In this document: positions 1 to 64,000 of the stretch, one piece after another
Position numbering within the stretch: position 1 is the first letter of the stretch
How the letters are laid out: every line of letters starts with the position of its first letter
Notes under the pieces: generated by a model
What the model saw: only the letters and a program-made list of their open reading frames with translations
Database searches by the model: none
What the model was told of the DNA's origin: nothing
Assembly: GCA_964545795.1 (NCBI GenBank)
Contig: CAZJGC010000003.1
Location: forward strand, 738-64,737
Reading direction: 5' to 3'
Source of the DNA: an uncultured archaeon
Lineage (GTDB): Archaea > Aenigmatarchaeota > Aenigmatarchaeia > Aenigmatarchaeales > DAIDAN01
Length of the DNA: 64,000 nt
Program-made: the position numbers and the translations under genes

Positions 1-945
1 TCTTATTTCTTCTGTAGAATAAAATTTAACAAATCCTTTATCATCAACCAAAGCAACACCAACTTGTTCCGTATAAAATTTTACAAGAAAAAACGTTGGA
101 ATATCTAATTTAACAGGAGCTATCCATACAGGATTTCCTAATTCATCATGCGTGAATATTGTATCACCATAAGAAAAGAAGGGATATGTCAACCATAATT
201 TTATTTTGACATCTCTTATACCTCCGTTAATAATCTGATATATTATTGAGATTGGATCGCTCCGCTCTTCAGAAAACGGGATTGACTCAATAATCTTCTT
301 TCTGTCCGCAGGGTCTTCTGAATTAACAAGAATATAAGCAGGAGATGGATTTGCCGAATTAATAAGAGTTGATGGTTCATAAACAATTACCCAATAAAGA
401 GTATTGTTTATAGGATATATTCCATCCCAATCATATGACAAATGCCAGCCAGTTTCAGTAACCATTGTTTTCGGTATTTGCAAAGCATATTCCTGAGAAA
501 CAATCCTCGCGCCCTTTATATCATCTAACGTCAGAGTATTGTTTGTTGTCGTTTTATCAATCCTAACAATACTTACATTATTCATTTTATACCACTCAAC
601 TTCAAGCGGCGGCGCAAATACCGCTGATGCAATAGATGCAACAATAAGAATTCCTACGCCTGCAACCAATATTATCGGTTTGTTTTTTACTACAATGGCT
701 TCATTTCTTATTTGAAATATTCTCAAAAAACCTGTTGCAAAAATTCTTATAAAAACAGCTGCTACTATTGAACCTGTAGGGCTTGCTGAAATTAGAAATA
801 TTCCTAAAAACCATGAGAATAAAAGATTCCTTACTACCTTTTTCCTGTTTTTGAGTCCAAATATTGCCAGAGCCCCGACAATAATTGCCCATAAACTATA
901 AAACCCTGCAAAACCTAAACTCAGGAACATATCAGTCCAAAACAT
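1..945 (-). CDS. hypothetical membrane protein, partial (runs off the window start). Three N-terminal TM helices followed by a soluble domain.
   Basis: Manual translation of the minus strand from the ATG at 945-943 gives an uninterrupted 315-codon frame to position 1. It starts MFWTDMFLSLGFAGFYSLWAIIVGALAIFGL. It is missing from the ORF track because there is no stop in the window. The track's 701..892 ORF is in another frame. Confidence 0.4.
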   Translation of the reverse strand, partial: MFWTDMFLSLGFAGFYSLWAIIVGALAIFGLKNRKKVVRNLLFSWFLGIFLISASPTGSIVAAVFIRIFATGFLRIFQIRNEAIVVKNKPIILVAGVGILIVASIASAVFAPPLEVEWYKMNNVSIVRIDKTTTNNTLTLDDIKGARIVSQEYALQIPKTMVTETGWHLSYDWDGIYPINNTLYWVIVYEPSTLINSANPSPAYILVNSEDPADRKKIIESIPFSEERSDPISIIYQIINGGIRDVKIKLWLTYPFFSYGDTIFTHDELGNPVWIAPVKLDIPTFFLVKFYTEQVGVALVDDKGFVKFYSTEEIR

Positions 946-979
946 AATAAGTATTTGATTTAACTGCTTAAATAGAAAT

Positions 980-2170
980 TTATTTCTTTCTCACAACATA
1001 AACCAAATCGTTTTTTCTTGCTTTGCCTTTTGTTTTAATTCCTATAAGACTTCCTTTTGACGCATGTTTAACAGGCGCACCCTCCCTGTATATAGAATCA
1101 ATGTTTTGCCTCAAGTATGTTGTTTTGCCTTCTATTGTTATTTCATCGCCGACAGAAACAGGAGATACAATCTTTATTATTGCAACAGACTTTTTTGCAT
1201 AAAAATGCTTTACCATGCCAACATACTTTCTTGCAAATTTTGCCTGAGAATTAGAAGAGTTGTATTCAAATTCATTTCTGCCCGGGACAGAAAAATAAAA
1301 TCCTGTTGAAAAGCCCCGATTGTATACCTTCTTAAGCTCTTTTATCCATGTTAGCGTTTTCCTGTTAAAACTTCCGTCAAAAAAAGAGTCTATTGCTTCC
1401 CTGTAACACCTGCCAACAATTTCAACATATCTTGCATCCCTTAACCTTCCTTCCACCTTCAGCGAATCAACGCCAGATTTAATAATCTTTGGAATATGCT
1501 CTATCATGCACAAATCCTTAACATTCATAAGATACTTCCCTTTGCATAAAACCTGTTTCTTGTCTTCGTTTATTAAAACCCATTTCTGCCTGCATGGCTG
1601 GAAACACTCTCCGCAGTTAGCATTTTTTCCATAAAGATATGCTGAAAGAAAACATCTGCCTGAAATAGAAACACACATTGCACCATGAACAAAAACTTCA
1701 ATCTCCATGCCTGTTTCCTTCTTTATTTTTCTGATATCAGAAAGACTGCATTCTCGCGAAAGTATAACTCTTCTGGCTCCAAGTTTTTTATAAATTAATG
1801 CGGCTTTGCTGTTTGTTACATTTGCCTGCGTTGAAATATGAATAGGCAACCCCCTGTCTTTAGCAGCATCTATCACAGCCATATCCCAGCATATAATTGC
1901 ATCAACATCCGCAGTTTTTGCAACATCCATAAGTTTTTCAATCTTTTTAATATCCTTTGGATATATCACACTATTAACTGCAAGATATGCTCTTATGTTT
2001 CTATTATGGCATTCGCCAACAACTTTCTTAATTTCAGAACTCCGAAAATTTCCTCCGCGAACACGCATGTTAAATGATTTTGAACCAAAATAAACAGCAT
2101 CAGCATAAGGAAGAGATGCATTAAGATGCGTCCATGACTTTACAGGAAGCAAAAGTTCAGGTTTTCTCAT
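980..2170 (-). CDS. peptidase U32 family protein (collagenase-like)
   Basis: E-x-F-x-HGAMCVSISGRC signature typical of U32 peptidases; length about 396 aa. Confidence 0.75.
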   Translation of the reverse strand: MRKPELLLPVKSWTHLNASLPYADAVYFGSKSFNMRVRGGNFRSSEIKKVVGECHNRNIRAYLAVNSVIYPKDIKKIEKLMDVAKTADVDAIICWDMAVIDAAKDRGLPIHISTQANVTNSKAALIYKKLGARRVILSRECSLSDIRKIKKETGMEIEVFVHGAMCVSISGRCFLSAYLYGKNANCGECFQPCRQKWVLINEDKKQVLCKGKYLMNVKDLCMIEHIPKIIKSGVDSLKVEGRLRDARYVEIVGRCYREAIDSFFDGSFNRKTLTWIKELKKVYNRGFSTGFYFSVPGRNEFEYNSSNSQAKFARKYVGMVKHFYAKKSVAIIKIVSPVSVGDEITIEGKTTYLRQNIDSIYREGAPVKHASKGSLIGIKTKGKARKNDLVYVVRKK

Positions 2171-2224
2171 AAACCAACCTTATATTAAAAAAGATTTAAC
2201 TGTTTTTAAATTTATTTTTATTAA

Positions 2225-2959
2225 GTGATGCTAATGTCTACCCTGTTATGGATAATCTTAAGCACGTTTTTTGTTAGCATAATATCTTTTATTGGCATAA
2301 TCACGCTAAAAATAAAAGAAGATTTGCTATTGTTTTTTGTATCTTTGTCCGCAGGAGTCTTAATTGGAGCGGTTTTTCTGCACCTTATACCAGAAGCATT
2401 AGGAAGTTTTGCAAATAACAATATTTTTGTTTATGTTCTAACAGGCTTTGTCCTGTTCTTTTTAGTTGAAAAACTGCTTCACTGGAGGCATTGCCATAAC
2501 GGAAACTGCCATATACACACATTTGCCTACATGAATCTTATTGGAGATGCTGTGCATAATTTTATTGACGGTCTTATAATAGCCGCAGGATTTGCAAGCA
2601 ACTTCTCTCTTGGGATTGTAGCCACATTTGCTGTCGCCTTGCATGAAATACCGCAGGAAATAGGCGATTTTGGAGTTCTTATTTATGGAGGTTTTAAAAA
2701 ATCAGAAGCCCTTCTCTTTAATTTCATAACTGCGTTGACAGCGGTTTTTGGAGGCATTGCAGGCTATTATTTGTCTTCATACACCAAAGATTTTGCAATG
2801 TTCCTACTGCCTTTTGCTGCAGGCGGTTTTATTTATATAGCCGCAACTGACCTAATTCCTGAAATAAGAAAAGAAACAGACATAAAAAAATCTTTATTAA
2901 GCATACTTGTTTTCATGTTTGGCATATTAATTATGCACCTTGCAAAAATATTTATTTAA
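2225..2959 (+). CDS. zupT: ZIP-family divalent metal (zinc) transporter, ZupT-like
   Basis: Polytopic membrane protein with the HEIPQEIGDF motif and a His-rich loop (HWRHCHNGNCH). Confidence 0.75.
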   Translation: MMLMSTLLWIILSTFFVSIISFIGIITLKIKEDLLLFFVSLSAGVLIGAVFLHLIPEALGSFANNNIFVYVLTGFVLFFLVEKLLHWRHCHNGNCHIHTFAYMNLIGDAVHNFIDGLIIAAGFASNFSLGIVATFAVALHEIPQEIGDFGVLIYGGFKKSEALLFNFITALTAVFGGIAGYYLSSYTKDFAMFLLPFAAGGFIYIAATDLIPEIRKETDIKKSLLSILVFMFGILIMHLAKIFI

Positions 2960-3358
2960 TTAATCAACCTCCATTCTCTTTATATTTTTCTTTTCCAGAA
3001 CAAGCATGCTCGCGACTTTCTTGCCTGTATGCACATAATCCATAATAACATGCATTCGGTCAATAAACAAAAACCTTCCCCGCAAAATCCCTCCGTCTTT
3101 TGTATAAATTGTTGCCATTTTGCCTTTATGCATAAAATGTTCAATCTCATGCCTGCCTGATTTATCTGTATTTTGTTGCTTATTGCCTTCAAATCTCCTG
3201 TGAGAAACAAAACCAGCAAGAACAGCCGAGATAATAATAACATAAGAAAAGACAGTTATATGAAAAAATGTTATAGGTTGCAGTATTTTCATAAGAGATA
3301 TCACAATTCCAGAACCAACTGCTCCTATCGCAAAAGATATTTTTAATGTATTTTTCAT
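2960..3358 (-). CDS. hypothetical membrane protein with a small C-terminal soluble domain
   Basis: Two predicted TM helices; no recognisable motif. Confidence 0.35.
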   Translation of the reverse strand: MKNTLKISFAIGAVGSGIVISLMKILQPITFFHITVFSYVIIISAVLAGFVSHRRFEGNKQQNTDKSGRHEIEHFMHKGKMATIYTKDGGILRGRFLFIDRMHVIMDYVHTGKKVASMLVLEKKNIKRMEVD

Positions 3359-3360
3359 GC

Positions 3361-4065
3361 CTATGGAGTAGTTATTAATTTATTTATTTTTTTCAGCAGA
3401 CCACTGCCATATTGCGCTGCTTTTTTCGGTTTTTCCACAATCTCTTCAGGAATAACCATTCTTGCAACTTCCCTGAGAATATATTTTCTTATTCCATTGT
3501 TTATTTTCAGATTTAAAGGCAAAGAAAAGGCAAATTCAATTATTTCTTTATTAAGAAACGGCATAATTAACTTTTTTCTAAAATATTTTGCTATCTTAAC
3601 TTCAAAACTGTTTTTAACAAGCCTGTCATAATCTTTTTTCATCTCTTCTTCCTTATTTTCAATTCTCAAGTACTTTGCATAGCCGCCAAAAAGTTCATCT
3701 GCGCCAGCCCCCAAAACAATTGCTTCTTCCTCGCAACTCCCTGCCACAAAATATACCGGCAACAAATAAGAAAGCACAAAATTGTCATTAACCCCGACTA
3801 TGTTTGAAAGAGTATCTATGTGTTCTTTTATAGAACCCTCAACTTCTATCTCCCTAAGATTGAGCCTTAGTAATTTAGCAGAATGTTCTGCAGAAGCAAA
3901 ATCATGGCACCCCGGAACTCCTGCTGTATAAAGATTTACACTTGCTTTCTTTGATGCAAAAAATGCAACAACAGAGCTGTCAATGCCTCCTGAAAAAGCC
4001 ACAGCAACTTTATCAGGAAATTCCTGTTGTTTCAACAATTCAAGCAACCTTAGTTTATAGTCCAT
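3361..4065 (-). CDS. asparagine synthase-like PP-loop ATP pyrophosphatase (AsnB C-terminal domain family)
   Basis: PP-loop SGGIDSS motif and ELFGGY motif. Confidence 0.6.
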   Translation of the reverse strand: MDYKLRLLELLKQQEFPDKVAVAFSGGIDSSVVAFFASKKASVNLYTAGVPGCHDFASAEHSAKLLRLNLREIEVEGSIKEHIDTLSNIVGVNDNFVLSYLLPVYFVAGSCEEEAIVLGAGADELFGGYAKYLRIENKEEEMKKDYDRLVKNSFEVKIAKYFRKKLIMPFLNKEIIEFAFSLPLNLKINNGIRKYILREVARMVIPEEIVEKPKKAAQYGSGLLKKINKLITTP

Positions 4066-4113
4066 TATAACACCTTTATATTTTTATTCATATTTCACAA
4101 CATATTCACATGA

Positions 4114-4136
4114 ACCCCTTTGTTTCCTATGGAACT
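4114..4136 (-). promoter_or_regulatory. origin recognition box (ORB-A) with G-string
   Basis: Minus-strand read GTTCCATAGGAAACAAAGGGGT. It matches the archaeal ORB consensus (TTCCA-nn-GGAAAC-GAA-GGGGT) at nearly every position. Confidence 0.55.
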
Positions 4137-4174
4137 TCACGTATAAGTATTATTGATTATACGTTAATCACGTT

Positions 4175-4197
4175 ACCCCTTCATTTCCTATGGAAAA
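4175..4197 (-). promoter_or_regulatory. origin recognition box (ORB-B) with G-string, direct repeat of ORB-A
   Basis: Minus-strand read TTTTCCATAGGAAATGAAGGGGT. Overlaps the last codons of the PAP2 ORF. Confidence 0.55.
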
Positions 4198-4654
4198 TTG
4201 CACGTGAATATTTTGTGAACATTTTTATAACAACATCGCCTATAAAATAACCTAACACAGAACCTCCAACAACATCATACCATGTATGAAACCCTGTATA
4301 AACCCTGCCAAATGCCGTAATTAACCCTGCTATTAAACCAACAGCAAAAACAACCTTGTTCACGCGCATTATTCTTGTTTCACAGAATGCAAGTGAAGCA
4401 TGTGAACTTGGAAATGAAGGAGATTTTCCTAAACCATAAGGCCTTGGAATATTGAAAACCATTTTCAAAGCTTCCGAAACACCAAGAGCAACAAAAAATG
4501 CCAAAACAGATATCTTAGACTTCTGCTTGTCGCCTGTGAAATAAAAATATAACGGTATTATAAAAACCAACAGGAAGGGCAGGAAGGCGGATGCATAATA
4601 AACAGGTTCGCACAAAATCTGACCTGAGCATAAAAATTCATTCATAAAAACCAC
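4181..4654 (-). CDS. PAP2-family (type 2 phosphatidic acid phosphatase-like) membrane phosphatase
   Basis: KxxxxxxRP-like, PSSHA and YTGFHxxxDV motifs; multiple TM segments. Confidence 0.7.
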   Translation of the reverse strand: MVFMNEFLCSGQILCEPVYYASAFLPFLLVFIIPLYFYFTGDKQKSKISVLAFFVALGVSEALKMVFNIPRPYGLGKSPSFPSSHASLAFCETRIMRVNKVVFAVGLIAGLITAFGRVYTGFHTWYDVVGGSVLGYFIGDVVIKMFTKYSRAIFHRK

Positions 4655-4670
4655 ATTTTATAACACTGTT

Positions 4671-7304
4671 TTATATTTTAACAACTGTTCCAACATATCC
4701 GTCCTTCTCAAAATTCAGTTGCCCTCCGCATTCGGGGCACTTGCCAACAAGAGGAATTCTTCTGAAAGACCATTTGCATTTAATGCACGAAACAGCATCA
4801 AAACCCTCCAATATAGTCTCCTGAGCAGGTTTTGATGAAAAAACTTCAAAAAGACTCTTCTGTCTTGAACCTTCAAGAAGTTCAGCCTTATCCACGCCGC
4901 ATGCTTTAAAAATTCTCTCTATAGGAGGCAATATCTGGTTCTCTATATAATATTTTGAATCAATTTCAAGCCCCTTCTCTTTAACATATTCAGGGTCCTC
5001 TGCCCTTTTTGACAAGAGTTGGTTTCCCTTAATTATAACATAAGAAATTCTCTCTCCAACTGTTATGTTTCTTGTCGCATCTCTTGCATTTATCTTCTTT
5101 GCAAGCTCAACATGCGGTTGCACGCCGTCATAACTGTTCAGCGATTTGGTTATTCCTTTAACAATAGAAAGCTTTTCTAATGGTATTTTGCCTTCAGAAA
5201 GGCTTTTTATAACCTCTCTGACGTATTTAGACGCTTTTATTATATCTCCTTCCTTAAGAATTATATTTAATACGTTCATCATTGTTTCCCCTGTAAGTGA
5301 ACACCAATCCCTTCTAACAGTTTCTATTCCCTTCATTTCTATTTTATTTTCACCTTCTTCAAATTTCCAGCCCGCATATCGCTTCTTTGTAATAATAAGG
5401 AATGTTTTGTATGTTTTTTCAAATTTAAGGTTTAAAACTCCGGGCAATCTCTCTGAAACAAACTCAGAAATTTCTCTTCCTAACTTCTCTGCCTCCTCAA
5501 TATCAGATGTATTTGTTTCCACAAAAATAGAATCAGTATCGCCATAAACAACTCTTACAGGAAAATTCTCTTCAACCATTTTTTGCGTTTTCAGAATATT
5601 CTCCCTGCCATACGCCGTAACCGAGTTGGCAACATCCATAACATAAAGCCTTGCCCTTAAATAGCCTGTATAACCATATAAACTGTTAGCCATATCCTTT
5701 AAAGCCAACTGTTTTGCATTTAGCAATCTTTTTTCATCTCCTTCTGAAGATTTCATCCTTTTCTTAACAGCCGCGCGCGCTTCCATTAACTCCTTAAGAA
5801 CAGCTGGCAAAACCCCTTCCCTTACTTCAGGTTTCACAAATTTTACTCCCTGTGGGGTTGTGAAATGTTCAACATCATATTTATTATTAATAAGCAGAGT
5901 AGATGGGCATATATTGAATGTGCGTATTATGGACGGATATAGGCTTGTGAAATCAAGAACAACCACGCATTTATCTTTATACAACCCTGTAATGGGTTCA
6001 AGAACAATTGCGCCTTTAAGTCCTGCCTCCTCTCTTTCCTCTTTATATTTCATCAACTCGGCTGCTTCAGGTTTGCACGGCATTAGCATATTTCTCTTTC
6101 TAAATTCATGCAAAAGCCTGCACTCATGCCTCTGCGACTGTCCTCCTAAACTGTCCTGCAAAAGCAGACCTGATATTTTAGAAAGCTCAAAAAACTTGTC
6201 AATAAGGTTTTTTTCAATAACAAGAGCCAAAGCAAGCTCGGAGTCAACGCGGCAATACTCAACAAATTTGTTTAAATCCGCTGTATCCCCATTCCATAAT
6301 TTTTTCATTTCCTTTGGTCCTCCTACTTCAATTTTTTTCTTTCCAAGCATAGCCTCCGCTATTGTCCCCAAATCATATCTTTTAAATTTAACCCATGGAT
6401 CTCTTTTTATTATCTCATAAGGGTCAACAATAATGCGTCCTGATACAGAACACATATAACTGTTTTGCAGTTTTCTGCAGACAGAAGGCTTGCTTGACCT
6501 GCCAAAAGAACTGGAAACCCCAAGAACTTCCATTCTCTTTACAATATAAGGCAAATCAAAGTTGTTAATGTTATAACCTACTATAATATCAGGGTCAAAA
6601 GACTCTATTATATCGCTAAACTTTTCCAGCATCTGTTTTTCATCAGAACATATTATTGCATTGCCGTTCATACACTGCTTGCTAATAAGAACAGTTGTTT
6701 TTTTGCCGTTAAAATCAGGATAAAAAGCCATGCTTATCATGATTATCGGGTCTTTTTCAAAATCAGGCATTCTGTCATCGCTCTCAGATATGCATTCAAT
6801 ATCAAAACTAACATAACGCAGGGGCGCGTTCCCTTCTTTTTCTATTGTTCTTACTTTGTCTGCATCTATAGCCCTGCATTTTACGGTTTTCGTAAATGCT
6901 GGAGAACCTTCAATTTCAACCCATGACATTCCCCATAAATCATAATCAACCATAAACCTGTACTTAAAAAGAATGTCAGCCTCATAAACAGTTCCATAAG
7001 GTTTTAATCTCTCCTTTATTTCAGGTATTTTTCCCGGGTCTTTGCCCGTAATTTTCAAAACCTGTTTGGACTCATTATAACCAATTGGTATTATTTTTTT
7101 CTCAACATTTATAGAAACATTATAATCTTTTAACACTTCGCGTATTTTATCAGTGTCCTGAGAATCTATATAACAGTACGGAAGGAAATTCTTAAAGAAA
7201 GCGCATACTGTTTCTCCTTGTTCTGTTTTTCCAAAAAGCCTTACCAAAGGCTTTCCATTAAGCATAACATAATCACAATCAAGAATCTGCATTGCAACTC
7301 TCAT
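4671..7304 (-). CDS. polB: family-B DNA polymerase (PolB) with C-terminal zinc ribbon
   Basis: Exo motif FDIE, YGDTDS polymerase motif, K-x3-NS-x-YG motif, and C-terminal Cys4 ribbon (CIKCKW...CPECGG). At 877 aa there is no room for an intein. Confidence 0.95.
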   Translation of the reverse strand: MRVAMQILDCDYVMLNGKPLVRLFGKTEQGETVCAFFKNFLPYCYIDSQDTDKIREVLKDYNVSINVEKKIIPIGYNESKQVLKITGKDPGKIPEIKERLKPYGTVYEADILFKYRFMVDYDLWGMSWVEIEGSPAFTKTVKCRAIDADKVRTIEKEGNAPLRYVSFDIECISESDDRMPDFEKDPIIMISMAFYPDFNGKKTTVLISKQCMNGNAIICSDEKQMLEKFSDIIESFDPDIIVGYNINNFDLPYIVKRMEVLGVSSSFGRSSKPSVCRKLQNSYMCSVSGRIIVDPYEIIKRDPWVKFKRYDLGTIAEAMLGKKKIEVGGPKEMKKLWNGDTADLNKFVEYCRVDSELALALVIEKNLIDKFFELSKISGLLLQDSLGGQSQRHECRLLHEFRKRNMLMPCKPEAAELMKYKEEREEAGLKGAIVLEPITGLYKDKCVVVLDFTSLYPSIIRTFNICPSTLLINNKYDVEHFTTPQGVKFVKPEVREGVLPAVLKELMEARAAVKKRMKSSEGDEKRLLNAKQLALKDMANSLYGYTGYLRARLYVMDVANSVTAYGRENILKTQKMVEENFPVRVVYGDTDSIFVETNTSDIEEAEKLGREISEFVSERLPGVLNLKFEKTYKTFLIITKKRYAGWKFEEGENKIEMKGIETVRRDWCSLTGETMMNVLNIILKEGDIIKASKYVREVIKSLSEGKIPLEKLSIVKGITKSLNSYDGVQPHVELAKKINARDATRNITVGERISYVIIKGNQLLSKRAEDPEYVKEKGLEIDSKYYIENQILPPIERIFKACGVDKAELLEGSRQKSLFEVFSSKPAQETILEGFDAVSCIKCKWSFRRIPLVGKCPECGGQLNFEKDGYVGTVVKI

Positions 7305-7327
7305 GCTACATCCTTTGTTTTTGAAAC

Positions 7328-8203
7328 TTAAATTATTTTTTTATTTATTTCAACCCTGCCTGTATGCAACTCTATCTTTGCTGTTTGTTTCTCATTAATG
7401 CCAATAATTTTCACTCCATTATAATCTTTAATACCAACACCAGAGAAGCACAAAAAATAATCAGGAACTTCATCAAGTATGTTTTCTTCATAAATTCTTC
7501 CGGGATAGAAGCATCTTTTGCTAAGCACGGTTACAGGGTCTTTTGTATTAAAAACAAGAATCAATATATTATTAATTTTAACATAAACAGGATTTGAAGA
7601 GGCGAACAAAGAGTCTTTCTCTATTCTTGTCTCATTATCAAAAAATATTTTATAATCTCCGCAGTTTCCATTGAAACAAACAGTGCATTTCTTTCCTGAA
7701 ATTTTCGGAGTGTTTTTTATATTTGGATATTCTACAAACTCGGCATGCAGCACTTTATCTTTTACAATGCCGGAAACAAGAACAATTTCATCATTTATCA
7801 GTTTAATGCCATCTTTCAATCTTACCTTTATTTCGCCTGTTGGGTCTTCAATTTCAGCTTCATTGTTCTTAACATTTTTAACAATGCCTATAACAGATGC
7901 ATCACCAAAAACATTTGATATAGAAACAGTGTTTTTCTTTTTCACAAAATATTCGCTCATTTTCTGATAATATCTATTGTAAACTGCAACCAATTCATGA
8001 ACAGTATATTTCTTTTGCTCATGTTTCTTTTCAACCACTTCAAAAACATTTTCAAAAAAATCCTCTCCTATAACCAATGGTTTTTCTTTTTTTATTCGCT
8101 CAATAACTGCTTTAATCTCATGCTCGTTTAACCTGTTTATATGTTCGGCTGCTTTTGGTTCAACAAGAACTCCCATATCCATTATTTCTTTTATCACATT
8201 CAT
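7328..8203 (-). CDS. PolD small-subunit (DP1)/B-subunit-like protein: N-terminal DP1-type helical domain plus OB fold; phosphoesterase motifs not detectable
   Basis: N-terminus VIKEIMDMGVLVEPKAAEHI...PLVIGEDFF is like the DP1 N-terminal domain. OB-fold segment ASVIGIVKNVKNNEAEIEDPTGEIKVRLKD...IVLVSGIV matches the RPA/DP1 pattern xEDxTGxIxVxL. Synteny oriC-cdc6-DP1 as in PolD-bearing euryarchaea. No GDxHxG, GDxxDRG or GNHE motifs in the 130-aa C-terminus. Confidence 0.4.
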   Translation of the reverse strand: MNVIKEIMDMGVLVEPKAAEHINRLNEHEIKAVIERIKKEKPLVIGEDFFENVFEVVEKKHEQKKYTVHELVAVYNRYYQKMSEYFVKKKNTVSISNVFGDASVIGIVKNVKNNEAEIEDPTGEIKVRLKDGIKLINDEIVLVSGIVKDKVLHAEFVEYPNIKNTPKISGKKCTVCFNGNCGDYKIFFDNETRIEKDSLFASSNPVYVKINNILILVFNTKDPVTVLSKRCFYPGRIYEENILDEVPDYFLCFSGVGIKDYNGVKIIGINEKQTAKIELHTGRVEINKKII

Positions 8204-8213
8204 ACAAAACTCC

Positions 8214-9401
8214 TTAGTACAAAACCTCGCAAAGAACTTTCTTCATTTTCTCTTTGACAGTGTCGTCAACCATAAGATTTATTATTTTTGTGCGCCCATA
8301 TCTTCCTCTTGAAACATTTTTTGTGCTTATTATTCCAAACATATCAAGTTCAGATATAAGGTCTGAAACTCTTCTTTGAGTCAAAGGTTTTAACCCATAC
8401 TTCACGCAGTTTTTCTGATACTCTGAAAGAACATCTCCTGTAAGAACTTCTTTATTGTTTTCCAGCAAATCCAATATGGTCTGCATAACAATTTGGCTTT
8501 GTTTTGGCTGCGTCTTTACAATTTCAACAAATTTGTCAACATTTATTTTCTCTTCTGCTGAATCAACATGTTTTATTGTTACTTTCCTGCTTCCAGAACG
8601 CTCGGCAATCTCTCCTGCAACGCGGAGCAGATCCAAAGCCCGCCTTGCATCCCCATGCTCCTGTGCAGCAAGCGCAGCGCACTTCTCTATAACACCTTCT
8701 TCTATAACTCCTTCCGAAAAAGCAATTTCAGCCCTCTGCCTCAATATATCCTTTATCTGCGAAGCATTGTATGGAGGAAAAATAAGTTCTTCCTCAGAAA
8801 GAGATGATTTAATTCTTGTATCAAGAGTATTTACAAAACTAAGGTTGTTTGTTATTCCTATCAAACATATTTTTGCATTTTTCAATTCCTGATTTATTCT
8901 TGTCAGATTATAAATAATTTCATCTCCTGTCTTCTGCACAAGAGCATCTATTTCATCAATTATTAAAATCAAAATCTGTTTTTCAGAATCTATAACATCA
9001 AGAAATATTTTATATATCCTGTCAGTAGGAAGTCCTGTAAAAGGAACTTCTTTTCCAAGTTCTTTTAGTATTGTTGCCAATACCCTGTATTCTGTGTCTG
9101 CCACTTTTTTAAGTTTGCAGTTTATATAAACAGATTTTACTTTAAATTTCCTACTAGTTTCAATAAGTTTTTTTGTAACATAACATGAAATCAATGATTT
9201 CCCTGTTCCTGTTCTACCATAAATAAAAACATTGCTTGGTTTTGAACCAACAAGGGCAGGTGCCAAAATTTTGCCAAGTTCCTCTATCTGTTTTTCCCTA
9301 TGCAATATTTTACCAGGAACAAAACAAACAGAAAGAGCATCCCTGTCATTAAATAAACATTGAGATTGTATAAAATCATTAAATATTTTTTCCAAACTCA
9401 T
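8214..9401 (-). CDS. cdc6: Orc1/Cdc6 replication initiator
   Basis: AAA+ Walker A (GRTGTGKS) and Walker B (LILIIDEIDAL) with C-terminal winged helix; lies next to an AT-rich ORB-bearing region. Confidence 0.95.
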   Translation of the reverse strand: MSLEKIFNDFIQSQCLFNDRDALSVCFVPGKILHREKQIEELGKILAPALVGSKPSNVFIYGRTGTGKSLISCYVTKKLIETSRKFKVKSVYINCKLKKVADTEYRVLATILKELGKEVPFTGLPTDRIYKIFLDVIDSEKQILILIIDEIDALVQKTGDEIIYNLTRINQELKNAKICLIGITNNLSFVNTLDTRIKSSLSEEELIFPPYNASQIKDILRQRAEIAFSEGVIEEGVIEKCAALAAQEHGDARRALDLLRVAGEIAERSGSRKVTIKHVDSAEEKINVDKFVEIVKTQPKQSQIVMQTILDLLENNKEVLTGDVLSEYQKNCVKYGLKPLTQRRVSDLISELDMFGIISTKNVSRGRYGRTKIINLMVDDTVKEKMKKVLCEVLY

Positions 9402-9438
9402 TTTATTACAATGGAAATAAAGGTATTTATATTTTTAT

Positions 9439-9464
9439 AACCTTTTTTTCCTATGGAAATTCAC
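9439..9464 (-). promoter_or_regulatory. ORB element 1 of oriC (mini-ORB dyad, weak G-string)
   Basis: AACCTTTTTTTCCTATGGAAATTCAC; same dyad core as ORB-A and ORB-B. Confidence 0.5.
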
Positions 9465-9623
9465 TAAAATACAGTGACACACCCTTTCTTTTCCTTTAGA
9501 AACATTTTTAGAAATTAAATAAGTAATAAAAATTATTATATTAACTTTTCAGTAATAATTTTCATATAAATATAACATTGTTATATACTATATTTAATTT
9601 AAAAATAAATTATAAATAACAAA

Positions 9624-9649
9624 TTTCTATAAGAAATGATAGGGGGTCT
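9624..9649 (+). promoter_or_regulatory. ORB element 2 of oriC (degenerate dyad plus GGGGGT G-string), inverted relative to ORB-1
   Basis: TTTCTATAAGAAATGATAGGGGGTCT aligns 16/21 with the ORB-B reverse complement. Confidence 0.45.
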
Positions 9650-9667
9650 AAAATAATAATTATAAAT

Positions 9668-10384
9668 TTATGAGAATTTATTGTGCAAAATTTCTATAAT
9701 TTTTTCTTCAGGTGTCAATGTTATAGCTACAGGTATTCTTTCAACAAAAGCTATTCTTTTCGCGATTTCATCAACGGATTTTATATTTACAAATATTACA
9801 ATTCCTGGTTTAAGATTGGATACTTTTATGGCTATCATTGGGCTTCTTCCGCGTTTAAGATTAGTGAATATAAGAGCCCTTTCTGTTGTCAATCCATACA
9901 ATTTTACAAGGTCTGTTGGAGGCAAATTTATTATTGCTTTAAGGCTGTCTATTATTGTATATCCATAAATATTATTATTTGACAATTCTTCATGAACAAC
10001 AACATCAGCTCCAATAATTTTGCAGAAATTTTTTATTGAAACAGGTTTGTTAAATTCTTTTAAACTTATAACAGCATCAGATAAAATTGTTTCTGTTGGA
10101 AGAGAAGAGAAATATTTTATAATATTTCCGCCATTTCTTTCATCAATATTTATAAGGGCTTCAACTATGCGTTTTATAATTTTTATTCCCGGACTTTTTC
10201 TTCTGCCTGATTCATAATCACTTATAACAGACGGCATTATATGCATTTCATCTGCAAGAGTTTTTTGCGATAATTTAAAAATATTTCTCCATTTTTGTAT
10301 TGTTTTTCCATGGTCATTGCTTAATACAATTTCTCCTGCTATTCTTTTTAGTAAATTTTCTTTTGCTAATGAATTTTTATCCAT
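9668..10384 (-). CDS. XRE-type HTH transcription regulator with a conserved archaeal C-terminal domain (COG1395-like)
   Basis: HTH segment LSQKTLADEMHIMPSVISDYESGRR near the N-terminus. Confidence 0.55.
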   Translation of the reverse strand: MDKNSLAKENLLKRIAGEIVLSNDHGKTIQKWRNIFKLSQKTLADEMHIMPSVISDYESGRRKSPGIKIIKRIVEALINIDERNGGNIIKYFSSLPTETILSDAVISLKEFNKPVSIKNFCKIIGADVVVHEELSNNNIYGYTIIDSLKAIINLPPTDLVKLYGLTTERALIFTNLKRGRSPMIAIKVSNLKPGIVIFVNIKSVDEIAKRIAFVERIPVAITLTPEEKIIEILHNKFS

Positions 10385-10466
10385 ATAAGTATATTGACGA
10401 TAGTCATTTAAATAATTAACGAATGTTATATTAAAACTTTATATAATTAGCAAACAAAATAACTAT

Positions 10467-11018
10467 ATGAGCATAGCAACTGATAAAATATTGGTAAAGG
10501 ATGCAATGAGAAAAAAGGTTTTTACAACAACTGTTGATGAGAGTGTTTTAGATGTTGCCATAAAATTAAAAAATAACGGTGTAGGAAGTCTTGTTGTTAT
10601 GGATGGTGAAAAACCTATAGGAATAATAACAAGAGAAGATATTTCAGATAAGGTTGCTGCTCAGGATAAAAAGGCGTCGGAAGTTAAAGTAAAAGATGTT
10701 ATGAATCAGCCATTAATATCATGTTCTTCTAATGATGATATAAATAGCGTTTCAAAAATTATGGTAAAGTATGGTTATAGAAGAATACCTGTTATAGATA
10801 ATGGAAAACTTGTTGGTATCATATCAGCAAAGGAAATATTGAAAATTTCCCCTGTTCTTGTAGATGTTTTTAAAGAGTATCTTGAAAGAAAATATTCTCC
10901 TGATAAAGAAGAAAGCATGGAAGGCGGGACATGTGAGATGTGCGACAATTATTCTGAAAGTTTGACAAATGTTAATGATAAATGGATATGCGAAGCATGC
11001 AAGGAAGAGAGCGAGTGA
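10467..11018 (+). CDS. CBS-pair domain protein with C-terminal Cys4 zinc ribbon
   Basis: Two CBS repeats; C-terminal CEMCDN...CEACKEE. Confidence 0.7.
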   Translation: MSIATDKILVKDAMRKKVFTTTVDESVLDVAIKLKNNGVGSLVVMDGEKPIGIITREDISDKVAAQDKKASEVKVKDVMNQPLISCSSNDDINSVSKIMVKYGYRRIPVIDNGKLVGIISAKEILKISPVLVDVFKEYLERKYSPDKEESMEGGTCEMCDNYSESLTNVNDKWICEACKEESE

Positions 11019-11020
11019 TA

Positions 11021-11248
11021 ATGCTTGTAAATGCCAAAGTGAAGACAGGCGCAAAAAAATTTTCTGTGAAATTTGAAAATAATATATTATTTATATCATT
11101 AACAGAGCAGCCTGAAAATAATAAAGCAAATATAGAACTTATAAAACAACTGACAAAAGTTTTTGGACCATGTAGAATTGTGAAAGGGTTGCGCTCAAAA
11201 AACAAGGTTATTGAGTTTGAAGCAGATAAAATTAAATTTTCAGATTAG
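11021..11248 (+). CDS. YggU/DUF167-family small protein
   Basis: MLVNAKVKTGAKK... pattern of the UPF0235 family. The likely real start is the ATG at 11021 rather than the track start at 10982, which overlaps the CBS gene. Confidence 0.55.
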   Translation: MLVNAKVKTGAKKFSVKFENNILFISLTEQPENNKANIELIKQLTKVFGPCRIVKGLRSKNKVIEFEADKIKFSD

Positions 11249-11426
11249 TTTCTGTTTGCTCTGCATATGTTTAAATATTTTAAAATTCTATAACTATTAT
11301 TGAAACCGGAAAAGCTGGTAAAAATTAAATTAATCAATTAATATCATTTATAATCATTAGTAAATCAATAACAAACAGGAAATTAGACATAACAGCTCTT
11401 TCTCGGTTTAAAAAACGAAAAGGTGA

Positions 11427-12632
11427 TTGTTTATGGCTAAATTGGCTCAAACAACTTCAAAATATACTATTTACGCGAAATTTGAAGCTGACGGCACTGT
11501 TGAAAAACCTGATGTAATAGGCGCTGTTTTCGGGCAGACAGAAGGCTTGCTCGGACAGGAACTTGATTTAAGGGAACTTCAGAGAACAGGGAGAATAGGA
11601 AGAATAGATGTTGAATTGACTTCAAAGAACGGCAAAGTGTCAGGAAAAATAATTATTCCTTCTTCGCTTGATGGAAGTGAGACAGCGCTGATAGGCGCAT
11701 GCATGGAAACAATAGAACGTGTTGGGCCATGCAATGCAACTGTTGTGGTTGAAAAAATAGAAGATGTGAGGGCGGTAAAGAGAAGATATGTTATAGACAG
11801 GGCGAAAGAACTTCTTGAAAGCCTTTATGATATTGGAATGGAAGCAGAGGAAATATCGGAGCAAATAAAAGAGGCTGTGAGGTCAAGCGAAATAACAACA
11901 TATCAGGGCTTGCCTGCAGGACCTAAAATAACAAGTTCTGATAATATTATAGTTGTTGAAGGACGCGCAGATGTTGTTAATTTGTTAAGATGCGGCATTA
12001 AAAATGTCATAGCAATAGAAGGCACAAGCATACCTGAAGCCATAATAAATCTTTCAAAGGAAAAAACAATGACAGTTTTTTTGGACGGAGACAGGGGCGG
12101 AGATTTAATTTTAAAGGAAATGCTTGCTGTGTGCGAGGTTGATTTCATAGCTCGCGCAACAAGGGGCAAGGAAGTTGAAGACCTGACAAAGAAAGAAATA
12201 TATAAATGTTTGAGAGCTCAGATGCCTGTTGACCAATACAAAGAGGAATTTAATTTGGAGAAAGGAAAGAGAGGAAATTCAAAACAGGCAAATACAAGGC
12301 AGGCAGATGCAAAACAGATAAACAAAAATGCGAAGATTGGAAAGGAGAAAATGGCAAACATAAAGAAATTGCTGGAGGAATTGACGGGAACAAGAGCTGC
12401 CTGTTTCTTGGATGAAGACATGAACATTACAAAGAGAATGCCTGTTAAGGATATGTTCAATGCCATGAAAGAGGTGCACCCGTTTGCATTGGTTTTTGAC
12501 GGAGAGATAGACCAGAAACTTGTTACATTTTCATCTCAAAGAAATGTCAGATATATTGTCGGCATGAAGACAAGGGGAAGAATCGCAGTTCCAGATAATA
12601 TGCAGGTGTTCACTATTGACACCCTGCAATAA
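11427..12632 (+). CDS. dnaG: archaeal DnaG-like primase (TOPRIM; exosome-associated)
   Basis: N-terminus KYTIYAKFEADGTVEKPDVIGAVFGQTEGLLG is diagnostic of archaeal DnaG. TOPRIM IVVEGRADVVNL plus DGDRGG. Confidence 0.85.
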   Translation: MFMAKLAQTTSKYTIYAKFEADGTVEKPDVIGAVFGQTEGLLGQELDLRELQRTGRIGRIDVELTSKNGKVSGKIIIPSSLDGSETALIGACMETIERVGPCNATVVVEKIEDVRAVKRRYVIDRAKELLESLYDIGMEAEEISEQIKEAVRSSEITTYQGLPAGPKITSSDNIIVVEGRADVVNLLRCGIKNVIAIEGTSIPEAIINLSKEKTMTVFLDGDRGGDLILKEMLAVCEVDFIARATRGKEVEDLTKKEIYKCLRAQMPVDQYKEEFNLEKGKRGNSKQANTRQADAKQINKNAKIGKEKMANIKKLLEELTGTRAACFLDEDMNITKRMPVKDMFNAMKEVHPFALVFDGEIDQKLVTFSSQRNVRYIVGMKTRGRIAVPDNMQVFTIDTLQ

Positions 12633-12662
12633 TTTTTTATTTATATTTTTTAATTTTATAAC

Positions 12663-13673
12663 ATGAATGAAGTGGAAAATAGAATAAGAAATCTAAATAT
12701 ATTGAAGGGCAAGGTTGATATAGTACTTCTTGCTAACATGGATAACCCGTGCAAGGATGCAAATTTTATTTATTTTGCAGCAACCGATTCTGATTATTCT
12801 TTTTTTCTATATGATTTTTCAAGAGCCGAGATAGTTACAAACAGGCTGGAATTTCCAAAAATAAAGAAAGAGTCAAAAATAAGAGATGTTAAGGTTCCTG
12901 AAAAAATGCTTGAATATTTGAGTCATAAACTAAGCAATAAAAGAGTTGGTGTTGATTCAAACCTTTCATTCTTTCTTGCAAGGAAACTGAAAATAAAACC
13001 TGTTGACATAACAAAGGAACTTGAAGGCATAAGGTCTGTTAAGTCAGAATTAGAAGTAAAAAACATAAAAAAAGCATGCAAAATAACAAGCAATATAATG
13101 GAAGCTTTGAATGATTTTATAAAACCTGGATTGTCTGAGAACAAAATAAGAATGCATATAAGAAAAATGATAATTGAAGCAGGCGCATCAGAAGCAATGT
13201 TTGATGTAATTGTAAGTTCTGGGCATAACACATCAGTTCCGCATTCGCTTAATGCAGACAGAAAAATAAAGAGCAATGATATTGTTATGGTTGATTTTGG
13301 ATGCAGATATAAAAACTATCATTCGGACATGACAAGAATGTTTTTTCTTGGAAGCAATAAACACAGAATTCGTTATGAAATGCTGGAGTCATTGTTAGAT
13401 GAAGTAAAAGATTTTATTCATGTCGGAATGAGGGCAGGAGATGTTGATGAGTTTATAAGAAGCAGGCTTGGAGAGAGATTTATACATGCAGCAGGGCATG
13501 GTTTGGGTCTGCTGCCGCATGAAACGCCTGTTATTTCCGAGAAATCAGATGATATATTAAAAGAGAACATGGTGTTTGCAATTGAACCCGGCATTTATTT
13601 TAAGAACTATGGTTTGCGTATAGAGGACACAGTTTTATTAACAAGAAAAGGTATAAAAACTTTGACGAAATAA
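12663..13673 (+). CDS. M24-family metallopeptidase (Xaa-Pro aminopeptidase/prolidase-like)
   Basis: Pita-bread fold metal ligands: DFG...D...HGLGL...E...E(IEPG). Confidence 0.75.
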   Translation: MNEVENRIRNLNILKGKVDIVLLANMDNPCKDANFIYFAATDSDYSFFLYDFSRAEIVTNRLEFPKIKKESKIRDVKVPEKMLEYLSHKLSNKRVGVDSNLSFFLARKLKIKPVDITKELEGIRSVKSELEVKNIKKACKITSNIMEALNDFIKPGLSENKIRMHIRKMIIEAGASEAMFDVIVSSGHNTSVPHSLNADRKIKSNDIVMVDFGCRYKNYHSDMTRMFFLGSNKHRIRYEMLESLLDEVKDFIHVGMRAGDVDEFIRSRLGERFIHAAGHGLGLLPHETPVISEKSDDILKENMVFAIEPGIYFKNYGLRIEDTVLLTRKGIKTLTK

Positions 13674-13674
13674 T

Positions 13675-14724
13675 TTGATGGGTGTTGCTATGAAGAAAAT
13701 ATTAAAGGCTCTTGTTGAGGCGCAATCTGTAACAGGAAGAGAAAACAATGTAAGAAACATTATGAAAAAAGAGTTTGAGAAATCATGCGATTCGGTTGAA
13801 GTAAATAAAATGGGAAATATTATAGCAAAAAAAGGCAAAGGCAAAATAAAACTGATGTTTGTTTCTCATATGGATGAAGTTGGCCTGATGGTGAAATATG
13901 TAACAGAAAACGGGTTTCTTAGATTTGATCCTCTTGGCGGAATAGACCAGCGTTCTCTTCTTGCCCAAAAAGTTCGCGTGTATGCTGACAATGGCAAAGT
14001 GTTTGTTGGAGTTATAGGAAGCAAGCCAATTCATATTCAGGAAAGAGAAGAGCAGGAGAAGGTTATAAAAATGAAGAGGCTTTTTATTGATGTTGGCGCA
14101 GGAAGCAGAAAAGAAGTTGAGAAAATGGGAATTAAGCCCGGTGCATTTGTTGGTTTGTACAGGGAGTTTTCAGAACTTGCAGACAATAAAGTTACTGGAA
14201 ACGGATTGGATAACAGGGCAGGTTGCGCAGTGTTAATAGAATTAATGAAAAGAGTGAAGCCGAAAAACTGCACAATATATGCTGTTGGTTCTGTGCAGGA
14301 AGAAAAGGGATTGATAGGAGCAAGAGGCACAATATTTCAGATAAATCCTGATGTAGTAATTGGCGTTGATACAACTATAGCAGGAGATACTCCTGAGATT
14401 GAGGAGGCGGACGCGCCTGTTAAAATAGGAGAAGGGCCTGTTATAGTTTTAATGGACGGATATTCTGTTATACATCCTTCAGTAAAGAAATGGATTATGG
14501 AAACTGCAGAAAGAAATAAAATAAAGTATCAATTTGAATTGTCTCCAAATGCTGGAATGGATTCTTCTGTGGCGGCAATAATAAGGGAAGGCATTCCGGC
14601 AGCAGGAATAGCAGTGCCTACAAGGTATCTGCATACAGGAGTTGAAGTTTTAAGCATGAAAGATTTGGAAAGCGTTGCAGGTTTGCTGGAGCATATAGTT
14701 AAAACAGTTGACAAATATTTTTAG
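13675..14724 (+). CDS. M42-family (TET/FrvX-like) aminopeptidase
   Basis: SHMDEVG, DNRAGC and EEKGL(I)GA motifs. Confidence 0.8.
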   Translation: MMGVAMKKILKALVEAQSVTGRENNVRNIMKKEFEKSCDSVEVNKMGNIIAKKGKGKIKLMFVSHMDEVGLMVKYVTENGFLRFDPLGGIDQRSLLAQKVRVYADNGKVFVGVIGSKPIHIQEREEQEKVIKMKRLFIDVGAGSRKEVEKMGIKPGAFVGLYREFSELADNKVTGNGLDNRAGCAVLIELMKRVKPKNCTIYAVGSVQEEKGLIGARGTIFQINPDVVIGVDTTIAGDTPEIEEADAPVKIGEGPVIVLMDGYSVIHPSVKKWIMETAERNKIKYQFELSPNAGMDSSVAAIIREGIPAAGIAVPTRYLHTGVEVLSMKDLESVAGLLEHIVKTVDKYF

Positions 14725-15657
14725 TTGATTAAAATGAATCTGGAGCAGACACTCAAAAACATTTTTAATATTAAGAAAAATGAAAAGGTTGTAATTTTAA
14801 CAGATAAACTTGAAATTAAGAATGCAAAGTTGTTTTTCAATGCTGCAAAAAAACTTTCTGAGAATACGCGGATTTTGGTAAAACCTGTTGGAGACCACAG
14901 CGGTCAGGAGCCAAGTCCAGAGATAGCAAGAGAGATGAAAAATTCAGATGTTCTTATAATTGTTACTACGCATTCGCTAACGCATACAAAAGCGGTTGCA
15001 TCTGCAAGAAAAAAGGGAGTTAGAATATCTTCAATGCCGGGTTTTCAGAAAAAAATGATAAGGGCTTTGAATGCCAACCCTTTGGAAATGAAAAAAACAG
15101 GAATTAAAATCAGGAATGCTCTTGAAAAAGCGAAGATGTTGAATGTAGTTTCAGATTCGGGCACCGATATATCATTTAAAGTCAGGAAGAAAATTGAAAT
15201 AGATTATGGGTTGTTCAGAAAAAAAGGAGATATTGGAAATCTGCCTGCTGGAGAAGTTTATTTTGCCCCTATTGAAGGAAGTTCAAACGGAAAGATTGTT
15301 ATTGATTCAATGAAAAACTGCAAATGTTTTGCAAAGAAAGGAACTGTTGTTACAGTGAAAGATGGAAAGGTTGTTGACATTTCTGATAAAAAATCAACTC
15401 TTGCAAAATACCTGAGTAAAATAAAAAACGCGGACAATATTGCAGAGTTTGGCATAGGAATAAACAGAAAGGCAAAAGTAATAGGGTTTATATTGCAGGA
15501 TGAAAAAGCTTCCGGCACATGCCATATAGCATTCGGAAACAGCAAAGCCATAGGAGGTAAAGTTTATTCTGAAATACATGTTGATGCGATAATATTCAAA
15601 CCGACAATATATGCCGATGAAAAAATAATAATGAAAAAAGGGAGACTTGTTGTATAG
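14725..15657 (+). CDS. M29-like (aminopeptidase T/AmpS family) peptidase, short form
   Basis: GEVYFAPIEGS and CHIAFG motifs resemble the M29 C-terminal half. Confidence 0.45.
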   Translation: MIKMNLEQTLKNIFNIKKNEKVVILTDKLEIKNAKLFFNAAKKLSENTRILVKPVGDHSGQEPSPEIAREMKNSDVLIIVTTHSLTHTKAVASARKKGVRISSMPGFQKKMIRALNANPLEMKKTGIKIRNALEKAKMLNVVSDSGTDISFKVRKKIEIDYGLFRKKGDIGNLPAGEVYFAPIEGSSNGKIVIDSMKNCKCFAKKGTVVTVKDGKVVDISDKKSTLAKYLSKIKNADNIAEFGIGINRKAKVIGFILQDEKASGTCHIAFGNSKAIGGKVYSEIHVDAIIFKPTIYADEKIIMKKGRLVV

Positions 15658-15660
15658 TTT

Positions 15661-15975
15661 TTATTCCAGCAACTTCTCAATTTTTGCTTTCAATGCTTCT
15701 TTTCCACCGAAACCTATCATAGTGTCAACATGCTTTCCGTCTTTAAAGAACAGCACTGTTGGTATTGACATTATTCCAAATTTTGCTGTTGTTTGCGGAT
15801 TTTTGTCAACATCAAGTTTGCCAAACGAAACATTTTTTATTTCTTCTGACAACTCGTCTATTATAGGAGAAAGCATTTTGCAAGGACCGCACCAGTCTGC
15901 GTAACAGTCAAGAACCACATTGCCTTTTTTTATAAATTCCTCAAGATTAGAGTCATTCACAGTTTCAACAGCCAT
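15661..15975 (-). CDS. trxA: thioredoxin
   Basis: WCGPC active site; 104 aa. Confidence 0.9.
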   Translation of the reverse strand: MAVETVNDSNLEEFIKKGNVVLDCYADWCGPCKMLSPIIDELSEEIKNVSFGKLDVDKNPQTTAKFGIMSIPTVLFFKDGKHVDTMIGFGGKEALKAKIEKLLE

Positions 15976-15979
15976 TTAT

Positions 15980-17242
15980 TCACCCCTCTTTTTTATTATT
16001 ATCAATTGTTTTATATTTATTTATGCATTCATTCAAATCATCTATGGCAAACAACAACGGATTTTTCTGTCCCTTTATTTTTTCCCATGTATCTTTTTTC
16101 AGGCAGATTTTTAGCGGAATTTTCAGTTTTTTGCATGCCTTTTCCAGAGCAAAAAATGTTTCACTTGGCTTTAAAAAGCAAAAATATTTTTTGTATTTTT
16201 GGCTTCTCAAATAGTTTTCAACCCTTTTTGCAGTAATTTTAATATAAAGTTTTTTTATTTCTTCTGTCTCTTCCCATTCAGGCCAGTCATAATTTGCAAA
16301 CGGATATTTTCCTGAGAATTCATAAGGTATTACTCCAGGAGAACTTATTACAACAATATGAAAATTTTTAGGAACCAATTTCAGAATTTCTTTGTGCAAT
16401 CTTGATCTTGAATATGGTTTTGTGTATGTGCATGGAACAAATAAAACATAATTTTTTTCTTTCGGTCTTTCATAAAATCTGCAGAAATAATCCTGCCATA
16501 CTTCAAAGTGCGGGTGCAGCAATTCATTTTTTGTCGCTCCTCTTATCTGTTCCTGCTTGTTTTTTGGAATTCTTGGAACAAATGCAAAATTGTCAAAATC
16601 AGTTTCCACATTCTTGAAAGGTTTCACTGTTTTCTCAAACTGTTTTTTATCAAGAGGTTTCCACTTTCCTTTTATCCAGAGTTCATATATAGGGGCAAGA
16701 GAGTGCGGAAATGTGTTTATAAGAACAATTTCATCTGAATATTTTCTTGCAAAATCAACAGATTTTTTCAGGTTGTTTTTAAATGGTAAACCAACCATCA
16801 AATAAGTTCTTAACTTGCAGTTATTTCTCTTCAATACCTTTGCCGCCCTGATATAATCTTCTGTTGTAAAACCTTTGTTGTATTTTTTTAATACCTCGTT
16901 GTCCGCAGACTCCAGACCTATTGCTACAGTCAGTTTTGTTTGCGAAAAATCTTTCAGGTTTTCATCTGTTATAAATTCCGGTCTTGATTCAATTGTGAGT
17001 TCAATGCCTTTGCATTTTCCTGCAAGATATTTTCTTATTGTTCTCGGAAATTGATTGTCATCAAGAAACGAACCGGATGCAAACACCTTTAGTTTTTTAA
17101 ATTTGTTTTTTCTGAAGAAATTGTCTATTTCTTTTTTAAGTTCATGAATTGATTTCTTTCTTGCTTCCATTCTTCCCCATCCGCAGGCAAAACATTTTCC
17201 CCAAGAGCATTTTCCGCTGTTTAAAATCAAGATTTTTTCCAT
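15980..17242 (-). CDS. archaeosine-pathway protein: N-terminal radical-SAM-like domain (RaSEA-type) fused to an ArcS-type C-terminal domain with the PC-X3-KPY motif
   Basis: N-terminal Cys cluster CSWGKCFAC and a radical-SAM-like core (IGLESADNEVL). C-terminal VPCTYTKPY matches the ArcS PC-X3-KPY signature. arcTGT is 3 kb away. Confidence 0.45.
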   Translation of the reverse strand: MEKILILNSGKCSWGKCFACGWGRMEARKKSIHELKKEIDNFFRKNKFKKLKVFASGSFLDDNQFPRTIRKYLAGKCKGIELTIESRPEFITDENLKDFSQTKLTVAIGLESADNEVLKKYNKGFTTEDYIRAAKVLKRNNCKLRTYLMVGLPFKNNLKKSVDFARKYSDEIVLINTFPHSLAPIYELWIKGKWKPLDKKQFEKTVKPFKNVETDFDNFAFVPRIPKNKQEQIRGATKNELLHPHFEVWQDYFCRFYERPKEKNYVLFVPCTYTKPYSRSRLHKEILKLVPKNFHIVVISSPGVIPYEFSGKYPFANYDWPEWEETEEIKKLYIKITAKRVENYLRSQKYKKYFCFLKPSETFFALEKACKKLKIPLKICLKKDTWEKIKGQKNPLLFAIDDLNECINKYKTIDNNKKEG

Positions 17243-17942
17243 GTTGTTAATTGTATTTTATTGTTTTATAAGAGTTGCGGGCAATATTTTTAGTATGCAG
17301 ATAGGCAGAATATTAAATAAACTGAAAAGAGAGGTTCTTTCTTGCAACATTCCTGCAGTTGATTTGGTGTGCATGAAAACAGCAGACCCTTACAAAACGC
17401 TTGTAACAGCAATTCTTTCTGCGCGCACAAAAGATGAAACAACATTGTCTGCTGCCAGAAGACTGTTTTTAAAAGCCAAGAATTTATGCATGTTGGAAAA
17501 ACTAAAAGTTAGAGATATTGAAAAGTTAATTTATCCTGTTGGTTTCTATAAAAACAAAGCAAGGGCTTTGAAGCAAATGCCTAAAATCATTAATAAGAAT
17601 TTTAATGGAAAAATTCCTGATACATTTGAAAATCTGATAGAACTTCCCGGAGTTGGGAGAAAAACAGCCAATCTTGTTTTGGCAGTATCTTTTAATAAAC
17701 ATGCTATTTGTGTTGATACTCATGTTCACAGGATAATGAACAGAATAGGATATGTAAAAACAGAAACTCCGCATGAAACAGAGATTGAGTTAAGAAAAAA
17801 ATTGCCTAAAAAATACTGGAGAAGTATAAATTCAATTCTTGTCGCTTTTGGCCAGAACATATGCAGACCTGTTTCTCCGTTTTGCAGCAAATGCGTTATA
17901 AGAAAATATTGCAATAAAGTTGGGGTTAAGAGGCGCAGGTGA
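17241..17942 (+). CDS. nth: endonuclease III (HhH-GPD glycosylase with [4Fe-4S] cluster)
   Basis: LPGVGRKTANLVL HhH-GPD motif and C-x6-C-x2-C-x5-C cluster (CRPVSPFCSKCVIRKYC). The true start is probably the internal MQIGRIL at about 17298. Confidence 0.85.
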   Translation: MLLIVFYCFIRVAGNIFSMQIGRILNKLKREVLSCNIPAVDLVCMKTADPYKTLVTAILSARTKDETTLSAARRLFLKAKNLCMLEKLKVRDIEKLIYPVGFYKNKARALKQMPKIINKNFNGKIPDTFENLIELPGVGRKTANLVLAVSFNKHAICVDTHVHRIMNRIGYVKTETPHETEIELRKKLPKKYWRSINSILVAFGQNICRPVSPFCSKCVIRKYCNKVGVKRRR

Positions 17943-18555
17943 GCAAATGAACGCACTTGTTAAAAGAGTAGAAAGGCTGAAAAATAAAAATGTAAGAAAA
18001 TTAATAGATGAGAGAATAAATGAATTTAGAAAAATTGGCAGGAAAACATATAAAGAAATATTTGTTGAACTTTGTTTCTGCATTTTAACGGCGAATTTTA
18101 ATGCTGAAAAAACAATATTGATTCAGGAAAAAATAGGGGACGGTTTTTTAACGCTTTCTCAACGCCAACTTGCAAAAAAATTAAAAAATCTCGGTTACCG
18201 TTATCCCAATATCAGGGCAAGGTATATCGTTGAAGCAAGAAAACATGATTTAATGAAAATTCTAAAAACCAAAAACCCGAGAAAAACGCTTGTTGAAAAT
18301 GTGAAAGGCATTGGTTGCAAAGAGGCAAGTCATTTTTTAAGAAACATTGGGTATGAAAATTTTGCTATATTGGATTTTCATATACTTGATATTCTTGCAA
18401 GGCATGGTTTAATAAAACCTGTAAAAGTTTTGTCAAAGAAAAAATATATTAAGATAGAAGAAAAACTTAAGAAAATTGCATGTAAACTAAATCTGACTTT
18501 GGCTGAACTTGATTTGTATTTATGGTATCTTGAGACAGGCAGAGTGTTGAAATAA
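17920..18555 (+). CDS. ogg: Ogg2-type 8-oxoguanine DNA glycosylase/AP lyase
   Basis: HhH-GPD with VKGIGCKEASHFLRNIG and DFHIL (catalytic K/D). Overlaps the nth stop by 23 nt. Confidence 0.6.
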   Translation: MGLRGAGEQMNALVKRVERLKNKNVRKLIDERINEFRKIGRKTYKEIFVELCFCILTANFNAEKTILIQEKIGDGFLTLSQRQLAKKLKNLGYRYPNIRARYIVEARKHDLMKILKTKNPRKTLVENVKGIGCKEASHFLRNIGYENFAILDFHILDILARHGLIKPVKVLSKKKYIKIEEKLKKIACKLNLTLAELDLYLWYLETGRVLK

Positions 18556-18613
18556 AGTTAATTTTATAAATGGCTAAAAGAAGTATAATATATAATTTTT
18601 ATGGGGTGTAAGC

Positions 18614-19987
18614 ATGAAAAAAATACTTATTGCGTCTATTTTGGTTTTATTTATTCTTCCTGTTCTAGTTCATGCTCAAGTTGAACCAAAAATTAAAACC
18701 CTTGTTTTTGTTGGAAAAGGAATTGCAGTTTCTCCTAATGATCCATTAGACTTTAGAATGGTTAAGGCAGGCGTTGGCAGCGTAAAGGTTTCATTGGCGG
18801 GAGAAACAACTGAATTAAAAGTCGGAGTACTTATTCTTGACGGAGAGAAATATAAATTAAAAAACATTGTAGATGATTCAGATGGCGGAGTTTCCGGTGA
18901 TGTTTACAGAAACAATTCGCGGGTTGGCTCGTTTTCTGTTTCATCAGTTTTAAAAGATGATATAACTGTATGGGCTGGCAAATTAGAAGTAAATGGAGAG
19001 ACATTCAATCTCTATATATTAGAGGCATCAAGAAAAGCAAGACCTGATGAAATAAGAGAGAAAATATCTGATTATTGCAAAGCCAATAAAAATGACCCTA
19101 ATTGCAGGCAGAGAATGGCTGAATATTGCAAAAACAATTTAGATGATTCCAGATGCAAAGAGATTTTTAGAAGATATTGCAAAAACAATTTAGATGATTC
19201 CAGATGCAGAGAGTATATTAGGAGTTACTGTGATAAAAATCCTGAAATAGAAGATTGCAGGGTTTTTGTTGTAAAGAGGACGGCTAAATTCTGCAAGGAG
19301 CATCCAAATTCAGAACATTGTATAGAGATAGAAAAAAGATTGGTTGAATGGTGCTTGAAAAACCCTCAAACACAGAGATGCAAGAAGTTCTGTTCAGAAC
19401 ATCCAAAGAAATGTTTGAAGGTTGTTAAAAGTCTTGCAGACTTTTGTATGGAAAATCCGGAAAATAAACATTGTGTGAGATATTGCAAAGAACATCCTGT
19501 AGCATGCAAGAAGTTAGCAAAGAATTTGGTTGAATTGTGTGCAAAGAATCCTGATAGCACAAAATGTATTGACTATTGCAAGGAGCATCCTGTAGCATGC
19601 AAAAAAGTGACGGCTGAGTTAGCAAACTTTTGTATTGGAAGGGAAAACAATCCAAGATGCGTGAGTTTTTGCAAAGAACATGAAAACGCTTGTAAGAAAG
19701 TTTCCATAGAGTTGGAAGGTTATTGCGCTAAACACGCAGACACATTGGCATGCAAGCGATTTTGTGAAAAATTCCCGGAAAAATGCAAAGTTGCAAAGCC
19801 AGTTGAAGTTGAGATAGAAGGAAAGGATACAAGCGTATTGGCAGGCGAAACAAAACAGGTTGAGCAAAACACAGGTGAAACAGACGTAATAACCACGGCA
19901 ACAGGTAACAGCACAACGGTTGAGTCTGCAGGCGAAGCAGAAAAGACAACAGCAGAACATACAATAGAAACAAACGGTGGGGAGTAA
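18614..19987 (+). CDS. secreted cysteine-rich repeat protein: signal peptide, beta-rich domain, about 17 C-x8/10-C repeats, Thr/Glu-rich tail
   Basis: Signal peptide MKKILIASILVLFILPVLVHA. Repeats are YCKNNLDDSRCKEIFRR-like, with about 34 Cys. C-terminal TTATGNSTTVESAGEAEKTTAE tail. Confidence 0.6.
   Translation: MKKILIASILVLFILPVLVHAQVEPKIKTLVFVGKGIAVSPNDPLDFRMVKAGVGSVKVSLAGETTELKVGVLILDGEKYKLKNIVDDSDGGVSGDVYRNNSRVGSFSVSSVLKDDITVWAGKLEVNGETFNLYILEASRKARPDEIREKISDYCKANKNDPNCRQRMAEYCKNNLDDSRCKEIFRRYCKNNLDDSRCREYIRSYCDKNPEIEDCRVFVVKRTAKFCKEHPNSEHCIEIEKRLVEWCLKNPQTQRCKKFCSEHPKKCLKVVKSLADFCMENPENKHCVRYCKEHPVACKKLAKNLVELCAKNPDSTKCIDYCKEHPVACKKVTAELANFCIGRENNPRCVSFCKEHENACKKVSIELEGYCAKHADTLACKRFCEKFPEKCKVAKPVEVEIEGKDTSVLAGETKQVEQNTGETDVITTATGNSTTVESAGEAEKTTAEHTIETNGGE
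19124..19225 (+). repeat. 51-bp tandem duplication (2 units) inside the Cys-rich protein gene
   Basis: 19124-19174 and 19175-19225 are identical over the first 34 nt and then diverge. They encode the duplicated YCKNNLDDSRC(K/R)E unit. Confidence 0.8.
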
Positions 19988-20197
19988 ATGATGAAGAAAA
20001 TTTTTATTATTTTTTTAATTATGTCAGTAATTGCTGTAAGCGGTTGCATTCAAAATAATACGGCAAGCCAATCTCCTAATCAACAGGTGTCATCATCTGT
20101 AGAAGACCAGGCAGTCAGTAAGATAGAAAATGAGATGAATCAGGCAATAGAAAATATTACAATGAATGATATTGAAAATGCTCTGACAAGGCAATAG
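19988..20197 (+). CDS. small secreted/lipoprotein-like protein
   Basis: Signal peptide ending VSGC (lipobox-like), followed by a Gln/Ser-rich low-complexity segment. Confidence 0.35.
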   Translation: MMKKIFIIFLIMSVIAVSGCIQNNTASQSPNQQVSSSVEDQAVSKIENEMNQAIENITMNDIENALTRQ

Positions 20198-20240
20198 GCA
20201 AATTCTTTTTTATTTAAATAAATAAAGATAATAAATCTTT

Positions 20241-21944
20241 ATGTTATTTGAAGTTGTTGACAGGGATGCTGCAGGCAGGATTGGGAAATTAAAGATAGGA
20301 AAATATAAAATTAAAACCCCTAATATAGCGGTTGTAATAAATCCCAATAAGATGGTTGTGCCTATAAAAGAATTGAAAAAAATGGGAGTTGAAATAATAA
20401 TTACAAATTCTTATATAATAAACAATAATCCTGAAATCAGAGAGAAAGTGTTGGAAACAGGTTTGCACAAATTTTTTGGTTGGGACGGCCCAATTTACAC
20501 AGATTCTGGAACATATCAGATGTATTCGCGGAACATAAAAGACATTTCGCAAACGCAGATTCTGGAATTTCAAAGAACAATTGGTTCTGATATTATAACT
20601 CCTGTTGATGTTTTCACAACGCCGTTTGATTCAAAACCTGAAGCAAGAAAGAAATTAGAGGAGACAATAAAAAGAGTAAAAACAGCGAGAAAGACAGTGA
20701 AAACTGACCTTGTTGGGCCCATACAGGGAGGAAGTTTTATTGATTTAAGAAAAAAGGCTTGCAGAGAAATAGAAAAGGCGGGTGTTGATGTTTTTGCAGT
20801 AGGCGGCATTGTGCCATATATGGAATCTTATAAATTCACTGAATTATGCGAAACAATAATAACATGCAAGCAGTCGCTTCCTTCAAACAAGCCTGTTCAC
20901 GCTTTTGGAGCAGGGCATCCTATGGTTTTTTCGTTGCTTGTTGCATGCGGGTGCGACTTGTTTGATTCAGCTATGTATTCTTTGGCAGCAGGCAGAAATT
21001 CATATTTGACTGCAAGCGGCACAATGCATCTGGAAGATTTAGCGGAATTTCCATGTTCATGTCCTGCATGCATTAAAACAACACCATCTGAAGTAAAGAG
21101 AATGCAAAAGGAGGATAGACAGCAATTTCTTGCAAAACATAACCTATTTTCAACAATGCAAGAGTTAAAAACAGTTAGAAACGCGATTTCAAATAATAAT
21201 TTATGGGAACTTGTGCAGAGGCGTTCTTCTTCAAATCCAAGACTTTTTGAGGCATTTTTAACAATTTTAAAGAAGTATAAAGATTATTTTTTAGAGAAAG
21301 ACGTTTTCGGTAAGAAATCAGCTTTTGTATATAATAGTGAGGCATCAAAGTATAGGCCAGAGGTTTTTAAAGCAAAAGAAAGAATAAAAAATGTTAAATC
21401 AAAGAAATATTTCAAAAAAGAACCTTTTGGTAAAATACCTTACGAATTATACTTTGTCTATCCTTTTTATCAAAGCATTATACCTTTTTATAACGAGAAA
21501 AAACATGTGAAAATAGATGTTAAAGATATGATTAGAGCGGTTCTAGATTATCAATTTGGAAAAGGAACAAATGATAGAATAAAAGAATTTGAGGTAGAAA
21601 AATCAAGAAAAACAGGCATTATAAGGAGAATTTATCATAAAAACAAACTTATAGGCACTTTGAGGTCTTGGGATAATTTTCTTTTGCCAAGTATTTATGG
21701 CGCTGAATTATTAAAGATAAAAAAAGTTGTTGTAAAAGATAGGGATGCTGCCGAGTTTGTAAGCAAGGGCAGTGATTTGTTGGCAAAATTTGTTTATAAG
21801 GCAGATAAAATAATGCCTGGGGAGGAAGTTGCCGTGAAATATAAAAAGAAGATAATAGCTGTTGGCAGGGCATTGCTGAACTATAAGGAAATGAAGGAAT
21901 TTAATTATGGTGTTGCTGTAAAAGTGAGAAACCATATAAAATAA
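20241..21944 (+). CDS. tgtA: archaeosine tRNA-guanine transglycosylase (ArcTGT) with C-terminal PUA domain
   Basis: N-terminus MLFEVVDRDAAGRIGKLKIG is typical of ArcTGT; 567 aa matches TGT plus C1/C2/PUA. Confidence 0.85.
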   Translation: MLFEVVDRDAAGRIGKLKIGKYKIKTPNIAVVINPNKMVVPIKELKKMGVEIIITNSYIINNNPEIREKVLETGLHKFFGWDGPIYTDSGTYQMYSRNIKDISQTQILEFQRTIGSDIITPVDVFTTPFDSKPEARKKLEETIKRVKTARKTVKTDLVGPIQGGSFIDLRKKACREIEKAGVDVFAVGGIVPYMESYKFTELCETIITCKQSLPSNKPVHAFGAGHPMVFSLLVACGCDLFDSAMYSLAAGRNSYLTASGTMHLEDLAEFPCSCPACIKTTPSEVKRMQKEDRQQFLAKHNLFSTMQELKTVRNAISNNNLWELVQRRSSSNPRLFEAFLTILKKYKDYFLEKDVFGKKSAFVYNSEASKYRPEVFKAKERIKNVKSKKYFKKEPFGKIPYELYFVYPFYQSIIPFYNEKKHVKIDVKDMIRAVLDYQFGKGTNDRIKEFEVEKSRKTGIIRRIYHKNKLIGTLRSWDNFLLPSIYGAELLKIKKVVVKDRDAAEFVSKGSDLLAKFVYKADKIMPGEEVAVKYKKKIIAVGRALLNYKEMKEFNYGVAVKVRNHIK

Positions 21945-22068
21945 CACTGTTATATTTATTGTGAGACATAAAAATAATAGAAAAAACAAAAACATTAAAA
22001 TTTCTAAGTATTTTGGCGATTAGAGCCAAAATTTAATTTTTATAAAACTCTATTCCTAATATAGTAAT

Positions 22069-22365
22069 ATGCGCAGGAAAAAGAGAAAACATGACAGAAA
22101 AGTAGCTAAAGGCATAGATTATGAGAAATTGGCTAAGATATGGTATGTTATTGGGGATTGGATACATGTTGCGGAAATATCCAGGAGAACGAAGATAAAT
22201 GAATCAACAGTAAGATGGTATCTTGACAAATATTTGAACAATGCCATAGAACAGGAGAGAATTTCGCCAACAATAAAACTGCGTCTTGTCAGGTTAAAAC
22301 CGAATATGGACCTAAAATCTTATATAAAGGCATTGGAATTGATAAGGAAAGTCAAGACCGGTTAA
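22069..22365 (+). CDS. small basic hypothetical protein, possible wHTH
   Basis: 98 aa, basic N-terminus, helical. Confidence 0.3.
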   Translation: MRRKKRKHDRKVAKGIDYEKLAKIWYVIGDWIHVAEISRRTKINESTVRWYLDKYLNNAIEQERISPTIKLRLVRLKPNMDLKSYIKALELIRKVKTG

Positions 22366-22702
22366 TAGAATCAGCTATTATTTCAAGCCTGTTTTTATAG
22401 ATATTTACTTTTCCTTTTACTTTAATATAATCTCCTTTTTTAATGTTAAAATGATTTTTAAAGGCAACAACAAGTATTTCTGATGCATTGTCTGCTATAT
22501 TAATAAACATATTTCCTGATTTTTCATAGACAGAATTAACATAACCATACGTGATGATTTTGTCTCCTGACATGGATTTTTTTATGTCTGATATTTTTAC
22601 TGCTTTCACTTCCATTGTTTGTGTTATAAAAACTATTAATAATATTCCAATAACAGAGGCGAATATAGAGAGTTTAAGCAGTGTTTCATCTCTCATGTTC
22701 AC
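22352..22702 (-). CDS. membrane-anchored OB-fold (tRNA_anti-like) protein
   Basis: N-terminal TM, then OB-fold pattern (YVNSVYEKSGNMFINIADNASEILVVAF...GDYIKVKGKV). Confidence 0.5.
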   Translation of the reverse strand: MNMRDETLLKLSIFASVIGILLIVFITQTMEVKAVKISDIKKSMSGDKIITYGYVNSVYEKSGNMFINIADNASEILVVAFKNHFNIKKGDYIKVKGKVNIYKNRLEIIADSINRS

Positions 22703-22709
22703 ACCATGT

Positions 22710-23243
22710 TCACGTTAATTTCACGCTGTAAATTTTCTCATATACAGAACCATCTTTGGTAAGCGTTGATTTAAATAGTGAAATTTCTGACACAATTAAT
22801 ATTCCAAAATCCGTATTTTTGAATTTCTCCAGAATTTCTTTTATGTTGTGGTTTGCTGATTTAACTCTTGCTAGTGTTATGTGGGGTGCATGATTTTTCT
22901 CCTTTTCAAAACCTAATTCTTTAAGTTTGTTGTCAATTGCAACTGCTATATCATAAAATGTTTTGCTTTCAGCGCCTGCCCATACAACGCGTATGTAATT
23001 GTTGTTTGGAAAACAACCAATTCCTTTTATATTCATTTGAAATTTTTTGAATTTAGAGCATGTGTTTTTGATTATGTTTTTTATTTGTGTAATTTTGTTT
23101 TCATTGACATTGCCAAGGAATTTCAGTGTAATATGGAGGTTCTCCTGCGGCACAATCTTTATATCTCCTTCTAATTTGCGTTGTATATCTCTTAGTTTCA
23201 GTTTCAATGATTTATCCAAATCAATAGCAATAAAGCATCTCAT
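22710..23243 (-). CDS. thpR: RNA 2',3'-cyclic phosphodiesterase (2H family, ThpR/LigT)
   Basis: Two H-x-T-x motifs (HITLKF and HITLAR). Confidence 0.85.
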   Translation of the reverse strand: MRCFIAIDLDKSLKLKLRDIQRKLEGDIKIVPQENLHITLKFLGNVNENKITQIKNIIKNTCSKFKKFQMNIKGIGCFPNNNYIRVVWAGAESKTFYDIAVAIDNKLKELGFEKEKNHAPHITLARVKSANHNIKEILEKFKNTDFGILIVSEISLFKSTLTKDGSVYEKIYSVKLT

Positions 23244-23372
23244 TTTAAGAATATGTGTTTAACATATATTTAATATTATATAATTGCTTAAATATTATTA
23301 TTGTTATTGTTATAAATAAACATATTAAAATTTATTTTCAGACATTTTAAAAAACTTGCGAGTAGTGATTTT

Positions 23373-25691
23373 ATGAAAGCTGTAGTTAACGGTATTAATA
23401 AAAAAATAATAGAGGATTTTTCTATATCTGATAAAAGAAGCATAAATTTCTGGATATCAAGGTTGGAGAAATATTCAAAAAGCAAAGTTGTTTCTGCCTG
23501 TTTAAAGGTTGGTGTTGACAGGGAAATTGCTGAAGAAATAGCAGACAATGTTGACAGGTACTGCGATGAAAGTATGAAAATGTCTGAAGTAAGGCCTTTA
23601 ATATTTGCGTTTCTGAGCAAAAAAGATGCTGCTGCGGCAAGGAGATTCAGGGCAGGAGAAATATATGTAAGGACATCATCAGAAAACTATGAAAAATTTG
23701 ACAGAAGAAAAATTGTGAAATCTTTGTTAAGAGAAACAGCTATAAGCGAAAAAGACGCTGAATATATATCAGTTGAGACAGAAAAATTTATACGTGCGGC
23801 AAATCTGGATTACATATCTTCGTCTCTTCTAAGGGAGATAGTTAATATAAAACTTCTTGAGTATGGTTTTGAGGACATACATTCTGATTATACAAGAATA
23901 GGAAAGCCTGTTTATGATATAACACAATTAATAAACATAGGAGACAATGAAAATGCAAATTTGCAGTATAATCCAGAAACAATACATAAGCTTATAGCCG
24001 ATAATGTTTTGCGCGAATATGCGCTTACAAAAGCAGTGCCAAGGCATGCTGCAGATGCCCATCTGCGCGGCATAATACATATTCATGACATGGATTACTT
24101 TGTTCTTCGTCCCTTCTGTTTTTCGCATGATTTGCGTTTCTTTCTAAAAAATGGCTATAAGGCAGATGGTCAAGGAATACATACAGCAGCAGCAGGTCCT
24201 GCAAAACATGCTTCTGTTGCTATACTTCATGCAGCCAAAATATTGGCAAGCGCTCAGACAAACTGCGGAGGAGGTCAGGGATTCAACTGGTTTAATGTGC
24301 TGCTTGCTCCATATTTGAAAGGAATGAATTACAAACAAATGAAACAAATGGCTCAAATGTTTCTTTTTGAGATGTCGCAAATGTATGTGGCAAGAGGCGG
24401 ACAGACAGTTTTCTCTTCAATAAACATAGAGCCGGGAGTTCCTAAGGTTCTTGAAGATGTGCCTGCTGTTCTTCCCGGAGGCGTTACAGGGAAAGACACT
24501 TATGCAGATTATTATGATGAAATAAACCAGTTTTTCAGGGCTTTTATAGATGTTTACACTGAAGGAGACGCTTATGGAAAGTTGTTTAATTTTCCAAAAT
24601 GCGAGGTTAAAGTTTCAAAGAAGGACTTTTCCAAACATAGAGAAGAAATGGAGATGGTGTCAAAACTTGCTGCAAAGTTCGGAACTCCGTATTATTTCAT
24701 ACAACAGGATTATATGCCGGAATACAGTTGTTATCAGTGTTGCGCATATCTTATGCCCTTGAGCGAGCAGAATACTGATAATGATCTGTATAATGGAACA
24801 ACGCGCGGCGGAGCTTTGCAGGTAGTTACAATAAACCTGCCAAGAATAGGTTATGATGCAAAAGGGGATGATGATAAGTTATATGAATTGTTAAGAGAAA
24901 GAATGAATATAGCAAAGGATGTTTTGCTTGCAAAGAGGGAAATAATAAAAAAGAGAATGAAACAGGGATTGTTGCCGTTCTTGTCTCAAAGCATAGATGA
25001 TAAAGGAACCCCATATCTTGTTGTAGACAAACAGAGTTTGGAGATAGGCATGGTTGGTTTGAATGAAATGCTTCAGGCGCATACAGGTCATGAACTGCAT
25101 GAGGGTGTTTTGGAATTTGGTCTTAAATTTATTAAGAAAATGACTGATATAGCAAGGGAATTCTCTGAAGAAACAGGCCTTAAATTTGTTGTTTCAAGAA
25201 CTCCTGCAGAGTCAGCGGCTTATAGATTGGCTTCTCTTGACATGAAAGAGTATAATGGAAAGGCTATTGTTCAAGGTGACAAAGAAAAGAAGTCTGTATA
25301 TTATACAAATGGCAACCATGTTCGCCCGTCTGCTGACGTGCCTCTTATAGAGAGAGTTAAAATAGAAGCATCTTTCTCGCCTTTGCTTATGGGAGGGACA
25401 ATGTCCCATATATGGCTTGGCGAAGCAAACCCCAGCGCAGAGGCTCTTACAAAGTTTACTGAGAATATAACAAAGAAGACGCTTATGGGATACTTTGCAT
25501 ATACAAAGGATATGACTGTATGCAAAAACTGCATGTTTGTGGCTCCCAACATGCTTAAAACTTGTCCTAAGTGCAATAGCAGCAATGTAGACTGGTATTC
25601 AAGAATAACAGGGTATTATCAGAAAGTATCAGGCTGGAATGCAGGAAAATTGCAGGAACTCTATGACAGGCGCAGATATACTGTTTCATAA
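23373..25691 (+). CDS. nrdD: anaerobic ribonucleoside-triphosphate reductase (class III RNR)
   Basis: C-terminal glycyl-radical region SRITGYYQKV, preceded by a Cys4 zinc ribbon (CKNCMF...CPKCNS); 772 aa. Confidence 0.85.
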   Translation: MKAVVNGINKKIIEDFSISDKRSINFWISRLEKYSKSKVVSACLKVGVDREIAEEIADNVDRYCDESMKMSEVRPLIFAFLSKKDAAAARRFRAGEIYVRTSSENYEKFDRRKIVKSLLRETAISEKDAEYISVETEKFIRAANLDYISSSLLREIVNIKLLEYGFEDIHSDYTRIGKPVYDITQLINIGDNENANLQYNPETIHKLIADNVLREYALTKAVPRHAADAHLRGIIHIHDMDYFVLRPFCFSHDLRFFLKNGYKADGQGIHTAAAGPAKHASVAILHAAKILASAQTNCGGGQGFNWFNVLLAPYLKGMNYKQMKQMAQMFLFEMSQMYVARGGQTVFSSINIEPGVPKVLEDVPAVLPGGVTGKDTYADYYDEINQFFRAFIDVYTEGDAYGKLFNFPKCEVKVSKKDFSKHREEMEMVSKLAAKFGTPYYFIQQDYMPEYSCYQCCAYLMPLSEQNTDNDLYNGTTRGGALQVVTINLPRIGYDAKGDDDKLYELLRERMNIAKDVLLAKREIIKKRMKQGLLPFLSQSIDDKGTPYLVVDKQSLEIGMVGLNEMLQAHTGHELHEGVLEFGLKFIKKMTDIAREFSEETGLKFVVSRTPAESAAYRLASLDMKEYNGKAIVQGDKEKKSVYYTNGNHVRPSADVPLIERVKIEASFSPLLMGGTMSHIWLGEANPSAEALTKFTENITKKTLMGYFAYTKDMTVCKNCMFVAPNMLKTCPKCNSSNVDWYSRITGYYQKVSGWNAGKLQELYDRRRYTVS

Positions 25692-25697
25692 GGGCAT

Positions 25698-25745
25698 GTG
25701 AACATGTGAACAACACGTGAACATAACGTGAAATTTGACGTGAAG
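25698..25745 (+). repeat. iteron-like array: 5 direct GTGAA(C) repeats at 8-12-bp spacing
   Basis: catGTGAACatGTGAACaacacGTGAACataacGTGAAAtttgacGTGAAG, immediately after the nrdD stop codon. Confidence 0.85.
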
Positions 25746-25791
25746 TAAAACTTTAAAAGTTTGTATTTTCATAATTTAGAAAGGTGATAGA

Positions 25792-26061
25792 ATGGGTAAG
25801 ATAACAATATTTACTTCAAAGACATGCACAAAATGCCCCCAAGCCAAAGCAATTGTTGAGGATGTTGCTAAAGAGATCGGGTGCGAAGTTGAATATGTTG
25901 ATATTGAAAAAGAGCTTTTTAGGGCTCTTGAAAATCAGATAGCCACTGTACCTTCTGTTATGGTTAATGGAATTATTGTATCAAGAGGGGAAATACCTAA
26001 AAAAGAGGATATATTATCAGTTCTTAATGGAAGTGAATGTTCACGTGAACAAAAAGAATAA
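25792..26061 (+). CDS. glutaredoxin-like/NrdH-like redoxin
   Basis: Thioredoxin fold with a CTKC active-site motif. The C-terminal codons (SREQKE) are encoded by the first GTGAA repeats of the next array. Confidence 0.55.
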   Translation: MGKITIFTSKTCTKCPQAKAIVEDVAKEIGCEVEYVDIEKELFRALENQIATVPSVMVNGIIVSRGEIPKKEDILSVLNGSECSREQKE

Positions 26062-26144
26062 TTGTGAACAAAATGTGAACAACACGTGAACTTAATATAA
26101 ACTTCACGTGAACTTGTGAATATTCACGTGAAGGTGTCGTGAAA
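26033..26144 (+). repeat. iteron-like array: 9-10 direct GTGAA(C/T/G/A) repeats phased at 11 (or 22) bp, including the 12-bp palindrome GTTCACGTGAAC
   Basis: Repeat starts at 26033, 26045, 26064, 26075, 26086, 26108, 26117, 26128 and 26139. The array sits between the NrdH-like gene and nrdG. Confidence 0.85.
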
Positions 26145-26863
26145 TGGAACATAAAAAATTAAAGATTGGCGGAATACTAGATATTTCTACAATAGATTAT
26201 CCAGGCAAACTCACATCTGTTATTTTTCTTCATGGTTGTAATTTCAGATGTCCATTTTGTTTTAACCCTGAACTTGTGCTAGGAAAACCTTCACGTGAAC
26301 TTCACGTGAAAGAAATAATTGAGAAAATAAGTAATTTCAGGGATTTTATAGATGCGGTAGTTATTACTGGCGGAGAGCCTACGTTGCAACCTCTTGAATT
26401 TTTATGTAAAGAACTTAGAAAAATTGGATTATTTGTAAAGATAGATACGAATGGTTCAAATCCTGATGTTATAGAAAATTTAATAAGAAAGGGGTTGATA
26501 GATTTTGTCGCTCTTGATATAAAAGCGCCTTTTAGCAAATATTCACGCGTGATTGGCAATGTGCGTGAACAAGACGTGAACAATATTAAAAAAACATTTG
26601 AGATGCTTTTGAATTTTGATATAGATTATGAATGTAGAACTCCTGTTGTTCCAAACGTGAATATGCAGCACATGCAGGAACTTGCAGAAGATGTGAAGCC
26701 ATCAAAAGTTTTTGTTCTTGAACAATTTAAATGTGAAAAAGGCACTTTGTCAGGAATAAAAGGCAGCATATCTCGTGAAGAACTTGTGAAAATAGCAAAA
26801 ATGTTCTCAAACAAAACAGTAAAGATAAGAACAGCAGAATCAGGCGAGGAAGTGGTAGCGTGA
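26144..26863 (+). CDS. nrdG: anaerobic RNR activating protein (radical SAM)
   Basis: CNFRCPFC radical-SAM cluster near the N-terminus. It contains three in-frame 11-bp-phased GTGAA pairs (26295/26306, 26565/26576, 26775/26786). Confidence 0.75.
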   Translation: MEHKKLKIGGILDISTIDYPGKLTSVIFLHGCNFRCPFCFNPELVLGKPSRELHVKEIIEKISNFRDFIDAVVITGGEPTLQPLEFLCKELRKIGLFVKIDTNGSNPDVIENLIRKGLIDFVALDIKAPFSKYSRVIGNVREQDVNNIKKTFEMLLNFDIDYECRTPVVPNVNMQHMQELAEDVKPSKVFVLEQFKCEKGTLSGIKGSISREELVKIAKMFSNKTVKIRTAESGEEVVA

Positions 26864-26931
26864 ATATTCACGTGAACTTCATGTTTTGTTCATATAGAAA
26901 TATTTAAATATTATCATGTTCACGTGAACAT
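26860..26931 (+). repeat. GTGAA repeats plus the perfect 16-bp palindrome ATGTTCACGTGAACAT (26916-26931) in the promoter/start region of the ExeA-like ATPase gene
   Basis: GTGAAT at 26860, GTGAAC at 26872, and the palindrome at 26916-26931. The track's GTG start at 26924 lies inside the palindrome. Confidence 0.8.
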
Positions 26932-26932
26932 T

Positions 26933-28036
26933 ATGATAGAAGACAAATTTGATGACTATGAAGAAAGCGTGAAACAATGGTTTCTAAAATTAAACTGGAA
27001 TGAGAACCCATTTACATTTAAAATATCTCCTGATATGTTTACTGGTTATGAAGTTCAGATAAAAGCTATTTTAAAGCATATATCAGAACAGCATAAAATA
27101 GCCATTCTTACAGGACCTACTGGCGCAGGAAAGACAACTATGCTAAAATGGACAGAAGCAAAACTGAAAGATGATAAAATAAAAATGATGTATTTGTCAA
27201 AACCCCCTTCTGACCCAAGCGAATTTGTGCGGATATTCACTAACTTTTTTGGAAGAAGCATTATTGAGAGAATTTTTATGAAAGAGGTAACAATTTTTAA
27301 TTTAAGCGATTATATAAACAGAAAACTTGGCAGCAGACATCTTGTTCTTTTGGTTGATGAAGCGCATGAAACAAACAAAAATGTTCTTGAATGGTTGCGA
27401 ATTCTTGTTGACCAAATAGAGAATGTTTCAATGGTTCTTGCAGGGTTGCCTTTGCTTGAGGATAAAATAAAAAACAAACTTGAGACACTTGACCAGAGAA
27501 TTACCACAAGAATAAAACTCACATCTCTTAATATGGCAGAAACAAGAGAACTTATTAGGAGAAGAATAGAATCTGTTGGCGGCGAAGATATAAAACCGTT
27601 TACTGAAGAGTCTGTTTCGCAGATTTTCAGAAAGACAGGAGGGTTTCCAAGAGAGGTAATAAAGTTATGCGACAAACTTGTGAATGATGCAATAGAGAAG
27701 AATGTTTATGAAATAACTGCTGATAACATTTCTGAATATAAGGAAATAAGCGAAGAACCTGTTTCCAAGTCGGTTCAACCAAAATTCTCTTTGAAGGAAC
27801 TTCCATACAAACAGAGGAAAGTATTGGAAATATTGTCTGATAGCGATTGGCTTACTCCGTCAGAGGTTGCAGAAAGACTTGGCGGTTCTTATAAGTCTGA
27901 GTATCATGCAATCCGTTCCATGAACAATATTCTTAAGAGGCTTATGAAGTGCGGATTTGTAGAAAGAGAAACAAAAGGCAAAACATTTATCTATAAACTT
28001 ACACCAAAAATTAAAACACTTTTGGTGGAGGCGTGA
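26933..28036 (+). CDS. ExeA/GspA-like AAA+ ATPase (AAA_22-type) with C-terminal winged-helix domain
   Basis: NPFTFKISPDMF N-terminal ExeA-type motif, Walker A GPTGAGKTT, Walker B LLVDEAHE, and a C-terminal wH (LTPSEVAERLGG...GFVERETKGKTFIYKLT). The likely start is the ATG at 26933 rather than the track GTG at 26924. Confidence 0.55.
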   Translation: MIEDKFDDYEESVKQWFLKLNWNENPFTFKISPDMFTGYEVQIKAILKHISEQHKIAILTGPTGAGKTTMLKWTEAKLKDDKIKMMYLSKPPSDPSEFVRIFTNFFGRSIIERIFMKEVTIFNLSDYINRKLGSRHLVLLVDEAHETNKNVLEWLRILVDQIENVSMVLAGLPLLEDKIKNKLETLDQRITTRIKLTSLNMAETRELIRRRIESVGGEDIKPFTEESVSQIFRKTGGFPREVIKLCDKLVNDAIEKNVYEITADNISEYKEISEEPVSKSVQPKFSLKELPYKQRKVLEILSDSDWLTPSEVAERLGGSYKSEYHAIRSMNNILKRLMKCGFVERETKGKTFIYKLTPKIKTLLVEA

Positions 28037-28042
28037 TAAATT

Positions 28043-28600
28043 TTGTTGGTTATTTCTATTGTTGGAATGCCGGGTTCAGGAAAAACTACAGTGGCAAAAA
28101 TAATCAAACAAGAGTTTAATGCATATATGTACAGCAGCGGAGATGTTATAAGGGATGAAATAAAAAGGCGTGGATTAAGATATACAAAAGAAAATGACAA
28201 GAAAGTTTCGGAATGGTTTCATAACGGCAGAGAGAATCTTATTGTCAAAAGGGTTGTGAGTAAAATAAAGAAATCTAAAAAAGATATTGTTGTTGTAGAA
28301 GGTTTGATAACAGAATCAGAGGAAAAATATCTTGAAAAATTGTTTGATGTCGTGCTTATATCTGTTAAAGCCCCAGCGAGAATTAGGCATAAAAGAATAA
28401 TGGAAAGAAAAAGGTTTGGTTCTCAGACAAGCCGCGAATATATACTGAAAAGAGACAGGCGTGAAAAGAGTATGGGTATTGAAAAACTGATAAAACATGC
28501 AAAATATACAATTAACAACAACTCTTCTGAAAAAGAACTTAGAAAGAAGGTAGTTGAAGTTGTGAATAAAATATTAGAACAGAGAGCAAAGAAAGTTTAA
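28043..28600 (+). CDS. P-loop nucleotide kinase, UPF0200/dephospho-CoA-kinase-like
   Basis: IVGMPGSGKTT Walker A at the extreme N-terminus; 185 aa. Confidence 0.5.
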   Translation: MLVISIVGMPGSGKTTVAKIIKQEFNAYMYSSGDVIRDEIKRRGLRYTKENDKKVSEWFHNGRENLIVKRVVSKIKKSKKDIVVVEGLITESEEKYLEKLFDVVLISVKAPARIRHKRIMERKRFGSQTSREYILKRDRREKSMGIEKLIKHAKYTINNNSSEKELRKKVVEVVNKILEQRAKKV

Positions 28601-28644
28601 ATATTTAAATACTTATTAGAATAAATAAATTAAGAGGTGGTTTA

Positions 28645-28905
28645 ATGGAGCAGAGAGTTCGTGGAAGAGATTTAATAGGAAAAGTTGTTGTATCCGAGGA
28701 AACAGGCAGAAAGTTTGGAAATGTTGGTGATGTTAATTTTATAACAGAAAGCGGAGAACTCATGAATATAATAATTACAAATCAGACAAAGCACGCTGCT
28801 GATTTGCAATTAACAGAAGATGAGAAAGGAAGATTAATGATACCTTTTTCTGCAGTTCGTTCTGTTGGAGATTTTGTAATAATTGCTGAAAAAGACATTG
28901 TTTAA
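28645..28905 (+). CDS. PRC-barrel domain protein
   Basis: RDLIGKVVVSEETGRKFGNVGDV pattern. Confidence 0.55.
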   Translation: MEQRVRGRDLIGKVVVSEETGRKFGNVGDVNFITESGELMNIIITNQTKHAADLQLTEDEKGRLMIPFSAVRSVGDFVIIAEKDIV

Positions 28906-29066
28906 GTTCTTGATGTGAATTTTAATATTATTTATTATTATATTCCACCGCAAGGCAAATCTACGTTTGTGTTTGCCAAGAATATGGTTGAACTTGCAAT
29001 TATAATTTTGCTTTCTGCGCCTACTGCAGCAGTTTTTATTTTGTCAAAAAATAAATTCTGAAATTT

Positions 29067-30038
29067 CTAAGGGTCTCTTATTCCTTCCGGTTCAACTGCA
29101 AACACAGCTTCGCCTTCAGGCAGATAAGGCGAGTCTATAAGCCTTGCTATTCTTGTGCTTCCTTTGCTTTTTCTGAGGTAAACCCTGAATGTTGCCTGAT
29201 GCCCTACAATATGCCCCCCTATAGGAACTGTCGGGTCTCCGAAGAGCATGTCAGGTTTTGACATTACCTGGTTTGTAACATAAACTGCTATGTTGTAAAC
29301 ATCAGCAAGCCTTTGCAGTGTATGCAAATGCCTGTTTAGTTTTTGCTGTCTTGTTGCAAGTTCGCCTCTGCCTGAAAAATCAGACCTGAAATGAGACATC
29401 AAACTATCCACAACAATAATTTTTATGTTTTTTTCTTTTATTAAGTCGGAAGCTTTTTCTGCAAGCACAACTTGATGGTCGGAGTTGTAAGCCCTTGCAA
29501 CATAAATATTTTCCAGAACAGTGTCAGGGTCAAGATTTAAGCCTTCTGCTATTTGCCTTATTCTCTCAGGTCTGAATGTGTTTTCAGTGTCTATTATTAA
29601 TGCAGAACCTTCAAGCCCTCCCTGTTCTTTAGGGAGTTGCGCAGTTACAAGCAATTGAAAACCAACCTGCGACTTTCCTGAGCCGAATGCTCCATAGAAT
29701 TCTGTTATTGCCTGAGTTTCTATTCCTCCTCCAAGAAGTTCATCAAGATTTTTGCTGCCTGTTGTAATTTTTGTAATCTGTTTTCTTTTTTCAAAAACCT
29801 TTGCAGCGCTCTCATATCCCATATCAAGGGCGCTTCTTGATGCTTCAATAATCTTTTTTGCAGTAGCTTCTCCTATGTCTGCTGCATCTGCAAGTTCTGA
29901 TGGTGATGCTGCTGCTATTGCCATAAAGTCAATATAACCTGCTTCTTTAAGTTTCTCAGCTGTTTTTTCGCCGACTCCCGGCAGGTCAGATATTGTTTCC
30001 ATGCTTCTTCTTTTTTCAATTTCTTCATCAACGCTCAT
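29067..30038 (-). CDS. radA: RadA recombinase
   Basis: N-terminal HhH ([12 protein letters not shown]), Walker [10 protein letters not shown], Walker B KIIVVDS. Confidence 0.95.
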
Positions 30039-30041
30039 TAC

Positions 30042-30983
30042 TTACACCCCTTTTAGTTGTTCAATAATCTTTTTTGATTCATATACAGGATCTGCTTTTT
30101 TGAAGTCATTTATTATAATTTCGTTTCTTTCAAACATCTGATTTCTTCTTACGTTGCCTGTGAATATAAATTCTGTTCCTAATATGTCTGTTAATGAAGG
30201 CTTGGATGAAGTCAATTCTTCTGCTTTAAAGCCTATAAATTTTTCTGCAATGTCTCTAAAGAATACAGCCCGCATATTTCCATATCCGTCGTCTATGACA
30301 GAAGAAGCAACCACTGTTTTTTTAGGTTCAACTTCTCCATGTTCAGTGCATTTCTTTTCTTTTATTGATTTGTTGCATTGTGGGCATACATCATAAAAAA
30401 CAGGTTCAAACATCTGAAGCACTGCCGCGCGTATTGTGCATGAACTTCCGTGCTTTAATTCTGATATATTTGTTTCAATAATTTTTTCTTCAAATTTCAC
30501 AGGCTCTTCATCAACCTGTTTTATTTTTCCATCTTTGCCAAGCCTTATTTCCACTCCACTCATTTTGTCTTCTCTTGTATATGCTCCGCTTATTTCAATA
30601 ACACTATTTTCTTTTATGTCTTTTGCAAGTTCAATCTGCTCGTCCCATAAAGACATTCTTATTTCTCCTGTTTTGTCAGCAAGAAAGAGGTTTAATACTT
30701 TTCCTTCTTTTCCATCTCTTTCAAAAGTTCTTAATGGCGAAATTTTTGAGACAGTAGCAGTTAGCGTAAGCGCTCTTATTCCAGGTATTATGTTTTTTAT
30801 TTCTATTTTATGATCTGTTTTTTCTATTAGATTCAAACCCAGTTCTTTTGCAACAATATATGCTGCGCCTTCTTTTGATACAAGATTTGAAAGTTCTGTT
30901 TGTTTGTCAAGAATTTTTTTTGCAATTTCATCTTCGTTGTATCCAGCTTCAACAATTTTTTTCAAAACAGATTCATAGGACAT
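30042..30983 (-). CDS. rpa: replication protein A-like single-stranded DNA-binding protein (OB folds plus zinc ribbon)
   Basis: GKVLNLFLADKTGEIRMSLWDEQ is a canonical RPA OB motif. Zinc ribbon CPQCN...CTEHG. The start was moved to MSYESVL because the track extends 18 codons upstream. Confidence 0.75.
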   Translation of the reverse strand: MSYESVLKKIVEAGYNEDEIAKKILDKQTELSNLVSKEGAAYIVAKELGLNLIEKTDHKIEIKNIIPGIRALTLTATVSKISPLRTFERDGKEGKVLNLFLADKTGEIRMSLWDEQIELAKDIKENSVIEISGAYTREDKMSGVEIRLGKDGKIKQVDEEPVKFEEKIIETNISELKHGSSCTIRAAVLQMFEPVFYDVCPQCNKSIKEKKCTEHGEVEPKKTVVASSVIDDGYGNMRAVFFRDIAEKFIGFKAEELTSSKPSLTDILGTEFIFTGNVRRNQMFERNEIIINDFKKADPVYESKKIIEQLKGV

Positions 30984-31063
30984 TAAAACACCGATGCAGT
31001 TTATCTGCAAACACTTCCTCTTTAGTCTAATAATCAATGTTCAGTTATTTATAGTTTTGTATA

Positions 31064-31267
31064 TTACAATATTTTTTTCTTTGCTTCTTTGACGTCTGAC
31101 AGCAACACAGTTTTTCTGTTGTTCTTTTTTGCTATTGCTGCAGATTCTGCTGCAATGTCTGCTATTACTTCTTCAAGGAATTGCGTAAATTCTATTGCAG
31201 CCGAATTGCTTACTCTAAGCCCATGCTTCATCAGAAATTTTTTTATCGGCGCCAATGGTAAGTCCAT
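31064..31267 (-). CDS. archaeal histone (HMf family)
   Basis: 67 aa with the histone-fold pattern PLAPIKKFLMKHGLRVSNSAAIEFTQFLEEV...RKTVLLSDVKEA. Confidence 0.85.
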   Translation of the reverse strand: MDLPLAPIKKFLMKHGLRVSNSAAIEFTQFLEEVIADIAAESAAIAKKNNRKTVLLSDVKEAKKKIL

Positions 31268-31333
31268 GCATGAATATTAAATGGCTGATTTAAATGTTTT
31301 TGCATGCTCAAACAACAATAGTGCAACAGCAAT

Positions 31334-31935
31334 GTGAGAGTTAGCGCTTGAATGCTAACTTTCTTATATTCTCACAAAATGTATTTTTTAACTTTTGATA
31401 AAAACATTTAGACTAACGTAAAATTCAATACTTGCAAAATTATCTGTTCAATTAAACTCTAACAATGCATTAATCCTAACATTTCTTACAATATGTTGTT
31501 TCAGTGGATGTAAAGGCAAACTCTCACATTTCAATTTACTTTTTATGTTTCCGGATAATTTTTATGAAGGAATCACTCACAATAAGTATGTCTAACACTT
31601 AATAACATAGGTTAATCATTTGGGTGAAGTCTCACTTTTCTCTTGCAGCAGAATTATAACAATGTAATATAACATTGTTATTATATGTTGATAATGATTA
31701 ACTCTCACTTTGTTAATTCTATGGAAAAATAATCTGAAATATGTCAAATAACAATATCAATTATCTTTAATCTCACTTTATGCAGTGCAGATTTTAGTTT
31801 AAGGCCTTTCTTTGGTTATGTTAACCCTCTCTTAATGGAAAAATAACGAAATTATTTGCAGAAATCTTCAAAACTCTTGAAAAATGCGCGAATCCTGTTT
31901 TCTTTGCAAAATGCATTAACTCTCACTTTTAATTT
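31334..31935 (+). repeat. dispersed 14-nt motif TTAACTCTCACTTT, about 7 copies and 1 inverted, within an 860-bp gene-free region
   Basis: Exact copies at 31698 and 31916. Variants at 31368, 31518, 31627, 31768 and 31821. Inverted copy at 31334. Hairpins at 31340-31361 and 31655-31680. Confidence 0.7.
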
Positions 31936-32128
31936 TGCGTGGGTTGTTTTATAAAATATATATTATTATTTATATTTTAAGAAATATTTGTAATATAATA
32001 TTTATAATAAAATATATCTTGCAGGATATTTAATAAAAAACATATGACATAAAAAATATATTTTAAAACATAAATAAGAAAACACTAATTTTAAATAGGG
32101 GTAAAGATAATTATGAATAGGTGTTAGT

Positions 32129-32491
32129 GTGAAGAAAGATAATGAAAAGAAAAATATAATTGAAAAAATATTCTTGCATAGCAAACCTGTGCAGATGTTG
32201 ATAAGTCTTAAGAACGAAAGGTCAAAATATACAACGCAGGTTTCAAAAGAAGTTGACTGCACGTATTCTCACACAGTAAAAATTTTGAATATGTTTAAGA
32301 AATTAGGTCTTGTTTCTTTCAGCAAAAAAGGCAGAATAAAGAATGTAAAACTTACAGAGGAAGGGGAAGAGATAGCGCATGAGTTTGAAGGCATTTCAAA
32401 GAAGCTTGCCAGAATTGCTTCGCAACTAAAGGATGATGTTCTTCCCAAGAAGGAAAGCAAAGAAAAATCTAAAGGGTCAAATAAAAAGTAA
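32129..32491 (+). CDS. winged-helix DNA-binding protein (MarR/TrmB-like) with a basic C-terminal tail
   Basis: wH segment QVSKEVDCTYSHTVKILNMFKKLGLVSF. Confidence 0.45.
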   Translation: MKKDNEKKNIIEKIFLHSKPVQMLISLKNERSKYTTQVSKEVDCTYSHTVKILNMFKKLGLVSFSKKGRIKNVKLTEEGEEIAHEFEGISKKLARIASQLKDDVLPKKESKEKSKGSNKK

Positions 32492-32626
32492 CTACTGCTT
32501 TCTTGATATTCTTTTATCAAATCACCAAGGTTATTTGCTCAGAGTGGGTTTTATAAACACCACTTTTATATATGAGTTTTGCCTAAATAAATTTGTTGGG
32601 CTGTTTTAAAAGTAACTATATTTTAG

Positions 32627-32989
32627 GTGAAAAATATGGAAACATTAATGAAATACCTCTATGGCAACCATCCAAAAAGCAAAAAAATAAAGGAACTTGG
32701 CAGAAAAACCCTGGGTATTCTTGTTAAAAACGGGCAAATAGAGCATCTGGAACTGGCTAAGCAGATTGGCGTTAAATTTGAGAAATGGAAAGGTTATGAG
32801 AAGCCTGTCAAAACTTTTTATTCTGTTGTTAATCCGTTAAAAGAGATGCAATTAATAGAATCTATTAAGAGAAAAGAGGGAAAAAAGTTCAAAACAATAT
32901 ATGTTTATACGCCTGACAAATTTGCTGCGAACATGAAAAATTTTGTGAAAATGACAATTGAATTTCTAGAGACAATGAAAGCCAAATAA
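32627..32989 (+). CDS. hypothetical protein, possible wH regulator
   Basis: 120 aa; no strong motif. Confidence 0.35.
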   Translation: MKNMETLMKYLYGNHPKSKKIKELGRKTLGILVKNGQIEHLELAKQIGVKFEKWKGYEKPVKTFYSVVNPLKEMQLIESIKRKEGKKFKTIYVYTPDKFAANMKNFVKMTIEFLETMKAK

Positions 32990-33258
32990 ATTAAGGTTGT
33001 TTTTAACTAAATATAGATTCTATTAGATAAATTTTATAATATATTTCCTTTTATATATTATGTATTATATTTATTAATAAATATAATTTATAATATATCT
33101 AATATAATAGGTATATTAAATAATATATTTTATAAAATATAATAAAAATGGAAAAAGTCACACAAAAAAAGTGAGAGTTCATGGGATTTGTATAGGAAAA
33201 GATAGAAAAATTGGCGAAATACTCGCAAAAATGGCAAAATCTGACAAAATTGCTAAAA

Positions 33259-33411
33259 TTAGAAGAATATTTTTTTCTCTTTTCTTTTTGCTGATTTAAG
33301 AGAAGTGTGGCATTTCTTGCATTTAAGTATTCTTTCTTTTCCAATTTTTATGTAACCTATGTTTTTGTTGGTTAATTTTGCGTTGCAGATATCGCATCTA
33401 AGATTAACCAT
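33259..33411 (-). CDS. small Cys4 zinc-ribbon protein with a basic tail (50 aa); not in the ORF track
   Basis: Manual translation gives MVNLRCDICNAKLTNKNIGYIKIGKERILKCKKCHTSLKSAKRKEKKIFF. The Cys spacing is C-x2-C-x21-C-x2-C. Confidence 0.3.
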   Translation of the reverse strand: MVNLRCDICNAKLTNKNIGYIKIGKERILKCKKCHTSLKSAKRKEKKIFF

Positions 33412-33487
33412 AACACCACTAAACTTAATTGTATTTTCTATATTTAAGTATAACTATTTTATATGTTTTTCTTAATTAAATAAATGT

Positions 33488-34081
33488 ATGCATGATTTTA
33501 ATGGTATGGAAAAGATAAAAAATATTCTTGAAATTAAAAATCTAAATTTGCCAATGCCTGAAACAGTTTTTGTTTTTGATTTAAGGAAACAGGAAAAGGA
33601 AATAGAAGAGTTTATTAATGGCAAAGAATTTGTAATGATAAGGTCTGATAAGAAGGGAAACAGAAATAACTGTCCGCATAATTTAAAATGTCATGCAAAC
33701 AATGCAAAAAGTTTTATTGAAAAACTAAACAAAGAAGGGTTTGTGGCAATACTTCAGGAACATGTTCCCTTCAATGCATTTTTTTCTGGGAATGTTCTTT
33801 TGTTGAAAAATAAAATAATAATTGAAGTTATGGAGGGTAGTCCCCTGACACTTATGAACAGGTATGGCAAGGTAGATGAACATTTGCAGATAGAACGGTT
33901 CACAAGAAAGGAAATTAAGCATTACGGAAAAAGGGTTTTAACAAGAAATATATTTGAAAAAATCCTTAATCTTGTTGAGTATTTGCCTATTGAGAACAAA
34001 ATTCTTGAGTTTGCTGTTGGACCGGACTGGTTTTATTTCTGGGAGATAAGAGATGACAAAACAGGAAAGATGTTGAAATGA
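33488..34081 (+). CDS. hypothetical protein
   Basis: 197 aa with a non-repetitive composition; no motif recognised. Confidence 0.35.
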   Translation: MHDFNGMEKIKNILEIKNLNLPMPETVFVFDLRKQEKEIEEFINGKEFVMIRSDKKGNRNNCPHNLKCHANNAKSFIEKLNKEGFVAILQEHVPFNAFFSGNVLLLKNKIIIEVMEGSPLTLMNRYGKVDEHLQIERFTRKEIKHYGKRVLTRNIFEKILNLVEYLPIENKILEFAVGPDWFYFWEIRDDKTGKMLK

Positions 34082-34293
34082 TTTCTATTGCGATATATAA
34101 CTTTTAACATTCTTTAACAACTGATAAGCAGAATCAAGCGCATAATAGCCAGCTACAAATGCTCCGATATACAAACTAATTTTGGTTGCTGATTCTGCGG
34201 ATATAATATCTTGAGAATAAAGTCCAAGGTCTGCAAGCAACGACCCTGTTGCAATGTCCCATACAAATTTTCCTTATTCAAGGAAAACCCCTT

Positions 34294-34704
34294 TTATTCT
34301 TTATTTAATGATGCATATGGCATCGGAATAGGTGATGGCAGTTGCAGTTCTTCTGTTAACAATAATGACTTTATGAAGCACTTTCTCAGAATTGCATTAA
34401 GCACATTAATATTCACTTCGTCCGGAAGCCTGTTTTCTTTCTTCCATAACTCCAATAACTTTTCATAATCATTATCAATAACATAGACATTGCCTGATAT
34501 TGATATTTCTGCAATTTTTTTGTTCTCATTTTTGTATTCTGTGCTGAAATCAAAATCTATGTTCAGTCCCTTCCTTCCTAACGCAGAAATATCCTGTTCT
34601 TTCACTGAATTTATTTTTGTATTATTGTTTACTTTAAGGTTTTTTATTTCATCTTCGTATTTTTTTGCTACAATATTTTTTATGAACATGCCGACTATTT
34701 GCAT
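34294..34704 (-). CDS. hypothetical protein
   Basis: 136 aa; preferred over the overlapping 34211..34468 (+) ORF because of its length and composition. Confidence 0.35.
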   Translation of the reverse strand: MQIVGMFIKNIVAKKYEDEIKNLKVNNNTKINSVKEQDISALGRKGLNIDFDFSTEYKNENKKIAEISISGNVYVIDNDYEKLLELWKKENRLPDEVNINVLNAILRKCFIKSLLLTEELQLPSPIPMPYASLNKE

Positions 34705-34789
34705 TATATCACCAACATTAATTTTATATTAAAGTATTAATATATGTTATAAGCATTATAAATATAAAAACAGATTTATATGTGATTGT

Positions 34790-35323
34790 ATGACAAAAGT
34801 AATTGTTCTTATTTATGAAGGTTTTGAAGAAATAGAGGCAATGTCTGTAATTGATATTCTAAGAAGAGCCGGTCTTGATGTCACAACAGTTGGTGTTGGC
34901 GGAATTCTTATTACAAGCGGTCATGGTGTAAGAATAAACACTGACACAAGGCTTATAGATTTGAGTGCTGAAAATTATAATGTTCTTGTTATTCCGGGAG
35001 GACCGGGATACAGAAACATTTTAAATAATAATTCTGTTTTAGAACTTGTTGAAGAATTTGGGAAAAAAGGAAAACTTATTGGCGCTATTTGCGCTGCACC
35101 TTTAGTTCTTGCAAAGGCAGGTTTATTAAGAGAGAAGAGAGCAACAGTTTATCCGGGCTTTGAAAAAGAACTTGACATGCCAAGAGGAGACAGAGTTGTG
35201 GTTGATGGAAATATAATAACCTCTCAGGGCCCGGGAACTGCAATAGAATTTGCCTTAAAACTTGTTGAGCAGATATGCGGGCAACAGAAAGCAATGTCCA
35301 TAAGAAGGGAAATTGTTGCTTAA
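34790..35323 (+). CDS. DJ-1/PfpI-family protein
   Basis: GFEEIE N-terminus and nucleophile elbow AICAAP. Confidence 0.85.
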   Translation: MTKVIVLIYEGFEEIEAMSVIDILRRAGLDVTTVGVGGILITSGHGVRINTDTRLIDLSAENYNVLVIPGGPGYRNILNNNSVLELVEEFGKKGKLIGAICAAPLVLAKAGLLREKRATVYPGFEKELDMPRGDRVVVDGNIITSQGPGTAIEFALKLVEQICGQQKAMSIRREIVA

Positions 35324-35545
35324 TTGGGTGATAGAATGCTTACAGAAGCTGAGCAGAAATTGTTGTCTTTAATAGCCGAAAAACAACTTGTCAGAAAGAG
35401 CGATATTTTAAATGGAAATTCTTCAAATATCGCTATATTGCGAAATCTTATTGACAAAGGTTTGGTGCAGTCTATCACGCCTATGGGAGAGAATTGCTTT
35501 GCTTTAACAAAAAAGGGTTCGCGGTTATTAAATGATATTCTGTAG
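35324..35545 (+). CDS. small winged-helix DNA-binding protein
   Basis: 73 aa; helix-turn-helix pattern followed by a beta-hairpin. Confidence 0.4.
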   Translation: MGDRMLTEAEQKLLSLIAEKQLVRKSDILNGNSSNIAILRNLIDKGLVQSITPMGENCFALTKKGSRLLNDIL

Positions 35546-35585
35546 CAGAATGTTTTTATATTTTAAATCCAATTTCTTTTACTAT

Positions 35586-35688
35586 AGCCCCGTAGTCTAG
35601 TGGCCAAGGATTACTGGCTCTGGATATTTAAGAGTTACCAGTAGACCCAGGTTCGAATAATCTTTATAAATTCCTGGCGGGGCTACCA
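35586..35688 (+). tRNA. tRNA-Gln (anticodon CUG) with two introns: 13 nt at 37/38 and a 14-nt insertion in the T-loop (near 59/60). CCA is encoded.
   Basis: Manual cloverleaf: acceptor AGCCCCG/CGGGGCU, anticodon stem ACUGG/CCAGU, anticodon CUG at 35620-35622, T-stem CCAGG/CCUGG with T-loop UUCGAAU. Introns at 35624-35636 and 35659-35672. Confidence 0.65.
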
Positions 35689-36056
35689 TTTATTGGTTTT
35701 ATAATCGGTTCAATATATTTTTCATATTTTTTATAGTCAATAACTGGATTTTCAGAATATTGGTTTAAACTCACGCTAAGGTTAGTTTGTTTTATTTCAG
35801 AAAACAGGAAAGAATTTTTTACAGTTATAATTTTTTGTTTGTCCAATTCCCAATAGACGGGTCTTATAAGTTTTTTTCTTTTGTTTTCTTCAACAGTGTA
35901 ACCATAGTCTTTAATGGTTTTACAGGCGTGATATTCTAAATTTCCAAGGAAGTCGTCTAAATACATTGGATTATTTTCAAGAATTTTTATGGCTTTGTTT
36001 TCTATTTTTTTGAAAAAACTTTCATACTCAAAACCATTATTCAAACGAACCCTCAA
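35664..36056 (-). CDS. hypothetical protein; its 3' end overlaps tRNA-Gln antisense
   Basis: 130 aa with protein-like composition. The last 8 codons overlap the tRNA. Confidence 0.3.
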   Translation of the reverse strand: MRVRLNNGFEYESFFKKIENKAIKILENNPMYLDDFLGNLEYHACKTIKDYGYTVEENKRKKLIRPVYWELDKQKIITVKNSFLFSEIKQTNLSVSLNQYSENPVIDYKKYEKYIEPIIKPINGSPARNL

Positions 36057-36080
36057 TTATTTATTATTGAAGATTTAAAT

Positions 36081-36419
36081 ATGTTTATGAGAATTGACAG
36101 CACTTGTTTTGGTTCTATAATTGTTAGAGGCAGGAAATATGAGAGTGATGTTATAATATTCTGGGACGGAGAAATTATAGAGAGGGAGAAGTCTCATAAC
36201 TTTAGCAAAGGGGAACTTCAGGATATTTTGCTTAAGGAACCTGAAATTGTAGTTGTTGGCACGGGGCAGTCGGGGCTTATGAAAGTAGATGAATCTGCTG
36301 AAATTCTTGCAGGGCTTGAAGGCGTAAAGATTGTAGCAAAACCAACTCCGCAGGCAATTGAAGAATTCAATAAACTAAGCGGCAAAAAAGTGGCGGGAAT
36401 TTTTCATGTAACCTGTTAG
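36081..36419 (+). CDS. Mth938-like domain protein
   Basis: GTGQSG...FN.L...VAGIFHVTC pattern. Confidence 0.55.
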   Translation: MFMRIDSTCFGSIIVRGRKYESDVIIFWDGEIIEREKSHNFSKGELQDILLKEPEIVVVGTGQSGLMKVDESAEILAGLEGVKIVAKPTPQAIEEFNKLSGKKVAGIFHVTC

Positions 36420-36457
36420 AAGTATGCAAAACTATTTTTATATCAAGATACTAACTC

Positions 36458-37285
36458 ATGTTTATGTTTGTAATCAAAGCGTCAGGTAGGAGAGAAGAGT
36501 TTGACAAGGAAAAGATAAGAAGCACATGCAGAAGAGCAGGGGCTCCGGAATGGTTGGCTGATAAAATAGCGGACAGAATTGAAAAGAAGGTAAGGGACGG
36601 CATGAGAACAAAGGAAATATTAAAAATGACATTGCTTATGCTTGATAAGGAAATGCCGCATATTGCAGCAATGTATGACCTTAAAGGAGCTATAATGAGG
36701 CTTGGACCCGCAGGTTATGAATTTGAAAAGTTTGTATCGGAACTTCTGAAAAGATATGGATATAAAACAGTCACTAATGTTATTGTAAAAGGGAAGTGTG
36801 TATCTCATGAGGTTGATGTAATCAGTGAAAAAGGCAGTGAAAAAACCCTGATAGAGTGCAAATACCACAATTCTCTTGGAACATATACAGGCGTTCATGA
36901 AGTTCTTTACACAAAGGCAAGGTTTGATGATGTTATAAATAGTAAGGATAATAAAGATTTTACGAACTGCCAGATTGTATCAAATACAAGATTTTCTTCT
37001 GATGCAATAAAGTATGCCAAATGCATGAAAATAAAATTGTTAAGCTGGGATTATCCAAAAGAAAATATAAGAACCATGCTGGAAGACAAGAGGTTGTATC
37101 CCATAACAATTATAAAAAATTTAAGCAAATATGTGCAGGATAAACTTATTAGCAATGGCATAGTGTTTTGCATTGAATTGTTTGAAAACGATATATCAGA
37201 TTTGTCTTCTTACACGGGAATAAGCAAGAAGCGGCTTATTGAACTTAGGGAAGAAGCTGAAAAGATAATTTCAAAAAGTGATTGA
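36458..37285 (+). CDS. ATP-cone domain fused to an Mrr-type (PD-(D/E)XK) restriction-endonuclease-like domain
   Basis: N-terminal ATP-cone (VIKASGRREEFDKEKIRSTCRRAG). Central EFEKFVSELLKRYGY...HEVDVIS...ECKYH nuclease core. Confidence 0.55.
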   Translation: MFMFVIKASGRREEFDKEKIRSTCRRAGAPEWLADKIADRIEKKVRDGMRTKEILKMTLLMLDKEMPHIAAMYDLKGAIMRLGPAGYEFEKFVSELLKRYGYKTVTNVIVKGKCVSHEVDVISEKGSEKTLIECKYHNSLGTYTGVHEVLYTKARFDDVINSKDNKDFTNCQIVSNTRFSSDAIKYAKCMKIKLLSWDYPKENIRTMLEDKRLYPITIIKNLSKYVQDKLISNGIVFCIELFENDISDLSSYTGISKKRLIELREEAEKIISKSD

Positions 37286-38450
37286 ATGGATTATAAAACA
37301 AAAAGCCTGAACATGCATAAAGATAGAAAGGGAAAAATAGAAATAATTTCCAAGTTTCCTCTTGAAACAAAAGATGATTTGTCAGTTGCATATACTCCAG
37401 GTGTTTCAGAACCATGTAAGCTAATATCAGAGAATAATGCTGCTGTTTATGACTATACAATAAAAGGCAATTCTGTGGCTATTGTTACAGATGGTTCTGC
37501 TGTTCTTGGCCTTGGGAACATAGGCCCTGAAGCGGCGTTGCCTGTTATGGAAGGAAAAGCAGTGCTTTTCAAGAAGTTTGGAAATATAGATGCATATCCA
37601 ATATGCATTGCTACGCAGGAAACTGACAAAATAATAGAAGCAGTAAAACTTATATCTCCCGGCTTTGGAGGAATAAATCTTGAGGACATATCTGCTCCAA
37701 GATGTTTTGAAATTGAAAGACGATTAAAAAAAAGAACTGAACATACCTGTATTTCATGACGACCAGCATGGAACTGCGGTAGTTGTTCTTGCAGGCATGA
37801 TAAATGCATTGAAATTGTGCAATAAAGAAATAGAAGATGTAAAAGTTGTTGTTAATGGTGCTGGAGCGGCAGGTATTGCAATATCAAAAATTTTGGTATC
37901 AAAAGGCGTAAAAGATATAGTAGTATGCGATACAACAGGAGCCATATATGAAGGCAGAGAAAGTAACATGAACGAAGAAAAAATTAGAATTTCAAAAATT
38001 ACAAACAGGAATATGGTTCAGGGAAAACTGGAAGATTCTATAAAAGGAGCAGATGTTTTTATTGGTGTTTCTGCTCCAGGGGTTCTTACGCAGGAAATGA
38101 TTAGGTCAATGTCTGAGAAGCCAATTATTTTTGCAATGGCAAACCCTATACCAGAGATAATGCCTGATGAGGCAAAAAGCGCAGGAGCATTTATTGTTGC
38201 AACAGGCAGAAGCGATTTTCCAAACCAAATAAATAATGTTCTTGCTTTTCCGGGCATTTTTCGCGGTGCTCTTGATGCAAGAGCAAAGGATATAAATGAA
38301 GAAATGAAAATGGCTGCAGCAGAAGCGCTTGCAGGTTTTATAGAACCCACGCAGGAAAAAATAATACCCAATCCTTTTGACGGCGCTGAAAAGGCTGTTG
38401 CTGCCGCAGTTTCAAAAGCCGCGAGAGAAACAGGAGTATCTAATATATAA
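37286..38450 (+). pseudogene. NAD(P)-dependent malic enzyme split by a +1 frameshift at an A8 homopolymer (37726-37733)
   Basis: The 37286..37759 ORF encodes the N-terminal domain (YTPGV, GLGNIG, PVMEGKAVLFK). The 37797..38450 ORF encodes the NAD-binding domain. Removing one A restores ERRLKKELNIPVFHDDQHGTAVV, the canonical malic enzyme junction. Confidence 0.75.
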
Positions 38451-38470
38451 GTTAATTCAAATAAATAATA

Positions 38471-39388
38471 TTGATTTTTATGGCAGAGAAAGTGTATGAT
38501 TGTGTTGTTATTGGCGCAGGCCCTGCAGGTTTAAATGCAGGTTTGTATTTGAAAAGATATGGCGTTGATTGTATTATTTTAAGAGACCCTGAACAGGTTT
38601 CGCAGGTGTTGATTACAAATAGAGTTGATAATTATCTTGGAATTCAGGATGTTACAGGGCCTGAATTGATGGATATGTTTGAAAAACACCTTAAAAATTA
38701 TAATGTTGAAATAGTAAATGAGAAAACAGTTGATATAAGCAAAGAAGACGAGTTGATATCAGTAAAAACTAACAAGAACGTTTATACTGCAAAAGCTATT
38801 ATTATAGCAACAGGAGCAAGGCATAGAAAAGGCGGTATAAAGGGAGAGTCAGAATTTCTTGGAAAAGGAGTTTCATATTGCGCTACCTGCGATGGCTATT
38901 TTTTTAAGGGCAAAAAAGTTGCTGTCTTGGGTGGCGGAGATTCTGCATTGACATCTGCAATTTTTCTTAAAGACATAGGCTGCGATGTTACTTTAATTCA
39001 TAGAAGGAAGGAATTCAGGGGGGCTGACATTTATGTGAAGACAGCCAGCGAGAAAGGGGTTAAGTTTGTGCTTGAACATACAGTAAAGGAAATAAAAGGA
39101 AGTACAATGGTTGAAAAGATAATTCTTGATAATGGCGAGGAGATTGAGTGTTCAGGGGTTTTTATTGCTTTTGGCGAGGTTCCTGTTGTTGATATAGCAA
39201 GAAAAGCAGGAGTTAGAATAGATGAATCAGATTTTATTGTTGTTGACAAAGAGCAATCTACAAATGTAGAAGGAATATATGCTGCAGGGGATGTCTGCAA
39301 CAACCCGTTAAAGCAGATAGTAACAGCTGTTGCAGATGGAGCTGTTGCAGCCTTTTCCGTGAAAAAATATATAACCACAAAAAAATAA
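38471..39388 (+). CDS. trxB: thioredoxin-disulfide reductase
   Basis: GAGPAG FAD motif, redox CATCDG, and second dinucleotide motif GGGDSA. Confidence 0.9.
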   Translation: MIFMAEKVYDCVVIGAGPAGLNAGLYLKRYGVDCIILRDPEQVSQVLITNRVDNYLGIQDVTGPELMDMFEKHLKNYNVEIVNEKTVDISKEDELISVKTNKNVYTAKAIIIATGARHRKGGIKGESEFLGKGVSYCATCDGYFFKGKKVAVLGGGDSALTSAIFLKDIGCDVTLIHRRKEFRGADIYVKTASEKGVKFVLEHTVKEIKGSTMVEKIILDNGEEIECSGVFIAFGEVPVVDIARKAGVRIDESDFIVVDKEQSTNVEGIYAAGDVCNNPLKQIVTAVADGAVAAFSVKKYITTKK

Positions 39389-39389
39389 A

Positions 39390-39863
39390 GTGATTGCAAT
39401 GAGAAAGGATACAAAAAATAAAATATTTACCTTGTTTGTGCTTGCAATGTTTTTGGGAAGCACAGTTGCCTTTGCGTTAATGTTTGTGCTGCCTACTAAT
39501 AATGAACAGGAAGTTAAATTTGTTTATGATGCTCCCTTGCCTGAAGATAAAGAAGCGGTTTTTTTAAACAGCAATATTGTTATAATTGAGGAGTTCTTTT
39601 CTCCGACATGCCCGCATTGCAGGGCAATGAAACCTATTCTGGATGAAATAGTATCTGAATTTAATGGAAATGTTGTTCTTGAGAAAGTAGATGTAAATAA
39701 GTATCAGATAGAAACAAGGCGTTATAACGTAGATGGTGTGCCTACATTTATTTTAAAAGGCAAAACCATGGACAGGGTTGTTGGGGAGGTTCCAAAAGAA
39801 ACTCTTGTCAAAAGAATTTGCGCTTTGTTCACAACACCAATAGATAAGTGCAGTGCTTACTGA
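39390..39863 (+). CDS. membrane-anchored thioredoxin-fold protein (CPHC)
   Basis: N-terminal TM anchor; SPTCPHC active site. Confidence 0.65.
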   Translation: MIAMRKDTKNKIFTLFVLAMFLGSTVAFALMFVLPTNNEQEVKFVYDAPLPEDKEAVFLNSNIVIIEEFFSPTCPHCRAMKPILDEIVSEFNGNVVLEKVDVNKYQIETRRYNVDGVPTFILKGKTMDRVVGEVPKETLVKRICALFTTPIDKCSAY

Positions 39864-42625
39864 ATTTCTTTCAAAATATCTTTTTTTGCCTTTTCAATAG
39901 TTTCTTTTAGTTTGTCTTTGTTTGTTCCAAAACCCTGAGCAATTGACTGCGAACCTCCGCCTTTTCCTTCAAGCATTCTGCAGCATTCGGAAACAATTTT
40001 TCCAATATCTATTCCAGTATTTTTTCCAGCAGAGCCAAATATTTCTATTTTTTCATTTGCGGAAAAAAGCAAAATAACAGTGTCTTCAGAAGAAAGTATT
40101 CGCGATATTTTCTGCATTTGTTTCATATTTCCCTCAAGTTCAGAGACAAGAATTTTCCTGTTTTTTGCATTTTCAAACTTAAGATTTTCAATAATTTTTT
40201 CTGCGCTTTCCTTTGCCAGAAGCTCCTGTTTTTTTCTTTCACTCTTTATTTTCTCTGAAATTTTGCTTTCAATACCCGCGAACATATTTTCCAAATCAGC
40301 ATACTGTTCGTTTTCAATAAAATTAGCAATGTTTCTCTTAATTTCTTGCATATTAATTTTATATTTTTCAATTTTTGGTTTCAGTTCATTGAGTTTTGAT
40401 TCAGAAAATCTTTTGTAATATTCCTTTATTTTTTTGCCTGCTGCAATTTCAATTCTTATTATTCCATCCTGTATCTTCTCGGTTTTTAGAATTTTTATTT
40501 TCTCTATTTCTCCTGTATTGTCTGCATGCAAACCTCCGCATGCTTCGCTGTCTTCTGCAATAGACACAATGCGCAGAACTTTGCCAGGAACAGCACCTCC
40601 CTGATAAAGCCTGAAACCATACTTCTTTTCAGCTTCATTTCTCTCCAATATTTCCTTTTTGACAGTCAGTTTCTTGCTTATAATATCATTGCACATCCTT
40701 TCTATTTCTTTCATCTCTTCAGTTGTCAAGTTTTTATAGTGTGTTATATCCAGCCTTGCTTTCTTATCGTCTTTGTATGAACCTGCCTGCCATATATGGT
40801 TTCCAAGAATTCTTCTGCAAGACAGATTGAGAATGTGCACTGCTGTGTGATGGTTTCTTATTGCTTCTCTTCTTTCCTTGTTTATTTTTCCGTTTACAGT
40901 TTCCCCTTCCTTAAATTTGCCTTCTACGAAATGAATAATTATGTTTCCCGCTTTCTCAACATTATAAACCCGATGCCCGTTTATTGTTCCAAGGTCTGGT
41001 TCTGCTCCTCCGCCTCTTGGATAGAAGGCTGTTCTGTCAAGAATAATCTTCTCTCCTTCTGCTTTTAAAACTTTTGCTGAAAATTCATATAACTTCTCAT
41101 TTTCATAGTAAATTTTTTCTGTTTCAGGAACATTGTATTCTGGCATTTCTTCTTTCTCTTTTTTTGTCTTGATATTTTCATGCCTTTCAGAAACCTTTTT
41201 GTAGAAATCTTCAGGTATTTTTATTTTTAGTTTGTCTGCTATTATGTCAGGGCTAATGCCGTGCGAATCATAAAGTTCAATTAGTTTGCTTTCCGAAATA
41301 TCTGCAGAAAGCGTTGAGATAATTTTTCTTGTTTTTTTCTTGGTTTCATTGTATTTCTTTTCTTCAAATTCCAGTATTCTTGATATTTCATCAAGGTTTT
41401 CCATAAGTTCAGGGTATTGTTTTTTAAGGTATAATGCATGTTCTTTGCACAAGTCTGGCAGGGAAATATCCCAGTTATATTTGCTTATAAAGTCAAGAGA
41501 GCGTCTTAAAATAACGCGCAGGTTATATCCTCCGCCTACATTTGATGGCAGGCAGCCATCATTTATTGCAACCAGAAGCGAGCGCGCATGGTCTCCTATG
41601 GCATAAAGCGCTGATATTGGAATTATTTTTTCTTTCAATTCTTTCACGTCAATGCTAATTTCTTTTGCAATATTCTGCCATACCTTTTCAATGCTGTCAA
41701 CTTCGTCAAGGTTCAGCATTCCTGAATATGGAAGAAACTTGCTCCATACAAACCTGTCTGGTTTTATTCCTGTAATTGAGAAAAGTTTTTTTGCAACAGA
41801 AGGAAAGACAACGTCATAACTTGTATTCGTGCCATGAGAAAGCCATGCATATCTTTCCTGACCCATTCCCATATCAAGCGTTTTAATATTCAGTTCTTTT
41901 ATTCCGTTTCTTATGTCATATTGCATGTATACCTGATTTCCAAGTTCAAGTCCTCTTGAGAAAAATTCTATACTGGGTCCCATTTTGCCCGAGCCAGCCC
42001 ATGCATCTTCATGGAACTGAAGTTCAGAGCAAGGGATTTTTATTTCATCTATAAGCCATTCAAGAATATGCGTTAAATACTGTTCCGGCGAATAATCCTT
42101 TCCTGATGCAAAAGCATGCTGCCCAATCATTACAAATCCTGTATTGTGTCTGCCTGTTATGCCTACATTGTCAATGTCATTGAATCTTATACAGAATTGG
42201 GGAACCGTTAAGGGGTTGAACGGAGGTTCTGATTCTCCTGACAAAACATGAGGTATGAAATCATCTATAGAAGCTTCTACAAAGTAAATATCTTCTCTCC
42301 ATCTTGCAACAATAGGATATCTTCTTATTGGCGTATAATCATGTTTTTTGAAGAGTTTGGAGAACCTTTGCCATACTTCAAGATATTCTAAAGGCTTTAT
42401 AGGAGAATTGTTTATAAATTGATATTTGCCTGAACAGTTCGGGTCTCCGCATATTTCTCTATCAGCAAATGACCAGTAAAAACTTCCGCATTTTTTGCAT
42501 TTGTATCTTTTAAATCCTTTGTCTTTCAAAACCTTAACAGGATAATATTTTTCAGGATTTTTCTGCGCTTTTTCCTTGAAACCGTTTTTTATTCTTTTTT
42601 CTTTTAAAGTTGCCATGGTAATCAC
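39857..42625 (-). CDS. alaS: alanine--tRNA ligase
   Basis: 922 aa; editing-domain H-x3-H (HTAVHIL) and CGGLH motifs; archaeal-type N-terminus. Confidence 0.9.
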   Translation of the reverse strand: MITMATLKEKRIKNGFKEKAQKNPEKYYPVKVLKDKGFKRYKCKKCGSFYWSFADREICGDPNCSGKYQFINNSPIKPLEYLEVWQRFSKLFKKHDYTPIRRYPIVARWREDIYFVEASIDDFIPHVLSGESEPPFNPLTVPQFCIRFNDIDNVGITGRHNTGFVMIGQHAFASGKDYSPEQYLTHILEWLIDEIKIPCSELQFHEDAWAGSGKMGPSIEFFSRGLELGNQVYMQYDIRNGIKELNIKTLDMGMGQERYAWLSHGTNTSYDVVFPSVAKKLFSITGIKPDRFVWSKFLPYSGMLNLDEVDSIEKVWQNIAKEISIDVKELKEKIIPISALYAIGDHARSLLVAINDGCLPSNVGGGYNLRVILRRSLDFISKYNWDISLPDLCKEHALYLKKQYPELMENLDEISRILEFEEKKYNETKKKTRKIISTLSADISESKLIELYDSHGISPDIIADKLKIKIPEDFYKKVSERHENIKTKKEKEEMPEYNVPETEKIYYENEKLYEFSAKVLKAEGEKIILDRTAFYPRGGGAEPDLGTINGHRVYNVEKAGNIIIHFVEGKFKEGETVNGKINKERREAIRNHHTAVHILNLSCRRILGNHIWQAGSYKDDKKARLDITHYKNLTTEEMKEIERMCNDIISKKLTVKKEILERNEAEKKYGFRLYQGGAVPGKVLRIVSIAEDSEACGGLHADNTGEIEKIKILKTEKIQDGIIRIEIAAGKKIKEYYKRFSESKLNELKPKIEKYKINMQEIKRNIANFIENEQYADLENMFAGIESKISEKIKSERKKQELLAKESAEKIIENLKFENAKNRKILVSELEGNMKQMQKISRILSSEDTVILLFSANEKIEIFGSAGKNTGIDIGKIVSECCRMLEGKGGGSQSIAQGFGTNKDKLKETIEKAKKDILKEIQ

Positions 42626-42666
42626 ATAACTTAATTAAATCTATATTGATTTAAGTTTTAACAAGT

Positions 42667-43842
42667 TTATTTTCTTCTTAGAGAATTGTTTATGTTCAGA
42701 TTTGCAAGCAGGTTAGAAAACAGGATGGGAATTATAAATGTAAACACTATTGTTGAAGCCAATATAACTGAATATAAGCCAGAATGTATAATGCTGTTTT
42801 CAAACAATATTTTTATAATAATTATGCTTGTGCTAAATCTTACTGAAATTCCTATTCCAAGCATTATAGATTTTTTTGTTCCAAGTTCATTTCTGCCAAT
42901 AAGCCAGCTTCCAAGAATTTTTGCAATGCCTGATACAAGAATGACAAGCACAATAAACAGAGGGTAGGATGCAAGGTATTTTATGTTTATTGAACTTCCT
43001 GCCCAAAGAAAGAATATTGGAGCGAAAAACCCGTAGCACATTGTTCTTACTTCGCTTTCTATCAATTGCAGCCTTTTTTCAGGAAGAAATGTTTTAAGAG
43101 CAAGCCCTGAAAGCAGTGCTGCAACAGCAGTGCTGTATGCATATTCTCCTATGCCAAGAAACAGGAAGAATATGAAGATTATGAACAGAAACAAGTCTTC
43201 AATATCTATTGAACTGAACTTCCTTCCTTCTTCTCTGAATTTTGTCAAGCCAAAAGCCAATGCAAATAATACAAACAAAGAAATTAATATCAATGCAGTA
43301 TTTATATGAACTTCGGCTGCACTTGAACTTATTAAGAGTATTGCTGTAATCAGAGTTAAAACTTCTATTATGTCGTCCAAAGTTCCAATGCCTATTATTG
43401 CCTGCCCTAATTTTGAATTTACTATTTTAAACTCATCTAAAATAGGAATTAAAATAGCTTCGCCAACTGTGGCAAAAGAAAGTGCCACAACAAAGGAGAT
43501 AAACCATGCATAACCGAAAACAAAATGGACTAATAAGGTTCCAAACAAGGATTCAAATAAAATTATAAAGAAAGTTGCTTTAAAAATGAATTTGCCCTGT
43601 TTTTTTAGTTTATTTAAGTCTATTTCAAGTCCTATAATGAATAGCAGAAAATACATGCCTAAATATGCCAAAAAATTAAATTCACTGGAGTTTGTGATAT
43701 AGGCAAAGGGATTGTATATTGCAAGCAGAAACCCTAAAATAAGGGCGGCAAATATCCATGGAACATTTATTTTTTCTATAATTCTGCCGATTGCAAAGGT
43801 AAGCAGAAATGCTATGCTCAGGAACAGAAATAAATTTAGCAT
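42667..43842 (-). CDS. cation:proton antiporter (CPA/Na+-H+ exchanger family)
   Basis: About 12 TM helices, 391 aa. Confidence 0.55.
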   Translation of the reverse strand: MLNLFLFLSIAFLLTFAIGRIIEKINVPWIFAALILGFLLAIYNPFAYITNSSEFNFLAYLGMYFLLFIIGLEIDLNKLKKQGKFIFKATFFIILFESLFGTLLVHFVFGYAWFISFVVALSFATVGEAILIPILDEFKIVNSKLGQAIIGIGTLDDIIEVLTLITAILLISSSAAEVHINTALILISLFVLFALAFGLTKFREEGRKFSSIDIEDLFLFIIFIFFLFLGIGEYAYSTAVAALLSGLALKTFLPEKRLQLIESEVRTMCYGFFAPIFFLWAGSSINIKYLASYPLFIVLVILVSGIAKILGSWLIGRNELGTKKSIMLGIGISVRFSTSIIIIKILFENSIIHSGLYSVILASTIVFTFIIPILFSNLLANLNINNSLRRK

Positions 43843-43921
43843 ATTTTAAATATTGTATTTATGTGTTATTTATATTTATTTTAACGAACCATATATAAAG
43901 TGGTGAATATGAGAGGATGTT

Positions 43922-45364
43922 ATGATTGAGAAGATAGAATCTTTGGCAAAGAGACGCGGCATATTTTTTCCAAGCAGCGAAATTTATGGAGGCATTGCAG
44001 GCTTTTATGACTATGGAAGTGTAGGGACTTTAATAAAGAGAAAACTTGAAAATTTATGGAGAAAATATTTTCTTGGTCTTGACAGCAATTTTTTTGAAAT
44101 TGAACCTGCATGCATAATGCCTGAAAAGGTTTTTCTCGCAAGCGGGCATAAGGAAAATTTTGTTGACCCAACAGTAAAATGCAAAAAATGCGGAACTGTT
44201 CACAGGGCTGACCATATAATAGAAGAATATCTGAAGGAAAATTTTGAAGGTTTTAGCACGGATGAACTGACAAAGATTATAAAAAAACATAATATTGTTT
44301 GCATGAAATGCAGGGGAGAACTTGATAGAGTGTCTGTTCTTAATATGATGTTTCCTGTGCATATAGGAGCAGAATCAGAAATAACTGGTTATTTAAGGCC
44401 TGAGACAGCTCAGGGTGCTTATGTAAACTTTTCGCAGCAGTTTGAAGTTCAGAGAAAAAAACTGCCTCTTGGTTTGGCTGTTATTGGCAAATCTTTCAGA
44501 AACGAAATATCGCCAAGGCAGTTAACAACAAGAATGCGCGAGTTTTCTCAGGCAGAATTGCAGATTTTCTTTGACATGAACGAGATGGAAAACCATAAAA
44601 ACTGGGACGAGGTAAGAGATTATAAGATTATTCTATTTTCAAACAGGAAAACAAATGAAATGGCATGCGAAGAAGTTGCGAAGAAACTTCCAAAATTTTA
44701 CGTTTATTACATGGCAAAAATTCAGCAGTTCTTTTTGGAGGAGCTTAATATAGAAAGAGAAAAGTTCCGTTTCAGGGAATTGTCCGAAGAGGAGAGAGCC
44801 TTTTACAATAAAATACATTGGGATATTGAGCTTAATCTTAGTTCAATCGGCTGGAAAGAAGTTGGAGGCATACACTACAGAACTGACCATGATTTGAAGG
44901 GTCATGAGAAAGTGTCCGGGCAGAAACAGGAAATTTTTTTCAATGGAAGAAAATTCATTCCTCATGTTCTTGAGTTAAGTTTCGGAGTGGACAGAATAAT
45001 TTTCGCGTTGCTTGATTTATGCTATTTTGAAGGAAAAAGAACAATTTTGAAACTGCCGAAGAAAGTGGCGCCTTTCTCAGTTGCCGTCTTTCCCCTTGTT
45101 AATAAAGGCGGACTGGACAAAAAGGCTGAAGAGGTTTATAAATCTCTGAAGCAAGACTTTGGTGTTTTTTATGATGATTCCGGTTCTATAGGAAGGAGAT
45201 ATGCAAGAGCAGATGAAATAGGAATCCCTTTCTGCATAACAATTGATTTCCAGACATTGGAAGACGGAACTGTCACAATAAGAGACAGGGATACAACAAA
45301 TCAGGAGAGGGTTAAGATTGAGGAACTTAATGCAAAAATACAGGAAGATATAAGAACGGTTTGA
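43922..45364 (+). CDS. glyS: glycine--tRNA ligase (archaeal/eukaryotic type)
   Basis: N-terminus LAKRRGIFFPSSEIYGGIAGFYDYGSVG is diagnostic; class II motifs present. Confidence 0.85.
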   Translation: MIEKIESLAKRRGIFFPSSEIYGGIAGFYDYGSVGTLIKRKLENLWRKYFLGLDSNFFEIEPACIMPEKVFLASGHKENFVDPTVKCKKCGTVHRADHIIEEYLKENFEGFSTDELTKIIKKHNIVCMKCRGELDRVSVLNMMFPVHIGAESEITGYLRPETAQGAYVNFSQQFEVQRKKLPLGLAVIGKSFRNEISPRQLTTRMREFSQAELQIFFDMNEMENHKNWDEVRDYKIILFSNRKTNEMACEEVAKKLPKFYVYYMAKIQQFFLEELNIEREKFRFRELSEEERAFYNKIHWDIELNLSSIGWKEVGGIHYRTDHDLKGHEKVSGQKQEIFFNGRKFIPHVLELSFGVDRIIFALLDLCYFEGKRTILKLPKKVAPFSVAVFPLVNKGGLDKKAEEVYKSLKQDFGVFYDDSGSIGRRYARADEIGIPFCITIDFQTLEDGTVTIRDRDTTNQERVKIEELNAKIQEDIRTV

Positions 45365-45399
45365 TAAAACTTTTATTTTTTGAAAAATAATTTTCTGTT

Positions 45400-46581
45400 A
45401 TGATTTTTTCACATTCAAGGTTGAGCTGTTTTGAACAATGTCCGTTAAAGTTCAAATTCAAATATATTGACAGGCTGGAAACAGAGGCAGAAGAATCAAT
45501 AGAGGCATTTCTTGGAAAGCGCGTGCACGAAACGCTGGAAAAACTTTACAGGGATTTGAAATTCCAAAAACAGAACACTTTGGAGGAACTTTTGGAATTT
45601 TTTAATTCTCAGTGGGACAAGAATTGGAATGACAATATAATAATAGTAAGAAGCGACTACTCTCCGGAAAACCACAGAAAAATGGGAATAAAATTTATAA
45701 CTGACTATTATAACAGATACAAGCCTTTTAATGATTCAATAGTTCTGGACTTGGAAAAACATATTGTTATAGATTTGAATGGAGATGGAAAATATAAATT
45801 GCAGGGATATATAGACAGGCTGTCAATGAAAGACGATATAATAGAAATACATGACTATAAGACAAATGCGCATTTGCCAATAAAGGATTATATTGAGCAG
45901 GACAGGCAACTGGCTCTTTATAATCTGGCTGTCAAAAACATGTATCCCTTTGCAAAGGAGGTTCATTTAATATGGCATTTTCTTGCTTTTGATAAAGAGA
46001 TTAGAATAGTTAAGACAGATAAAGAGCTTGAACATCTTAAGAAAGAAACAATAAAACTTATAGATAAAATTAAAAACGAAAAGGAATTTGCTGCGAGAGA
46101 ATCATCTCTTTGTTCATGGTGCGAGTTTGCGCAGTATTGTCCGAAAAAGAAGCATATGTTAAAAGTTAACAGCCTAAGTTCAAATGAGTTTCTGAATGAA
46201 GATGGAGTTAAACTTGTAAATATGTATGCTGAAACAAAAGAAAAGATAGATAAATTGGAAAAACAGCTTGAAGCTCTTAAAGAGGCTATAATAGAGTATG
46301 GAAAGAAAAACAATGTAGATAATATAACAGGCTCTGAAGTAATAGCAAGAATAGCAGTTTATAAAAACATAAAATTTCCCGGGAAAAACGATTCTAATAG
46401 AGGGGTTCTGGACAAAATAATAAAAGAGAACAATTTATGGGACAGGTTTTCAACTCTTGACGTGTTTTCCCTTTCAAGGGCAATTCAGAACGGAGAGGTT
46501 GGCGAGAATTTTATAAAACAAATAAAGGATTTAGTAAGCGCGGAAGAAAGAAGAGTGATTTATTTGAAAAGGAAAGATTGA
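45400..46581 (+). CDS. PD-(D/E)XK nuclease, RecB-domain/Cas4-like, with C-terminal Fe-S cysteines
   Basis: N-terminus HSRLSCFEQCP, motif IEIHDYKTN (the D-Y-K of RecB/Cas4 nucleases), and C-terminal CSWCEFAQYCP. Confidence 0.6.
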   Translation: MIFSHSRLSCFEQCPLKFKFKYIDRLETEAEESIEAFLGKRVHETLEKLYRDLKFQKQNTLEELLEFFNSQWDKNWNDNIIIVRSDYSPENHRKMGIKFITDYYNRYKPFNDSIVLDLEKHIVIDLNGDGKYKLQGYIDRLSMKDDIIEIHDYKTNAHLPIKDYIEQDRQLALYNLAVKNMYPFAKEVHLIWHFLAFDKEIRIVKTDKELEHLKKETIKLIDKIKNEKEFAARESSLCSWCEFAQYCPKKKHMLKVNSLSSNEFLNEDGVKLVNMYAETKEKIDKLEKQLEALKEAIIEYGKKNNVDNITGSEVIARIAVYKNIKFPGKNDSNRGVLDKIIKENNLWDRFSTLDVFSLSRAIQNGEVGENFIKQIKDLVSAEERRVIYLKRKD

Positions 46582-46587
46582 AGTATC

Positions 46588-47211
46588 TTGAAGCGCCAAG
46601 TAATTATTATGAAGCATTATTCATTTTATCTTATTGGAATTTGCATAGCAGTTTTTATTCTTCAAAACATATTTCCATGGGTTACTAACAACTTTGCGCT
46701 TATTCAATCCCGCGCTTTAACCGAGCCATGGATGTTTTTGACAAATATTTTTCTGCATGGCAGCGTTCTTCACTTAATGTATAATATGTTTGCTCTTGGT
46801 TTGTTTGGCTTTATTCTTGAAAGAATAGTTGGCAGTAAATTATTTTTAGCAATATTTTTTATAACAGGATTGGTTGCCTCAATAGGAAGTTTTATGTTTT
46901 ATAATGCTTCTCTTGGAGCAAGCGGGGCAATTTTTGGCATTCTCGGAGTTCTTGCTGTTTTAAGACCAAGAATGATGATATGGGTTTATGTTCCAATGCC
47001 AATGATTCTGGCTATTTTTGTCTGGGCTGTTGCAGATTTTATAGGATTGTTCTATCCTTCTGGAGTAGCAAATGTTGCGCATCTTGCAGGCATGGCTTCG
47101 GGAATAATTTTCGGGCTGATTATAAGAGAAAAATTTGCTGAGAAGAAGGAAGTAAGGTATGATATTGATGAAACAAAATTCAGGCAGTGGGAAGACAAAT
47201 GGATGAATTAA
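46588..47211 (+). CDS. rhomboid-family intramembrane serine protease
   Basis: GASGAIFG (GxSG) and AHLAG catalytic dyad; 6 TM helices. Confidence 0.8.
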   Translation: MKRQVIIMKHYSFYLIGICIAVFILQNIFPWVTNNFALIQSRALTEPWMFLTNIFLHGSVLHLMYNMFALGLFGFILERIVGSKLFLAIFFITGLVASIGSFMFYNASLGASGAIFGILGVLAVLRPRMMIWVYVPMPMILAIFVWAVADFIGLFYPSGVANVAHLAGMASGIIFGLIIREKFAEKKEVRYDIDETKFRQWEDKWMN

Positions 47212-47963
47212 TAATTATAGCTTAACACGAGTTTGCTATTCTCGTCTCTAATAAACAGAATATCTTCATCATTATTCCATGCAGGTTTTTTCCTGCACAT
47301 GTAGACTTTTTCTTTTGTATTGTTTCCGCAACCTGTATATACTGTTAGCGTTGAATTTGCAACAAAATTTGAAAATGTATATATAATTCTGTTTCTGTCT
47401 TTTATTGTCCATGAATTTATGTTAATTGGTTTGCATTTGTTTTTAAGAGTAAAGTATTCGCCATTAAGGTTTTTGTTATCATCCCCATATGCATCCCAGA
47501 CAAACTCAGAAACATAAAAGCATTTTGAGTAGTTTCCCTTTTTCCATATTCCAATATTGTTCTGTTTTGCTGTTTGTTCTGCAACCAACAGTTCGTGTTT
47601 TATTCCTTTATGCGTGTATATATGCGCATAACCTCTTTTTACAAGTTCAAGATTTACAAAAATATTCTTAAAATAAATATATCTTAGAAGTCTTCCATAC
47701 CTGTCAGTTTCTTTGCCTTCTATGGTTATGTTCTTTCTTTCTATCATCTGCTTCAGAAAATCTTTTGCTTCCTGATAATATGCTTCTCCTATTTCAGGCG
47801 CATTTATTCCAAGTAATCTTATTGTTCCTATATTGGTTTTTATTGTGTCGCCGTCTATAACTTTTTCTACATATGCTGTTTTGTTCTGGTGAGACATATA
47901 GGAATCAATGAAATAAAAGAATAAAGTAATAAGGATTGCAATCGCAAATGCTGTTTTTCTCAT
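47208..47963 (-). CDS. secreted thermonuclease (SNase-like) fused to a lamin-tail domain
   Basis: Signal/anchor; SNase motifs DGDT, LLGINAPE and DRYGRLL; C-terminal LTD pattern (GEYFTLKN...WTIKD...YTF). Confidence 0.7.
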   Translation of the reverse strand: MRKTAFAIAILITLFFYFIDSYMSHQNKTAYVEKVIDGDTIKTNIGTIRLLGINAPEIGEAYYQEAKDFLKQMIERKNITIEGKETDRYGRLLRYIYFKNIFVNLELVKRGYAHIYTHKGIKHELLVAEQTAKQNNIGIWKKGNYSKCFYVSEFVWDAYGDDNKNLNGEYFTLKNKCKPININSWTIKDRNRIIYTFSNFVANSTLTVYTGCGNNTKEKVYMCRKKPAWNNDEDILFIRDENSKLVLSYNY

Positions 47964-49087
47964 TTTCCAATCCTCAGCAGTCTTCTGATTTTGTCTCTCT
48001 TTCTTTCCTTTTTCCTTAAAAGAAATCTTTCAATATTGTTAAGAGCATTGCCTACAGCAACGCTCAAAATCCATGAAGTAGATTTTGATACAAACATGCC
48101 TTCATCAGTCATTAATCTGCATCTTATAGAGTATTTTATTCTTCCTGTTTTTCTATATTTCTTGATATGAATATACATGTATTGGATTTCATGGAATTGT
48201 GATACTTTTCTGACAAATTCTGATATCTGCTTGTCAATATCAGGGTCGCTTTTATCAAGACCTGTTATTTGCACATATAATCCTTCTTCTTTTTTATGCA
48301 GGGACAAATAAAGTTCTAAAATATCTCTGGTTGTTATTATGCCTATGGGGCTGTTTTCTTCAGTTATAACAACTCCCGGGTTTTTTGCTTCAATCATTTT
48401 GTCTATTATTGATTTTATAGATTCTGTCTTTTCTCCAGAAAGCACATTTTTGTTCATTATTGTTGAAACAGGTATGTTTGTTGTTGTTAATTTTTCTGCA
48501 GCTATTGAATACCAAGGTATTCTTTCTCTTGGTTTTATTGCTTTAAGCAGGTCAAGAACTGAGACAATCCCCACAAGTTCGCCGTAATCATTAACTACAG
48601 GAAGTTTTGATATGTTTTTCTCCCTCATTATAAACCTTGCCTTTCCTATATCGTCAGATTCTTTTATTACTTCGGCTGTGCTCATTATTTCCTCTGCCAA
48701 TGTTCGCCTTATCTGCTCGTTATTTATGGCTTTTAGCAAATCAAAAACAGAGAATATTCCTATAACCTTGTTCTTTTCAACTACGGGCAAAGCCCTGAAA
48801 CCTACTTTAAACAAAAATTCGGAAGCGTCTTCAATTTTCATGTTTTTTGAAAAAGTTGGTGTTTTGATTATGAATTTTTTTATTTTTGTTTTTGTAGGGT
48901 CGGATGCAACGCCTTTTGAGAACAGTTCTTTATAATTTATTATGCCAACATATCTCCCGTTTTCTATTACCGGAGCTTCACGTATATTATACTTTTCCAT
49001 AATGCTTATGAATTTTGTTATGCTGTCATTGGAATTTATGGAAATTACATCTTTGCTCATAAAATCTTTCACAAACATAAATACCAC
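47960..49087 (-). CDS. four-CBS-domain protein with an uncharacterised C-terminal domain
   Basis: Four CBS repeats followed by a roughly 110-aa basic C-terminal domain. Confidence 0.65.
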   Translation of the reverse strand: MVFMFVKDFMSKDVISINSNDSITKFISIMEKYNIREAPVIENGRYVGIINYKELFSKGVASDPTKTKIKKFIIKTPTFSKNMKIEDASEFLFKVGFRALPVVEKNKVIGIFSVFDLLKAINNEQIRRTLAEEIMSTAEVIKESDDIGKARFIMREKNISKLPVVNDYGELVGIVSVLDLLKAIKPRERIPWYSIAAEKLTTTNIPVSTIMNKNVLSGEKTESIKSIIDKMIEAKNPGVVITEENSPIGIITTRDILELYLSLHKKEEGLYVQITGLDKSDPDIDKQISEFVRKVSQFHEIQYMYIHIKKYRKTGRIKYSIRCRLMTDEGMFVSKSTSWILSVAVGNALNNIERFLLRKKERKRDKIRRLLRIGK

Positions 49088-49120
49088 GCAATAAATTATT
49101 AGTATTATGTTTTTATAAAC

Positions 49121-49666
49121 TTAGGGTGTAATTCTGACTATTTCAAAGTATACGACTTTATCATCTTTATCTACCAAAGCCCAGAGCATATGCGCTCTTA
49201 TGTTATGCGCAAGCCTGACTGCTCTGGAAAGTTCCTGAAAACCGCAGGAATAATTTTTTGGAACAGCAAAAACAATCCATTTTGTATGTTCTGCCGCGCT
49301 TTTTGGACCTCTTTTCAAAGGTTTTACTCCTTTATTATAGACGCGGAAGTCGCAGCCAAACTTGAATCCTGTTCTTGTTGGATATGATTTGTTTCTAAGG
49401 TCAGTGTAAACAATAAATCTTTCCCTGAATCTGTTGTCTATAGAGCAGCAATAATCAAAAAATTCATTAAATCCCATTTTTTTATTGTTGTTGTAAATTG
49501 TTATTTTCTTTTTTTTATATAGAAATGCTGCTTCCACAAGAGATAATTCAAGCCTGTCTTCTCTAAGCCTTCCATAATAATCATTTTCAAATATGTTTTT
49601 TGCTGCATTTCTGTCCCATATAAAAACCTTGTCCTGAGCAATCTGCGCTTTTATCATAATCATCAC
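49121..49666 (-). CDS. endA: tRNA-splicing endonuclease subunit (EndA family; retains the Tyr and His of the catalytic triad)
   Basis: YTDLRNKSYPTRTGFKFGCDFRVY...AEHTKWIVFAV...RLAHNIRAHMLWALVD matches the EndA catalytic-domain pattern. Confidence 0.8.
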   Translation of the reverse strand: MMIMIKAQIAQDKVFIWDRNAAKNIFENDYYGRLREDRLELSLVEAAFLYKKKKITIYNNNKKMGFNEFFDYCCSIDNRFRERFIVYTDLRNKSYPTRTGFKFGCDFRVYNKGVKPLKRGPKSAAEHTKWIVFAVPKNYSCGFQELSRAVRLAHNIRAHMLWALVDKDDKVVYFEIVRITP

Positions 49667-49669
49667 ATT

Positions 49670-50188
49670 TTATATCTTCAGTTCATTTACAGCATAATAA
49701 GTTATGTCTGTGTCGTTGTCTACAACTGCCCATAGCGCAGTTGTTTTAATGTTTTGTGAGAGTTTTGTTGCTCTCTCAAGCATGCTAAAATCCGAAGGAT
49801 AATCTTCAGATGCAACAAAAACTATCCATTTTACTTTTTCTGCTTTATTTGGTTTTGCACCCCTGTCATAAACCCGAAGGTCCATGCCTTTAAATCCGAC
49901 TCTGACGGGGAGCCCCCTTTCTCTCATGTCTTTATAAACATAATAAAGATTAGTGAAATTATTGATTTTTGAGCAGCAGTAGTGATAAAAGTCAGAGAAT
50001 GATAATTTCTTGTTTTTAATAAATACTTCAAGCCTTCCTCTTTCCTGCAAAAGAAGAGCTTCCACAAGAGATAATTCAAGATTTCCTGATTTTATGTTTC
50101 CATACCATCCGTTGTCAAAGTATTCTTTGCCTTCTTTATCTTCTACTATTACTTTTATGTCTTCAATTCTTCCTTGCATAGAATTCAC
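49670..50188 (-). CDS. tRNA-splicing endonuclease paralogous subunit (EndA family; the His position is substituted, so it is likely the structural partner)
   Basis: YKDMRERGLPVRVGFKGMDLRVY...KVKWIVFVAS...ALWAVVD. It is a paralogue of the adjacent gene, with a KAEKVKW segment in place of AEHTKW. Confidence 0.7.
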   Translation of the reverse strand: MNSMQGRIEDIKVIVEDKEGKEYFDNGWYGNIKSGNLELSLVEALLLQERGRLEVFIKNKKLSFSDFYHYCCSKINNFTNLYYVYKDMRERGLPVRVGFKGMDLRVYDRGAKPNKAEKVKWIVFVASEDYPSDFSMLERATKLSQNIKTTALWAVVDNDTDITYYAVNELKI

Positions 50189-50213
50189 CGGAATTTAATT
50201 AATTATTTCAGAT

Positions 50214-50768
50214 TTATAAATCAATATTTATTCCCTTCATAGCCATATTTATTTTGCAGTTTCTGCAGAACTCTCTTCTCTTGATGTCTATATCCTTTGC
50301 GCTTGGTGACGGCGACATTATGCAGAAAATGTGCTTGCAGTGGTTTAGTCCTATATGATGCCCGATTTCATGCATTGCTTCTTTCACAATCCTGTCTATA
50401 AGAATCATATTATTTGGCTTCTGGTCATAAAATTCGGGTTTTAGTCTGGCTATGGATATAACAGAGCATGCATTTTCAGGTTCTTCTATGCTGAAAACAA
50501 AGTTTAAACCTTTATAATATATATCTTCTTCTGTTATTCCGATTGTGGGAATTGATTTGTCTATAAACTTTCCTTCGTTTGTGCTTGCAATAATGTCTAT
50601 TATCTTTGATGCGTCATATTGCCTTCTTAATGCATTGAATGCGGAATCAATGTATTTTATTTGCGGCAGTATCTTGCATCTTACATTTATGCTTGCTTCC
50701 AGTTCTTTGCAAAATTTTTGCAAGAGGTTTAGTGATATGTATTTTATTGGCAGAATGCGTATTAACAT
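50214..50768 (-). CDS. amzA: archaemetzincin (peptidase M54)
   Basis: HEIGHHIGLNHC...C and a following CRNC: the HEXXHXXGX3C...CXXC zinc motifs of archaemetzincins. Confidence 0.85.
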   Translation of the reverse strand: MLIRILPIKYISLNLLQKFCKELEASINVRCKILPQIKYIDSAFNALRRQYDASKIIDIIASTNEGKFIDKSIPTIGITEEDIYYKGLNFVFSIEEPENACSVISIARLKPEFYDQKPNNMILIDRIVKEAMHEIGHHIGLNHCKHIFCIMSPSPSAKDIDIKRREFCRNCKINMAMKGINIDL

Positions 50769-50799
50769 AATAATAATTGTTTGCTAAGTTAAAAAAGGT

Positions 50800-51894
50800 T
50801 TATTTTACGTAATATCCCACGGCTTCTGATATGTTTCTAAACCCGTCATGTTCTAAAAACTGAGATAATTCATAATTTATTTTATTGCAGACAAAAGGGC
50901 CTTCATATGGTATTGCCGTAAATATTTTTTCTAAATTAGAGCCGAGCAAAATCTTTTCATAAGCGTCTTTGCCTGAAAATATCCCGCCAACGCCTATTAT
51001 GCTTTGGTCTTCTTCCTTTATTTTATAAACCTGCTCAATCAGTTTGTTTGACTTCAATTTAAGAGGCTTTCCGCTTAATCCTCCCCTTAATTTCTTTGTG
51101 TTTTTTTCATTTGTTTTCAAGCATTCTCTTGATTCTGTTGTGTTGCATATCACAAATCCGTTAATGTCATAATCTTTGCAGATTTCAATGTCTCTTTCAA
51201 GAACATTATTTTTGATGTCAGGCGAGATTTTCAGAAATACAGGCTTCCAGTCGTATGAGCAGCGTTCATCATCTATTTTTGAGAGGAGATTTTCTAAATT
51301 ATCTGGTTCTTCAAATTTTCTGCTTTCAGATGTATTTGGACAGGATATATTAAGTATTGTGCCGCATCCAAACTGGTGTAATTTTCTGAAAGAAGAAAGA
51401 ATGTCGTCAAATCCGGAATAGTCAGATGCGCATGCGTTATGAGTTTTTGCTATGCTTACAAAGTAAGGTATTTTTGGTTTTGATTTTTTTATTAATATGG
51501 ATATTTTAGTTGCGCCATAATTTTCCAACCCAATTCTGTTTATAATGGCTTCATCTTCAGGAAGCCTGAATATTCTGGGTTTATTGTTGCCTTTGCTTTC
51601 TTTTGCTGTAACAGAACCAACTACGTGAAAGCCAAATCCGGCATAGTGCGCAATATTCAATAGTTTTCCATTCTTGTCAAACCCTGCCGCCATGCCAAGA
51701 GGGTTTTCAAATTTTATTCCAAATAACTCTGTTTCAAGGTTTTTATTCTTGTATATTAGTTTTTTCCCCAATTCGTCAAAAACAGGATTGTTTATTTTTC
51801 CAATAAGATAGCCTGCTGAAATTGCTGCATTATGCGCTGTTTCAGGGTATAAATGAAACAGCGCAGGCCTTATAATTTTTTTGTAAATGTTCAT
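50800..51894 (-). CDS. pyrD: dihydroorotate dehydrogenase, class 2 (quinone-dependent)
   Basis: FGIKFENPLGMAAGFDKNG, GFGFHVVGSVT and PRIFRLPEDEAIINRIG motifs. The start was reset to MNIYKK because the track's upstream extension overlaps tRNA-Phe. Confidence 0.8.
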   Translation of the reverse strand: MNIYKKIIRPALFHLYPETAHNAAISAGYLIGKINNPVFDELGKKLIYKNKNLETELFGIKFENPLGMAAGFDKNGKLLNIAHYAGFGFHVVGSVTAKESKGNNKPRIFRLPEDEAIINRIGLENYGATKISILIKKSKPKIPYFVSIAKTHNACASDYSGFDDILSSFRKLHQFGCGTILNISCPNTSESRKFEEPDNLENLLSKIDDERCSYDWKPVFLKISPDIKNNVLERDIEICKDYDINGFVICNTTESRECLKTNEKNTKKLRGGLSGKPLKLKSNKLIEQVYKIKEEDQSIIGVGGIFSGKDAYEKILLGSNLEKIFTAIPYEGPFVCNKINYELSQFLEHDGFRNISEAVGYYVK

Positions 51895-51925
51895 GGTATA
51901 TAGAATGAAATTAAAACTTTTTAAG

Positions 51926-52053
51926 TGGTGAGGCGGGCGTGATTTGAATTCGCGGAGCCTTTTTCGGCAGATGCTCACACGCGACAACACGGTGTCCAGT
52001 TACTTCAGCCGTGCGCTCTCCCGAGCTGAGCTTACGGTAAAAAATACCGCCTC
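51926..52053 (-). tRNA. tRNA-Phe (anticodon GAA) apparently carrying three introns; CCA is encoded
   Basis: Minus-strand cloverleaf: acceptor GAGGCGG/CCGCCUC, U8A9, D-arm GCUC-AGCUCGGGA-GAGC, anticodon stem CACGG/CCGUG with loop CUGAAG..A, T-stem GCGUG/CACGC with T-loop UUCAAAU, discriminator A. Insertions of 13 nt (52032-52044), 9 nt (51994-52002) and 29 nt (51949-51977) bring 128 nt down to 77 nt. Confidence 0.55.
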
Positions 52054-52068
52054 GCGCACACGCCTCAC

Positions 52069-52335
52069 TTAGTTAAAGTCTTGAATGTCAATGCTTATTA
52101 TTTTTTTGTTTTTTATTGATATTGAGTTTAGTTCTCTTATCAATTTTCTTAATGAATTTGAGTGGTCTTCGCATAAATAAATTTTTGCTATTTCCTTTTC
52201 TGACAGTTTTGTCAGGTGTTTTTCCTTAAATAAAATCACTTTTGATATTTCTTCATTGCAGCCGATTGCGTTGCAGGCGGAATCAAACTTTTTGATGTCA
52301 AATTTCTTTATAAGCAAGTTTGATATCTCTTCCAT
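52069..52335 (-). CDS. hypothetical small protein
   Basis: The track ORF was trimmed to the internal Met (MEEISNLL) because the upstream extension overlaps tRNA-Asn. Confidence 0.3.
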   Translation of the reverse strand: MEEISNLLIKKFDIKKFDSACNAIGCNEEISKVILFKEKHLTKLSEKEIAKIYLCEDHSNSLRKLIRELNSISIKNKKIISIDIQDFN

Positions 52336-52352
52336 TAAATCACGCCGTTGAA

Positions 52353-52440
52353 TGGCGCCTGGGACAGGACTCGAACCTGCGACCACCTGGTTTCTGTATA
52401 AATTAACAGCCAGGTGCTCTACCTGCTGAGCTACCCAGGC
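52353..52440 (-). tRNA. tRNA-Asn (anticodon GUU) with a 12-nt canonical intron at 37/38; CCA is encoded
   Basis: Acceptor GCCUGGG/CCCAGGC, D-arm GCUC-AGCAGGUA-GAGC, anticodon stem CCUGG/CCAGG, anticodon GUU at 52405-52407, intron at 52392-52403, T-loop UUCGAGU. Confidence 0.85.
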
Positions 52441-52479
52441 TCTGTAAGAATAAAATATAATTAGAAAACTTATAAAGGT

Positions 52480-53262
52480 TTAGTTACCTGTTGATGTGTA
52501 ATTTTTTAGTCCCAATTTCCAGATGCTGTATGCAATTGCGAATGCTATAAGTGTTACAATAGGTGTCAGGAAAGCCGCCCATACGGCAATGCCCTTTCCA
52601 AGGAAAGCCTGGGCAGGGTAATATATTGTAAACGCGAATGGAAATATGAATGAAACAAGGAAAATTATTGGAAAACTGTATATTTCTAATGGGTATGTTG
52701 TAAAGTTTCTGAAGTGCAGAATGATGTTTGAAAGAGTCTGCGATCTGGTTGTCCAAAATGCAACAGATGTTGGTATAAGCATGATTGAAAACAATAATAA
52801 CACAGAACTGAATAAAAACAGCAGAAATAGAAGTATGTTTGCAATACTCCATGCTATCCCTATTTTTAATGAACTTATATATAGCAAAACAGCACCAATA
52901 AAAATATCTCCAAAATGTTCGGTGTCAATCTTTGATGTTATTAGCTGAAAAAGCGGATTTATTGGTTTTGTTAAAAATTTGTCAAATTCACCTTCTGATA
53001 TCAATCTGTCCATGTCCCATAATGGGAACAATGATGAAAACAATCCTGCTGTCAAAGTTGAGAATCCTGATAAGAACAACATTTCATAAAGAGACCATCC
53101 GTTTATGCTTGTTATATGCGAAAAAATTATCCATATAAATGAAACAGAAACAATGCCCCAAAGCGCCTGTGTTGTAAAACCAATAAGAAAATCGGTTTTG
53201 TATTCCAATAATGAATGTATATGTAATTTTATAAATCTTAAATATAAATTTAGGTAATTCAT
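52480..53262 (-). CDS. ABC-2 family transporter permease
   Basis: 6 TM helices; downstream of the ABC ATPase. Confidence 0.55.
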   Translation of the reverse strand: MNYLNLYLRFIKLHIHSLLEYKTDFLIGFTTQALWGIVSVSFIWIIFSHITSINGWSLYEMLFLSGFSTLTAGLFSSLFPLWDMDRLISEGEFDKFLTKPINPLFQLITSKIDTEHFGDIFIGAVLLYISSLKIGIAWSIANILLFLLFLFSSVLLLFSIMLIPTSVAFWTTRSQTLSNIILHFRNFTTYPLEIYSFPIIFLVSFIFPFAFTIYYPAQAFLGKGIAVWAAFLTPIVTLIAFAIAYSIWKLGLKNYTSTGN

Positions 53263-54057
53263 TCAACCACCATGCGCGCTATATTTTTTTCTTGCTTTCT
53301 TAAAAAGAAACTTGCCTATGTAAAAAAATACAACAATCCAGAATATCTGTTGTGTTATGGCATAGATGATATCAATTCCATGTATTTTTCCTATGTAAAT
53401 TGACAATGGTATGTGAGATATTGATTTAAACGGTAGCAGCAAGGCAATGTTTTTCAACCAGTCTGGAAACAAATACAGCGGCAAAAAACTTCCTGCAAAA
53501 AAATCTATTATTATTTCTTTAAATCTTCTTATTCCTCTTGTTTGTTCAGTCCAAAATGCAGTCAGCCAAACAAGAAACGCTAATGAAAATGAGGTTAATA
53601 TGCTCAATATTGTGCTTATGAAAAACAATAACAGTGTTTGTAGTGGAGGCACAAAGATATTGAAAATCAAAACAGCGAAAATTAGTGTTGGTAATATACT
53701 AAAAATGACAGAAAGGAAATTGTCTGCTATATCCCTTGAAAAAATATAATTTTGAATATCCAAAGGTTTTGTTAATATATTAGTTATAGCATTTTTGTTT
53801 ATATCCCAATACGCTTTTCTGTCTGTATTTGAATAACCAGCAAACATAATAATTACGCTCATAGCCATATATGTTATCATTTCCTTTAGACTAAGACCCC
53901 CTATGGTTTGTAAATTATTATATGTGTATATGGATGTCCATAGAAAATAAAAAACCGAAATAAAAATTATGCCAGATATGCTGAAAATTAAGAAATCAAA
54001 CTTATATACCATCTCCTTTTTTATGGCTGTTTTTAACACTTCAATATATTTTTTCAT
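53263..54057 (-). CDS. ABC-2 family transporter permease
   Basis: 6 TM helices; paralogue of the adjacent permease. Confidence 0.55.
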   Translation of the reverse strand: MKKYIEVLKTAIKKEMVYKFDFLIFSISGIIFISVFYFLWTSIYTYNNLQTIGGLSLKEMITYMAMSVIIMFAGYSNTDRKAYWDINKNAITNILTKPLDIQNYIFSRDIADNFLSVIFSILPTLIFAVLIFNIFVPPLQTLLLFFISTILSILTSFSLAFLVWLTAFWTEQTRGIRRFKEIIIDFFAGSFLPLYLFPDWLKNIALLLPFKSISHIPLSIYIGKIHGIDIIYAITQQIFWIVVFFYIGKFLFKKARKKYSAHGG

Positions 54058-55046
54058 CTGCCACGCCTGTAAACTTCTTTTATTATATTCTCTATTTTCG
54101 GTTCTTCTATTGTAATGTCGTGGATTGAAAACTTTGACATAATCTGGTTTACAATTGAAGATAATTCTGCATGCTTGTCTATTCTTAACCAGAACCTTCT
54201 GCCTGCTGTTTTGAGTATTGTCATATTTTTGATTTTAATTTCTGACTTTCTTACATTCTCATGAAAATCCACTATAATTATTTTGCCATTTGAAAACCTT
54301 TTTCTTACATCTGCCAGCATGCCATCGTAAATGATTTTTCCCTTGTCTATAATTATTGCCCTTTTGCATAGTTTCTCTATGTCTGACATATCGTGAGTCG
54401 TGAGTAGAATTGTTGTTTTTTCTTTCTTGTTGACTTCTTTTATGAAGTTTCTGATGCTGTGTTTTGCTATAATGTCAAGCCCTATTGTAGGCTCGTCAAG
54501 GAACACGACTTTTGGATTATGAATCAAAGAAGCTGCCAAGTCGCATCTCATTCTTTGCCCAAGAGAAAGTTTTCTTACAGGAATGTCCAATAGTTGGTTT
54601 AAGCCCAATATTTTTGAAAATTTTTTCATGTTTCTCTTAAATTTGGCTTCTGATATGTCGTATATATGTTTTAGTAAATTGAAAGATTCTTTCACAGGCA
54701 AATCCCACCAAAGTTGCGTGCGCTGCCCAAAAACAACTCCTATATGTTTTGCATATTCTTCTCTTTGCTCAAATGGCTTGAACCCAGTCACGTTTATGGT
54801 TCCGGATGTTGGATAAAGCACGCCTGTAAGCATTTTGATTGTTGTTGATTTTCCCGCGCCGTTAGTGCCTATGAAACCAACAATTTCACCCTTTTTTATT
54901 CTAAAACTTATTCCGTTTACGGGCCTGATAATTTTGTATTCCCTTTTTATTATTGTTTTTAGAGAATTCCACAACCCTTCATTTTTCTTATATAGTTTAA
55001 ATTCTTTTACAAGGTTTTCAACTTCAATAATATCCATTTTATGCAC
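54054..55046 (-). CDS. ABC transporter ATP-binding protein
   Basis: Walker A GTNGAGKST, signature LSLGQRMR, Walker B VVFLDEPT. Confidence 0.9.
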   Translation of the reverse strand: MHKMDIIEVENLVKEFKLYKKNEGLWNSLKTIIKREYKIIRPVNGISFRIKKGEIVGFIGTNGAGKSTTIKMLTGVLYPTSGTINVTGFKPFEQREEYAKHIGVVFGQRTQLWWDLPVKESFNLLKHIYDISEAKFKRNMKKFSKILGLNQLLDIPVRKLSLGQRMRCDLAASLIHNPKVVFLDEPTIGLDIIAKHSIRNFIKEVNKKEKTTILLTTHDMSDIEKLCKRAIIIDKGKIIYDGMLADVRKRFSNGKIIIVDFHENVRKSEIKIKNMTILKTAGRRFWLRIDKHAELSSIVNQIMSKFSIHDITIEEPKIENIIKEVYRRGR

Positions 55047-55081
55047 CTATTTTTTATTTAAAAAAGAACATAAAAATAATA

Positions 55082-55210
55082 ATGGTAAGATGCAAATTCT
55101 GTTCCAGCGACAACACGCAGTCAGTAGATGTTTCTTTGTTTGTGTGCAATAATTGCGGAAGAGAATTTGCGTCAGATATTAGGGAGCATAACAGATTTTT
55201 AAGAATCTAA
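55082..55210 (+). CDS. small Cys4 zinc-ribbon protein (42 aa); not in the ORF track
   Basis: Manual translation gives MVRCKFCSSDNTQSVDVSLFVCNNCGREFASDIREHNRFLRI. Cys spacing is C-x2-C-x14-C-x2-C, an RpoP/Spt4-like size class. Confidence 0.3.
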   Translation: MVRCKFCSSDNTQSVDVSLFVCNNCGREFASDIREHNRFLRI

Positions 55211-55264
55211 TTTCTCATTGCTTAACACCATAGAAATATTGCAAATTTTGGTATAAAAAGATTT

Positions 55265-56383
55265 TCATTCAATCCAATCTTTATTCTTGATTTTTTCAGG
55301 AAGATATACGTCAGAAATAAATGTGATTCCGCGGCTTGAGAGTGCCTGAATTTCCACTTTTCCGTCTATTTCTTTCATCATTTTAAACTGCCTTTGCCAT
55401 TCTTTGTTGTTTTTGAACCATTCATATTTTGATAGTTCTGAAAGCCTTTTTTTGTCCTGTTCTGTTGCTTTTATTATATGTTTTTTTAAATTATATTTTT
55501 CAATATCATCTCCTGTTATTCCAAGGAATTTTGCCCCTGGTAGCGCAAACCTCTCTGATTGATGTGCCAGGTTTATTGAGCCATGTTTTATTACAGAATA
55601 AATATACAGACCCCAACTGTCAAAGTCCGTAAGAACGAAGACAGGAAGTTTATGTTCTATATGCAGGCGCTGCAATAATCTTCTTATTCCTCTTGTTGTC
55701 TGGCCTTGCGATGACAAAATTATGCAGTCCAATTTATCCCATACTTTATCTTCGTGAAGTCTTTCCCATATTGCTGCCTTTTCCATGTAAATTATGAATT
55801 TTGCATCAACTTTCTTGAATTTTATATTTTCAACATTGCTTGGTATAGACCAGCCGCCGCTTCCAAGTTTTGCCCAGTTTATTTCATCACCTTTATCTTC
55901 TATTATAACTTTCCCGGCTACTGAACCGTTTTTGTTTGCGTTTATATGGAGTTGTTCCCTTAACGAGTTTGTAACAAGTTCAAGGTCTTCTACGCATTTG
56001 TCAGTTTCCGTCTGTTCATCTACAATATTTATTTTTGTTCCTGGTATTGTGCGTTTAAGTTGATAGTATACATCTCGCAAACTTGCGGTTTTGTCCATTT
56101 CAATTAATTCCTTGGATACAGCAGCCACTTCTACGGTTTGTACAAATTTTCTTACATGCGCTACGTTAAAGAAATATCTTTTTGAGGAGTGAGTGCCTAA
56201 TGTGAGATAGTTTTTGTTTTTGTCAAAAATTACATTTGAAAGAGCTCTGATAGGAATATCAATGTTTGGGTTTTCACCTTCCTCTATTTCCTTAACAAGT
56301 TTTTTCCCAAGTTCTTCAAGTTTTCTTTTGGTATCATTGCTTTCTTTCTTTTGCATATTCATCCTCTCTATCATTTTCTTCAA
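55265..56383 (-). CDS. top6A: DNA topoisomerase VI subunit A (Spo11-like)
   Basis: Winged-helix segment with the catalytic Tyr region (LRDVYY); Toprim VLTDFDSWGLYIY. Confidence 0.9.
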   Translation of the reverse strand: MKKMIERMNMQKKESNDTKRKLEELGKKLVKEIEEGENPNIDIPIRALSNVIFDKNKNYLTLGTHSSKRYFFNVAHVRKFVQTVEVAAVSKELIEMDKTASLRDVYYQLKRTIPGTKINIVDEQTETDKCVEDLELVTNSLREQLHINANKNGSVAGKVIIEDKGDEINWAKLGSGGWSIPSNVENIKFKKVDAKFIIYMEKAAIWERLHEDKVWDKLDCIILSSQGQTTRGIRRLLQRLHIEHKLPVFVLTDFDSWGLYIYSVIKHGSINLAHQSERFALPGAKFLGITGDDIEKYNLKKHIIKATEQDKKRLSELSKYEWFKNNKEWQRQFKMMKEIDGKVEIQALSSRGITFISDVYLPEKIKNKDWIE

Positions 56384-57956
56384 TATTTGTTTTTTCTTTC
56401 TTTAACATTTTTTCAAGCCCTGTCATTATTTTCTCTTTTTCAATACCTGATAATTTTGCTAATGATTCGGAAACTTCTGGTATGTATTTTTCAAATAAAC
56501 TCTGCCTCTGTTTCAATTCCATTGCTCTTCTTCTGCCTGAAAGATATCTTGCTAATTTTCTTGCGCATTCCTGGACAGCGAGTTTGATTTCCTTCATGAT
56601 TACAGGGTAGCTTGCTATTGCTTCTTTGCCTTCTGATGTGTATGGAACCCATACAGAGCATATATGCACAAGTATTACTATAGGTCCAAAAGGAAGAGAA
56701 CCTTGTTGTTCTATTTTGTAATTTTTCCATGCAATTTTTTGAAGCGCTTTTGTTATTGCGCATGATGATGCCTGATACATTAACGGAACGCGGTTTGCGA
56801 ATCTCAGTATTTTTGCTTGTTGCTGCGTGTTTAAGTTTCCTCCATACCCTATGCATGCTTCTATCTGGAAAGGATTTCCTCTGTATACTGTAGCAGGTCT
56901 TGTAATGCTGGCGACAAAATCAAGATTATACTCTTTTTTAATGCTTTCTTCAAGCAATGATGCTGATATAGGTGATAAACAATCTAGAGGCGGTTTCATT
57001 AGTTTTGCTTCCTGTATTGCCCTGTAGAGTTTTTCTATTTCTTCATGACCAAGTTCGGCGGGTTTCGTGTTTTTGTCTATTCCTGCATTGTTGCAAATTT
57101 CAACAGCGGATGTTGCACCTATTTTGCAGAATTCTTTTGTAAGAAATCCTGCAATGTTTTTTGCTTTTGTGAATTTAAGCATTCTTTCCAGAACTCCAAC
57201 TTCAACTCCATGAGCATGAGGCTTGATTGCTTTTGGTGGTTTTGGCATCTCTTTTGTTGTTCTTTCATATTTTACTTTAACGCCGTCAGGACCCGTGTAA
57301 ATTATTGTTGCAAAAGGATTTACAATTGCTGTTTGTTTTATGTATTCTTCCACAGACTGCTGTCTTTTTATGTATTTTCCTTCAATTTCCATTTGTATTA
57401 GTATGCCATGCTCTTTTATCTTGTCGTTGACTGTTTCATCTTTTATTATTTGCGGCTCGTTTTTTATTGTGTCTATTCTCAATTCAAACATGTGAACAGG
57501 TTTCTCAGGAGATGTTCGCGAGTATATTTTTGTAGGTTTTCCGCTTGTCAACTGAGCGTAAAGAACAGCAGAACTTATGCCAATGCCCTGTTGCCCCCTG
57601 CTTTGTTTTCCTGCTCCAAACTTGCTTCCGTAAAGAAGTTTTCCAAATATTCTCGGTATTTGCTCCTTTACTATGCCCGGGCCATTGTCCTTTACTGATA
57701 CAGAGAACCTGTCTTCTTTTAACTGCTTAATAACAACTTCTATTTCAGGAAGTATTCTTGCTTCTTCGCATGCATCAAGAGAATTGTCAACAGCTTCGCG
57801 AACAACAGTTAGCAGGGCTTTGGCAGGATTGTCAAAACCAAGCAGATGCCTGTTCTTTTCAAAAAATTCTGCAACGCTGATTTCACGATGCGTTGTTGCA
57901 AGCTCTTCGGCAGTTTTTCTTTCCAGCACAAATACCACTATTGTTGATGTTTTCAA
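56334..57956 (-). CDS. top6B: DNA topoisomerase VI subunit B (GHKL ATPase)
   Basis: Bergerat-fold motifs VREAVDNSLDA and GQQGIGISSAVLY. Confidence 0.9.
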   Translation of the reverse strand: MKTSTIVVFVLERKTAEELATTHREISVAEFFEKNRHLLGFDNPAKALLTVVREAVDNSLDACEEARILPEIEVVIKQLKEDRFSVSVKDNGPGIVKEQIPRIFGKLLYGSKFGAGKQSRGQQGIGISSAVLYAQLTSGKPTKIYSRTSPEKPVHMFELRIDTIKNEPQIIKDETVNDKIKEHGILIQMEIEGKYIKRQQSVEEYIKQTAIVNPFATIIYTGPDGVKVKYERTTKEMPKPPKAIKPHAHGVEVGVLERMLKFTKAKNIAGFLTKEFCKIGATSAVEICNNAGIDKNTKPAELGHEEIEKLYRAIQEAKLMKPPLDCLSPISASLLEESIKKEYNLDFVASITRPATVYRGNPFQIEACIGYGGNLNTQQQAKILRFANRVPLMYQASSCAITKALQKIAWKNYKIEQQGSLPFGPIVILVHICSVWVPYTSEGKEAIASYPVIMKEIKLAVQECARKLARYLSGRRRAMELKQRQSLFEKYIPEVSESLAKLSGIEKEKIMTGLEKMLKKEKTNIEENDREDEYAKERKQ

Positions 57957-58038
57957 ACTCTTTTTAAAGAGAAATATATATTAAATTTTTGCAACTATAA
58001 GAGAATAGTGATTTATGTTTATAAATGTTTTTGAGTGT

Positions 58039-58899
58039 TTAAAACCTGAAAATCTGCATCAGGTCTTCTAAGCGGGTAAGATCAGGGTTATTTTTTATAT
58101 TCTTTATATTCATTTGATATCTTGTTTTCTCTGTAGCAGGCTCTGCTGCTATGCTCAATTCCTCCAGCCCCTGCTCTATAGATACTTTAACTCTTTGAAG
58201 ATTTTCATCAATACCTGTAATAAGAGGGTTGGTTAAGGGAATCTCTTCGCATGACTCTGGTTTGAATTTTGAGTTAAGATTTGTTTTAATGCTTCCAAAT
58301 CCAGTATCTAATATGTCTGTGTATGCTCCATAGTTAATTTCAACTTTTATGAGTCCGGGCTTTAAATCATATTCAAATGGATTGGATCCAAGAAAAGCAG
58401 AGAGTTCCATTTGTTTTTTGCTGTAAATTTCAAAGTCAGGGAATAGTTTGTCGATTACTTTATTATGAGTCTTGTTTTTGCACAATAGAGAATTCAACTT
58501 TTTCTTTTCGGTTTCTTTATTGTATTTTCTTAAATATTCTTCTCTTAGTTCAGAACACTCGTTTTTTATGTGCATGAATTCCTGCAGTAAATTTATCTCA
58601 TTAAGATGTTCATGTATGCCCAATTTATCATCCTGCTTATTCAGGGGATAATGCCATTCAAATGTTTTGGAATATGCTTTTATATTTGCTTCAAATCCTG
58701 CGTTCTTTGTATTTTCCAATATAATTTTTAGTGTTGGACATGGAAGATAAGTTGAACCTTCAATAATAAGGTAAAAGTCTGTCTTTCCTGTTTTTCTATT
58801 GTATACTTGGAGAGATTGAGATGTGGAAGTTACATATTCTAATTCAAATTTTTCCTTGAATGTCTTGAATGCATCCTGTATGCCGCCATACGAATTCAT
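58039..58899 (-). CDS. hypothetical protein
   Basis: 286 aa; no recognisable motif. Confidence 0.35.
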   Translation of the reverse strand: MNSYGGIQDAFKTFKEKFELEYVTSTSQSLQVYNRKTGKTDFYLIIEGSTYLPCPTLKIILENTKNAGFEANIKAYSKTFEWHYPLNKQDDKLGIHEHLNEINLLQEFMHIKNECSELREEYLRKYNKETEKKKLNSLLCKNKTHNKVIDKLFPDFEIYSKKQMELSAFLGSNPFEYDLKPGLIKVEINYGAYTDILDTGFGSIKTNLNSKFKPESCEEIPLTNPLITGIDENLQRVKVSIEQGLEELSIAAEPATEKTRYQMNIKNIKNNPDLTRLEDLMQIFRF

Positions 58900-59027
58900 A
58901 CAATAATTTGTTTAGGATATTTTAAATAAATGCTGCCAATACTCTTGAAAATAGTTGCAATGCAAAGCTTTATAAATATAAGTGTTAATTATTGTTTGTA
59001 GAAATCTAAATTCTAAAGGTTTTTAGT

Positions 59028-59639
59028 ATGGAACTTTTAAAAACAGGAACAACAACTCTTGGATTGATATATAAAGATGGCGTTATTTTGGTAGCAGACA
59101 AAAAAGCAACTCTTGGATATCTTGTGGAGAGCAAAAACTCCCAGAAAATATATAAACTTGATGAACACATTGCTCTTACCATAGCAGGGGGTGCTGGGGA
59201 TGCCCAGTCTCTTGTAAGGTTGTTAAGAGCCCAGTTTAACCTTTACAAACTTGACAGAGGACCTATAACTGTCAAGGCTGCTGCAACTCTTTTGTCAAAC
59301 ATATTGCAGGGAAGCAAATACTTTCCTTACATGGTTCAGTTGCTTATGGCAGGATATGACTCAAAACCAGGATTATATTCAATAGATGCTGTAGGTGCTT
59401 ATGATTCAAAAGATAACTTCTACTCAACAGGTTCAGGCTCTCCAATGGCATACGGTGTTCTTGAAGCTGAATACAAAAAAGGTATGGTATTGGATGATGC
59501 ATTGAAACTGGCATTGAAAGCCGCAAAAGCTGCCGTGCAAAGAGATATTGCATCAGGAGGGAACGGGTTTGCAGTTTTTGTAATAACAAAAGATGGTTGC
59601 AAAGAGTTGAGCGAACAGGAAATAAAAAAGTTTGTTTAA
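59028..59639 (+). CDS. psmB: proteasome subunit beta
   Basis: Propeptide followed by TTTLGL (Thr1 nucleophile); 203 aa. Confidence 0.9.
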   Translation: MELLKTGTTTLGLIYKDGVILVADKKATLGYLVESKNSQKIYKLDEHIALTIAGGAGDAQSLVRLLRAQFNLYKLDRGPITVKAAATLLSNILQGSKYFPYMVQLLMAGYDSKPGLYSIDAVGAYDSKDNFYSTGSGSPMAYGVLEAEYKKGMVLDDALKLALKAAKAAVQRDIASGGNGFAVFVITKDGCKELSEQEIKKFV

Positions 59640-59684
59640 AGATTTTTTGCTGGTTATTCTAATTAATGAAGTAAAATTCTAAAG

Positions 59685-61571
59685 GTGAATATTTTGGAAG
59701 AGAAAACAAGCGACTTTTTTAACAGAATAAAGTCTATGGTGCCTTCAGACATAGAAATATCAGACATAAGGTTTGAGGGCTGTGAAATTGTTTTGTATAC
59801 AAAAAACAAAAAGGCGTTTTCAGAGAACGGAGAATTTATAAGGGAAATTGTATCAAAAATTAAGAAAAGAGTAATATTAAGAGCAGATCCTTCGCTGTGC
59901 ATGAATCCTGAAAATGCAAAGGAAATTATAAAAGAACTGACGCCGAAGGATGCAGGGCTTAAGGAAATAAATTTTGAACCTGCTTTCGGAACTGTTATTC
60001 TTGAAGCCGAGAAGCCTGGACTTGTTATAGGAAAGAATGGCGAAACTCTTAAAGAAATAAAAAAACAGACGCTTTGGGACCCTATAGTTAAGAGAGTTCC
60101 CGTAATATCAAGCGATGTTGTAAAAACGCTGAGGGAAATCTTATATAAAGAAAGCGTGTTTAGAAAGGATTTTCTTGACAAGATTGGAAGAAAGATACAT
60201 AGCGGATGGAAAGGAACAGACTGGATAAGGCTTACTGCTTTGGGAGGTTTTCGGGAAGTGGGACGTTCTGCGCTGTTATTGCAGACTCCGGAAAGCAAGG
60301 TGCTCCTTGATTGCGGAATAAAACCAGGAAATAATGAATTTCCGTATTTAACTGTTCCTGAATTTGATATACAAACTCTTAATGCGGTAGTAATATCTCA
60401 TGCCCATCTTGATCATGTAGGAATGATACCTTATTTATATGAATATGGATATGAAGGCCCTCTTTACTGTACTGCTCCTACAAGAGACTTAATGGTTTTG
60501 CTTTGCATGGATTTTATTAATATTTCTCAAAGAGAATTAGGGCAATCTATCTATACAACAAAAGGAATTAAAGAGGCTGTCAAACGTTCCATATGCCTTG
60601 AATACGGAGAGGTTTCTGATATAACTCCTGATATGAGGCTTACTCTTGCAAATGCAGGCCATGTTCTTGGCAGTTCAATAACGCATATACATATAGGCAA
60701 TGGAATGCATAATGTAATTTATACAGGAGATTTCAAATATGACAGAACAGCTTTATTTGAGCCTGCATCTACCGCTTTCACTCGGGCGGAAACAATAATA
60801 ATTGAGAGCACATACGGCGGTGAAAAGGACATACAGCCCACGCGCGCTACATCCGAAGCCAATTTATTGAATACTGTAAAGAAAGTTATGGACAGAAGAG
60901 GGAAGGTTATAATACCTGCTTTTGCTGTTGAACGTGCGCAGGATGTTATGGCTATATTGGCTGAGAACGAGTTTGAATATCCTGTTTATCTTGATGGCAT
61001 GCTATGGGATGCAACGGCAATTTACACTGCCTATCCTGAATATATGAGCAGGGAGATTCAGAACCTAATATTCCATAAGGGTTTCAATCCTTTCACTGCT
61101 GAAATTTTCAAGAGGGTTGGTTCTGCCGATGAAAGAAAATCTGTTATAGAAGACAAGGAACCATGCGTGATTATTTCTACATCTGGAATGCTTACAGGAG
61201 GACCTGTTATGGAGTATTTGAAGAGGCTTTGCGAAGATGAGAAAAACATGCTCATGTTTGTGGGTTATCAGGGAGAGGGAACTTTTGGAAGAAGAATACA
61301 AAGGGGTTGGAAGGAAATGCCAATACATGAAAATGGAAAAAATATAACTCTTCCTATAAGGTGTGAAATTTCAACTGTTGAGGGTCTTTCAGGTCATAGT
61401 GATAACAAGCAACTTATAAATTATGTTTCAAGATTGCGCGCAAAACCCGAGAGAATAATATGCAATCATGGCGACAATCTGAAATGCGGAGAGCTTGCAA
61501 GAACAATGCACAGAATTTTCAGATGCGAGACAATGGCGCCGAAACTGCTTGAAACAGTTAGATTGAAATAA
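59685..61571 (+). CDS. aCPSF1/FttA beta-CASP ribonuclease (transcription termination factor) with N-terminal KH domains
   Basis: Two KH domains, metallo-beta-lactamase HAHLDHVG, and beta-CASP motifs; 628 aa. Confidence 0.9.
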   Translation: MNILEEKTSDFFNRIKSMVPSDIEISDIRFEGCEIVLYTKNKKAFSENGEFIREIVSKIKKRVILRADPSLCMNPENAKEIIKELTPKDAGLKEINFEPAFGTVILEAEKPGLVIGKNGETLKEIKKQTLWDPIVKRVPVISSDVVKTLREILYKESVFRKDFLDKIGRKIHSGWKGTDWIRLTALGGFREVGRSALLLQTPESKVLLDCGIKPGNNEFPYLTVPEFDIQTLNAVVISHAHLDHVGMIPYLYEYGYEGPLYCTAPTRDLMVLLCMDFINISQRELGQSIYTTKGIKEAVKRSICLEYGEVSDITPDMRLTLANAGHVLGSSITHIHIGNGMHNVIYTGDFKYDRTALFEPASTAFTRAETIIIESTYGGEKDIQPTRATSEANLLNTVKKVMDRRGKVIIPAFAVERAQDVMAILAENEFEYPVYLDGMLWDATAIYTAYPEYMSREIQNLIFHKGFNPFTAEIFKRVGSADERKSVIEDKEPCVIISTSGMLTGGPVMEYLKRLCEDEKNMLMFVGYQGEGTFGRRIQRGWKEMPIHENGKNITLPIRCEISTVEGLSGHSDNKQLINYVSRLRAKPERIICNHGDNLKCGELARTMHRIFRCETMAPKLLETVRLK

Positions 61572-61599
61572 GTGATTTTCAACCGACAAGCATAAAAGT

Positions 61600-63015
61600 A
61601 TGTTCTTCATAAGAACTATTATGTCAGTAATGATTGGGCTGGAAACCCATGTGCAGTTGAGCACTAATACAAAACTTTTCTGCGGCTGTTCTCTTAAGAG
61701 AATTAGCGAGGCTAAACCCAATACCAGATGTTGTCCGACATGTTTGGGCATGCCAGGTTCAAAGCCAAGATTAAATAAATCTGCAATAGAGGCAGCAGTA
61801 AAAATAGCGCTTGCTTTAGAATGCAAAATTAACAGGAATTTTTTCTTTTCAAGAAAAAGTTATTTTTATCCTGATATGAGCAAAAATTTCCAGATAACGC
61901 AGTATGAAGTGCCTATAGCAGAGTCTGGCGTAATGAAAATGGAGAAAAAAGAAATAAGGATAAGAAGAATAAATATAGAAGAAGACCCTGCAAAGCTTGT
62001 TCATGTTGGCGGTTCAATAACAACAGCCAAAAATGTTCTTGTTGACTACAATCGCTCAGGCATTCCTTTGTGCGAAATTGTGACAGAACCGGATTTTGCA
62101 TCGCCTAAAGAAGCAAGAATTTTTCTGCAAAAACTTGCTATGGTTCTGAAATATCTTAAGGTTTTTGAGGCTGATGAATTTTCATTAAAAACAGATGCGA
62201 ACATATCAATAGAGGGCGGGGAGCGCGTGGAAGTCAAAAATATAACAGGCTTCAGGGAAATAGAAAAAGCGCTGAATTATGAAATAGTCAGACAGAGAAA
62301 CATTATCAGAACAGGCAGGAAAATAAGCAGAGAGACGCGTGCATGGGATGCAGTTTCAAATGTTACAAAACCTCTGCGAACAAAGGAAGGAGAAGATGAT
62401 TATGGATATATTTTTGAGCCTGATTTAACTGAAATAGAACTGACGGAAAATCAGATAGTTGGTATAAAAGAAAAGCTGCCTGAACTGGCTCATCAGAAAT
62501 TTGAGAGATACCAGAAAGAATTTTCTATAAGCAAGGAACTTAGCTACTCAATAGCTTCTGATATAGAAATGGCGCAGTTTTTTGAGGATATTGCAAAGAA
62601 CATTGAACCAAAGTTTGCTGCATCATGGATTCTTGTGCTTAAGAAAATATTGAATTATAATGACATTATGGTTAGTGAAATGAAAATGGGAAAAAATGAT
62701 TTTGAAAAACTGCTGAATGTTATAAAATCCGGAAAACTTTCAGACAGGGCAGGAGAACTTGTTTTAAGGGAAATTGTTAATAGTCCGGAAAAATTAGATG
62801 AAACAATAGAAAGGTATATAAAGACAAATTCCGAAGAACTTGAAAAAGTTGTTGATAATGTGCTTGAAAAAAACATGAAGGCTGTTAATGATTACAAGTC
62901 AGGAAACAAGGCTTCTATAGAGTTTCTTATTGGTCAGTCAATGCGCGAAACAGGAGGCAAGGCAGATGCAAGGGAAATAAGAAAAATAATTGAAAAGAAA
63001 TTAAATAACATTTAA
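61600..63015 (+). CDS. gatB: Asp/Glu-tRNA(Asn/Gln) amidotransferase subunit B
   Basis: IGLETHVQLSTNTKLFCGCS N-terminal signature; 471 aa with a YqeY-like C-terminal domain. Confidence 0.85.
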   Translation: MFFIRTIMSVMIGLETHVQLSTNTKLFCGCSLKRISEAKPNTRCCPTCLGMPGSKPRLNKSAIEAAVKIALALECKINRNFFFSRKSYFYPDMSKNFQITQYEVPIAESGVMKMEKKEIRIRRINIEEDPAKLVHVGGSITTAKNVLVDYNRSGIPLCEIVTEPDFASPKEARIFLQKLAMVLKYLKVFEADEFSLKTDANISIEGGERVEVKNITGFREIEKALNYEIVRQRNIIRTGRKISRETRAWDAVSNVTKPLRTKEGEDDYGYIFEPDLTEIELTENQIVGIKEKLPELAHQKFERYQKEFSISKELSYSIASDIEMAQFFEDIAKNIEPKFAASWILVLKKILNYNDIMVSEMKMGKNDFEKLLNVIKSGKLSDRAGELVLREIVNSPEKLDETIERYIKTNSEELEKVVDNVLEKNMKAVNDYKSGNKASIEFLIGQSMRETGGKADAREIRKIIEKKLNNI

Positions 63016-63030
63016 ATACTCTTTTCACAA

Positions 63031-64000
63031 ATGATGTTTATGTTTGATGTTATGCTTGCTCAGCTTTTTGGACAAGGCGACTGGTTGGGCACTATTATAT
63101 CATTCGCTTTTATTTTCCTTCTGGTAATTTTCGGTCCAAGACTTATGATAACTCAGACAGTCATGAAGCTTGAAAAAGATGTTCTGGAACTTGAAAATAT
63201 GGCTTCAAAGGCAAGAAAATTTACAGTAAAAAGATTTATTGAGAATCCGTCCAGAGAAGCAAATGAAAAGGTAAAGAGTTTTATGGATTTTTTTGTTGCT
63301 GTTCCTGTAAGCACAGACCCATTTGGCATTATAAAGAAAATTGATGCTGTGATGCGGCATGGAAACAAAAAACACAAACTTTTCGTAGAGTCGCTTGCAC
63401 CAGGCATAAGCAAGACAGAAAAAATGAATTTTAGCGCTGCGCTTGCGCATAGTTCAGGAATTCAACAAATAGCCAAAATAATGAGGCATTATCTTGAAAC
63501 TATAAAAAAATACAAAATTTTCCAACTTGCAATGATTTTGCAGATGCAGTTTCCGTTAATAAAGAGAATGGCAGTGGCGCTTTATGATTCTGTTGATGCC
63601 TTTACAAAAGGGTTGCCTATCGGAGACGGAATTGGCCCAATGGTTGTTGCAAATATGATACCTTCTGAAAGGAATGTTAAAAAAATAGAGTCTGAGGAAT
63701 TTGTTTATTATAAAACCAAAATAAATGGAAGGGATGTCATACTTTCAAAGGCTGACGGTCCCGGCGCATCCATAGGGCATCCTGGCAAGTTTGTTGAGTA
63801 TATTGCAAAGAAGGAAAAAATAACAAGAATAATATCAGTAGATGCCGCCATGGGATTGGAGGGAGAAAAGCCGGGAAGCATAGCAGAAGGTGTTGGCTTT
63901 GGAATGCGCGGTTCAAACCCTGTTGATTCTTTTGAAATAGAGGAAATTGCAACAAAAAAAGGAATATTGCTTGATTCAATAGCAATTAAACAAATAGGAG
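63031..64000 (+). CDS. DUF1512-like archaeal membrane protein, partial (runs off the window end)
   Basis: Manual translation from the ATG at 63031 gives MMFMFDVMLAQLFGQGDWLGTIISFAFIFLLVIFGPRLMITQ... with no stop through 64000. It is not in the ORF track. The opposite-strand track ORFs 63153..63413, 63205..63450 and 63737..63985 are antisense artefacts. Confidence 0.4.
   Translation, partial: MMFMFDVMLAQLFGQGDWLGTIISFAFIFLLVIFGPRLMITQTVMKLEKDVLELENMASKARKFTVKRFIENPSREANEKVKSFMDFFVAVPVSTDPFGIIKKIDAVMRHGNKKHKLFVESLAPGISKTEKMNFSAALAHSSGIQQIAKIMRHYLETIKKYKIFQLAMILQMQFPLIKRMAVALYDSVDAFTKGLPIGDGIGPMVVANMIPSERNVKKIESEEFVYYKTKINGRDVILSKADGPGASIGHPGKFVEYIAKKEKITRIISVDAAMGLEGEKPGSIAEGVGFGMRGSNPVDSFEIEEIATKKGILLDSIAIKQIG

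Follow-up and report, generated by a model that had tools for sequence, protein, structure and literature searches.

The stretch of DNA considered here (the window, 64,000 nucleotides in all) comes from an Aenigmatarchaeota-like DPANN archaeon. A gene cluster on its minus strand lies between two sets of ORBs, one in a canonical cdc6-adjacent origin (oriC) and the other, a pair, at the 3' end of cdc6 - ORF - polB - PAP2, 5.3 kb from oriC. The features concerned are the following.

4094-4109, minus strand: GTGAA-N6-GTGAA pair, 11-bp phased, adjoining ORB-A (exact pattern match)
4112-4137, minus strand: ORB-A, dyad TTCCATAGGAA plus G-string GGGG in the gene-strand reading (PWM, 20-mer, relatives)
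4136-4174, no strand assigned: inter-ORB spacer, with GTGAA at 4136-4140 abutting ORB-A and AACGTGATT at 4166-4174 following ORB-B
4173-4198, minus strand: ORB-B, in the same orientation as ORB-A and 61 bp away (PWM, direct repeat, relatives)
4201-4219, plus strand: CACGTGAA-N6-GTGAA pair, mirror of 4094-4109, within the last PAP2 codons
4181-9401, minus strand: gene cluster between the two ORB sets (Pfam and NCBIfam)
4181-4654, minus strand: PAP2
4671-7304, minus strand: polB
7328-8203, minus strand: 291-aa ORF
8214-9401, minus strand: cdc6
9402-9667, no strand assigned: canonical cdc6-adjacent origin, oriC
9403-9428: mini-ORB of oriC
9439-9458 and 9482-9501: ORBs of oriC
About 9502-9620: AT-rich DUE of oriC, containing the palindrome ATAACATTGTTAT (9572-9584)
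9622-9647: inverted ORB of oriC

The ORB pair and the canonical origin

On the plus strand, ORB-A reads ACCCCTTTGTTTCCTATGGAACT (4114-4136) and ORB-B ACCCCTTCATTTCCTATGGAAAA (4175-4197), whereas on the gene (minus) strand they read TTCCATAGGAAACAAAGGGG and TTCCATAGGAAATGAAGGGG, respectively, that is, a dyad and then a G-string. Both are direct repeats with a start-to-start spacing of 61 bp, close to the 60 bp given by an earlier sequence-only reading of this DNA, and the overlap of ORB-B with the last codons of PAP2 (ORF 4181-4654), also proposed there, is present and includes the stop codon (4181-4183). In each site, the dyad core TTCCnnnGGAA stands at a fixed distance from the G-string. Both also have sequence in common with the ORBs beside cdc6 in oriC, where the core TTCCTATGGAA is repeated exactly at 9448-9458.

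Scored with a PWM derived from 64 ORBs that lie beside cdc6 in unrelated metagenomic lineages, ORB-A (30.2 bits) and ORB-B (28.1 bits) rank first and second in the 64 kb, compared with 12.6, 8.3, 5.9, and 2.8 bits for the ORBs of oriC and 13.3 bits for the best of 30 shuffles. The claim that the pair matches the ORB consensus better than the cdc6-adjacent origin does is therefore true. The 20-mer CCCCTTNNTTTCCTATGGAA, of which ORB-A is an exact copy, occurs four times in the window with up to three mismatches (0.05 expected), at 4115, 4176, 9439, and 9482, all of them in the ORB pair or in oriC, and these matches are not due to chance. By sequence, both elements are ORBs, and Orc1/Cdc6 is predicted to bind them.

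The locus is nevertheless not a canonical origin because it has neither a DUE nor an inverted ORB. The least stable 60-nt window within 4066-4225 has an AT content of 0.75 and lies at the 10.5th percentile of duplex stability, and the DNA between the ORBs (AT 0.68) lies at the 23rd, versus the 0.15th percentile in the window for the DUE of oriC (AT 0.93). No ORB of opposing polarity is found nearby, either in the window or in 10 relatives. A canonical second origin at this place can thus be set aside, the complete one being located at 9402-9667. GC skew changes sign near 10 kb, at a resolution too coarse to separate 4.1 kb from 9.5 kb. The pair shares with canonical origins, such as Sulfolobus oriC1 (PMC12141716), the dyad and G-string recognition element. 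Unlike Sulfolobus oriC1, it lacks an AT-rich unwinding element as well as an ORB of opposite polarity, both of which are needed for firing in Sulfolobus, where origin activity requires both inverted ORBs (PMC12141716).

The sequence-only reading had also set the locus apart from a canonical bidirectional origin, and this stands as far as the DUE and the opposing ORB are concerned. It does not stand for the direct-repeat layout since direct ORB pairs about 60 bp apart are found beside cdc6 in many metagenomic origins and are the commonest arrangement there. What is unusual in the pair is the missing DUE and the missing opposing ORB. A second Orc1-binding regulatory locus, which joins two of the options raised at first, is supported, with binding predicted from the sites themselves, whereas nothing supports the third option, a replication-fork trap.

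Conservation of the module in relatives

In the sister lineage, the DNA of the module is 77-80% identical to that of the window, versus 59-65% for the flanking proteins and 38-52% for intergenic regions taken as controls. The spacing of 61 bp is maintained there, ORB-A is kept in L022-L024, and, in L022, identity reaches 77% over the intergenic stretch 4066-4180 and 91% for ORB-B. Over its last 45 nt, PAP2 shares 86.7% identity with L022, versus 73% over the rest of the coding sequence. As for the GTGAA sites, the counterpart of the 4094-4109 pair in L022 is GTGAT-N6-GTGAA, that of the 4201-4219 pair is ATTCACAAAGTATTCACGTG (gene strand), and the spacer elements AACGTGATTAACGTATA and GTGAAG-TTCC are kept.

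A metagenome scan for paired ORBs, blind to gene context, found the same arrangement on 16 further contigs (L029-L141) belonging to a second clade and to the window's own clade, for a total of 19 pair-bearing contigs when L022-L024 are added. On the contigs of the scan, the pair follows polB or polB-PAP2 by 83-119 nt, always in the same orientation. The arrangement of ORBs and GTGAA sites is thus kept in the sister lineage and beyond, both ORBs being flanked by GTGAA-type sites or palindromes in both clades, and clade 2 displays (T/C)GTGAAnTTCAC at the position equivalent to the inter-ORB spacer. Chance similarity is excluded because of the 20-mer count, the ORB PWM scores, and the identity of the module compared with control intergenic regions. 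The pattern of identities argues that the ORB pair region is under selection.

The order cdc6 - small ORF - polB (- PAP2) - ORB pair recurs in L033, L122, and L133, and cdc6 - small ORF - polB stands upstream in every pair-bearing contig with enough upstream DNA. L033 and L133 also carry a canonical origin with a DUE upstream of cdc6, laid out as in the window. The gene downstream of the pair varies, being NAC (in clade 2), an Asn-synthase-like gene, or a convergent gene, and therefore the module belongs to the end of the cluster and not to one promoter. A promoter element specific to the Asn-synthase-like gene is weakened as an explanation by the same variation.

GTDB representative genomes searched with PolB gave 20 loci, the nearest at 60% identity. 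The ORB pair was not found in 13 GTDB lineages (L001-L011, L014, and L017), a result first taken for non-conservation. It is explained by the loss of the cdc6-polB linkage in those lineages, as no cdc6 lies near polB in 10 of the 13, namely the ten with enough upstream sequence. An exact-protein look-up of the neighbouring gene gave no more than an identical contig and was uninformative. In L012, cdc6 is linked to polB, yet no clear ORB pair is seen. The correlation with linkage rests on few independent events since the pair-bearing lineages form only two clades in a rough neighbour-joining tree.

The GTGAA motif and a candidate second binder

TTCAC occurs at 4094-4098 and 4105-4109 and GTGAA at 4204-4208 and 4215-4219, which confirms the inverted, 11-bp-phased pairs first described as flanking the ORBs. 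The outer pairs form a 19-nt inverted repeat (4094-4112/4201-4219, 89% complementary), an inner 11-nt inverted repeat lies in the spacer (4136-4146/4157-4167), and ACGTGAT at 4166-4172 follows ORB-B. Hence, the description of GTGAA as a bracket is right for the flanking pairs but incomplete, the motif being also interleaved with the ORBs. Another repeat flanking the module, TGTTATAA, was dismissed with 22 copies in the window.

GTGAA-N6-GTGAA with up to one mismatch is found 19 times in the window versus 4.7 expected, a number exceeded in none of 100 shuffles. The matches are concentrated at the ORB pair and at the nrd locus (22.7-27 kb), in agreement with the proposal that both loci share this unit, which is part of a wider, conserved motif system rather than merely a bracket. 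The features of the nrd locus are the following.

22697-22724: three further copies of the nrd-locus motif
25698-26931, no strand assigned: GTGAA(C) arrays, together with TTCACGTGAA palindromes, within and among the glutaredoxin-like gene, nrdG, and the AAA+/winged-helix gene
26924-28036, plus strand: candidate second binder, an AAA_22 ATPase with an Orc1/Cdc6-like fold of three domains, the C-terminal one a winged helix

L146, from the sister lineage, keeps arrays and palindromes at the same junctions and inside nrdG. The palindrome TTCACGTGAA lies just upstream of the AAA+/winged-helix gene in five of five lineages (the window, L146, L149, L150, and L151), and L151 includes a 580-nt array with five palindromes. 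NrdR was rejected as the GTGAA binder: none is present in the window, and in L151, where NrdR stands beside nrdD, the arrays precede the AAA+/winged-helix gene instead. The protein encoded by the latter gene, conserved phylum-wide at about 55% identity across Aenigmatarchaeota, is the best candidate for binding GTGAA, to which it is linked by association only.

In Pfam, this protein matches AAA_22 and the Penicillinase_R/TrmB winged helix, with no Cdc6_lid or Cdc6_C. Its match to TIGR02928 (orc1/cdc6) is weak (E 1.9e-5, 23.7 bits) and below the family cut-off of 181.3. The AF2 model (pLDDT 88.5) suggests an AAA+ base, a lid, and a C-terminal winged helix. Its top full-length Foldseek matches in the PDB are 1w5t, 2qby, and 2v1u (E 2e-12 to 1e-9), with RuvB scoring similarly and clamp-loader subunits also matching. 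Sequence searches against the PDB returned nothing or MuB, and the Orc-like architecture comes from the fold search only. The AAA+ part resembles the DNA-polymerising ATPase MuB (8xvb, E 4e-5), and the winged helix gives a weak match to AspA, from the partition system of pNOB8.

An ORB directly beside the putative site of a second protein recalls the composite site of S. solfataricus oriC2, to which Orc1-1 and Orc1-3 bind side by side (PDB 2qby). The candidate second protein is likewise Orc1/Cdc6-like in its predicted fold, 2qby being among the best matches of its model. Unlike that case, its sequence falls below the threshold of the Orc1/Cdc6 family. The neighbourhood of the two sites is also reminiscent of ucm/UBP, the second-factor motif of Sulfolobales origins (PMC12141716). 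Here, the second motif differs from both systems in consisting of GTGAA half-sites, in palindromes or 11-bp-phased arrays, that also extend over the nrd operon.

Possible roles of the locus

We tentatively favour, at a little less than an even chance, a replication-control site that is auxiliary to the nearby oriC. The layout oriC - cdc6 - small ORF - polB - PAP2 - [ORB pair] would make the pair a conserved initiator docking module that is not an origin. Two Orc1/Cdc6 monomers would sit on ORB-A and ORB-B with the same polarity, their dyad side towards polB. The pair may then hold the initiator away from oriC, 5.3 kb off (titration), or alternatively couple with the initiator bound at oriC (looping, 'handcuffing'). 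A second protein would occupy the GTGAA half-sites abutting and bracketing each ORB, and this GTGAA factor may connect the locus with the nrd (dNTP synthesis) genes carrying the same motif arrays.

Comparable loci are known. E. coli datA (cited in PMC3936714) and the iterons that follow the rep gene, incA in P1 (after repA) and incC in F, are initiator-titrating or handcuffing loci, and at datA the accessory protein IHF binds between initiator boxes. The order is the same here, with origin repeats, the initiator gene, and then a second, non-firing set of repeats, and the GTGAA factor may play at the ORB pair a part similar to that of IHF at datA. In contrast with these loci, the initiator is Orc1/Cdc6 instead of DnaA or Rep and the sites are far fewer. 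The likeness to datA and incA is one of layout only, of which stimulation of ATP hydrolysis or pairing forms no part.

Among archaea, Haloarcula hispanica has directly downstream of cdc6E an ORB cluster named oriC2D, with 11 ORBs in 722 bp (Wu et al., NAR 2014, PMC3936714). It is without origin activity but essential for the negative control of oriC2, likely by titration of Cdc6E, and in haloarchaea it is common for ORBs to lie downstream of ori-cdc6 (PMC3936714). Both there and here, an ORB cluster is located beyond an origin-linked initiator gene, apart from the true origin and without origin features. Several differences separate them. The locus described here has only two ORBs, as in all relatives, far from the high density of 11 in 722 bp. 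It is placed after cdc6 - ORF - polB - PAP2 and not directly after cdc6, with a fixed spacing of about 60 bp and a second conserved motif (GTGAA) interleaved. The host is a DPANN archaeon and not a haloarchaeon, and the function is put forward as a proposal by analogy. Next to the 11 ORBs of oriC2D, two would make a small sink.

Transcriptional control comes next, unlikely overall but with a chance that deserves weight. Orc1/Cdc6 and the GTGAA factor would act at the module as regulators or as a roadblock, setting the 3' boundary of the cdc6-polB-PAP2 unit and gating a downstream gene co-regulated with the nrd genes. The Asn-synthase-like gene (start codon 4063-4065) has an AT-rich TATA-like stretch, and the 4094-4109 pair is immediately upstream of this stretch, ending about 7 nt before it, a motif-to-TATA geometry matched by the array before the glutaredoxin-like gene (25738-25760). 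At the nrd locus, GTGAA arrays stand immediately upstream of several start codons in both the window and L146, and, in most relatives, the module is directly upstream of a co-directional gene. This GTGAA pair by the promoter occupies the place where the transcription factor of the downstream gene would sit, and some of the module may therefore serve ordinary gene regulation. Such a role would be compatible with auxiliary replication control. As a full account it fares less well because the downstream gene is not conserved, the nearest downstream ORF lying on the opposite strand (convergent) in L035, L067, and L070. The conserved partner is instead the cdc6-polB cluster, and a simple operator needs no full-consensus ORBs stronger than those of the origin.

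It is improbable that the pair serves as the second half of a bipartite origin, as an auxiliary site for helicase loading, or as a weak or conditional origin that may depend on the AAA+/winged-helix protein. ORB clusters flanking the initiator gene cluster would then cooperate by looping, as the DnaA-box clusters on either side of dnaA do in Bacillus subtilis and Helicobacter pylori, and the origin of H. pylori is described as bipartite in the literature. The ORB sets do bracket the cluster, the pair shares the orientation of the cdc6-proximal ORBs, and the quality of its sites is high. In addition, an initiator-like protein may be tied to the neighbouring motif, recalling Orc1-1/Orc1-3 at Sulfolobus oriC2. 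Nevertheless, the pair has no DUE and no opposing ORB, the inter-ORB spacer of clade 2 is not AT-rich, and, in the window as in relatives, oriC alone is canonical and complete in its layout. Moreover, the haloarchaeal counterpart is without origin activity (PMC3936714).

The chance is smaller still that the locus serves chromosome organisation or segregation, in which case GTGAA/TTCACGTGAA would be centromere-like sites for a spreading or polymerising protein and the ORBs would merely be co-located. TTCACGTGAA, the palindrome of the nrd locus, is identical to the inner 10 bp of TGTTTCACGTGAAACA, the parS consensus of bacteria. The motif clusters within about 17 kb of oriC, as parS does near origins, the candidate binder resembles MuB in its AAA+ part and, weakly, AspA of pNOB8 in its winged helix, and the L151 array of 580 nt holds five palindromes. 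The outer bases differ from parS, however (flanks GTGAAC versus GTGAAA), so that the match is limited to the inner 10 bp of the 16-bp palindrome, and the ORB pair locus contains only imperfect versions (TTCATGTGAA and CACGTGAA). No ParB domain was found in the 37 window proteins scanned with Pfam, about half of the window, nor a GERR box in any ORF, and the conserved pair of full ORBs would be left unexplained. The likeness to parS is a resemblance only, and a ParB/parS system was rejected on the match of just 10 bp and the absence of ParB from the proteins scanned.

A structured RNA, a mobile-element remnant, or chance similarity is hardly credible: the 160-nt region does fold better than shuffled sequences (z = -3.3), but owing to the 19-nt inverted repeat, whose pentamers are the same in the window and in L022, the N6 spacers of its arms having changed without compensation; it matches no Rfam family, and the conserved palindromes of relatives have 1-nt spacers, impossible as RNA hairpin loops; the terminal inverted repeats only superficially resemble a miniature transposable element, and the module keeps the same genomic position across deep lineages; and chance is excluded on the grounds given above.

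Auxiliary control of oriC could extend to a two-initiator control locus with Orc1/Cdc6 on the ORBs and the Orc/Cdc6-like AAA+/winged-helix protein on GTGAA, an archaeal circuit not described before, although in this complete form it is on balance doubtful. Such a circuit would couple origin licensing to dNTP supply or to origin-proximal chromosome organisation via the parS-like palindromes. The AAA+/winged-helix gene itself and the nrd operon carry the motif in phased arrays.

How archaea control the initiation of replication is poorly understood, and about DPANN essentially nothing is known; literature searches found no work on ORBs in this group. The ORB pair offers a compact, sequence-defined, and conserved candidate site for initiator control, of which the earlier example comes from one haloarchaeon only. 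It also indicates a concrete second player, namely the GTGAA motif together with an Orc-like AAA+/winged-helix protein that is conserved and has a link to the genes of ribonucleotide reductase. As the components would be short DNA sites and two soluble proteins, the hypothesis is testable in vitro despite the uncultured hosts. Even if the control reading were wrong, the locus would caution against annotating every high-scoring ORB cluster as an origin.

Setting and sequence of the ORB pair

From 1 to 10.4 kb every gene lies on the - strand, and the gene-strand order is cdc6, a 291-aa ORF, polB, PAP2, the module (about 4090-4222) and an Asn-synthase-like gene. PolB relatives (best match 60% identical, most 43-47%) point to an Aenigmatarchaeota-like DPANN lineage. 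The module comprises two origin recognition boxes (ORBs), sites for the archaeal initiator Orc1/Cdc6, together with GTGAA sites.

Features of the module, the cdc6-polB cluster and the nrd cluster
3361-4065, - strand, Asn-synthase-C-terminal-domain protein gene, next past the module
4094 and 4105, TTCAC pair, 11-bp phased
4114-4136 (+ strand coordinates), ORB-A, gene (-) strand reads TTCCATAGGAAACAAAGGGG
4175-4197 (+ strand coordinates), ORB-B, gene (-) strand reads TTCCATAGGAAATGAAGGGG
4181-4654, - strand, PAP2
4204 and 4215, GTGAA pair, 11-bp phased
4671-7304, - strand, polB
7328-8203, - strand, 291-aa ORF between cdc6 and polB, no Pfam hit
8214-9401, - strand, cdc6 (NCBIfam ORC1-type model, E 9e-149)
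9402-9667, textbook origin upstream of cdc6 (oriC)
9403-9428, oriC mini-ORB
9439-9458 and 9482-9501, two oriC ORBs
9622-9647, oriC ORB of opposite polarity
26924-28036, AAA_22 ATPase gene with C-terminal winged helix, last gene of the nrd cluster

ORB-A and ORB-B are direct repeats (repeat family D1) spaced by 61 bp, as a sequence-only reading had located them, each with a G-string five bases past the dyad when read on the - strand, the strand of all neighbouring genes. The phased TTCAC and GTGAA pairs described there as flanking the ORBs were recovered as a 19-nt inverted repeat (I1), 89% complementary, and the reported overlap of ORB-B with the last codons of PAP2 extends to its stop codon (4181-4183).

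The 20-mer CCCCTTNNTTTCCTATGGAA, allowing at most 3 mismatches, has 4 matches in the window versus 0.05 expected, all confined to the module and the cdc6-adjacent origin. On a PWM of 64 distinct cdc6-adjacent ORBs from unrelated metagenomic contigs, the two highest scores in the 64 kb belong to ORB-A (30.2 bits) and ORB-B (28.1 bits), those of oriC come next (12.6, 8.3, 5.9 and 2.8 bits), and the top score among 30 shuffles of the window is 13.3 bits; the module ORBs are thus closer to consensus than those of oriC, as had been claimed. GTGAA-N6-GTGAA with at most one mismatch occurs 19 times in the window versus 4.7 expected (0 of 100 shuffles higher), clustering at the module and at 22.7-27 kb. 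Both the ORB pair and the GTGAA features are well beyond chance.

The DNA unwinding element (DUE) of oriC spans about 120 bp with an AT content of 0.93, GC skew switches sign at about 10 kb, and a TTCAC (GTGAA) at 9459-9463 abuts one oriC ORB. Inside the DUE lies the palindrome ATAACAyTGTTAT (9572-9584; in relatives at L033:7459, L133:717 and L012:7603), with further window copies at 21941 and 31669, which may be a lineage-specific equivalent of ucm, the motif bound by UBP in Sulfolobus. In L033, a metallophosphoesterase gene stands just upstream of oriC. A small ORF always separates cdc6 from polB (7328-8203 on the - strand in the window, L033:8787-9341, L122:1254-1853, L133:2055-2648); the window copy shows a weak match (NCBIfam E 1.9e-9) to the N-terminal region of DP1, the small subunit of PolD, and its product could be a B-subunit-like PolB partner in archaea otherwise without PolD.

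Conservation and distribution

An exact-protein look-up of a neighbouring gene matched solely an identical contig, and the Asn-synthase-like protein shares 59% identity with its nearest distinct relative. Contigs of this sister lineage (L022-L024) retain the PolB, PAP2, intergenic, Asn-synthase-like synteny, and their intergenic DNA preserves the two ORBs at 61-bp spacing, the two phased pentamer pairs and, past ORB-B, AACGTGATTAACGTATA.

DNA identity between the window and sister-lineage contigs
Module 4090-4222, versus L022: 79.7%
Intergenic 4066-4180, versus L022: 77.4%
Flanking coding sequences, versus L022: 67-73%
Four control intergenic regions, versus L146 (sister contig at the nrd locus): 38-52%
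Coding sequences, versus L146: 63-75%

As the module exceeds both the control intergenic regions and its flanking coding sequences in identity, it is evidently under purifying selection. The ORB and GTGAA arrangement, whose conservation in relatives had been proposed as a check, is kept in L022-L024 and on further polB contigs.

A context-blind scan of metagenome contigs for full ORBs paired as direct repeats at a distance of 46-76 bp gave at least 120 loci, which were sorted by tblastn with window proteins. Among the matches listed, cdc6 adjoins the pair at 49 loci, the ordinary origins of many archaea (consensus TTCCAGTGGAAATnAAGGGG). PolB was found at 18 loci, namely 16 of the scan matches listed, where the pair always follows polB and keeps the same orientation, and the sister-lineage loci L022 and L023; L025 has polB and no pair. 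The pair lies 83-119 nt past polB on 11 of the polB contigs listed and after PAP2 on five (L033, L135, L035, L046, L072), and three single contigs (L033, L122, L133) carry cdc6, the small ORF, polB and the pair together.

In the architecture common to a 17-sequence alignment, CAyGTGAA precedes ORB1 (TTCCAnnnGAAATGAAGGGG) by about 20 nt and (T/C)GTGAAnTTCAC directly follows it; past a spacer of about 25 nt, not rich in AT, come ORB2 (TTCCAnnGGAAATnAnGGGGT), TCACATGAAnTTCAT and more TTCAC copies. In the window lineage, the palindrome is replaced by TTCATGTGAA and phased GTGAA after ORB-A and by AACGTGATT after ORB-B. The gene past the module differs, being NAC in most of clade 2 (the second group of relatives with the pair), Asn-synthase-like in the window and convergent in L035, L067 and L070.

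No pair follows polB in the GTDB representatives L001-L011, L014 and L017, and cdc6 is not near polB in any of ten pair-less representatives with enough upstream sequence (just 1-1.5 kb precedes polB in L004, L005 and L007). Wherever a pair-bearing contig extends far enough upstream, cdc6, ORF and polB stand in succession; L012, with cdc6 linked to polB and no clear pair, is the exception. The module thus tracks the cdc6 cluster rather than polB, a correlation resting on few independent events since, in a rough neighbour-joining PolB tree, the pair-bearing lineages form one clade besides the window's own. The PolB match of L012 (10001-13924) is in two segments, 10001-11863 and 13022-13924, about 1.1 kb apart, which suggests an intein or other insertion.

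Six contigs of other archaeal lineages (L047, L115, L117, L124, L129, L079) carry a same-orientation pair of GGGGTGGGGG-type ORBs 102-141 nt past the cdc6 stop codon, without GTGAA motifs, and L079 has ORB pairs on both sides of cdc6. ORBs downstream of the initiator gene may be widespread outside haloarchaea.

GTGAA sites and a candidate binder

Arrays of 11-bp-phased GTGAA and TTCACGTGAA palindromes occur at the nrdD/glutaredoxin-like, glutaredoxin-like/nrdG, nrdG/next-gene and OB-fold/LigT-like gene junctions and within the nrdG coding sequence, and are kept at corresponding places in L146. Those in frame in nrdG (26144-26863) lie at 26288-26312 and 26565-26581, e.g. CCTTCACGTGAACTTCACGTGAAAG, encoding PSRELHVK; their retention in the sister lineage (L146:5866-5881 and 6144) implies a protein-binding motif selected within the coding region.

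The AAA+/winged-helix protein (26924-28036) is about 55% identical across Aenigmatarchaeota, its gene always near the nrd genes, an adenylate-kinase-like gene, RadA and RPA. Its AF2 model (pLDDT 88.5) best matches A. pernix ORC2, the S. solfataricus Orc1-1/Orc1-3 complex and A. pernix ORC1, with RuvB close behind; its sequence falls below the Orc1/Cdc6 family threshold, and its top PDB match by sequence is MuB. The gene is closely preceded by TTCACGTGAA in the window, L146, L149, L150 and L151, the pattern expected of an autoregulated DNA-binding protein, which makes the protein, by association, a candidate GTGAA binder. The 580-nt intergenic region upstream of the gene in L151 (3427-4000) contains five TTCACGTGAA palindromes together with many GTGAA/TTCAC half-sites in 11-bp phase, resembling an iteron field beside an initiator-like gene; neither motif occurs in the NrdR-nrdD region of L151. 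The inner 10 bp of bacterial parS are identical to TTCACGTGAA, but this is treated as a resemblance because the outer flanks differ and no ParB was found among the scanned window proteins.

Transcriptional control of neighbouring genes by part of the module is plausible, as the promoter-proximal GTGAA pair and the array preceding the glutaredoxin-like gene stand equally far from an AT-rich TATA-like stretch, but it leaves the link to the cdc6 cluster and the variable downstream gene unexplained.

Origin or control locus

By duplex stability within the window, the least stable 60-nt stretch of 4066-4225 is at the 10.5th percentile and the DNA between the ORBs at the 23rd, versus the 0.15th for the oriC DUE, and no opposite-polarity ORB lies near the pair in the window or ten relatives. 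In L033 and L133, too, a complete origin lies upstream of cdc6. At Sulfolobus oriC1, Orc1-1 monomers bind ORBs with defined polarity, and firing is abolished if either inverted ORB is lost (PMC12141716). The module is thus unlike a canonical origin, as the sequence-only reading had judged, in lacking a DUE and an opposing ORB. Its spacing is not unusual, since ORBs next to cdc6 normally form direct pairs at about 60 bp among the matches listed; the oddity is that just 'half an origin' is present.

Should the window have a second origin-like region, 31268-32128 is a better candidate than the ORB pair. These 860 nt, non-coding and very AT-rich, lie between histone/RPA/RadA genes (- strand) and a winged-helix gene (+ strand), and contain at least seven copies of TAACTCTCAC(T/A)TT, two mini-ORB-like copies of ATGGAAAAATAA, the palindrome ATAACATTGTTAT shared with the oriC DUE and, at 31956, a 60-nt stretch that is among the least stable in the window (AT 0.97). 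A bipartite origin, with ORB clusters on both sides of the initiator gene cluster as clusters flank dnaA in B. subtilis and H. pylori, is possible by analogy. Chance is disfavoured by the 4 CCCCTTNNTTTCCTATGGAA matches and the low control intergenic identity, a structured RNA by the lack of an Rfam match and by palindromes in the alignment whose 1-nt spacers are too short for hairpin loops, and a mobile element by the unchanged genomic position of the module across lineages.

The module is most likely, by analogy, an auxiliary Orc1-binding control locus. In P1 incC-repA-incA, origin repeats, initiator gene and a second repeat set follow in a layout matching the module's setting, and E. coli datA is a functional match to that layout. 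The closest experimentally characterised counterpart is Haloarcula hispanica oriC2D, an ORB-rich region directly 3' of cdc6E, without origin activity, whose deletion was not obtainable and which cuts the copy number of oriC2 plasmids in step with its ORB count, read by its authors as Cdc6E titration; they also describe ORBs past ori-cdc6 as common among haloarchaea (PMC3936714). From these parallels we infer that Orc1/Cdc6 would occupy both predicted high-affinity sites, ORB-A and ORB-B, and that the occupied pair would restrain or time the firing of oriC, 5.3 kb away, by sequestration or looping. The earlier suggestion of a second Orc1-binding locus or regulatory site, unlike a canonical origin, gains support from the top-scoring ORBs, the lack of a DUE or opposing ORB, and the conservation.

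No publications on ORBs in DPANN were found in the open-access literature. Two DPANN clades thus share the module as a conserved part of their cdc6-polB cluster, with a second motif system coupled to it, and it is probably a variant of an oriC2D-like control region. A two-initiator circuit linked to dNTP synthesis is a possibility that, if true, would be more novel.

Follow-up and report, generated by a model that had tools for sequence, protein, structure and literature searches.

A truncated homologue of the PolD small subunit encoded between cdc6 and a family-B DNA polymerase in an aenigmatarchaeotal locus

The 291-aa protein encoded between cdc6 and polB in this archaeal DNA is genuinely homologous, along its entire length, to the DP1/B-subunit family. 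We consider it highly probable that this protein, here termed mini-DP1, is a degenerate PolD small subunit that serves the neighbouring family-B polymerase (PolB) as a B subunit without catalytic function, with the PolD large subunit (DP2) replaced in place. The pairing of PolB with an inactivated DP1 is already known in Aenigmatarchaeota, and the residual novelty lies in the extent and the grading of the loss of the phosphodiesterase (PDE) domain. Coordinates are those of the window, the whole 64-kb stretch of DNA that was analysed.

Gene order and its conservation

In the window, cdc6 heads a string of three genes, separated by 10 nt (cdc6/mini-DP1) and 23 nt (mini-DP1/polB), and a block upstream of cdc6 is conserved among relatives.

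11427-12632, plus strand: DnaG primase gene, conserved upstream block
10467-11018, plus strand: CBS-domain gene, conserved upstream block
9668-10384, minus strand: XRE-type HTH gene, conserved upstream block
8214-9401, minus strand: orc1/cdc6 initiator gene, 395 aa; NCBIfam NF001625 (ORC1-type), E=8.6e-149; Pfam Cdc6_lid and Cdc6_C
7328-8203, minus strand: mini-DP1 open reading frame, 291 aa, ATG start
4671-7304, minus strand: family-B DNA polymerase (PolB) gene, 877 aa; Pfam DNA_pol_B (1.7e-118) and exonuclease exo1 (1.2e-39)

The initial annotation had read this region as cdc6, a DP1-like gene and polB, and we recovered the reading frame and both of its neighbours as it described them. Its further statement, that the order cdc6-DP1-DP2 is found elsewhere, holds for the canonical PolD loci of other archaea (L106 and L107), where DP2 fills the slot directly downstream of the DP1-like gene. 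Given this canonical order, PolB occupies the DP2 slot in the window, consistent with replacement in place. No DP2 was found in the window: the largest open reading frame is 922 aa, and tblastn with two canonical DP2s matched the PolB zinc ribbon only (4689-4787; E=4e-6 and 3.5e-5; 50% identity). As the initial annotation stated, a family-B polymerase and not the PolD large subunit follows the DP1-like gene.

When GTDB species genomes were scanned with an alignment of the PolB C-terminus, 105 species matched; of the best 80 of these 105 matches, roughly half bear the label Candidatus Aenigmatarchaeota, and the others are nearly all MAGs named “uncultured archaeon” or “archaeon”. We then considered 72 informative related loci, nearly all from Aenigmatarchaeota-labelled MAGs or uncultured archaea. 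The DP1-like gene lies directly upstream of PolB on the same strand in 60 of them, and in another 10 it lies with cdc6 elsewhere in the locus, PolB being apart on the other strand. PolB matches the zinc-ribbon profile in 70 of the 72. Relatives at about 40% identity carry, in order, genes for DnaG, a PF1765-like protein, a CBS protein, an XRE-type HTH protein and cdc6, zero to three small genes, mini-DP1 and PolB.

The replication neighbourhood of the window, comprising the conserved upstream genes (block 9668-12632, which also includes a PF1765-like gene) with cdc6, mini-DP1 and polB, is also present in L001, L005 and L007. Small genes of about 99 and 210 aa separate cdc6 from mini-DP1 in relatives, while in the window cdc6 abuts mini-DP1. 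These small genes belong to no Pfam family, and tblastn found no homologue of them within the window. They were located as follows.

L003, 680-979: small gene between cdc6 and mini-DP1
L004, 704-1003: small gene between cdc6 and mini-DP1
L005, 9006-9967: small cdc6/mini-DP1 spacer genes
L007, 8685-9650: small cdc6/mini-DP1 spacer genes
L009, 994-1942: small cdc6/mini-DP1 spacer genes

Homology of mini-DP1 and erosion of its PDE domain

Sequence profiles and structure comparison agree on the affiliation of mini-DP1. The NCBIfam model “DNA polymerase II small subunit” aligns residues 7-167 to profile positions 12-218 of 481 (E=1.9e-9), and hhalign of the 30-sequence mini-DP1 family against four canonical DP1s spans the full length of both (99.3% probability, E=1e-20). 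A Pfam scan of mini-DP1 gave nothing significant, with no PF04042, PF00149 or Metallophos domain, and its best sequence match in the PDB falls in human Pol epsilon subunit 2, on the OB fold (E=0.049). An initial search yielded five relatives only. A profile search retrieved about 30 mini-DP1 clusters, 287-303 aa long, and after these, at E 3.5e-8 to 8e-4, canonical DP1s with lengths of 475-516 aa; an exhaustive profile search reached 389 representatives at E<=1e-3, the best 150 of which span 163-371 aa. An AF2 model built on the 30-sequence family alignment is confident (pLDDT 87.1, pTM 0.78) and shows an N-terminal domain of three helices, an OB fold of five strands and a beta-rich C-terminal domain. 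Its best 35 Foldseek matches in the PDB are all either P. abyssi DP1 (best 1.3e-12) or eukaryotic B subunits, those of Pol alpha, delta/zeta and epsilon. The domains map to the window as follows.

8024-8203, minus strand: N-terminal three-helix domain of DP1/B-subunit type, residues 1-60; helices 3-9, 16-24 and 27-40 in the AF2 model
7724-7927, minus strand: OB fold, residues 93-160, with the invariant motif E119-D120-x-T122-G123
7331-7696, minus strand: vestigial calcineurin-like PDE domain, residues 170-291; about 120 aa as against about 240-260, with no metal ligands

The hallmark of DP1 and B subunits, a helical domain at the N-terminus and then an OB fold bearing EDxTG, is thus present in mini-DP1. 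The N-terminal domain aligns to the DP1 N-terminus and has a mean pairwise identity of 62% within the family. A DP1-type N-terminus and OB fold had been proposed from the outset, and NCBIfam, hhalign and the fold searches concur; the profile and structure searches suggested as a check both place the 291-aa protein in the DP1/B-subunit family, not among generic OB-fold proteins. In databases, the relatives of about 290 aa are annotated only as hypothetical proteins and are missed by Pfam. An identical protein occurs on one JGI metagenome contig (77.3 kb; Ga0256751_1000006 of 3300023442), and a complete chromosome of 833 kb (CP070662.1) carries the same locus.

In the C-terminal part of mini-DP1, a full calcineurin-like PDE domain (PF04042 or PF00149) is absent, and the roughly 120 residues that are left match isolated elements of the PDE domain as well as small phosphodiesterases. 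In the alignment to the canonical DP1 profile, none of the eight PDE motif positions is retained: motifs I-V, including the proton donor equivalent to H451, are all lost, and the segment of motif III is deleted. The initial annotation had seen nothing resembling metallophosphoesterase motifs in this short C-terminus, which is correct for the motifs (zero of eight positions, no Pfam domain), but the sequence itself is what is left of a PDE fold. Across the mini-DP1 family, invariant and near-invariant columns are numerous and extend into the stub, whose conservation matches that of the N-terminal domain (63% vs 62% pairwise identity within the family). Its conserved acidic and basic residues are D183, K196, K228-R230 and D248; no histidine is conserved.

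We aligned all DP1-like open reading frames of the related loci to the canonical DP1 profile. The PDE domain forms a gradient among them, from about 20 species that retain six or seven of the eight motif positions, through some degenerate forms (L034, L028), to about 40 species, including that of the window, that retain none. Those with complete N-termini span 280-442 aa (median 360) and none is of canonical length, the window protein lying at the short end of this phylum-wide PDE erosion series. Two of the better preserved, L035 and L026, read SDLH / GDIV / GNMD / VHD / GHTH. All ligand motifs (SDLH, GD, GN, H and GHxH) were seen in L035, L026, L064, L041, L017, L068 and about 15 further loci.

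Even in the roughly 20 species that keep the ligands, the proton-donor histidine of GNHD is replaced by Met, Ile, Val or Leu, and this column holds a histidine in 0 of the 75 Aenigmatarchaeota-type DP1-like reading frames aligned. Inactivation of DP1 therefore appears to hold in all species sampled. The histidine corresponds to H451 of P. abyssi (5ihe alignment; chain index 307 plus an offset of 144), which is the proton donor there; the H451A variant is exonuclease-deficient while the bound metals stay. By this alignment, the ligand-keeping DP1s would be the natural equivalent of the exonuclease-dead H451A variant of P. abyssi, and they may still bind metal.

Whether Aenigmatarchaeota keep a stepwise erosion series, running from ligand-keeping proteins of about 350-400 aa over degenerate forms to proteins of about 290 aa and so defining a minimal B subunit, is in our judgement an evenly balanced question. 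On that reading, the minimal B subunit would consist of the N-terminal domain and the OB fold with a stub, about 120 aa long, which still forms the groove in which Zn-III docks. If true, the series would mean that the full PDE domain is dispensable for B-subunit function, and the graded loss would offer a natural set of variants with which to map what a B subunit minimally needs. The accessible text of two studies of these proteins (PMC7544198, PMC12680538) calls DP1 “inactive” or “inactivated” and makes no mention of PDE truncation. The loss of the PDE domain in a 291-aa protein and the graded series may thus not be spelled out in the published descriptions.

The PolB tail and the proposed heterodimer

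In translation, PolB itself has its Exo I-III motifs (FDIE, NINNFD, YCRVD) and Pol A-C motifs (DFTSLYPS, KDMANSLYG, YGDTDS) intact. Its PDB matches include the Thermococcales PolB (1e-118) and Pol delta (1e-108), at comparable similarity. The feature that links it to PolD is found at its C-terminus.

4710-4787, minus strand: C4 zinc ribbon CIKCKWSFRRIPLVGKCPECGG, PolB residues 840-865, homologue of DP2 Zn-III including the RRxP loop

This ribbon is the single C4 motif after the thumb and sits within the last 40 or so residues, in a C-terminal extension. NCBIfam DP2 models match the PolB tail at their own C-terminus (E~1.6e-5), and a profile of the tail built from five relatives has no PDB matches other than DP2 Zn-III (residues 1122-1147 of P. 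abyssi DP2, E=1.3e-6; T. kodakarensis DP2, E=8.1e-7). The four cysteines and the FRR.PL loop are invariant in the five relatives.

Among the wider set of ribbons, the RR pair is lost in some (YAMPPL, YDMPPL, YSLPPL and YQRIPL in L060, L080, L081, L088, L071 and L075), and PolB tails of this type have CxC (CECGG) and not CPxC as their second cysteine pair. Mini-DP1 is still present in the lineages without the ribbon RR pair, so the details of docking are not uniform, and judging from these ribbon sequences the docking chemistry may differ between clades. Orthologous PolBs reach 1300-1470 aa in several relatives, the 877-aa PolB of the window being intein-free; in L003, Pfam intein_splicing matches break the polymerase domain twice.

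L003, 1940-6343: long PolB
L011, 4353-8408: long PolB
L013, 4491-8405: long PolB
L033, 4281-8447: long PolB
L062, 4245-8417: long PolB
L077, 2699-6691: long PolB

The structure of canonical PolD indicates what such a tail could do. Zn-III is the core of the DP1-DP2 interface in the PolD cryo-EM structure, where R1131 and R1132 of the P. abyssi Zn-III loop lie in an acidic groove between the OB and PDE domains of DP1; a Zn-III peptide of 20 residues has nanomolar affinity for DP1, and helices of the DP2 CTD contact loops of the PDE domain (PMC6355029). The window shares with canonical PolD (P. abyssi; 5IHE, 6HMS, 6T8H) the order cdc6-DP1-catalytic subunit, the DP1 N-terminal domain, the EDxTG OB fold and the FRRxPL Zn-III ribbon. 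It differs in having a family-B polymerase instead of the two-barrel DP2 and in lacking the helical bundle of the DP2 CTD. In PolD this bundle touches the PDE domain; the PolB tail lacks it, and its interface must accordingly be smaller. The two sides would then be reduced together, the ribbon without helices in PolB meeting an OB fold and PDE stub without loops in mini-DP1.

We propose that an ancestor carried the usual cdc6-DP1-DP2 string and that a PolB gene replaced DP2 in place, keeping or capturing only the DP2 Zn-III ribbon at its C-terminus. PolB and mini-DP1 would form a heterodimer, with the FRRxPL loop of the ribbon docking in a groove that the OB fold forms with the PDE remnant. 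As the PDE domain is a ligand-free stub, proofreading must come from PolB, and with both polymerase and 3'-5' proofreading activities provided by PolB the DP1 nuclease could have become dispensable. The losses in DP1 would have begun with the proton-donor histidine, continued with the metal ligands and ended with more than half of the PDE domain, leaving the N-terminal helical domain, the OB fold and the PDE stub under selection. Mini-DP1 would thereby act as a scaffold, and by analogy to PolD and eukaryotic B subunits its N-terminal domain is probably a tether to other replisome proteins. An inactivated DP1-like subunit paired with PolB, as the initial annotation had it, is supported by the homology, the lost ligands, the intact PolB, the Zn-III tail and the conserved synteny.

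Several other readings of mini-DP1 deserve consideration. The one we take most seriously, although we give it a rather small chance, is that of a DP1 derivative whose main partner is Orc1/Cdc6 or another replisome component, its adjacency to PolB being inherited synteny. It would fit the position of mini-DP1 10 nt downstream of cdc6, the 10 related loci that keep cdc6 with DP1 but have PolB at a distance, on the opposite strand, and the good conservation of an N-terminal domain that binds other replisome factors in DP1 and B subunits. However, the PolB tail keeps exactly the Zn-III element that docks on DP1, with invariant cysteines and FRRxPL, which would be hard to explain without DP1, and yeast two-hybrid data show binding between DP1 and the PolB CTD in Aenigmatarchaeota; the two roles are also compatible. 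Mini-DP1 might instead be a non-functional relic, decaying since the loss of DP2, in line with a PDE domain that has shed over half its length and every catalytic residue, the lack of a Pfam domain and the annotation of its relatives as hypothetical proteins only. This we regard as very improbable in view of the intact reading frame, the uniform length across hundreds of diverged relatives, the confident AF2 fold, the invariant and near-invariant columns that extend into a stub as conserved as the N-terminal domain, the conserved position beside PolB across the phylum and the published two-hybrid interaction of homologues.

Two further alternatives are less credible still. The conserved stub residues D183, K196, K228-R230 and D248 could be taken to support a residual nuclease or phosphoesterase activity through non-canonical residues, but no histidine is conserved, motifs I-V are gone and the motif III segment is deleted, so that we see almost no room for it. 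Both this residual-nuclease reading and that of a pseudogene were rejected, on the lost motifs and the conservation, respectively. The resemblance to DP1 could also be confined to the OB fold of a generic, RPA-like ssDNA-binding protein. The hhalign, NCBIfam and AF2/Foldseek results place mini-DP1 in the DP1/B-subunit family, and these profile and structure matches exclude the generic alternative, to which we accord a negligible probability. A degenerate DP1 serving as the B subunit of PolB is thus the reading we retain. Viral contigs gave no mini-DP1, and the viral PolB relatives match in the thumb only and not in the zinc ribbon; with neither partner in this form, viral contigs lend no support to a viral carrier of the pair.

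Eukaryotic replicative polymerases join a family-B catalytic subunit to a dead DP1-type B subunit by way of a C-terminal zinc module. The archaeal version of this pairing shows that a PolB/PolD chimera can arise in prokaryotes, and the likeness to eukaryotic B-subunit logic suggested by the initial annotation is a supported interpretation. The eukaryotic Pol alpha/delta/epsilon B subunits (4Y97, 5VBN, 6P1H) have a full-size inactive PDE domain, whereas about 120 aa remain here, and their catalytic partners' CTDs have two metal modules and helices, as against one zinc ribbon in the window PolB. No direct ancestry of the window pair to eukaryotes is implied. For the eukaryotic link, the accessible text of a 2025 study in Nat Ecol Evol favours an Asgard (Baldrarchaeia) PolB3 (PMC12680538). 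By that paper's description, Baldrarchaeia PolB3-DP2CTD is likewise a fusion of PolB with a DP2-derived CTD in which DP1 is kept and DP2 lost, but its CTD is full-length and DP2-like, in contrast to the shorter one of Aenigmatarchaeota, and DP1 again binds the CTD-bearing PolB by AF3 and yeast two-hybrid analysis (PMC12680538, accessible text).

The closest known system is that of the Aenigmatarchaeota themselves. In the accessible text of Kazlauskas et al. (2020), B6 PolBs of Aenigmarchaeota with one zinc motif nearest to DP2 Zn-III are termed “B6-aenigma1”, most of the phylum lacks DP2, the inactive DP1s form a group called “Aenigma”, and the B6-aenigma1 PolB is proposed to have replaced DP2 (PMC7544198). 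According to the text available for the 2025 study, AF3 and yeast two-hybrid analyses show that Aenigmatarchaeota DP1 binds the CTD-bearing PolB and not other PolBs, and the CTD of this PolB is “degenerate”, shorter and of different predicted structure (PMC12680538). The window belongs to the same phylum by its best matches, has a single Zn-III-like motif and no DP2 nearby; nothing essential differs, and it appears to be an instance of the B6-aenigma1 system with inactivated DP1. Reliance on PolB alone, which the initial annotation considered, would for this archaeon follow from the published absence of DP2 in the phylum. The initial annotation had thought that the arrangement would be notable, but to judge from these accessible texts it was already published for the phylum in 2020 and 2025 (PMC7544198, PMC12680538). 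With interaction data in print, the window adds an instance and not a discovery. It is nevertheless a clean example, in which the DP2 slot is filled by a PolB with the Zn-III module only and DP1 would be reduced to a scaffold.

The spacer upstream of cdc6 and other features of the window

The region between cdc6 and the XRE-type HTH gene contains the following elements, listed with related copies elsewhere in the window.

9402-9667: AT-rich spacer of 266 nt upstream of cdc6, candidate origin and/or promoter
9573-9583: palindrome TAACATTGTTA, in the spacer, 172 nt upstream of the cdc6 ATG
21942-21952: further copy of palindrome TAACANTGTTA
31670-31680: further copy of palindrome TAACANTGTTA

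Of 37 related loci, 20 have palindrome TAACANTGTTA at 60-350 nt upstream of cdc6, and in one further locus it falls inside the longest called cdc6 reading frame. Its density is 1.25/kb upstream of cdc6 vs 0.014/kb elsewhere in the same loci, a difference of about 90-fold. From this placement, the palindrome could be an Orc1-binding element or an operator of the upstream XRE-type HTH gene.

The spacer also has three TTTCCAnnGGAAA-like dyad repeats, spaced by 42-43 nt, just upstream of cdc6 (9405-9502). Two more TTTCCAnnGGAAA-like copies, one of them an exact TTTCCATAGGAAA, lie at 4123-4196, in the spacer on the downstream side of PAP2, the gene next after polB. TTTCCAnnGGAAA is not enriched relative to shuffles (60 matches vs 49.8 expected, at up to 2 mismatches), and none of nine related loci has its exact core TTCCANNGGAA upstream of cdc6, for which reasons we did not count the TTTCCAnnGGAAA repeats as evidence of an origin. 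The label oriC for the spacer upstream of cdc6 is plausible on its AT-richness and on the palindrome, which is conserved across the phylum.

Further archaeal genes in the window encode topoisomerase VI B, aCPSF1, an archaeal AlaRS and TgtA, alongside DnaG. No rRNA was found within the 64-kb window, and its taxonomic placement draws on protein matches. ARAGORN reports no tRNA in it; Rfam reports one of 85 nt on the minus strand (52356-52440, 62.9 bits), which may carry an intron or be an atypical archaeal tRNA in some other respect.

Follow-up and report, generated by a model that had tools for sequence, protein, structure and literature searches.

A predicted Orc1-type chromosomal replication origin beside cdc6 in an uncultured Aenigmatarchaeota archaeon

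The 64,000 nucleotides that we analysed (the window) come from an uncultured DPANN archaeon of the Aenigmatarchaeota, and contain at positions 9402–9667 a gap between two minus-strand open reading frames of the window, 8214–9401 and 9668–10384. The first of these is cdc6, the ATG of which lies 1 nt from the gap. The features on which this account draws are listed here by their positions in the window; the ORBs, and the other elements assigned to the gap, are predictions.

4114–4135, minus strand: ORB X1, GTTCCATAGGAAACAAAGGGGT
4175–4196, minus strand: ORB X2, TTTCCATAGGAAATGAAGGGGT
4181–4654, minus strand: PAP2 phosphatase gene, the 3′ end of which overlaps ORB X2
4671–7304, minus strand: family B DNA polymerase gene polB, putative B6-aenigma1 type
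7328–8203, minus strand: short DP1-like (polymerase B-subunit-like) gene, 291 aa, assigned from weak profile matches
8214–9401, minus strand: orc1/cdc6 initiator gene, 395 aa
9402–9667, no strand: predicted oriC intergenic region, 266 bp
9405–9426, plus strand: weak ORB-like element, ATTACAATGGAAATAAAGGTAT, close to the cdc6 ATG on its upstream side
9424–9440, minus strand: TATA-like sequence TTATAAAAATATAAATA, putative cdc6 promoter
9436–9464, minus strand: ORB L2, GTGAATTTCCATAGGAAAAAAAGGTTA
9479–9502, minus strand: proximal ORB L3, TTTCTAAAGGAAAAGAAAGGGTGT
9503–9623, no strand: predicted duplex unwinding element, 121 bp
9624–9647, plus strand: distal ORB R1, TTTCTATAAGAAATGATAGGGGGT
9668–10384, minus strand: HTH_3 (XRE-type) gene by Pfam, the far-side border of the predicted origin

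With a GC content of 16.9%, against about 34% for the window, the gap is indeed the AT-rich, gene-free region of 266 bp that an earlier, sequence-only reading had described. Its letters are identical throughout in an independent Logan assembly (SRR9849955), and the gap is therefore no assembly artefact; furthermore, JGI metagenome 3300023442 encodes the exact Orc1/Cdc6 protein on a contig of 77,299 nt. For structured RNA in the gap, Rfam gave no match and ARAGORN reported no tRNA there. At a distant site in the window, 52356–52440 (minus strand), we noted an Rfam tRNA match of 62.9 bits; the ARAGORN scan of the whole window gave no tRNA.

The product of 8214–9401 matches the Pfam families Cdc6_lid (2.4e-28), Cdc6_C (6.6e-27) and AAA+, which bears out the earlier placement of the gap directly beside cdc6, and its closest named homologues, which come from MAGs of Micrarchaeota, Aenigmatarchaeota and Nanoarchaeota, are annotated as ‘ORC1-type DNA replication protein’. 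We found no second cdc6 paralogue in the 64-kb window. The same block had also been said to hold a DP1-like gene and polB, and both can be recognised: polB is matched by Pfam at 1.7e-118 and its product carries CIKC-13-CPEC (CxxC-13-CxxC) within its last 45 residues, and 7328–8203 is weakly DP1-like. This latter gene matches the NCBIfam profile of the PolD small subunit with E = 1.9e-9, at 37 bits far below the cut-off of 445, and has a weak match (E = 0.049) to Pol epsilon subunit 2 in the PDB; it resembles, weakly, only the N-terminal/OB-fold part of DP1 and is without the full phosphoesterase domain. At the same gene position, Woesearchaeota and Nanoarchaeota relatives encode a full DP1 (OB fold plus phosphoesterase); members of the Aenigmatarchaeota group encode a protein of 267–313 aa that has no Metallophos match and at most an OB-fold match.

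Passages of Kazlauskas et al. (2020; PMC7544198) describe a B6-aenigma1 PolB that co-occurs with an inactivated DP1 in Aenigmarchaeota, in which DP2 is mostly absent. The window resembles that system in the single CxxC...CxxC end of its PolB and in the short DP1-like gene that precedes polB, a match that makes the label ‘DP1-like’ a reasonable one and the system probably one already known. The paper treats the proteins, and we found no mention in those passages of a position beside an origin. In the window, the short DP1-like/polB pair is encoded directly beside the predicted origin. We also noted that the orthologous polB of one relative (locus L086, 11067–15122; 1351 aa) carries an intein, as judged from an Intein_splicing match.

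Within the gap, a repeat search returned L3 and R1 as a 24-nt inverted pair. These two elements have opposite polarity and stand on either side of the predicted unwinding element, such that the G-string of L3 is directed toward cdc6 and that of R1 away from the unwinding element, toward the HTH gene. An ORB-like element with a GGGGGT G-string had been read at 9624–9649, and it is present there (TTTCTATAAGAAATGATAGGGGGTCT); R1 occupies positions −244 to −223 relative to cdc6, as in relatives. The inverted partner that had been proposed for this right-hand element, the dyad TTTCCTATGGAAATTCAC at 9447–9464, also exists, but it belongs to L2: the real partner is L3, which the sequence-only reading had missed, and the dyad at 9447–9464 is part of a predicted third ORB, nearer to the cdc6 promoter. 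Placed between L3 and the start of cdc6, L2 has a perfect dyad, a 5′ GTGAA extension and a weak G-string; its extended GTGAA-TTCCATAGGAAA form is common to a second ORB cluster in the window (see below) and to relatives. The weak element at 9405–9426 has the same position, strand and GGTAT ending (in plus-strand reading) in two relatives, L001 and L002. The TATA-like sequence, 23–39 nt 5′ of the cdc6 ATG, is from its letters a putative cdc6 promoter flanked by ORBs.

The ORBs of the gap are similar to the published euryarchaeal consensus, GTTCCAGTGGAAAC-AAA----GGGGG (PMC1868953), and match 8–10 of its 14 core positions, L3 and R1 only 8–9. Both L3 and R1 are degenerate in having TTCT in place of TTCC. 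The latter is reported to be invariant in Pyrococcus ORBs (PMC1904270); about 20% of the ORBs of relatives carry the same T as L3 and R1. A degenerate pattern for L3 and R1 finds two sites in 64 kb, only those two, against 0.02 expected. On the other hand, the short dyad alone (TTTCYWWWRGAAA, one mismatch allowed) was rejected as a discriminator, with 12 matches window-wide against 9.2 expected; only exact dyad matches and a full ORB matrix have discriminating power.

This 22-nt weight matrix was built from ORB-like matches anywhere in 80 related DPANN cdc6 loci, which were taken from one-genome-per-species archaeal assemblies, with the window excluded. Its consensus, TTTCCAnnGGAAATgAAGGGGT, agrees with the published euryarchaeal one (PMC1868953). 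The maximum over 20 shuffled versions of the whole window was 16.7, and five sites in the 64 kb exceed that value: X2 at 4175–4196 (32.3, the best in the window), X1 at 4114–4135 (31.2), and three in the gap with 18.4–21.9 bits, namely 9481–9502 in L3 (21.9), 9624–9645 in R1 (18.5) and 9438–9459 in L2 (18.4). The sixth-ranked site of the window scores 13.1, and the weak element at 9405–9426, with 11.2, is inside the shuffle range. When the 266-nt gap itself was shuffled, the probability of at least one match of 18 bits or more was P = 0.0002–0.0004; we observed three such matches, on both strands. The ORB matches of the gap exceed chance.

The predicted unwinding element between L3 and R1 has a GC content of 9.1%, within the lowest 0.15% among 121-nt windows of the 64 kb, and is among the three most AT-rich 121-nt stretches of the window. 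It is this part of the gap that is nearly pure A/T. The approximately 155 bp of nearly pure A/T that had been claimed between the dyad at 9447–9464 and the right-hand element is thereby shortened: 9465–9623 has 14.5% GC, and L3 sits inside it. AT-richness as the sole criterion for an origin was rejected, since two other stretches are equally AT-rich, 33029–33149 (5% GC) and 31947–32067 (8.3% GC); neither of them holds an ORB matrix match of at least 13 bits.

Both of those stretches fall in the region 31268–33180, in which 861 nt of non-coding DNA extend from an RPA-like/RadA pair (29067–31037, minus strand) to a small winged-helix gene (32129–32491). In or beside this region the motif AACTCTCACTTT occurs at 31331, 31519, 31627, 31700, 31768, 31918 and 33168; six of the sites match with at most one mismatch, and the window has no other match of that quality. 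The region may be a regulatory array. As an alternative origin, 31.3–33.2 kb was rejected, for it has no ORB match of at least 13 bits and no skew breakpoint (RSS fraction 0.90).

Another key observation is that the layout of the gap recurs in related organisms. Across the 80 loci, ORB matches of at least 18 bits have a density of 2.25 per kb within 700 nt upstream of cdc6 and of 0.033 per kb elsewhere, a 69-fold enrichment. Among the loci that have 450 nt or more upstream of cdc6, 41 of 62 contain, read in the orientation of cdc6, a minus-strand ORB and then a plus-strand one, both facing outward, with an AT-rich gap between them. The median length of this inter-ORB gap is 199 nt, its mean GC content is 16% versus 35.5% for the locus, and it is more AT-rich than its own locus in 41 of 41 cases. 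In the closest relatives (L001, L002, L003, L007, L023, L027 and L029) the distal ORB occupies about −210 to −330, and the proximal ORBs about −80 to −190; the ORB series of the window, at −244, −101, −58 and −25 from cdc6, is the same as that of its closest relatives. The HTH_3 gene, which is syntenic in Aenigmatarchaeota, also stands beside the predicted origin in L002, L003, L007, L027 and L086, and gene orientation in the relatives diverges most at the predicted origin (375 vs 203). The order ORB, unwinding element, ORB upstream of cdc6 recurs across many of the Aenigmatarchaeota, Woesearchaeota and Nanoarchaeota loci examined, and our literature search found neither a paper on this recurrence nor a published ORB-level description for the DPANN lineage of the window. 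As a separate observation, contigs end within 700 nt of cdc6 on its upstream side in 23 of the 80 loci (L001–L080), versus 2 of the 80 on its downstream side; assemblies of the relatives seem to break at the origin, for which the extreme A/T stretch or the repetition of ORBs may be the reason.

We also examined strand composition. Within the window, raw cumulative GC skew is lowest at 9–10 kb, where it is confounded because gene strand changes near the same point; we therefore measured GC3 skew, that is, skew at the third codon position on each gene's own coding strand, for the 60 open reading frames of at least 300 nt in the 64-kb window. Genes directed away from 9.5 kb have a mean GC3 skew of +0.27 (n = 36), and those directed toward it −0.08 (n = 24; Mann–Whitney P = 9e-10). 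The difference persists among minus-strand genes, with a mean of +0.29 for the seven on the left versus −0.07 for the 23 on the right (P = 2e-4), and the lone plus-strand gene to the left of the gap has a value of −0.21, below all 29 on the right. The best-fitting GC3 breakpoint, 9417, separates the midpoint of cdc6 (+0.38) from that of the HTH_3 gene (−0.16), the latter gene being the first of opposite sign; none of 2,000 within-strand permutations reached this fit. A breakpoint at 9535 leaves a residual variance of 0.33; a shift by one gene in either direction raises this to about 0.40, and breakpoints at 4120 and 31700 leave 0.47 and 0.90, respectively. The resolution of the switch is only about one gene on each side. 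On both sides of the gap, G exceeds C on the strand that leads away from it, which by the usual leading-strand rule of prokaryotes is the polarity that belongs to an origin rather than to a terminus.

This GC3 asymmetry (+0.27 versus −0.08) is unusually strong, and there is none in L001–L029 within 7 kb on each side of cdc6. Pooled over the 80 related loci, GC3 skew does not differ between genes directed away (0.089) and toward (0.094), and close relatives have no skew switch at the cdc6 locus; the skew line of evidence is therefore particular to this genome. That the relatives are without the signal would also fit an account in which the switch marks the end of an inversion, an event that flips gene strand and skew together, and in which the ORB-like motifs are non-functional remnants or chance occurrences in an AT-rich spacer. 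An inversion that ends at the gap could, in principle, be the source of the switch, but it would be a coincidence for it to end exactly there, and the motifs are far beyond chance in an arrangement that is kept across dozens of genomes. We regard this account as very improbable.

Within the 64 kb covered, we interpret 9402–9667 as the predicted chromosomal oriC, of the Orc1-1/oriC1 type, of this uncultured Aenigmatarchaeota archaeon, with a probability of roughly 0.85; the rest of the chromosome may hold further origins. The classic archaeal origin architecture that had been proposed from the letters finds support in the neighbouring cdc6, the inverted ORBs, the 9% GC element, the skew switch and the layout shared by 41 of 62 relatives; all the features of an Orc1/Cdc6-type origin that computation can check are present. 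What is predicted is a compact, canonical Orc1-dependent origin, which is an ordinary result of a kind already known. The assignment is useful for the orientation of MAGs, for coverage-based estimates of growth rate and for comparison of replication across archaea; the understanding of archaeal origins is unchanged by this case.

Inverted ORBs around an AT-rich unwinding element form the core of oriC1, the most conserved archaeal origin type (PMC12141716; PMC6742236). The ORBs of Sulfolobus oriC1 consist of a dyad and a G-rich segment, and one Orc1-1 monomer sits on each of them in a defined polarity; ORB2 and ORB3 are inverted around the AT-rich unwinding element, and MCM is recruited between them (PMC12141716; PMC6742236). 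From the geometry that the window shares with Sulfolobus oriC1 we infer the same mechanism; Orc1 binding, MCM loading and autoregulation are carried over from archaeal origins that have been characterised. Orc1/Cdc6 made from the adjacent gene would bind L3 (minus strand) and R1 (plus strand) as monomers of fixed polarity; with both ORBs inverted, their dyad halves would stand beside 9503–9623 and their G-strings would point outward. The winged helix of Orc1 binds the dyad and its AAA+ domain contacts the G-string, so that the dyads would face the unwinding element. Two opposed initiators might then recruit the MCM helicase onto the A/T stretch between them, from which replication would proceed bidirectionally. 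L2 (9436–9464) and the weak element at 9405–9426, as ORB-type sites on either side of the TATA-like sequence, suggest cooperative binding and autoregulation by Orc1, in which they probably take part.

The position of these last two sites, on either side of a TATA-like sequence at the cdc6 ATG, is also what would be seen if the ORBs were mere operators for cdc6 autoregulation, the gap did not serve, or no longer served, as an origin, and replication started elsewhere or by recombination. Thermococcus kodakarensis offers a precedent, in that its ORB-bearing oriC beside cdc6 is reported to be dispensable and origin-independent replication exists in archaea (PMC5663688). However, an operator needs neither a 121-bp stretch of 9% GC nor an inverted ORB beyond it, a layout that is present in 41 of the 62 relatives, and a switch in strand composition with the polarity of an origin falls at the gap. 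We consider it unlikely that the ORBs are only operators.

The predicted origin can be compared with several known ones. Like Sulfolobus/Saccharolobus oriC1 (Orc1-1 dependent, with ORB1–3), it adjoins the initiator gene and, as known for the window from its sequence, has inverted ORBs around an AT-rich element. It differs in that the ORBs of the window are 22–29 nt long, compared with 36 bp in Sulfolobus, in that its flanking pair has TTCT for TTCC, and in that its host, a member of the DPANN, shows only one orc1 gene in the visible 64 kb. Haloferax volcanii oriC1 (Norais et al. 2007, PMC1868953) is likewise intergenic, lies beside orc1 and contains an A/T-rich unwinding element; furthermore, the repeats of the window match the ORB consensus with its G-string, and DP1 is encoded nearby, as in H. 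volcanii. Unlike the window, H. volcanii oriC1 extends over 1,360 bp and has two unwinding elements and a halophile-specific extended G-string; it was tested by ARS assay (PMC1868953).

The third comparison, with the Thermococcales, brings in the second ORB cluster of the window. In these organisms, cdc6 has the ORB cluster of oriC on one side and, on the other, a further cluster within dp1 (Matsunaga et al. 2007, PMC1904270), and Cdc6 was bound at both clusters in ChIP (PMC1904270). The window has the order oriC, cdc6, DP1-type gene that is known from Pyrococcus abyssi and other Thermococcales, and its cdc6, too, is placed between two ORB clusters, an arrangement that is conserved among relatives. 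Unlike that of the Thermococcales, which is 1.5 kb away, the second cluster of the window is at a distance of 5.2 kb; it is situated not inside dp1 but at and after the 3′ end of the PAP2 gene, downstream of polB, and it consists of two tandem full ORBs that are stronger than those of the origin. The DP1-like gene of the window contains only a sub-threshold ORB match, of 8.3 bits, at 7656–7677. A further difference from the Thermococcales is that the predicted oriC of the window is 266 bp long and has few mini-ORBs.

The two ORBs of this cluster, X1 and X2, are in direct orientation, 61 nt apart. They overlap and follow the stop codon of the PAP2 gene, and are separated from the origin by cdc6, the DP1-like gene and polB; X1, the nearer of the two to the gene at 3361–4065, ends 49 nt 5′ of the ATG of that gene. 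A tandem pair of the extended form GTGAAGTTCCATArGAAA....GGGGT also follows PAP2 in L001, L084 and L086. In L001, this pair is between convergent gene ends and therefore cannot be a promoter element. In L023, L006 and L029, too, there are strong ORBs, near the 3′ end of polB.

Since X1 and X2 are the two best ORB matches of the window (31–32 bits), match 10–12 of the 14 published core positions (12 in the case of X1) and are kept in relatives, 4114–4196 might itself be proposed as the true origin, with the site upstream of cdc6 being secondary. It is, however, most improbable that replication starts there. The two ORBs are on the same strand and hence form no inverted pair; neither the 39 nt between them nor the flanks that we inspected contain a long A/T stretch; and the corresponding region of L084 and L086 is not AT-rich, as judged by eye only. 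Moreover, the four minus-strand genes of 4181–9401 carry the skew of genes to the left of an origin, and a breakpoint at 4120 fits worse than one at the gap (0.47 vs 0.33). The skew rules out 4114–4196 as the point of initiation.

With the predicted origin placed at 9402–9667, we tentatively raise the possibility that X1 and X2, which several Aenigmatarchaeota have kept where the block of cdc6, DP1-like gene, polB and PAP2 ends, are a functional second Orc1-binding locus, which could act together with oriC by looping out the 5-kb block of replication genes or could titrate the initiator in the manner of bacterial datA, although we think this less likely than that they have no such role. Were it so, the origin region would be bipartite, as was once proposed for the Thermococcales.

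Relatives from the Woesearchaeota and Nanoarchaeota have one strong ORB 4.4–6.3 kb upstream of cdc6; it falls within the coding sequence of a winged-helix protein about 200–245 aa long. Such in-gene sites are at position 1089 in L017, 694 in L046, 956 in L026, 2106 in L061, 1427 in L049, 2316 in L037, 2217 in L013 and 1374 in L044. The linker in which the ORB lies is variable except for the conserved S-x-G-N-(E/K/D)-(G/R)-V that the ORB encodes. X1 and X2 of the window are the same DNA as the in-gene ORB, outside any open reading frame; that this DNA is coding in those relatives and outside any frame in the window suggests that the DNA motif, and not the peptide, is what selection acts on.

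Follow-up and report, generated by a model that had tools for sequence, protein, structure and literature searches.

The 64-kb window, which is the whole stretch of DNA analysed here, carries on its reverse strand a complete gene in which a radical-SAM core resembling that of RaSEA is followed by the C1 (DUF5591) core of ArcS (Table 1). A thioredoxin gene lies directly downstream and the gene for ArcTGT (TgtA) about 3 kb away, and the window also carries a tRNA with G15 (found by Rfam; ARAGORN gave none) and ordinary archaeal housekeeping genes. The initial annotation had proposed that the gene encodes a fused ArcS-RaSEA enzyme with arcTGT nearby, which is borne out by profile searches, alignments to bona fide proteins, structure prediction and gene context; each half matched the profile of its expected subunit.

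Table 1. Coordinates of the fusion gene, its parts and its neighbours in the window
Feature	Position	Strand	Description and basis
Fusion gene	15980..17242	-	Complete, 420 aa, ATG start; RaSEA-type radical-SAM core and ArcS C1/DUF5591 core (ORF list; Pfam, NCBIfam)
Radical-SAM core, RaSEA-like	16655..17230	-	aa 5-196; TIGR01210, alignment with six RaSEA, Foldseek
Cys triad, putative [4Fe-4S] ligands	17183..17209	-	CSWGKCFAC, aa 12-20; C12, C17 and C20; Cx4Cx2C
Inter-domain linker	16574..16654	-	aa 197-223, 27 aa; in place of the RaSEA C-terminal four-Cys module (alignment with RaSEA)
ArcS C1 (DUF5591) core	16097..16573	-	aa 224-382; PF17884, NF040592, PDB 2Q07, phage nt-1 ArcS2 fold
ArcS signature PC-x3-KPY-x2-S-x2-H	16394..16435	-	PCTYTKPYSRSRLH, aa 270-283; VPCTYTKPY, aa 269-277
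YDWPEWEET	16265..16291	-	aa 318-326; characteristic of the fusion family, nearly invariant
arcTGT (TgtA)	20241..21944	+	567 aa; TIGR00432, 466 bits (cutoff 350); Pfam TGT, TGT_C1, TGT_C2 and PUA
Thioredoxin gene	15661..15975	-	TIGR01068, 116 bits (cutoff 96.8); 4 bp downstream of the fusion gene, same strand

The reading frame of the fusion gene is uninterrupted. One public gene call (P0001, 396 aa) begins at M25 and so lacks the Cys triad, but the N-terminus is conserved from residue 1-2 in an alignment of 25 homologues, making the start at 17242 the correct one. AlphaFold predicted a compact, single two-domain body (pLDDT 91.8, pTM 0.85). Fusion proteins are currently named in public databases only as "DUF5591 domain-containing protein" or "radical SAM protein".

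The N-terminal half, already recognised as radical-SAM-like in the initial annotation, matched the Pfam Radical_SAM profile above its gathering score (aa 20-156, E = 4.7e-15) and the NCBIfam RaSEA profile TIGR01210 with an E-value of 4.4e-32 (aa 5-196 against profile positions 18-229 of 313). RaSEA was clearly the best radical-SAM family match, scoring 111.6 bits against 51.9 bits for Elp3 (TIGR01211, cutoff 350) and 37.1 bits for MnmL/YtqA (TIGR01212), the last two falling well short of their family cutoffs; both are tRNA-modification enzymes and, among radical-SAM relatives of known structure, the closest to the fusion; unlike Elp3, the fusion has no GNAT/KAT domain and its C-terminal half is DUF5591. 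Foldseek searches with the predicted model returned Elp3, MiaB, PFL-AE and other radical-SAM structures. Identity between the core and bona fide RaSEA is 29-37%, and 28 of the core residues are invariant in an alignment of the fusion with six RaSEA that all pass the TIGR01210 cutoff, including K52, SGSF (56-59), ESRP (85-88), GLE (109-111), NKG (122-124), R145, Y147 and PF (153-154).

The three cysteines of the Cys cluster that had been picked out from the sequence align with the cluster cysteines of six RaSEA passing that cutoff. C20 is invariant and C12 and C17 are each at least 90% conserved among 25 homologues, and a regular-expression search found Cx4Cx2C in 114 of the 120 fusion-family proteins among the matches listed, the remaining six including fragments or gene calls truncated at the N-terminus (P0001, P0053, P0060 and P0115). 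The near-invariant triad, together with the shared RaSEA core residues, argues for an active radical-SAM site. The initial annotation had treated the Cx4Cx2C spacing as potential grounds for rejecting a radical-SAM fold. That reasoning does not hold, because the same spacing occurs in six bona fide RaSEA (P0152, P0171, P0197, P0199, P0215 and P0227; 262-345 bits with TIGR01210) and in archaeal Elp3 (KCPHGKCIFC in PDB 6IAD); other RaSEA have Cx7Cx2C, Cx8Cx2C or Cx9Cx2C.

The score of 111.6 bits lies below the TIGR01210 equivalog cutoff for full-length RaSEA (212.15 bits) because two parts of RaSEA have no counterpart in the fusion when the proteins are aligned: an N-terminal extension of about 40 aa, and a C-terminal module of about 100 aa with four cysteines (YRPPWLWS...HNCGxCD...CxC). 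Both losses went unmentioned in the initial annotation. It is conceivable that the lyase step depends on the four-Cys module that is missing here. At the position of the short linker that replaces it, homologue P0128 tolerates an insertion of about 210 aa. In a phylogenetic tree, the radical-SAM domain of the fusion forms a clade apart from standalone RaSEA.

The C-terminal half matched PF17884 (DUF5591) over aa 250-381 (E = 5.9e-18; 65.6 bits against a gathering score of 26) and the ArcS profile NF040592 over aa 224-382 (E = 2.2e-19; profile positions 256-414 of 575), and shares 33% identity with the C1 region of an ArcS of 518 aa. It also matched PDB 2Q07 (AF0587, DUF5591) in both sequence (1.2e-10) and fold (Foldseek E = 3e-6), and the ArcS2 of Vibrio phage nt-1 in fold (E = 8e-9, TM 0.64 on the target); neither sequence nor fold search returned an ArcS-RaSEA structure from the PDB. 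The scores are below the cutoffs for full-length ArcS (69.5 against 440 bits for NF040592; 56.3 against 600 bits for NF053620), and both halves fall short of the NCBIfam equivalog cutoffs because the fusion lacks much of either subunit. On the ArcS side, no match to the TGT, TGT_C2 or PUA domains was found in the fusion by Pfam and NCBIfam searches, in agreement with the domain composition first proposed.

The suspected ArcS signature VPCTYTKPY proved genuine on profile comparison, lying within the DUF5591 match. It belongs to the PC-x3-KPY-x2-S-x2-H motif defined for ArcS (PMC5699537, PMC10516641), of which P270, C271, K275, P276, Y277 and S280 are invariant and H283 is at least 90% conserved among 25 homologues. 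Allowing Q for P and W or Y for H at the ends, a regular expression recovered the motif from 116 of the 120 fusion-family proteins among the matches listed. In a side branch, P0133 and P0137 have kept the radical-SAM half and lost PC-x3-KPY. Further along the chain, Y318, D319, W320, E322, E325 and T326 are invariant in the same 25-homologue alignment, and the YDWPEWEET stretch to which they belong served as the search pattern that recovered the fusion family from at least 124 genomes.

The fusion is a conserved, mostly DPANN family and not a one-off. Its homologues number 608; of the 120 listed, most are 417-457 aa long and nearly all contain both Pfam domains, a near-uniformity of architecture which indicates that the family has been selected as a unit. 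Genomes of at least 124 GTDB species carry it, mainly from DPANN phyla and also from some Thermoproteota, Korarchaeia and Methanomethylicota. No description of this fused architecture was found in the full texts searched, although Yokogawa et al. 2019 or its supplement may mention such fusions.

Linkage to arcTGT is likewise conserved across the family, beyond this window. Of 81 loci, 30 have arcTGT within 10 kb of the fusion gene, a proportion that rises to 15 of 30 among loci with full flanks, and the two genes are often divergent and 43-70 bp apart. In an unbiased census, arcTGT was the commonest neighbour within 4 kb (26/80 loci). No second RaSEA, ArcS or DUF5591 gene was detected by tblastn in the 64-kb window or in the 1.27 Mb of 81 related loci; a weak, unrelated radical-SAM match was seen in locus L070. 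The window holds no preQ0 biosynthesis genes and no homologue of the alternative archaeosine (G+) genes QueF-L and Gat-QueC. Two candidates for preQ0 genes were rejected: the PP-loop ORF at 3361..4065 is not QueC and has an asparagine-synthase-like domain, and the ORF at 26144..26863 is not QueE and encodes NrdG, adjoining NrdD.

An independent fusion, of the opposite order, was found in P0142, in which a C1-like domain precedes a RaSEA-like domain that keeps the C-terminal Cys module. In the tree, the radical-SAM domain of P0142 falls among standalone RaSEA. The P0142 gene lies on another contig, 16 bp downstream of the gene for a divergent, PUA-less TGT. That contig looks bacterial.

Judged by domain homology, the fusion is a variant of the known ArcS-RaSEA system, as described for Thermococcus kodakarensis (Yokogawa et al. 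2019, via PMC11298593). The two systems share both catalytic modules, the ArcS signature and the aligned Cys triad, and the fusion is expected to act downstream of ArcTGT as the complex does. They differ in that coupling depends on an obligatory complex in the known system, where the two subunits measure roughly 520-580 and 300-370 aa, and is covalent within one 420-aa chain here; in that the fusion has neither the TGT-like N-domain, C2 and PUA domains of ArcS nor the N-terminal extension and CxxC...CxC module of RaSEA; and in distribution, the complex being euryarchaeotal whereas the fusion occurs mainly in DPANN and some TACK archaea. The core-only DUF5591 proteins, comprising AF0587 and the ArcS2-type proteins of Vibrio phage nt-1 and Sulfolobus virus STSV2 (PMC10516641), resemble the fusion in having a C1 core without a TGT-like domain, but they carry no radical-SAM domain, and the phage proteins work on DNA with DpdA as partner whereas the fusion family pairs with full-length ArcTGT. 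In Crenarchaeota the same step, from preQ0 to G+, is carried out by QueF-L and Gat-QueC, whose folds are unrelated to the fusion. QueF-L is a T-fold protein and Gat-QueC combines PP-loop and GATase domains, and neither uses radical chemistry.

From these homologies and the conserved motifs, the fusion is probably a single-chain minimal archaeosine synthase (alpha-beta), converting preQ0-tRNA into G+-tRNA via a lysine adduct. ArcTGT, which has a PUA domain of its own, would place preQ0 at G15 of the tRNA, after which the C-terminal C1 domain would attach L-lysine through its epsilon-amino group to the nitrile of preQ0 and so form preQ0-Lys, probably through a thioimidate formed by the invariant Cys271 of PC-x3-KPY. 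The N-terminal radical-SAM domain would bind a [4Fe-4S] cluster on C12, C17 and C20 and cleave SAM reductively, and the resulting 5'-deoxyadenosyl radical would cut the lysine adduct so that the formamidine group of archaeosine remains. The domain homology, the conserved catalytic motifs, the conserved family and its arcTGT linkage are shown directly; that lysine donates the nitrogen, that Cys271 forms a thioimidate, that a radical lyase reaction follows and that tRNA is the substrate is what we infer. Since ArcTGT would supply the position specificity, the TGT-like, C2 and PUA RNA-binding domains would not be needed, and their chemical dispensability also follows from the ability of T. kodakarensis ArcS to accept even preQ0 nucleoside 5'-monophosphate (PMC11298593). 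The same ArcS is active only when complexed with RaSEA (PMC11298593), an obligatory complex whose place the covalent fusion would take. More tentatively, and with somewhat less than even confidence, the fusion may represent both the true catalytic minimum of archaeosine synthase and the principal enzyme of G+ formation beyond the Euryarchaeota, in DPANN, Korarchaeia, Methanomethylicota and some Thermoproteota.

It is unlikely that only one half of the protein is catalytic, with C1 amidating preQ0 directly from ammonia or glutamine and the radical-SAM domain serving as a structural activator or catalysing an unrelated reaction. This would be in keeping with phage ArcS2, a C1 core alone, which gives rise to dG+ in E. 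coli although no RaSEA is present, so that a C1 core may sometimes manage without a radical-SAM partner (PMC10516641), and with the first report on Methanocaldococcus jannaschii ArcS, which had it using NH4+, Asn or Gln (PMC11298593). The missing RaSEA four-Cys module fits as well, and P0133 and P0137 imply that the two halves are able to evolve separately. An idle or unrelated radical-SAM domain is, however, at odds with a Cys triad and RaSEA core residues that the family keeps invariant or almost so, and it is hard to see why precisely the RaSEA lineage should have been fused to C1 twice, once in each order, unless the two chemistries are coupled.

It is improbable that the same two chemistries serve another substrate or product, such as DNA, with dG+ as the product as in phage ArcS2/DpdA systems, other RNAs, free preQ0 nucleotides or a different 7-deazaguanine derivative. 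The fusion has no RNA-binding domain, ArcS takes nucleotides in vitro (PMC11298593), the best viral fold matches of the C-terminal domain are core-only DUF5591 proteins that include the DNA-acting nt-1 ArcS2 (PMC10516641), and the reverse fusion P0142 adjoins a TGT without PUA on its bacterial-looking contig, all of which would suit such a role. Against this, the conserved neighbour of the fusion gene is full-length TgtA, the tRNA G15 enzyme, complete with C1, C2 and PUA, and the window, in which no DpdA-type gene or phage context was seen, has the G15 tRNA and an archaeal housekeeping setting.

There is next to no chance that the architecture is an artefact, either of adjacent genes merged by a sequencing or assembly frameshift, a possibility that was rejected, or of chance motif resemblance: its sole support is the alternative start codon of the automated call P0001, and it conflicts with the unbroken reading frame, the conserved N-terminus, the recurrence of the same architecture in hundreds of independent assemblies, HMM E-values of 1e-15 to 1e-32 and the confident single-body AlphaFold model.

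The final steps of archaeosine formation have been understood only for the two-protein ArcS-RaSEA of Euryarchaeota, and by 2024 the complex had no structure and its radical mechanism was undefined (PMC11298593). A natural fusion of about 420 aa that keeps just the two catalytic cores marks out the essential parts, lends "Rosetta-stone" support to ArcS C1 and RaSEA working together, and, as a single chain, is a tractable target for studying the coupled active sites by crystallography or cryo-EM. If the protein is indeed a minimal archaeosine synthase, the TGT-like, C2 and PUA domains of ArcS and the four-Cys module of RaSEA would all be dispensable, and preQ0-Lys would be channelled inside one polypeptide. 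The fusion would also account for the completion of G+ in those genome-reduced DPANN archaea in which ArcTGT is encoded; with only DUF5591 or radical-SAM annotations to go by, pathway reconstructions for fusion-bearing lineages miss this step. The pairing of P0142 with a PUA-less TGT would, if the same chemistry applies, extend the lysine-adduct and radical-lyase reactions outside Archaea, possibly on DNA.

The thioredoxin gene is probably co-transcribed with the fusion gene, whereas a functional tie to the archaeosine system is doubtful. It was rejected as a dedicated general partner, as it is adjacent in only 6 of 81 loci, namely the closest relatives (L001-L004) plus L025 and L027. Other conserved neighbours, among them the M24 and M29 peptidases, a DnaG-type primase and LigT, were also set aside as partners and look like lineage synteny.

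The minus-strand open reading frame at 15980..17242, with an ATG start and a 420-aa product, carries both motifs that the initial annotation had assigned to a fused ArcS-RaSEA enzyme. Pfam placed Radical_SAM at residues 20-156 (4.7e-15) and DUF5591 at residues 250-381 (5.9e-18), both exceeding the gathering score, and NCBIfam ranked RaSEA (TIGR01210; residues 5-196, 4.4e-32, 111.6 bits) first and ArcS (NF040592; residues 224-382, 2.2e-19) next, so a chance motif match was rejected for either half. The C-terminal half covers only positions 256-414 of the 575 in the ArcS profile, corresponding to the C1 domain, and shares 33% identity with the C1 region of a 518-aa ArcS. It bears the complete published signature PC-x3-KPY-x2-S-x2-H (PMC5699537, PMC10516641) and differs from ArcS in lacking the TGT-like, C2 and PUA parts, the first and last of which had already been reported missing.

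The N-terminal half was aligned with standalone proteins scoring above the RaSEA cutoff (296-358 bits), obtained by searching 1.84 billion representatives exhaustively. Identity was 29-37%, with 28 invariant positions including C12, W14, C17, C20, G21, K52, SGSF 56-59, ESRP 85-88, GLE 109-111, NKG 122-124, R145, Y147 and PF 153-154, and C12, C17 and C20 lining up with the RaSEA triad. The initial annotation had named the Cx4Cx2C spacing as possible grounds against a radical-SAM fold; this objection does not apply, because the first-to-second cysteine spacing in RaSEA is variable (Cx7, Cx8, Cx9 and also Cx4), six proteins with Cx4Cx2C score above the RaSEA cutoff (262-345 bits), and an archaeal Elp3 of solved structure reads KCPHGKCIFC. 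The fusion's own sub-cutoff RaSEA score reflects the absence of two RaSEA regions, an N-terminal extension of about 40 aa and a C-terminal module of about 100 aa (YRPPWLWS...HNCGxCD...CxC) with four cysteines. One speculation is that the lost module formerly served subunit docking or RNA binding.

An AlphaFold2 model of the fusion (25-sequence alignment; mean pLDDT 91.8, pTM 0.85) indicates that the two domains are confidently packed as one body. Foldseek against the PDB matched the model to the radical-SAM enzymes Mmp10, MgmA, Elp3, MiaB, PFL-AE and viperin and to the DUF5591 protein AF0587 (2Q07), returning no ArcS or RaSEA structure, and the viral models that best matched the C-domain were core-only DUF5591 proteins, Vibrio phage nt-1 ArcS2 among them.

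The fusion is a conserved family and more than a one-off; an artefact was excluded as the origin of its architecture. A word-indexed search returned 608 homologues, of which the 120 listed are mostly 417-457 aa, nearly all with both Pfam domains, and are named "DUF5591 domain-containing protein", "radical SAM protein" or, rarely, "archaeosine synthase alpha-subunit". By regular expression, 114 of these 120 have the Cx4Cx2C triad and 116 have the ArcS motif, several exceptions being fragments or gene calls short at the N-terminus. Across 25 aligned members (48-71% identity) the triad, the ArcS motif and the family-specific YDWPEWEET are invariant or nearly so. Automated annotation may often truncate the family N-terminally; the public call for a 100%-identical protein (P0001, L001:1372-2562) begins at Met25, dropping the Fe-S cysteine triad.

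A pattern-based scan, in which a single genome stood for each GTDB species, detected relatives in at least 124 genomes; scanning by pattern makes this figure a minimum. Carriers include the DPANN groups Aenigmatarchaeota (the closest, at 69% identity), Nanoarchaeota, Micrarchaeota, Parvarchaeota, Nanohaloarchaea, Altiarchaeota, Iainarchaeota and Woesearchaeota, and, outside DPANN, Thermoproteota/Kor1, Desulfurococcales and Methanomethylicota. In a side branch of the family (P0133, P0137) the triad is Cx3Cx2C (CPWDCYFCG) and PC-x3-KPY is gone, with LPESVRGSPTGS in its place in P0133; this branch may be a neofunctionalised or degenerate form. C1-only forms also exist in archaea alongside the fusion: the DUF5591 protein P0140 (L084:5825-6741; 246 aa) is stand-alone, its gene follows a 55-aa zinc-ribbon ORF and adjoins the ribosomal protein L10 gene, and there is no radical-SAM gene within 6 kb.

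The nearby arcTGT reported initially is genuine, scoring 466 bits to TIGR00432 (cutoff 350) with TGT, C1, C2 and PUA domains all found. Within 10 kb of the fusion gene, 30 of 81 related loci encode an ArcTGT orthologue (about 36-59% identity, 208-582 bits), as do 15 of the 30 with full flanks. It is mostly upstream and divergent, with a gap of only 43-70 bp in several loci; in the two Thermoproteota loci (L066; L072, isolate Kor1) it follows the fusion gene on the same strand after 224 bp. When all ORFs up to 4 kb away were clustered without bias, ArcTGT came out as top neighbour (26 of 80 loci), and the remaining recurrent ones appear to reflect lineage synteny. Neither the window nor 1.27 Mb of related loci contains a second RaSEA, ArcS or DUF5591 gene.

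The thioredoxin gene is probably cotranscribed with the fusion gene, an adjacency restricted to the nearest relatives within Aenigmatarchaeota (L001-L004) and, with thioredoxin upstream, to L025 and L027. The DNA glycosylase adjacency is not conserved in other fusion loci, and the endonuclease III-like gene likely starts at M19, giving a divergent intergenic region of about 52 bp. In the 457-aa protein the N-terminus resembles a signal peptide and Cys-rich repeats (C..HP..C, 'CKEHPVACKK') are numerous; neither Pfam nor NCBIfam gave a match.

Features of the window and of the reverse-order fusion locus
Feature	Coordinates	Strand	Remark
PP-loop protein	3361..4065	-	234 aa, stand-alone
Thioredoxin gene	15661..15975	-	4 bp downstream of fusion gene, same strand
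PCTYTKPYSRSRLH	16394..16435		residues 270-283
VPCTYTKPY			residues 269-277; part of PCTYTKPYSRSRLH
CSWGKCFAC	17183..17209		residues 12-20; Cys triad
DNA glycosylase, endonuclease III-like	17241..17942	+	divergent from fusion gene
N-glycosylase/DNA lyase, PRK01229 type	17947..18555	+	divergent from fusion gene
457-aa protein	18614..19987	+	between fusion gene and arcTGT
arcTGT	20241..21944	+	
Anaerobic ribonucleotide reductase cluster	23373..26863	+	NrdD (772 aa), small glutaredoxin-like ORF, NrdG activase
tRNA-intron endonuclease paralogues	49121..49663, 49670..50179	both -	adjacent; each with N-terminal and catalytic domains
tRNA	52356..52440	-	
P0142 locus	L082:4855-8043, also L083		reverse-order fusion and TGT-superfamily gene

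In the known ArcS and RaSEA system, ArcS adds lysine to preQ0-tRNA and RaSEA then converts the adduct to archaeosine (G+); ArcS needs to be complexed with RaSEA for activity and can also use preQ0 nucleoside 5'-monophosphate, and after formation of the lysine adduct ArcTGT is unable to reverse the reaction (PMC11298593). Acceptance of the monophosphate implies that the chemistry does not depend on the L-shape of tRNA. The most economical reading of the fusion protein is a single-chain alpha-beta archaeosine synthase, in which ArcTGT would provide site specificity, the C1 core would form preQ0-Lys, with Cys271 probably attacking the nitrile as in QueF-type enzymes, and the radical-SAM core would cleave the adduct, covalent fusion replacing ArcS-RaSEA complex formation. 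The fusion may act on a different substrate, for instance DNA or free nucleotides, given that it has no RNA-binding domain and that phage ArcS2 targets DNA, but the conserved partner ArcTGT carries a PUA domain, pointing to tRNA. The C1 core may also amidate independently of RaSEA, as phage ArcS2 apparently does in E. coli, although this would not account for the invariant radical-SAM site. The literature searched contained no description of the fused, stripped-down architecture or of its DPANN dominance, and an earlier mention is possible.

A second fusion, the 680-aa protein P0142, is of opposite domain order, with a DUF5591-like half followed by a RaSEA-like half that retains Cx3Cx2C and the C-terminal Cys module. 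Its gene is separated by 16 bp from a TGT-superfamily gene upstream (376 aa, PUA-less). The latter scores highest against TgtA, at a sub-cutoff 96.8 bits, and also matches DpdA weakly. The contig looks bacterial because RND efflux genes flank the locus, which may encode a non-archaeal G+-type system that targets tRNA or DNA. A crude neighbour-joining tree of the radical-SAM core, built with no outgroup, separated fusion-type domains from standalone RaSEA (69% bootstrap) and placed P0142 on the RaSEA side; the P0142 fusion is independent of the 420-aa type. Fusion of the same domain pair twice, each time beside a TGT gene, gives strong evidence that the C1 and RaSEA modules act jointly on a TGT product.

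Elsewhere in the window, the tRNA (Rfam 62.9 bits; no ARAGORN call there) appears to be a tRNA-Asn(GUU) interrupted after position 37 by a 13-nt intron; its nucleotide at position 15, where ArcTGT acts and archaeosine is made, is G. The paired endonuclease paralogues suggest a heteromeric splicing endonuclease, which fits the intron-containing tRNA nearby. The PP-loop protein was rejected as QueC; its match to asparagine synthase (TIGR01536, 109 bits, below cutoff) is confined to the synthetase half, and it has no glutaminase domain. The NrdD/NrdG cluster indicates an anaerobic lifestyle, compatible with an oxygen-sensitive radical-SAM archaeosine step.
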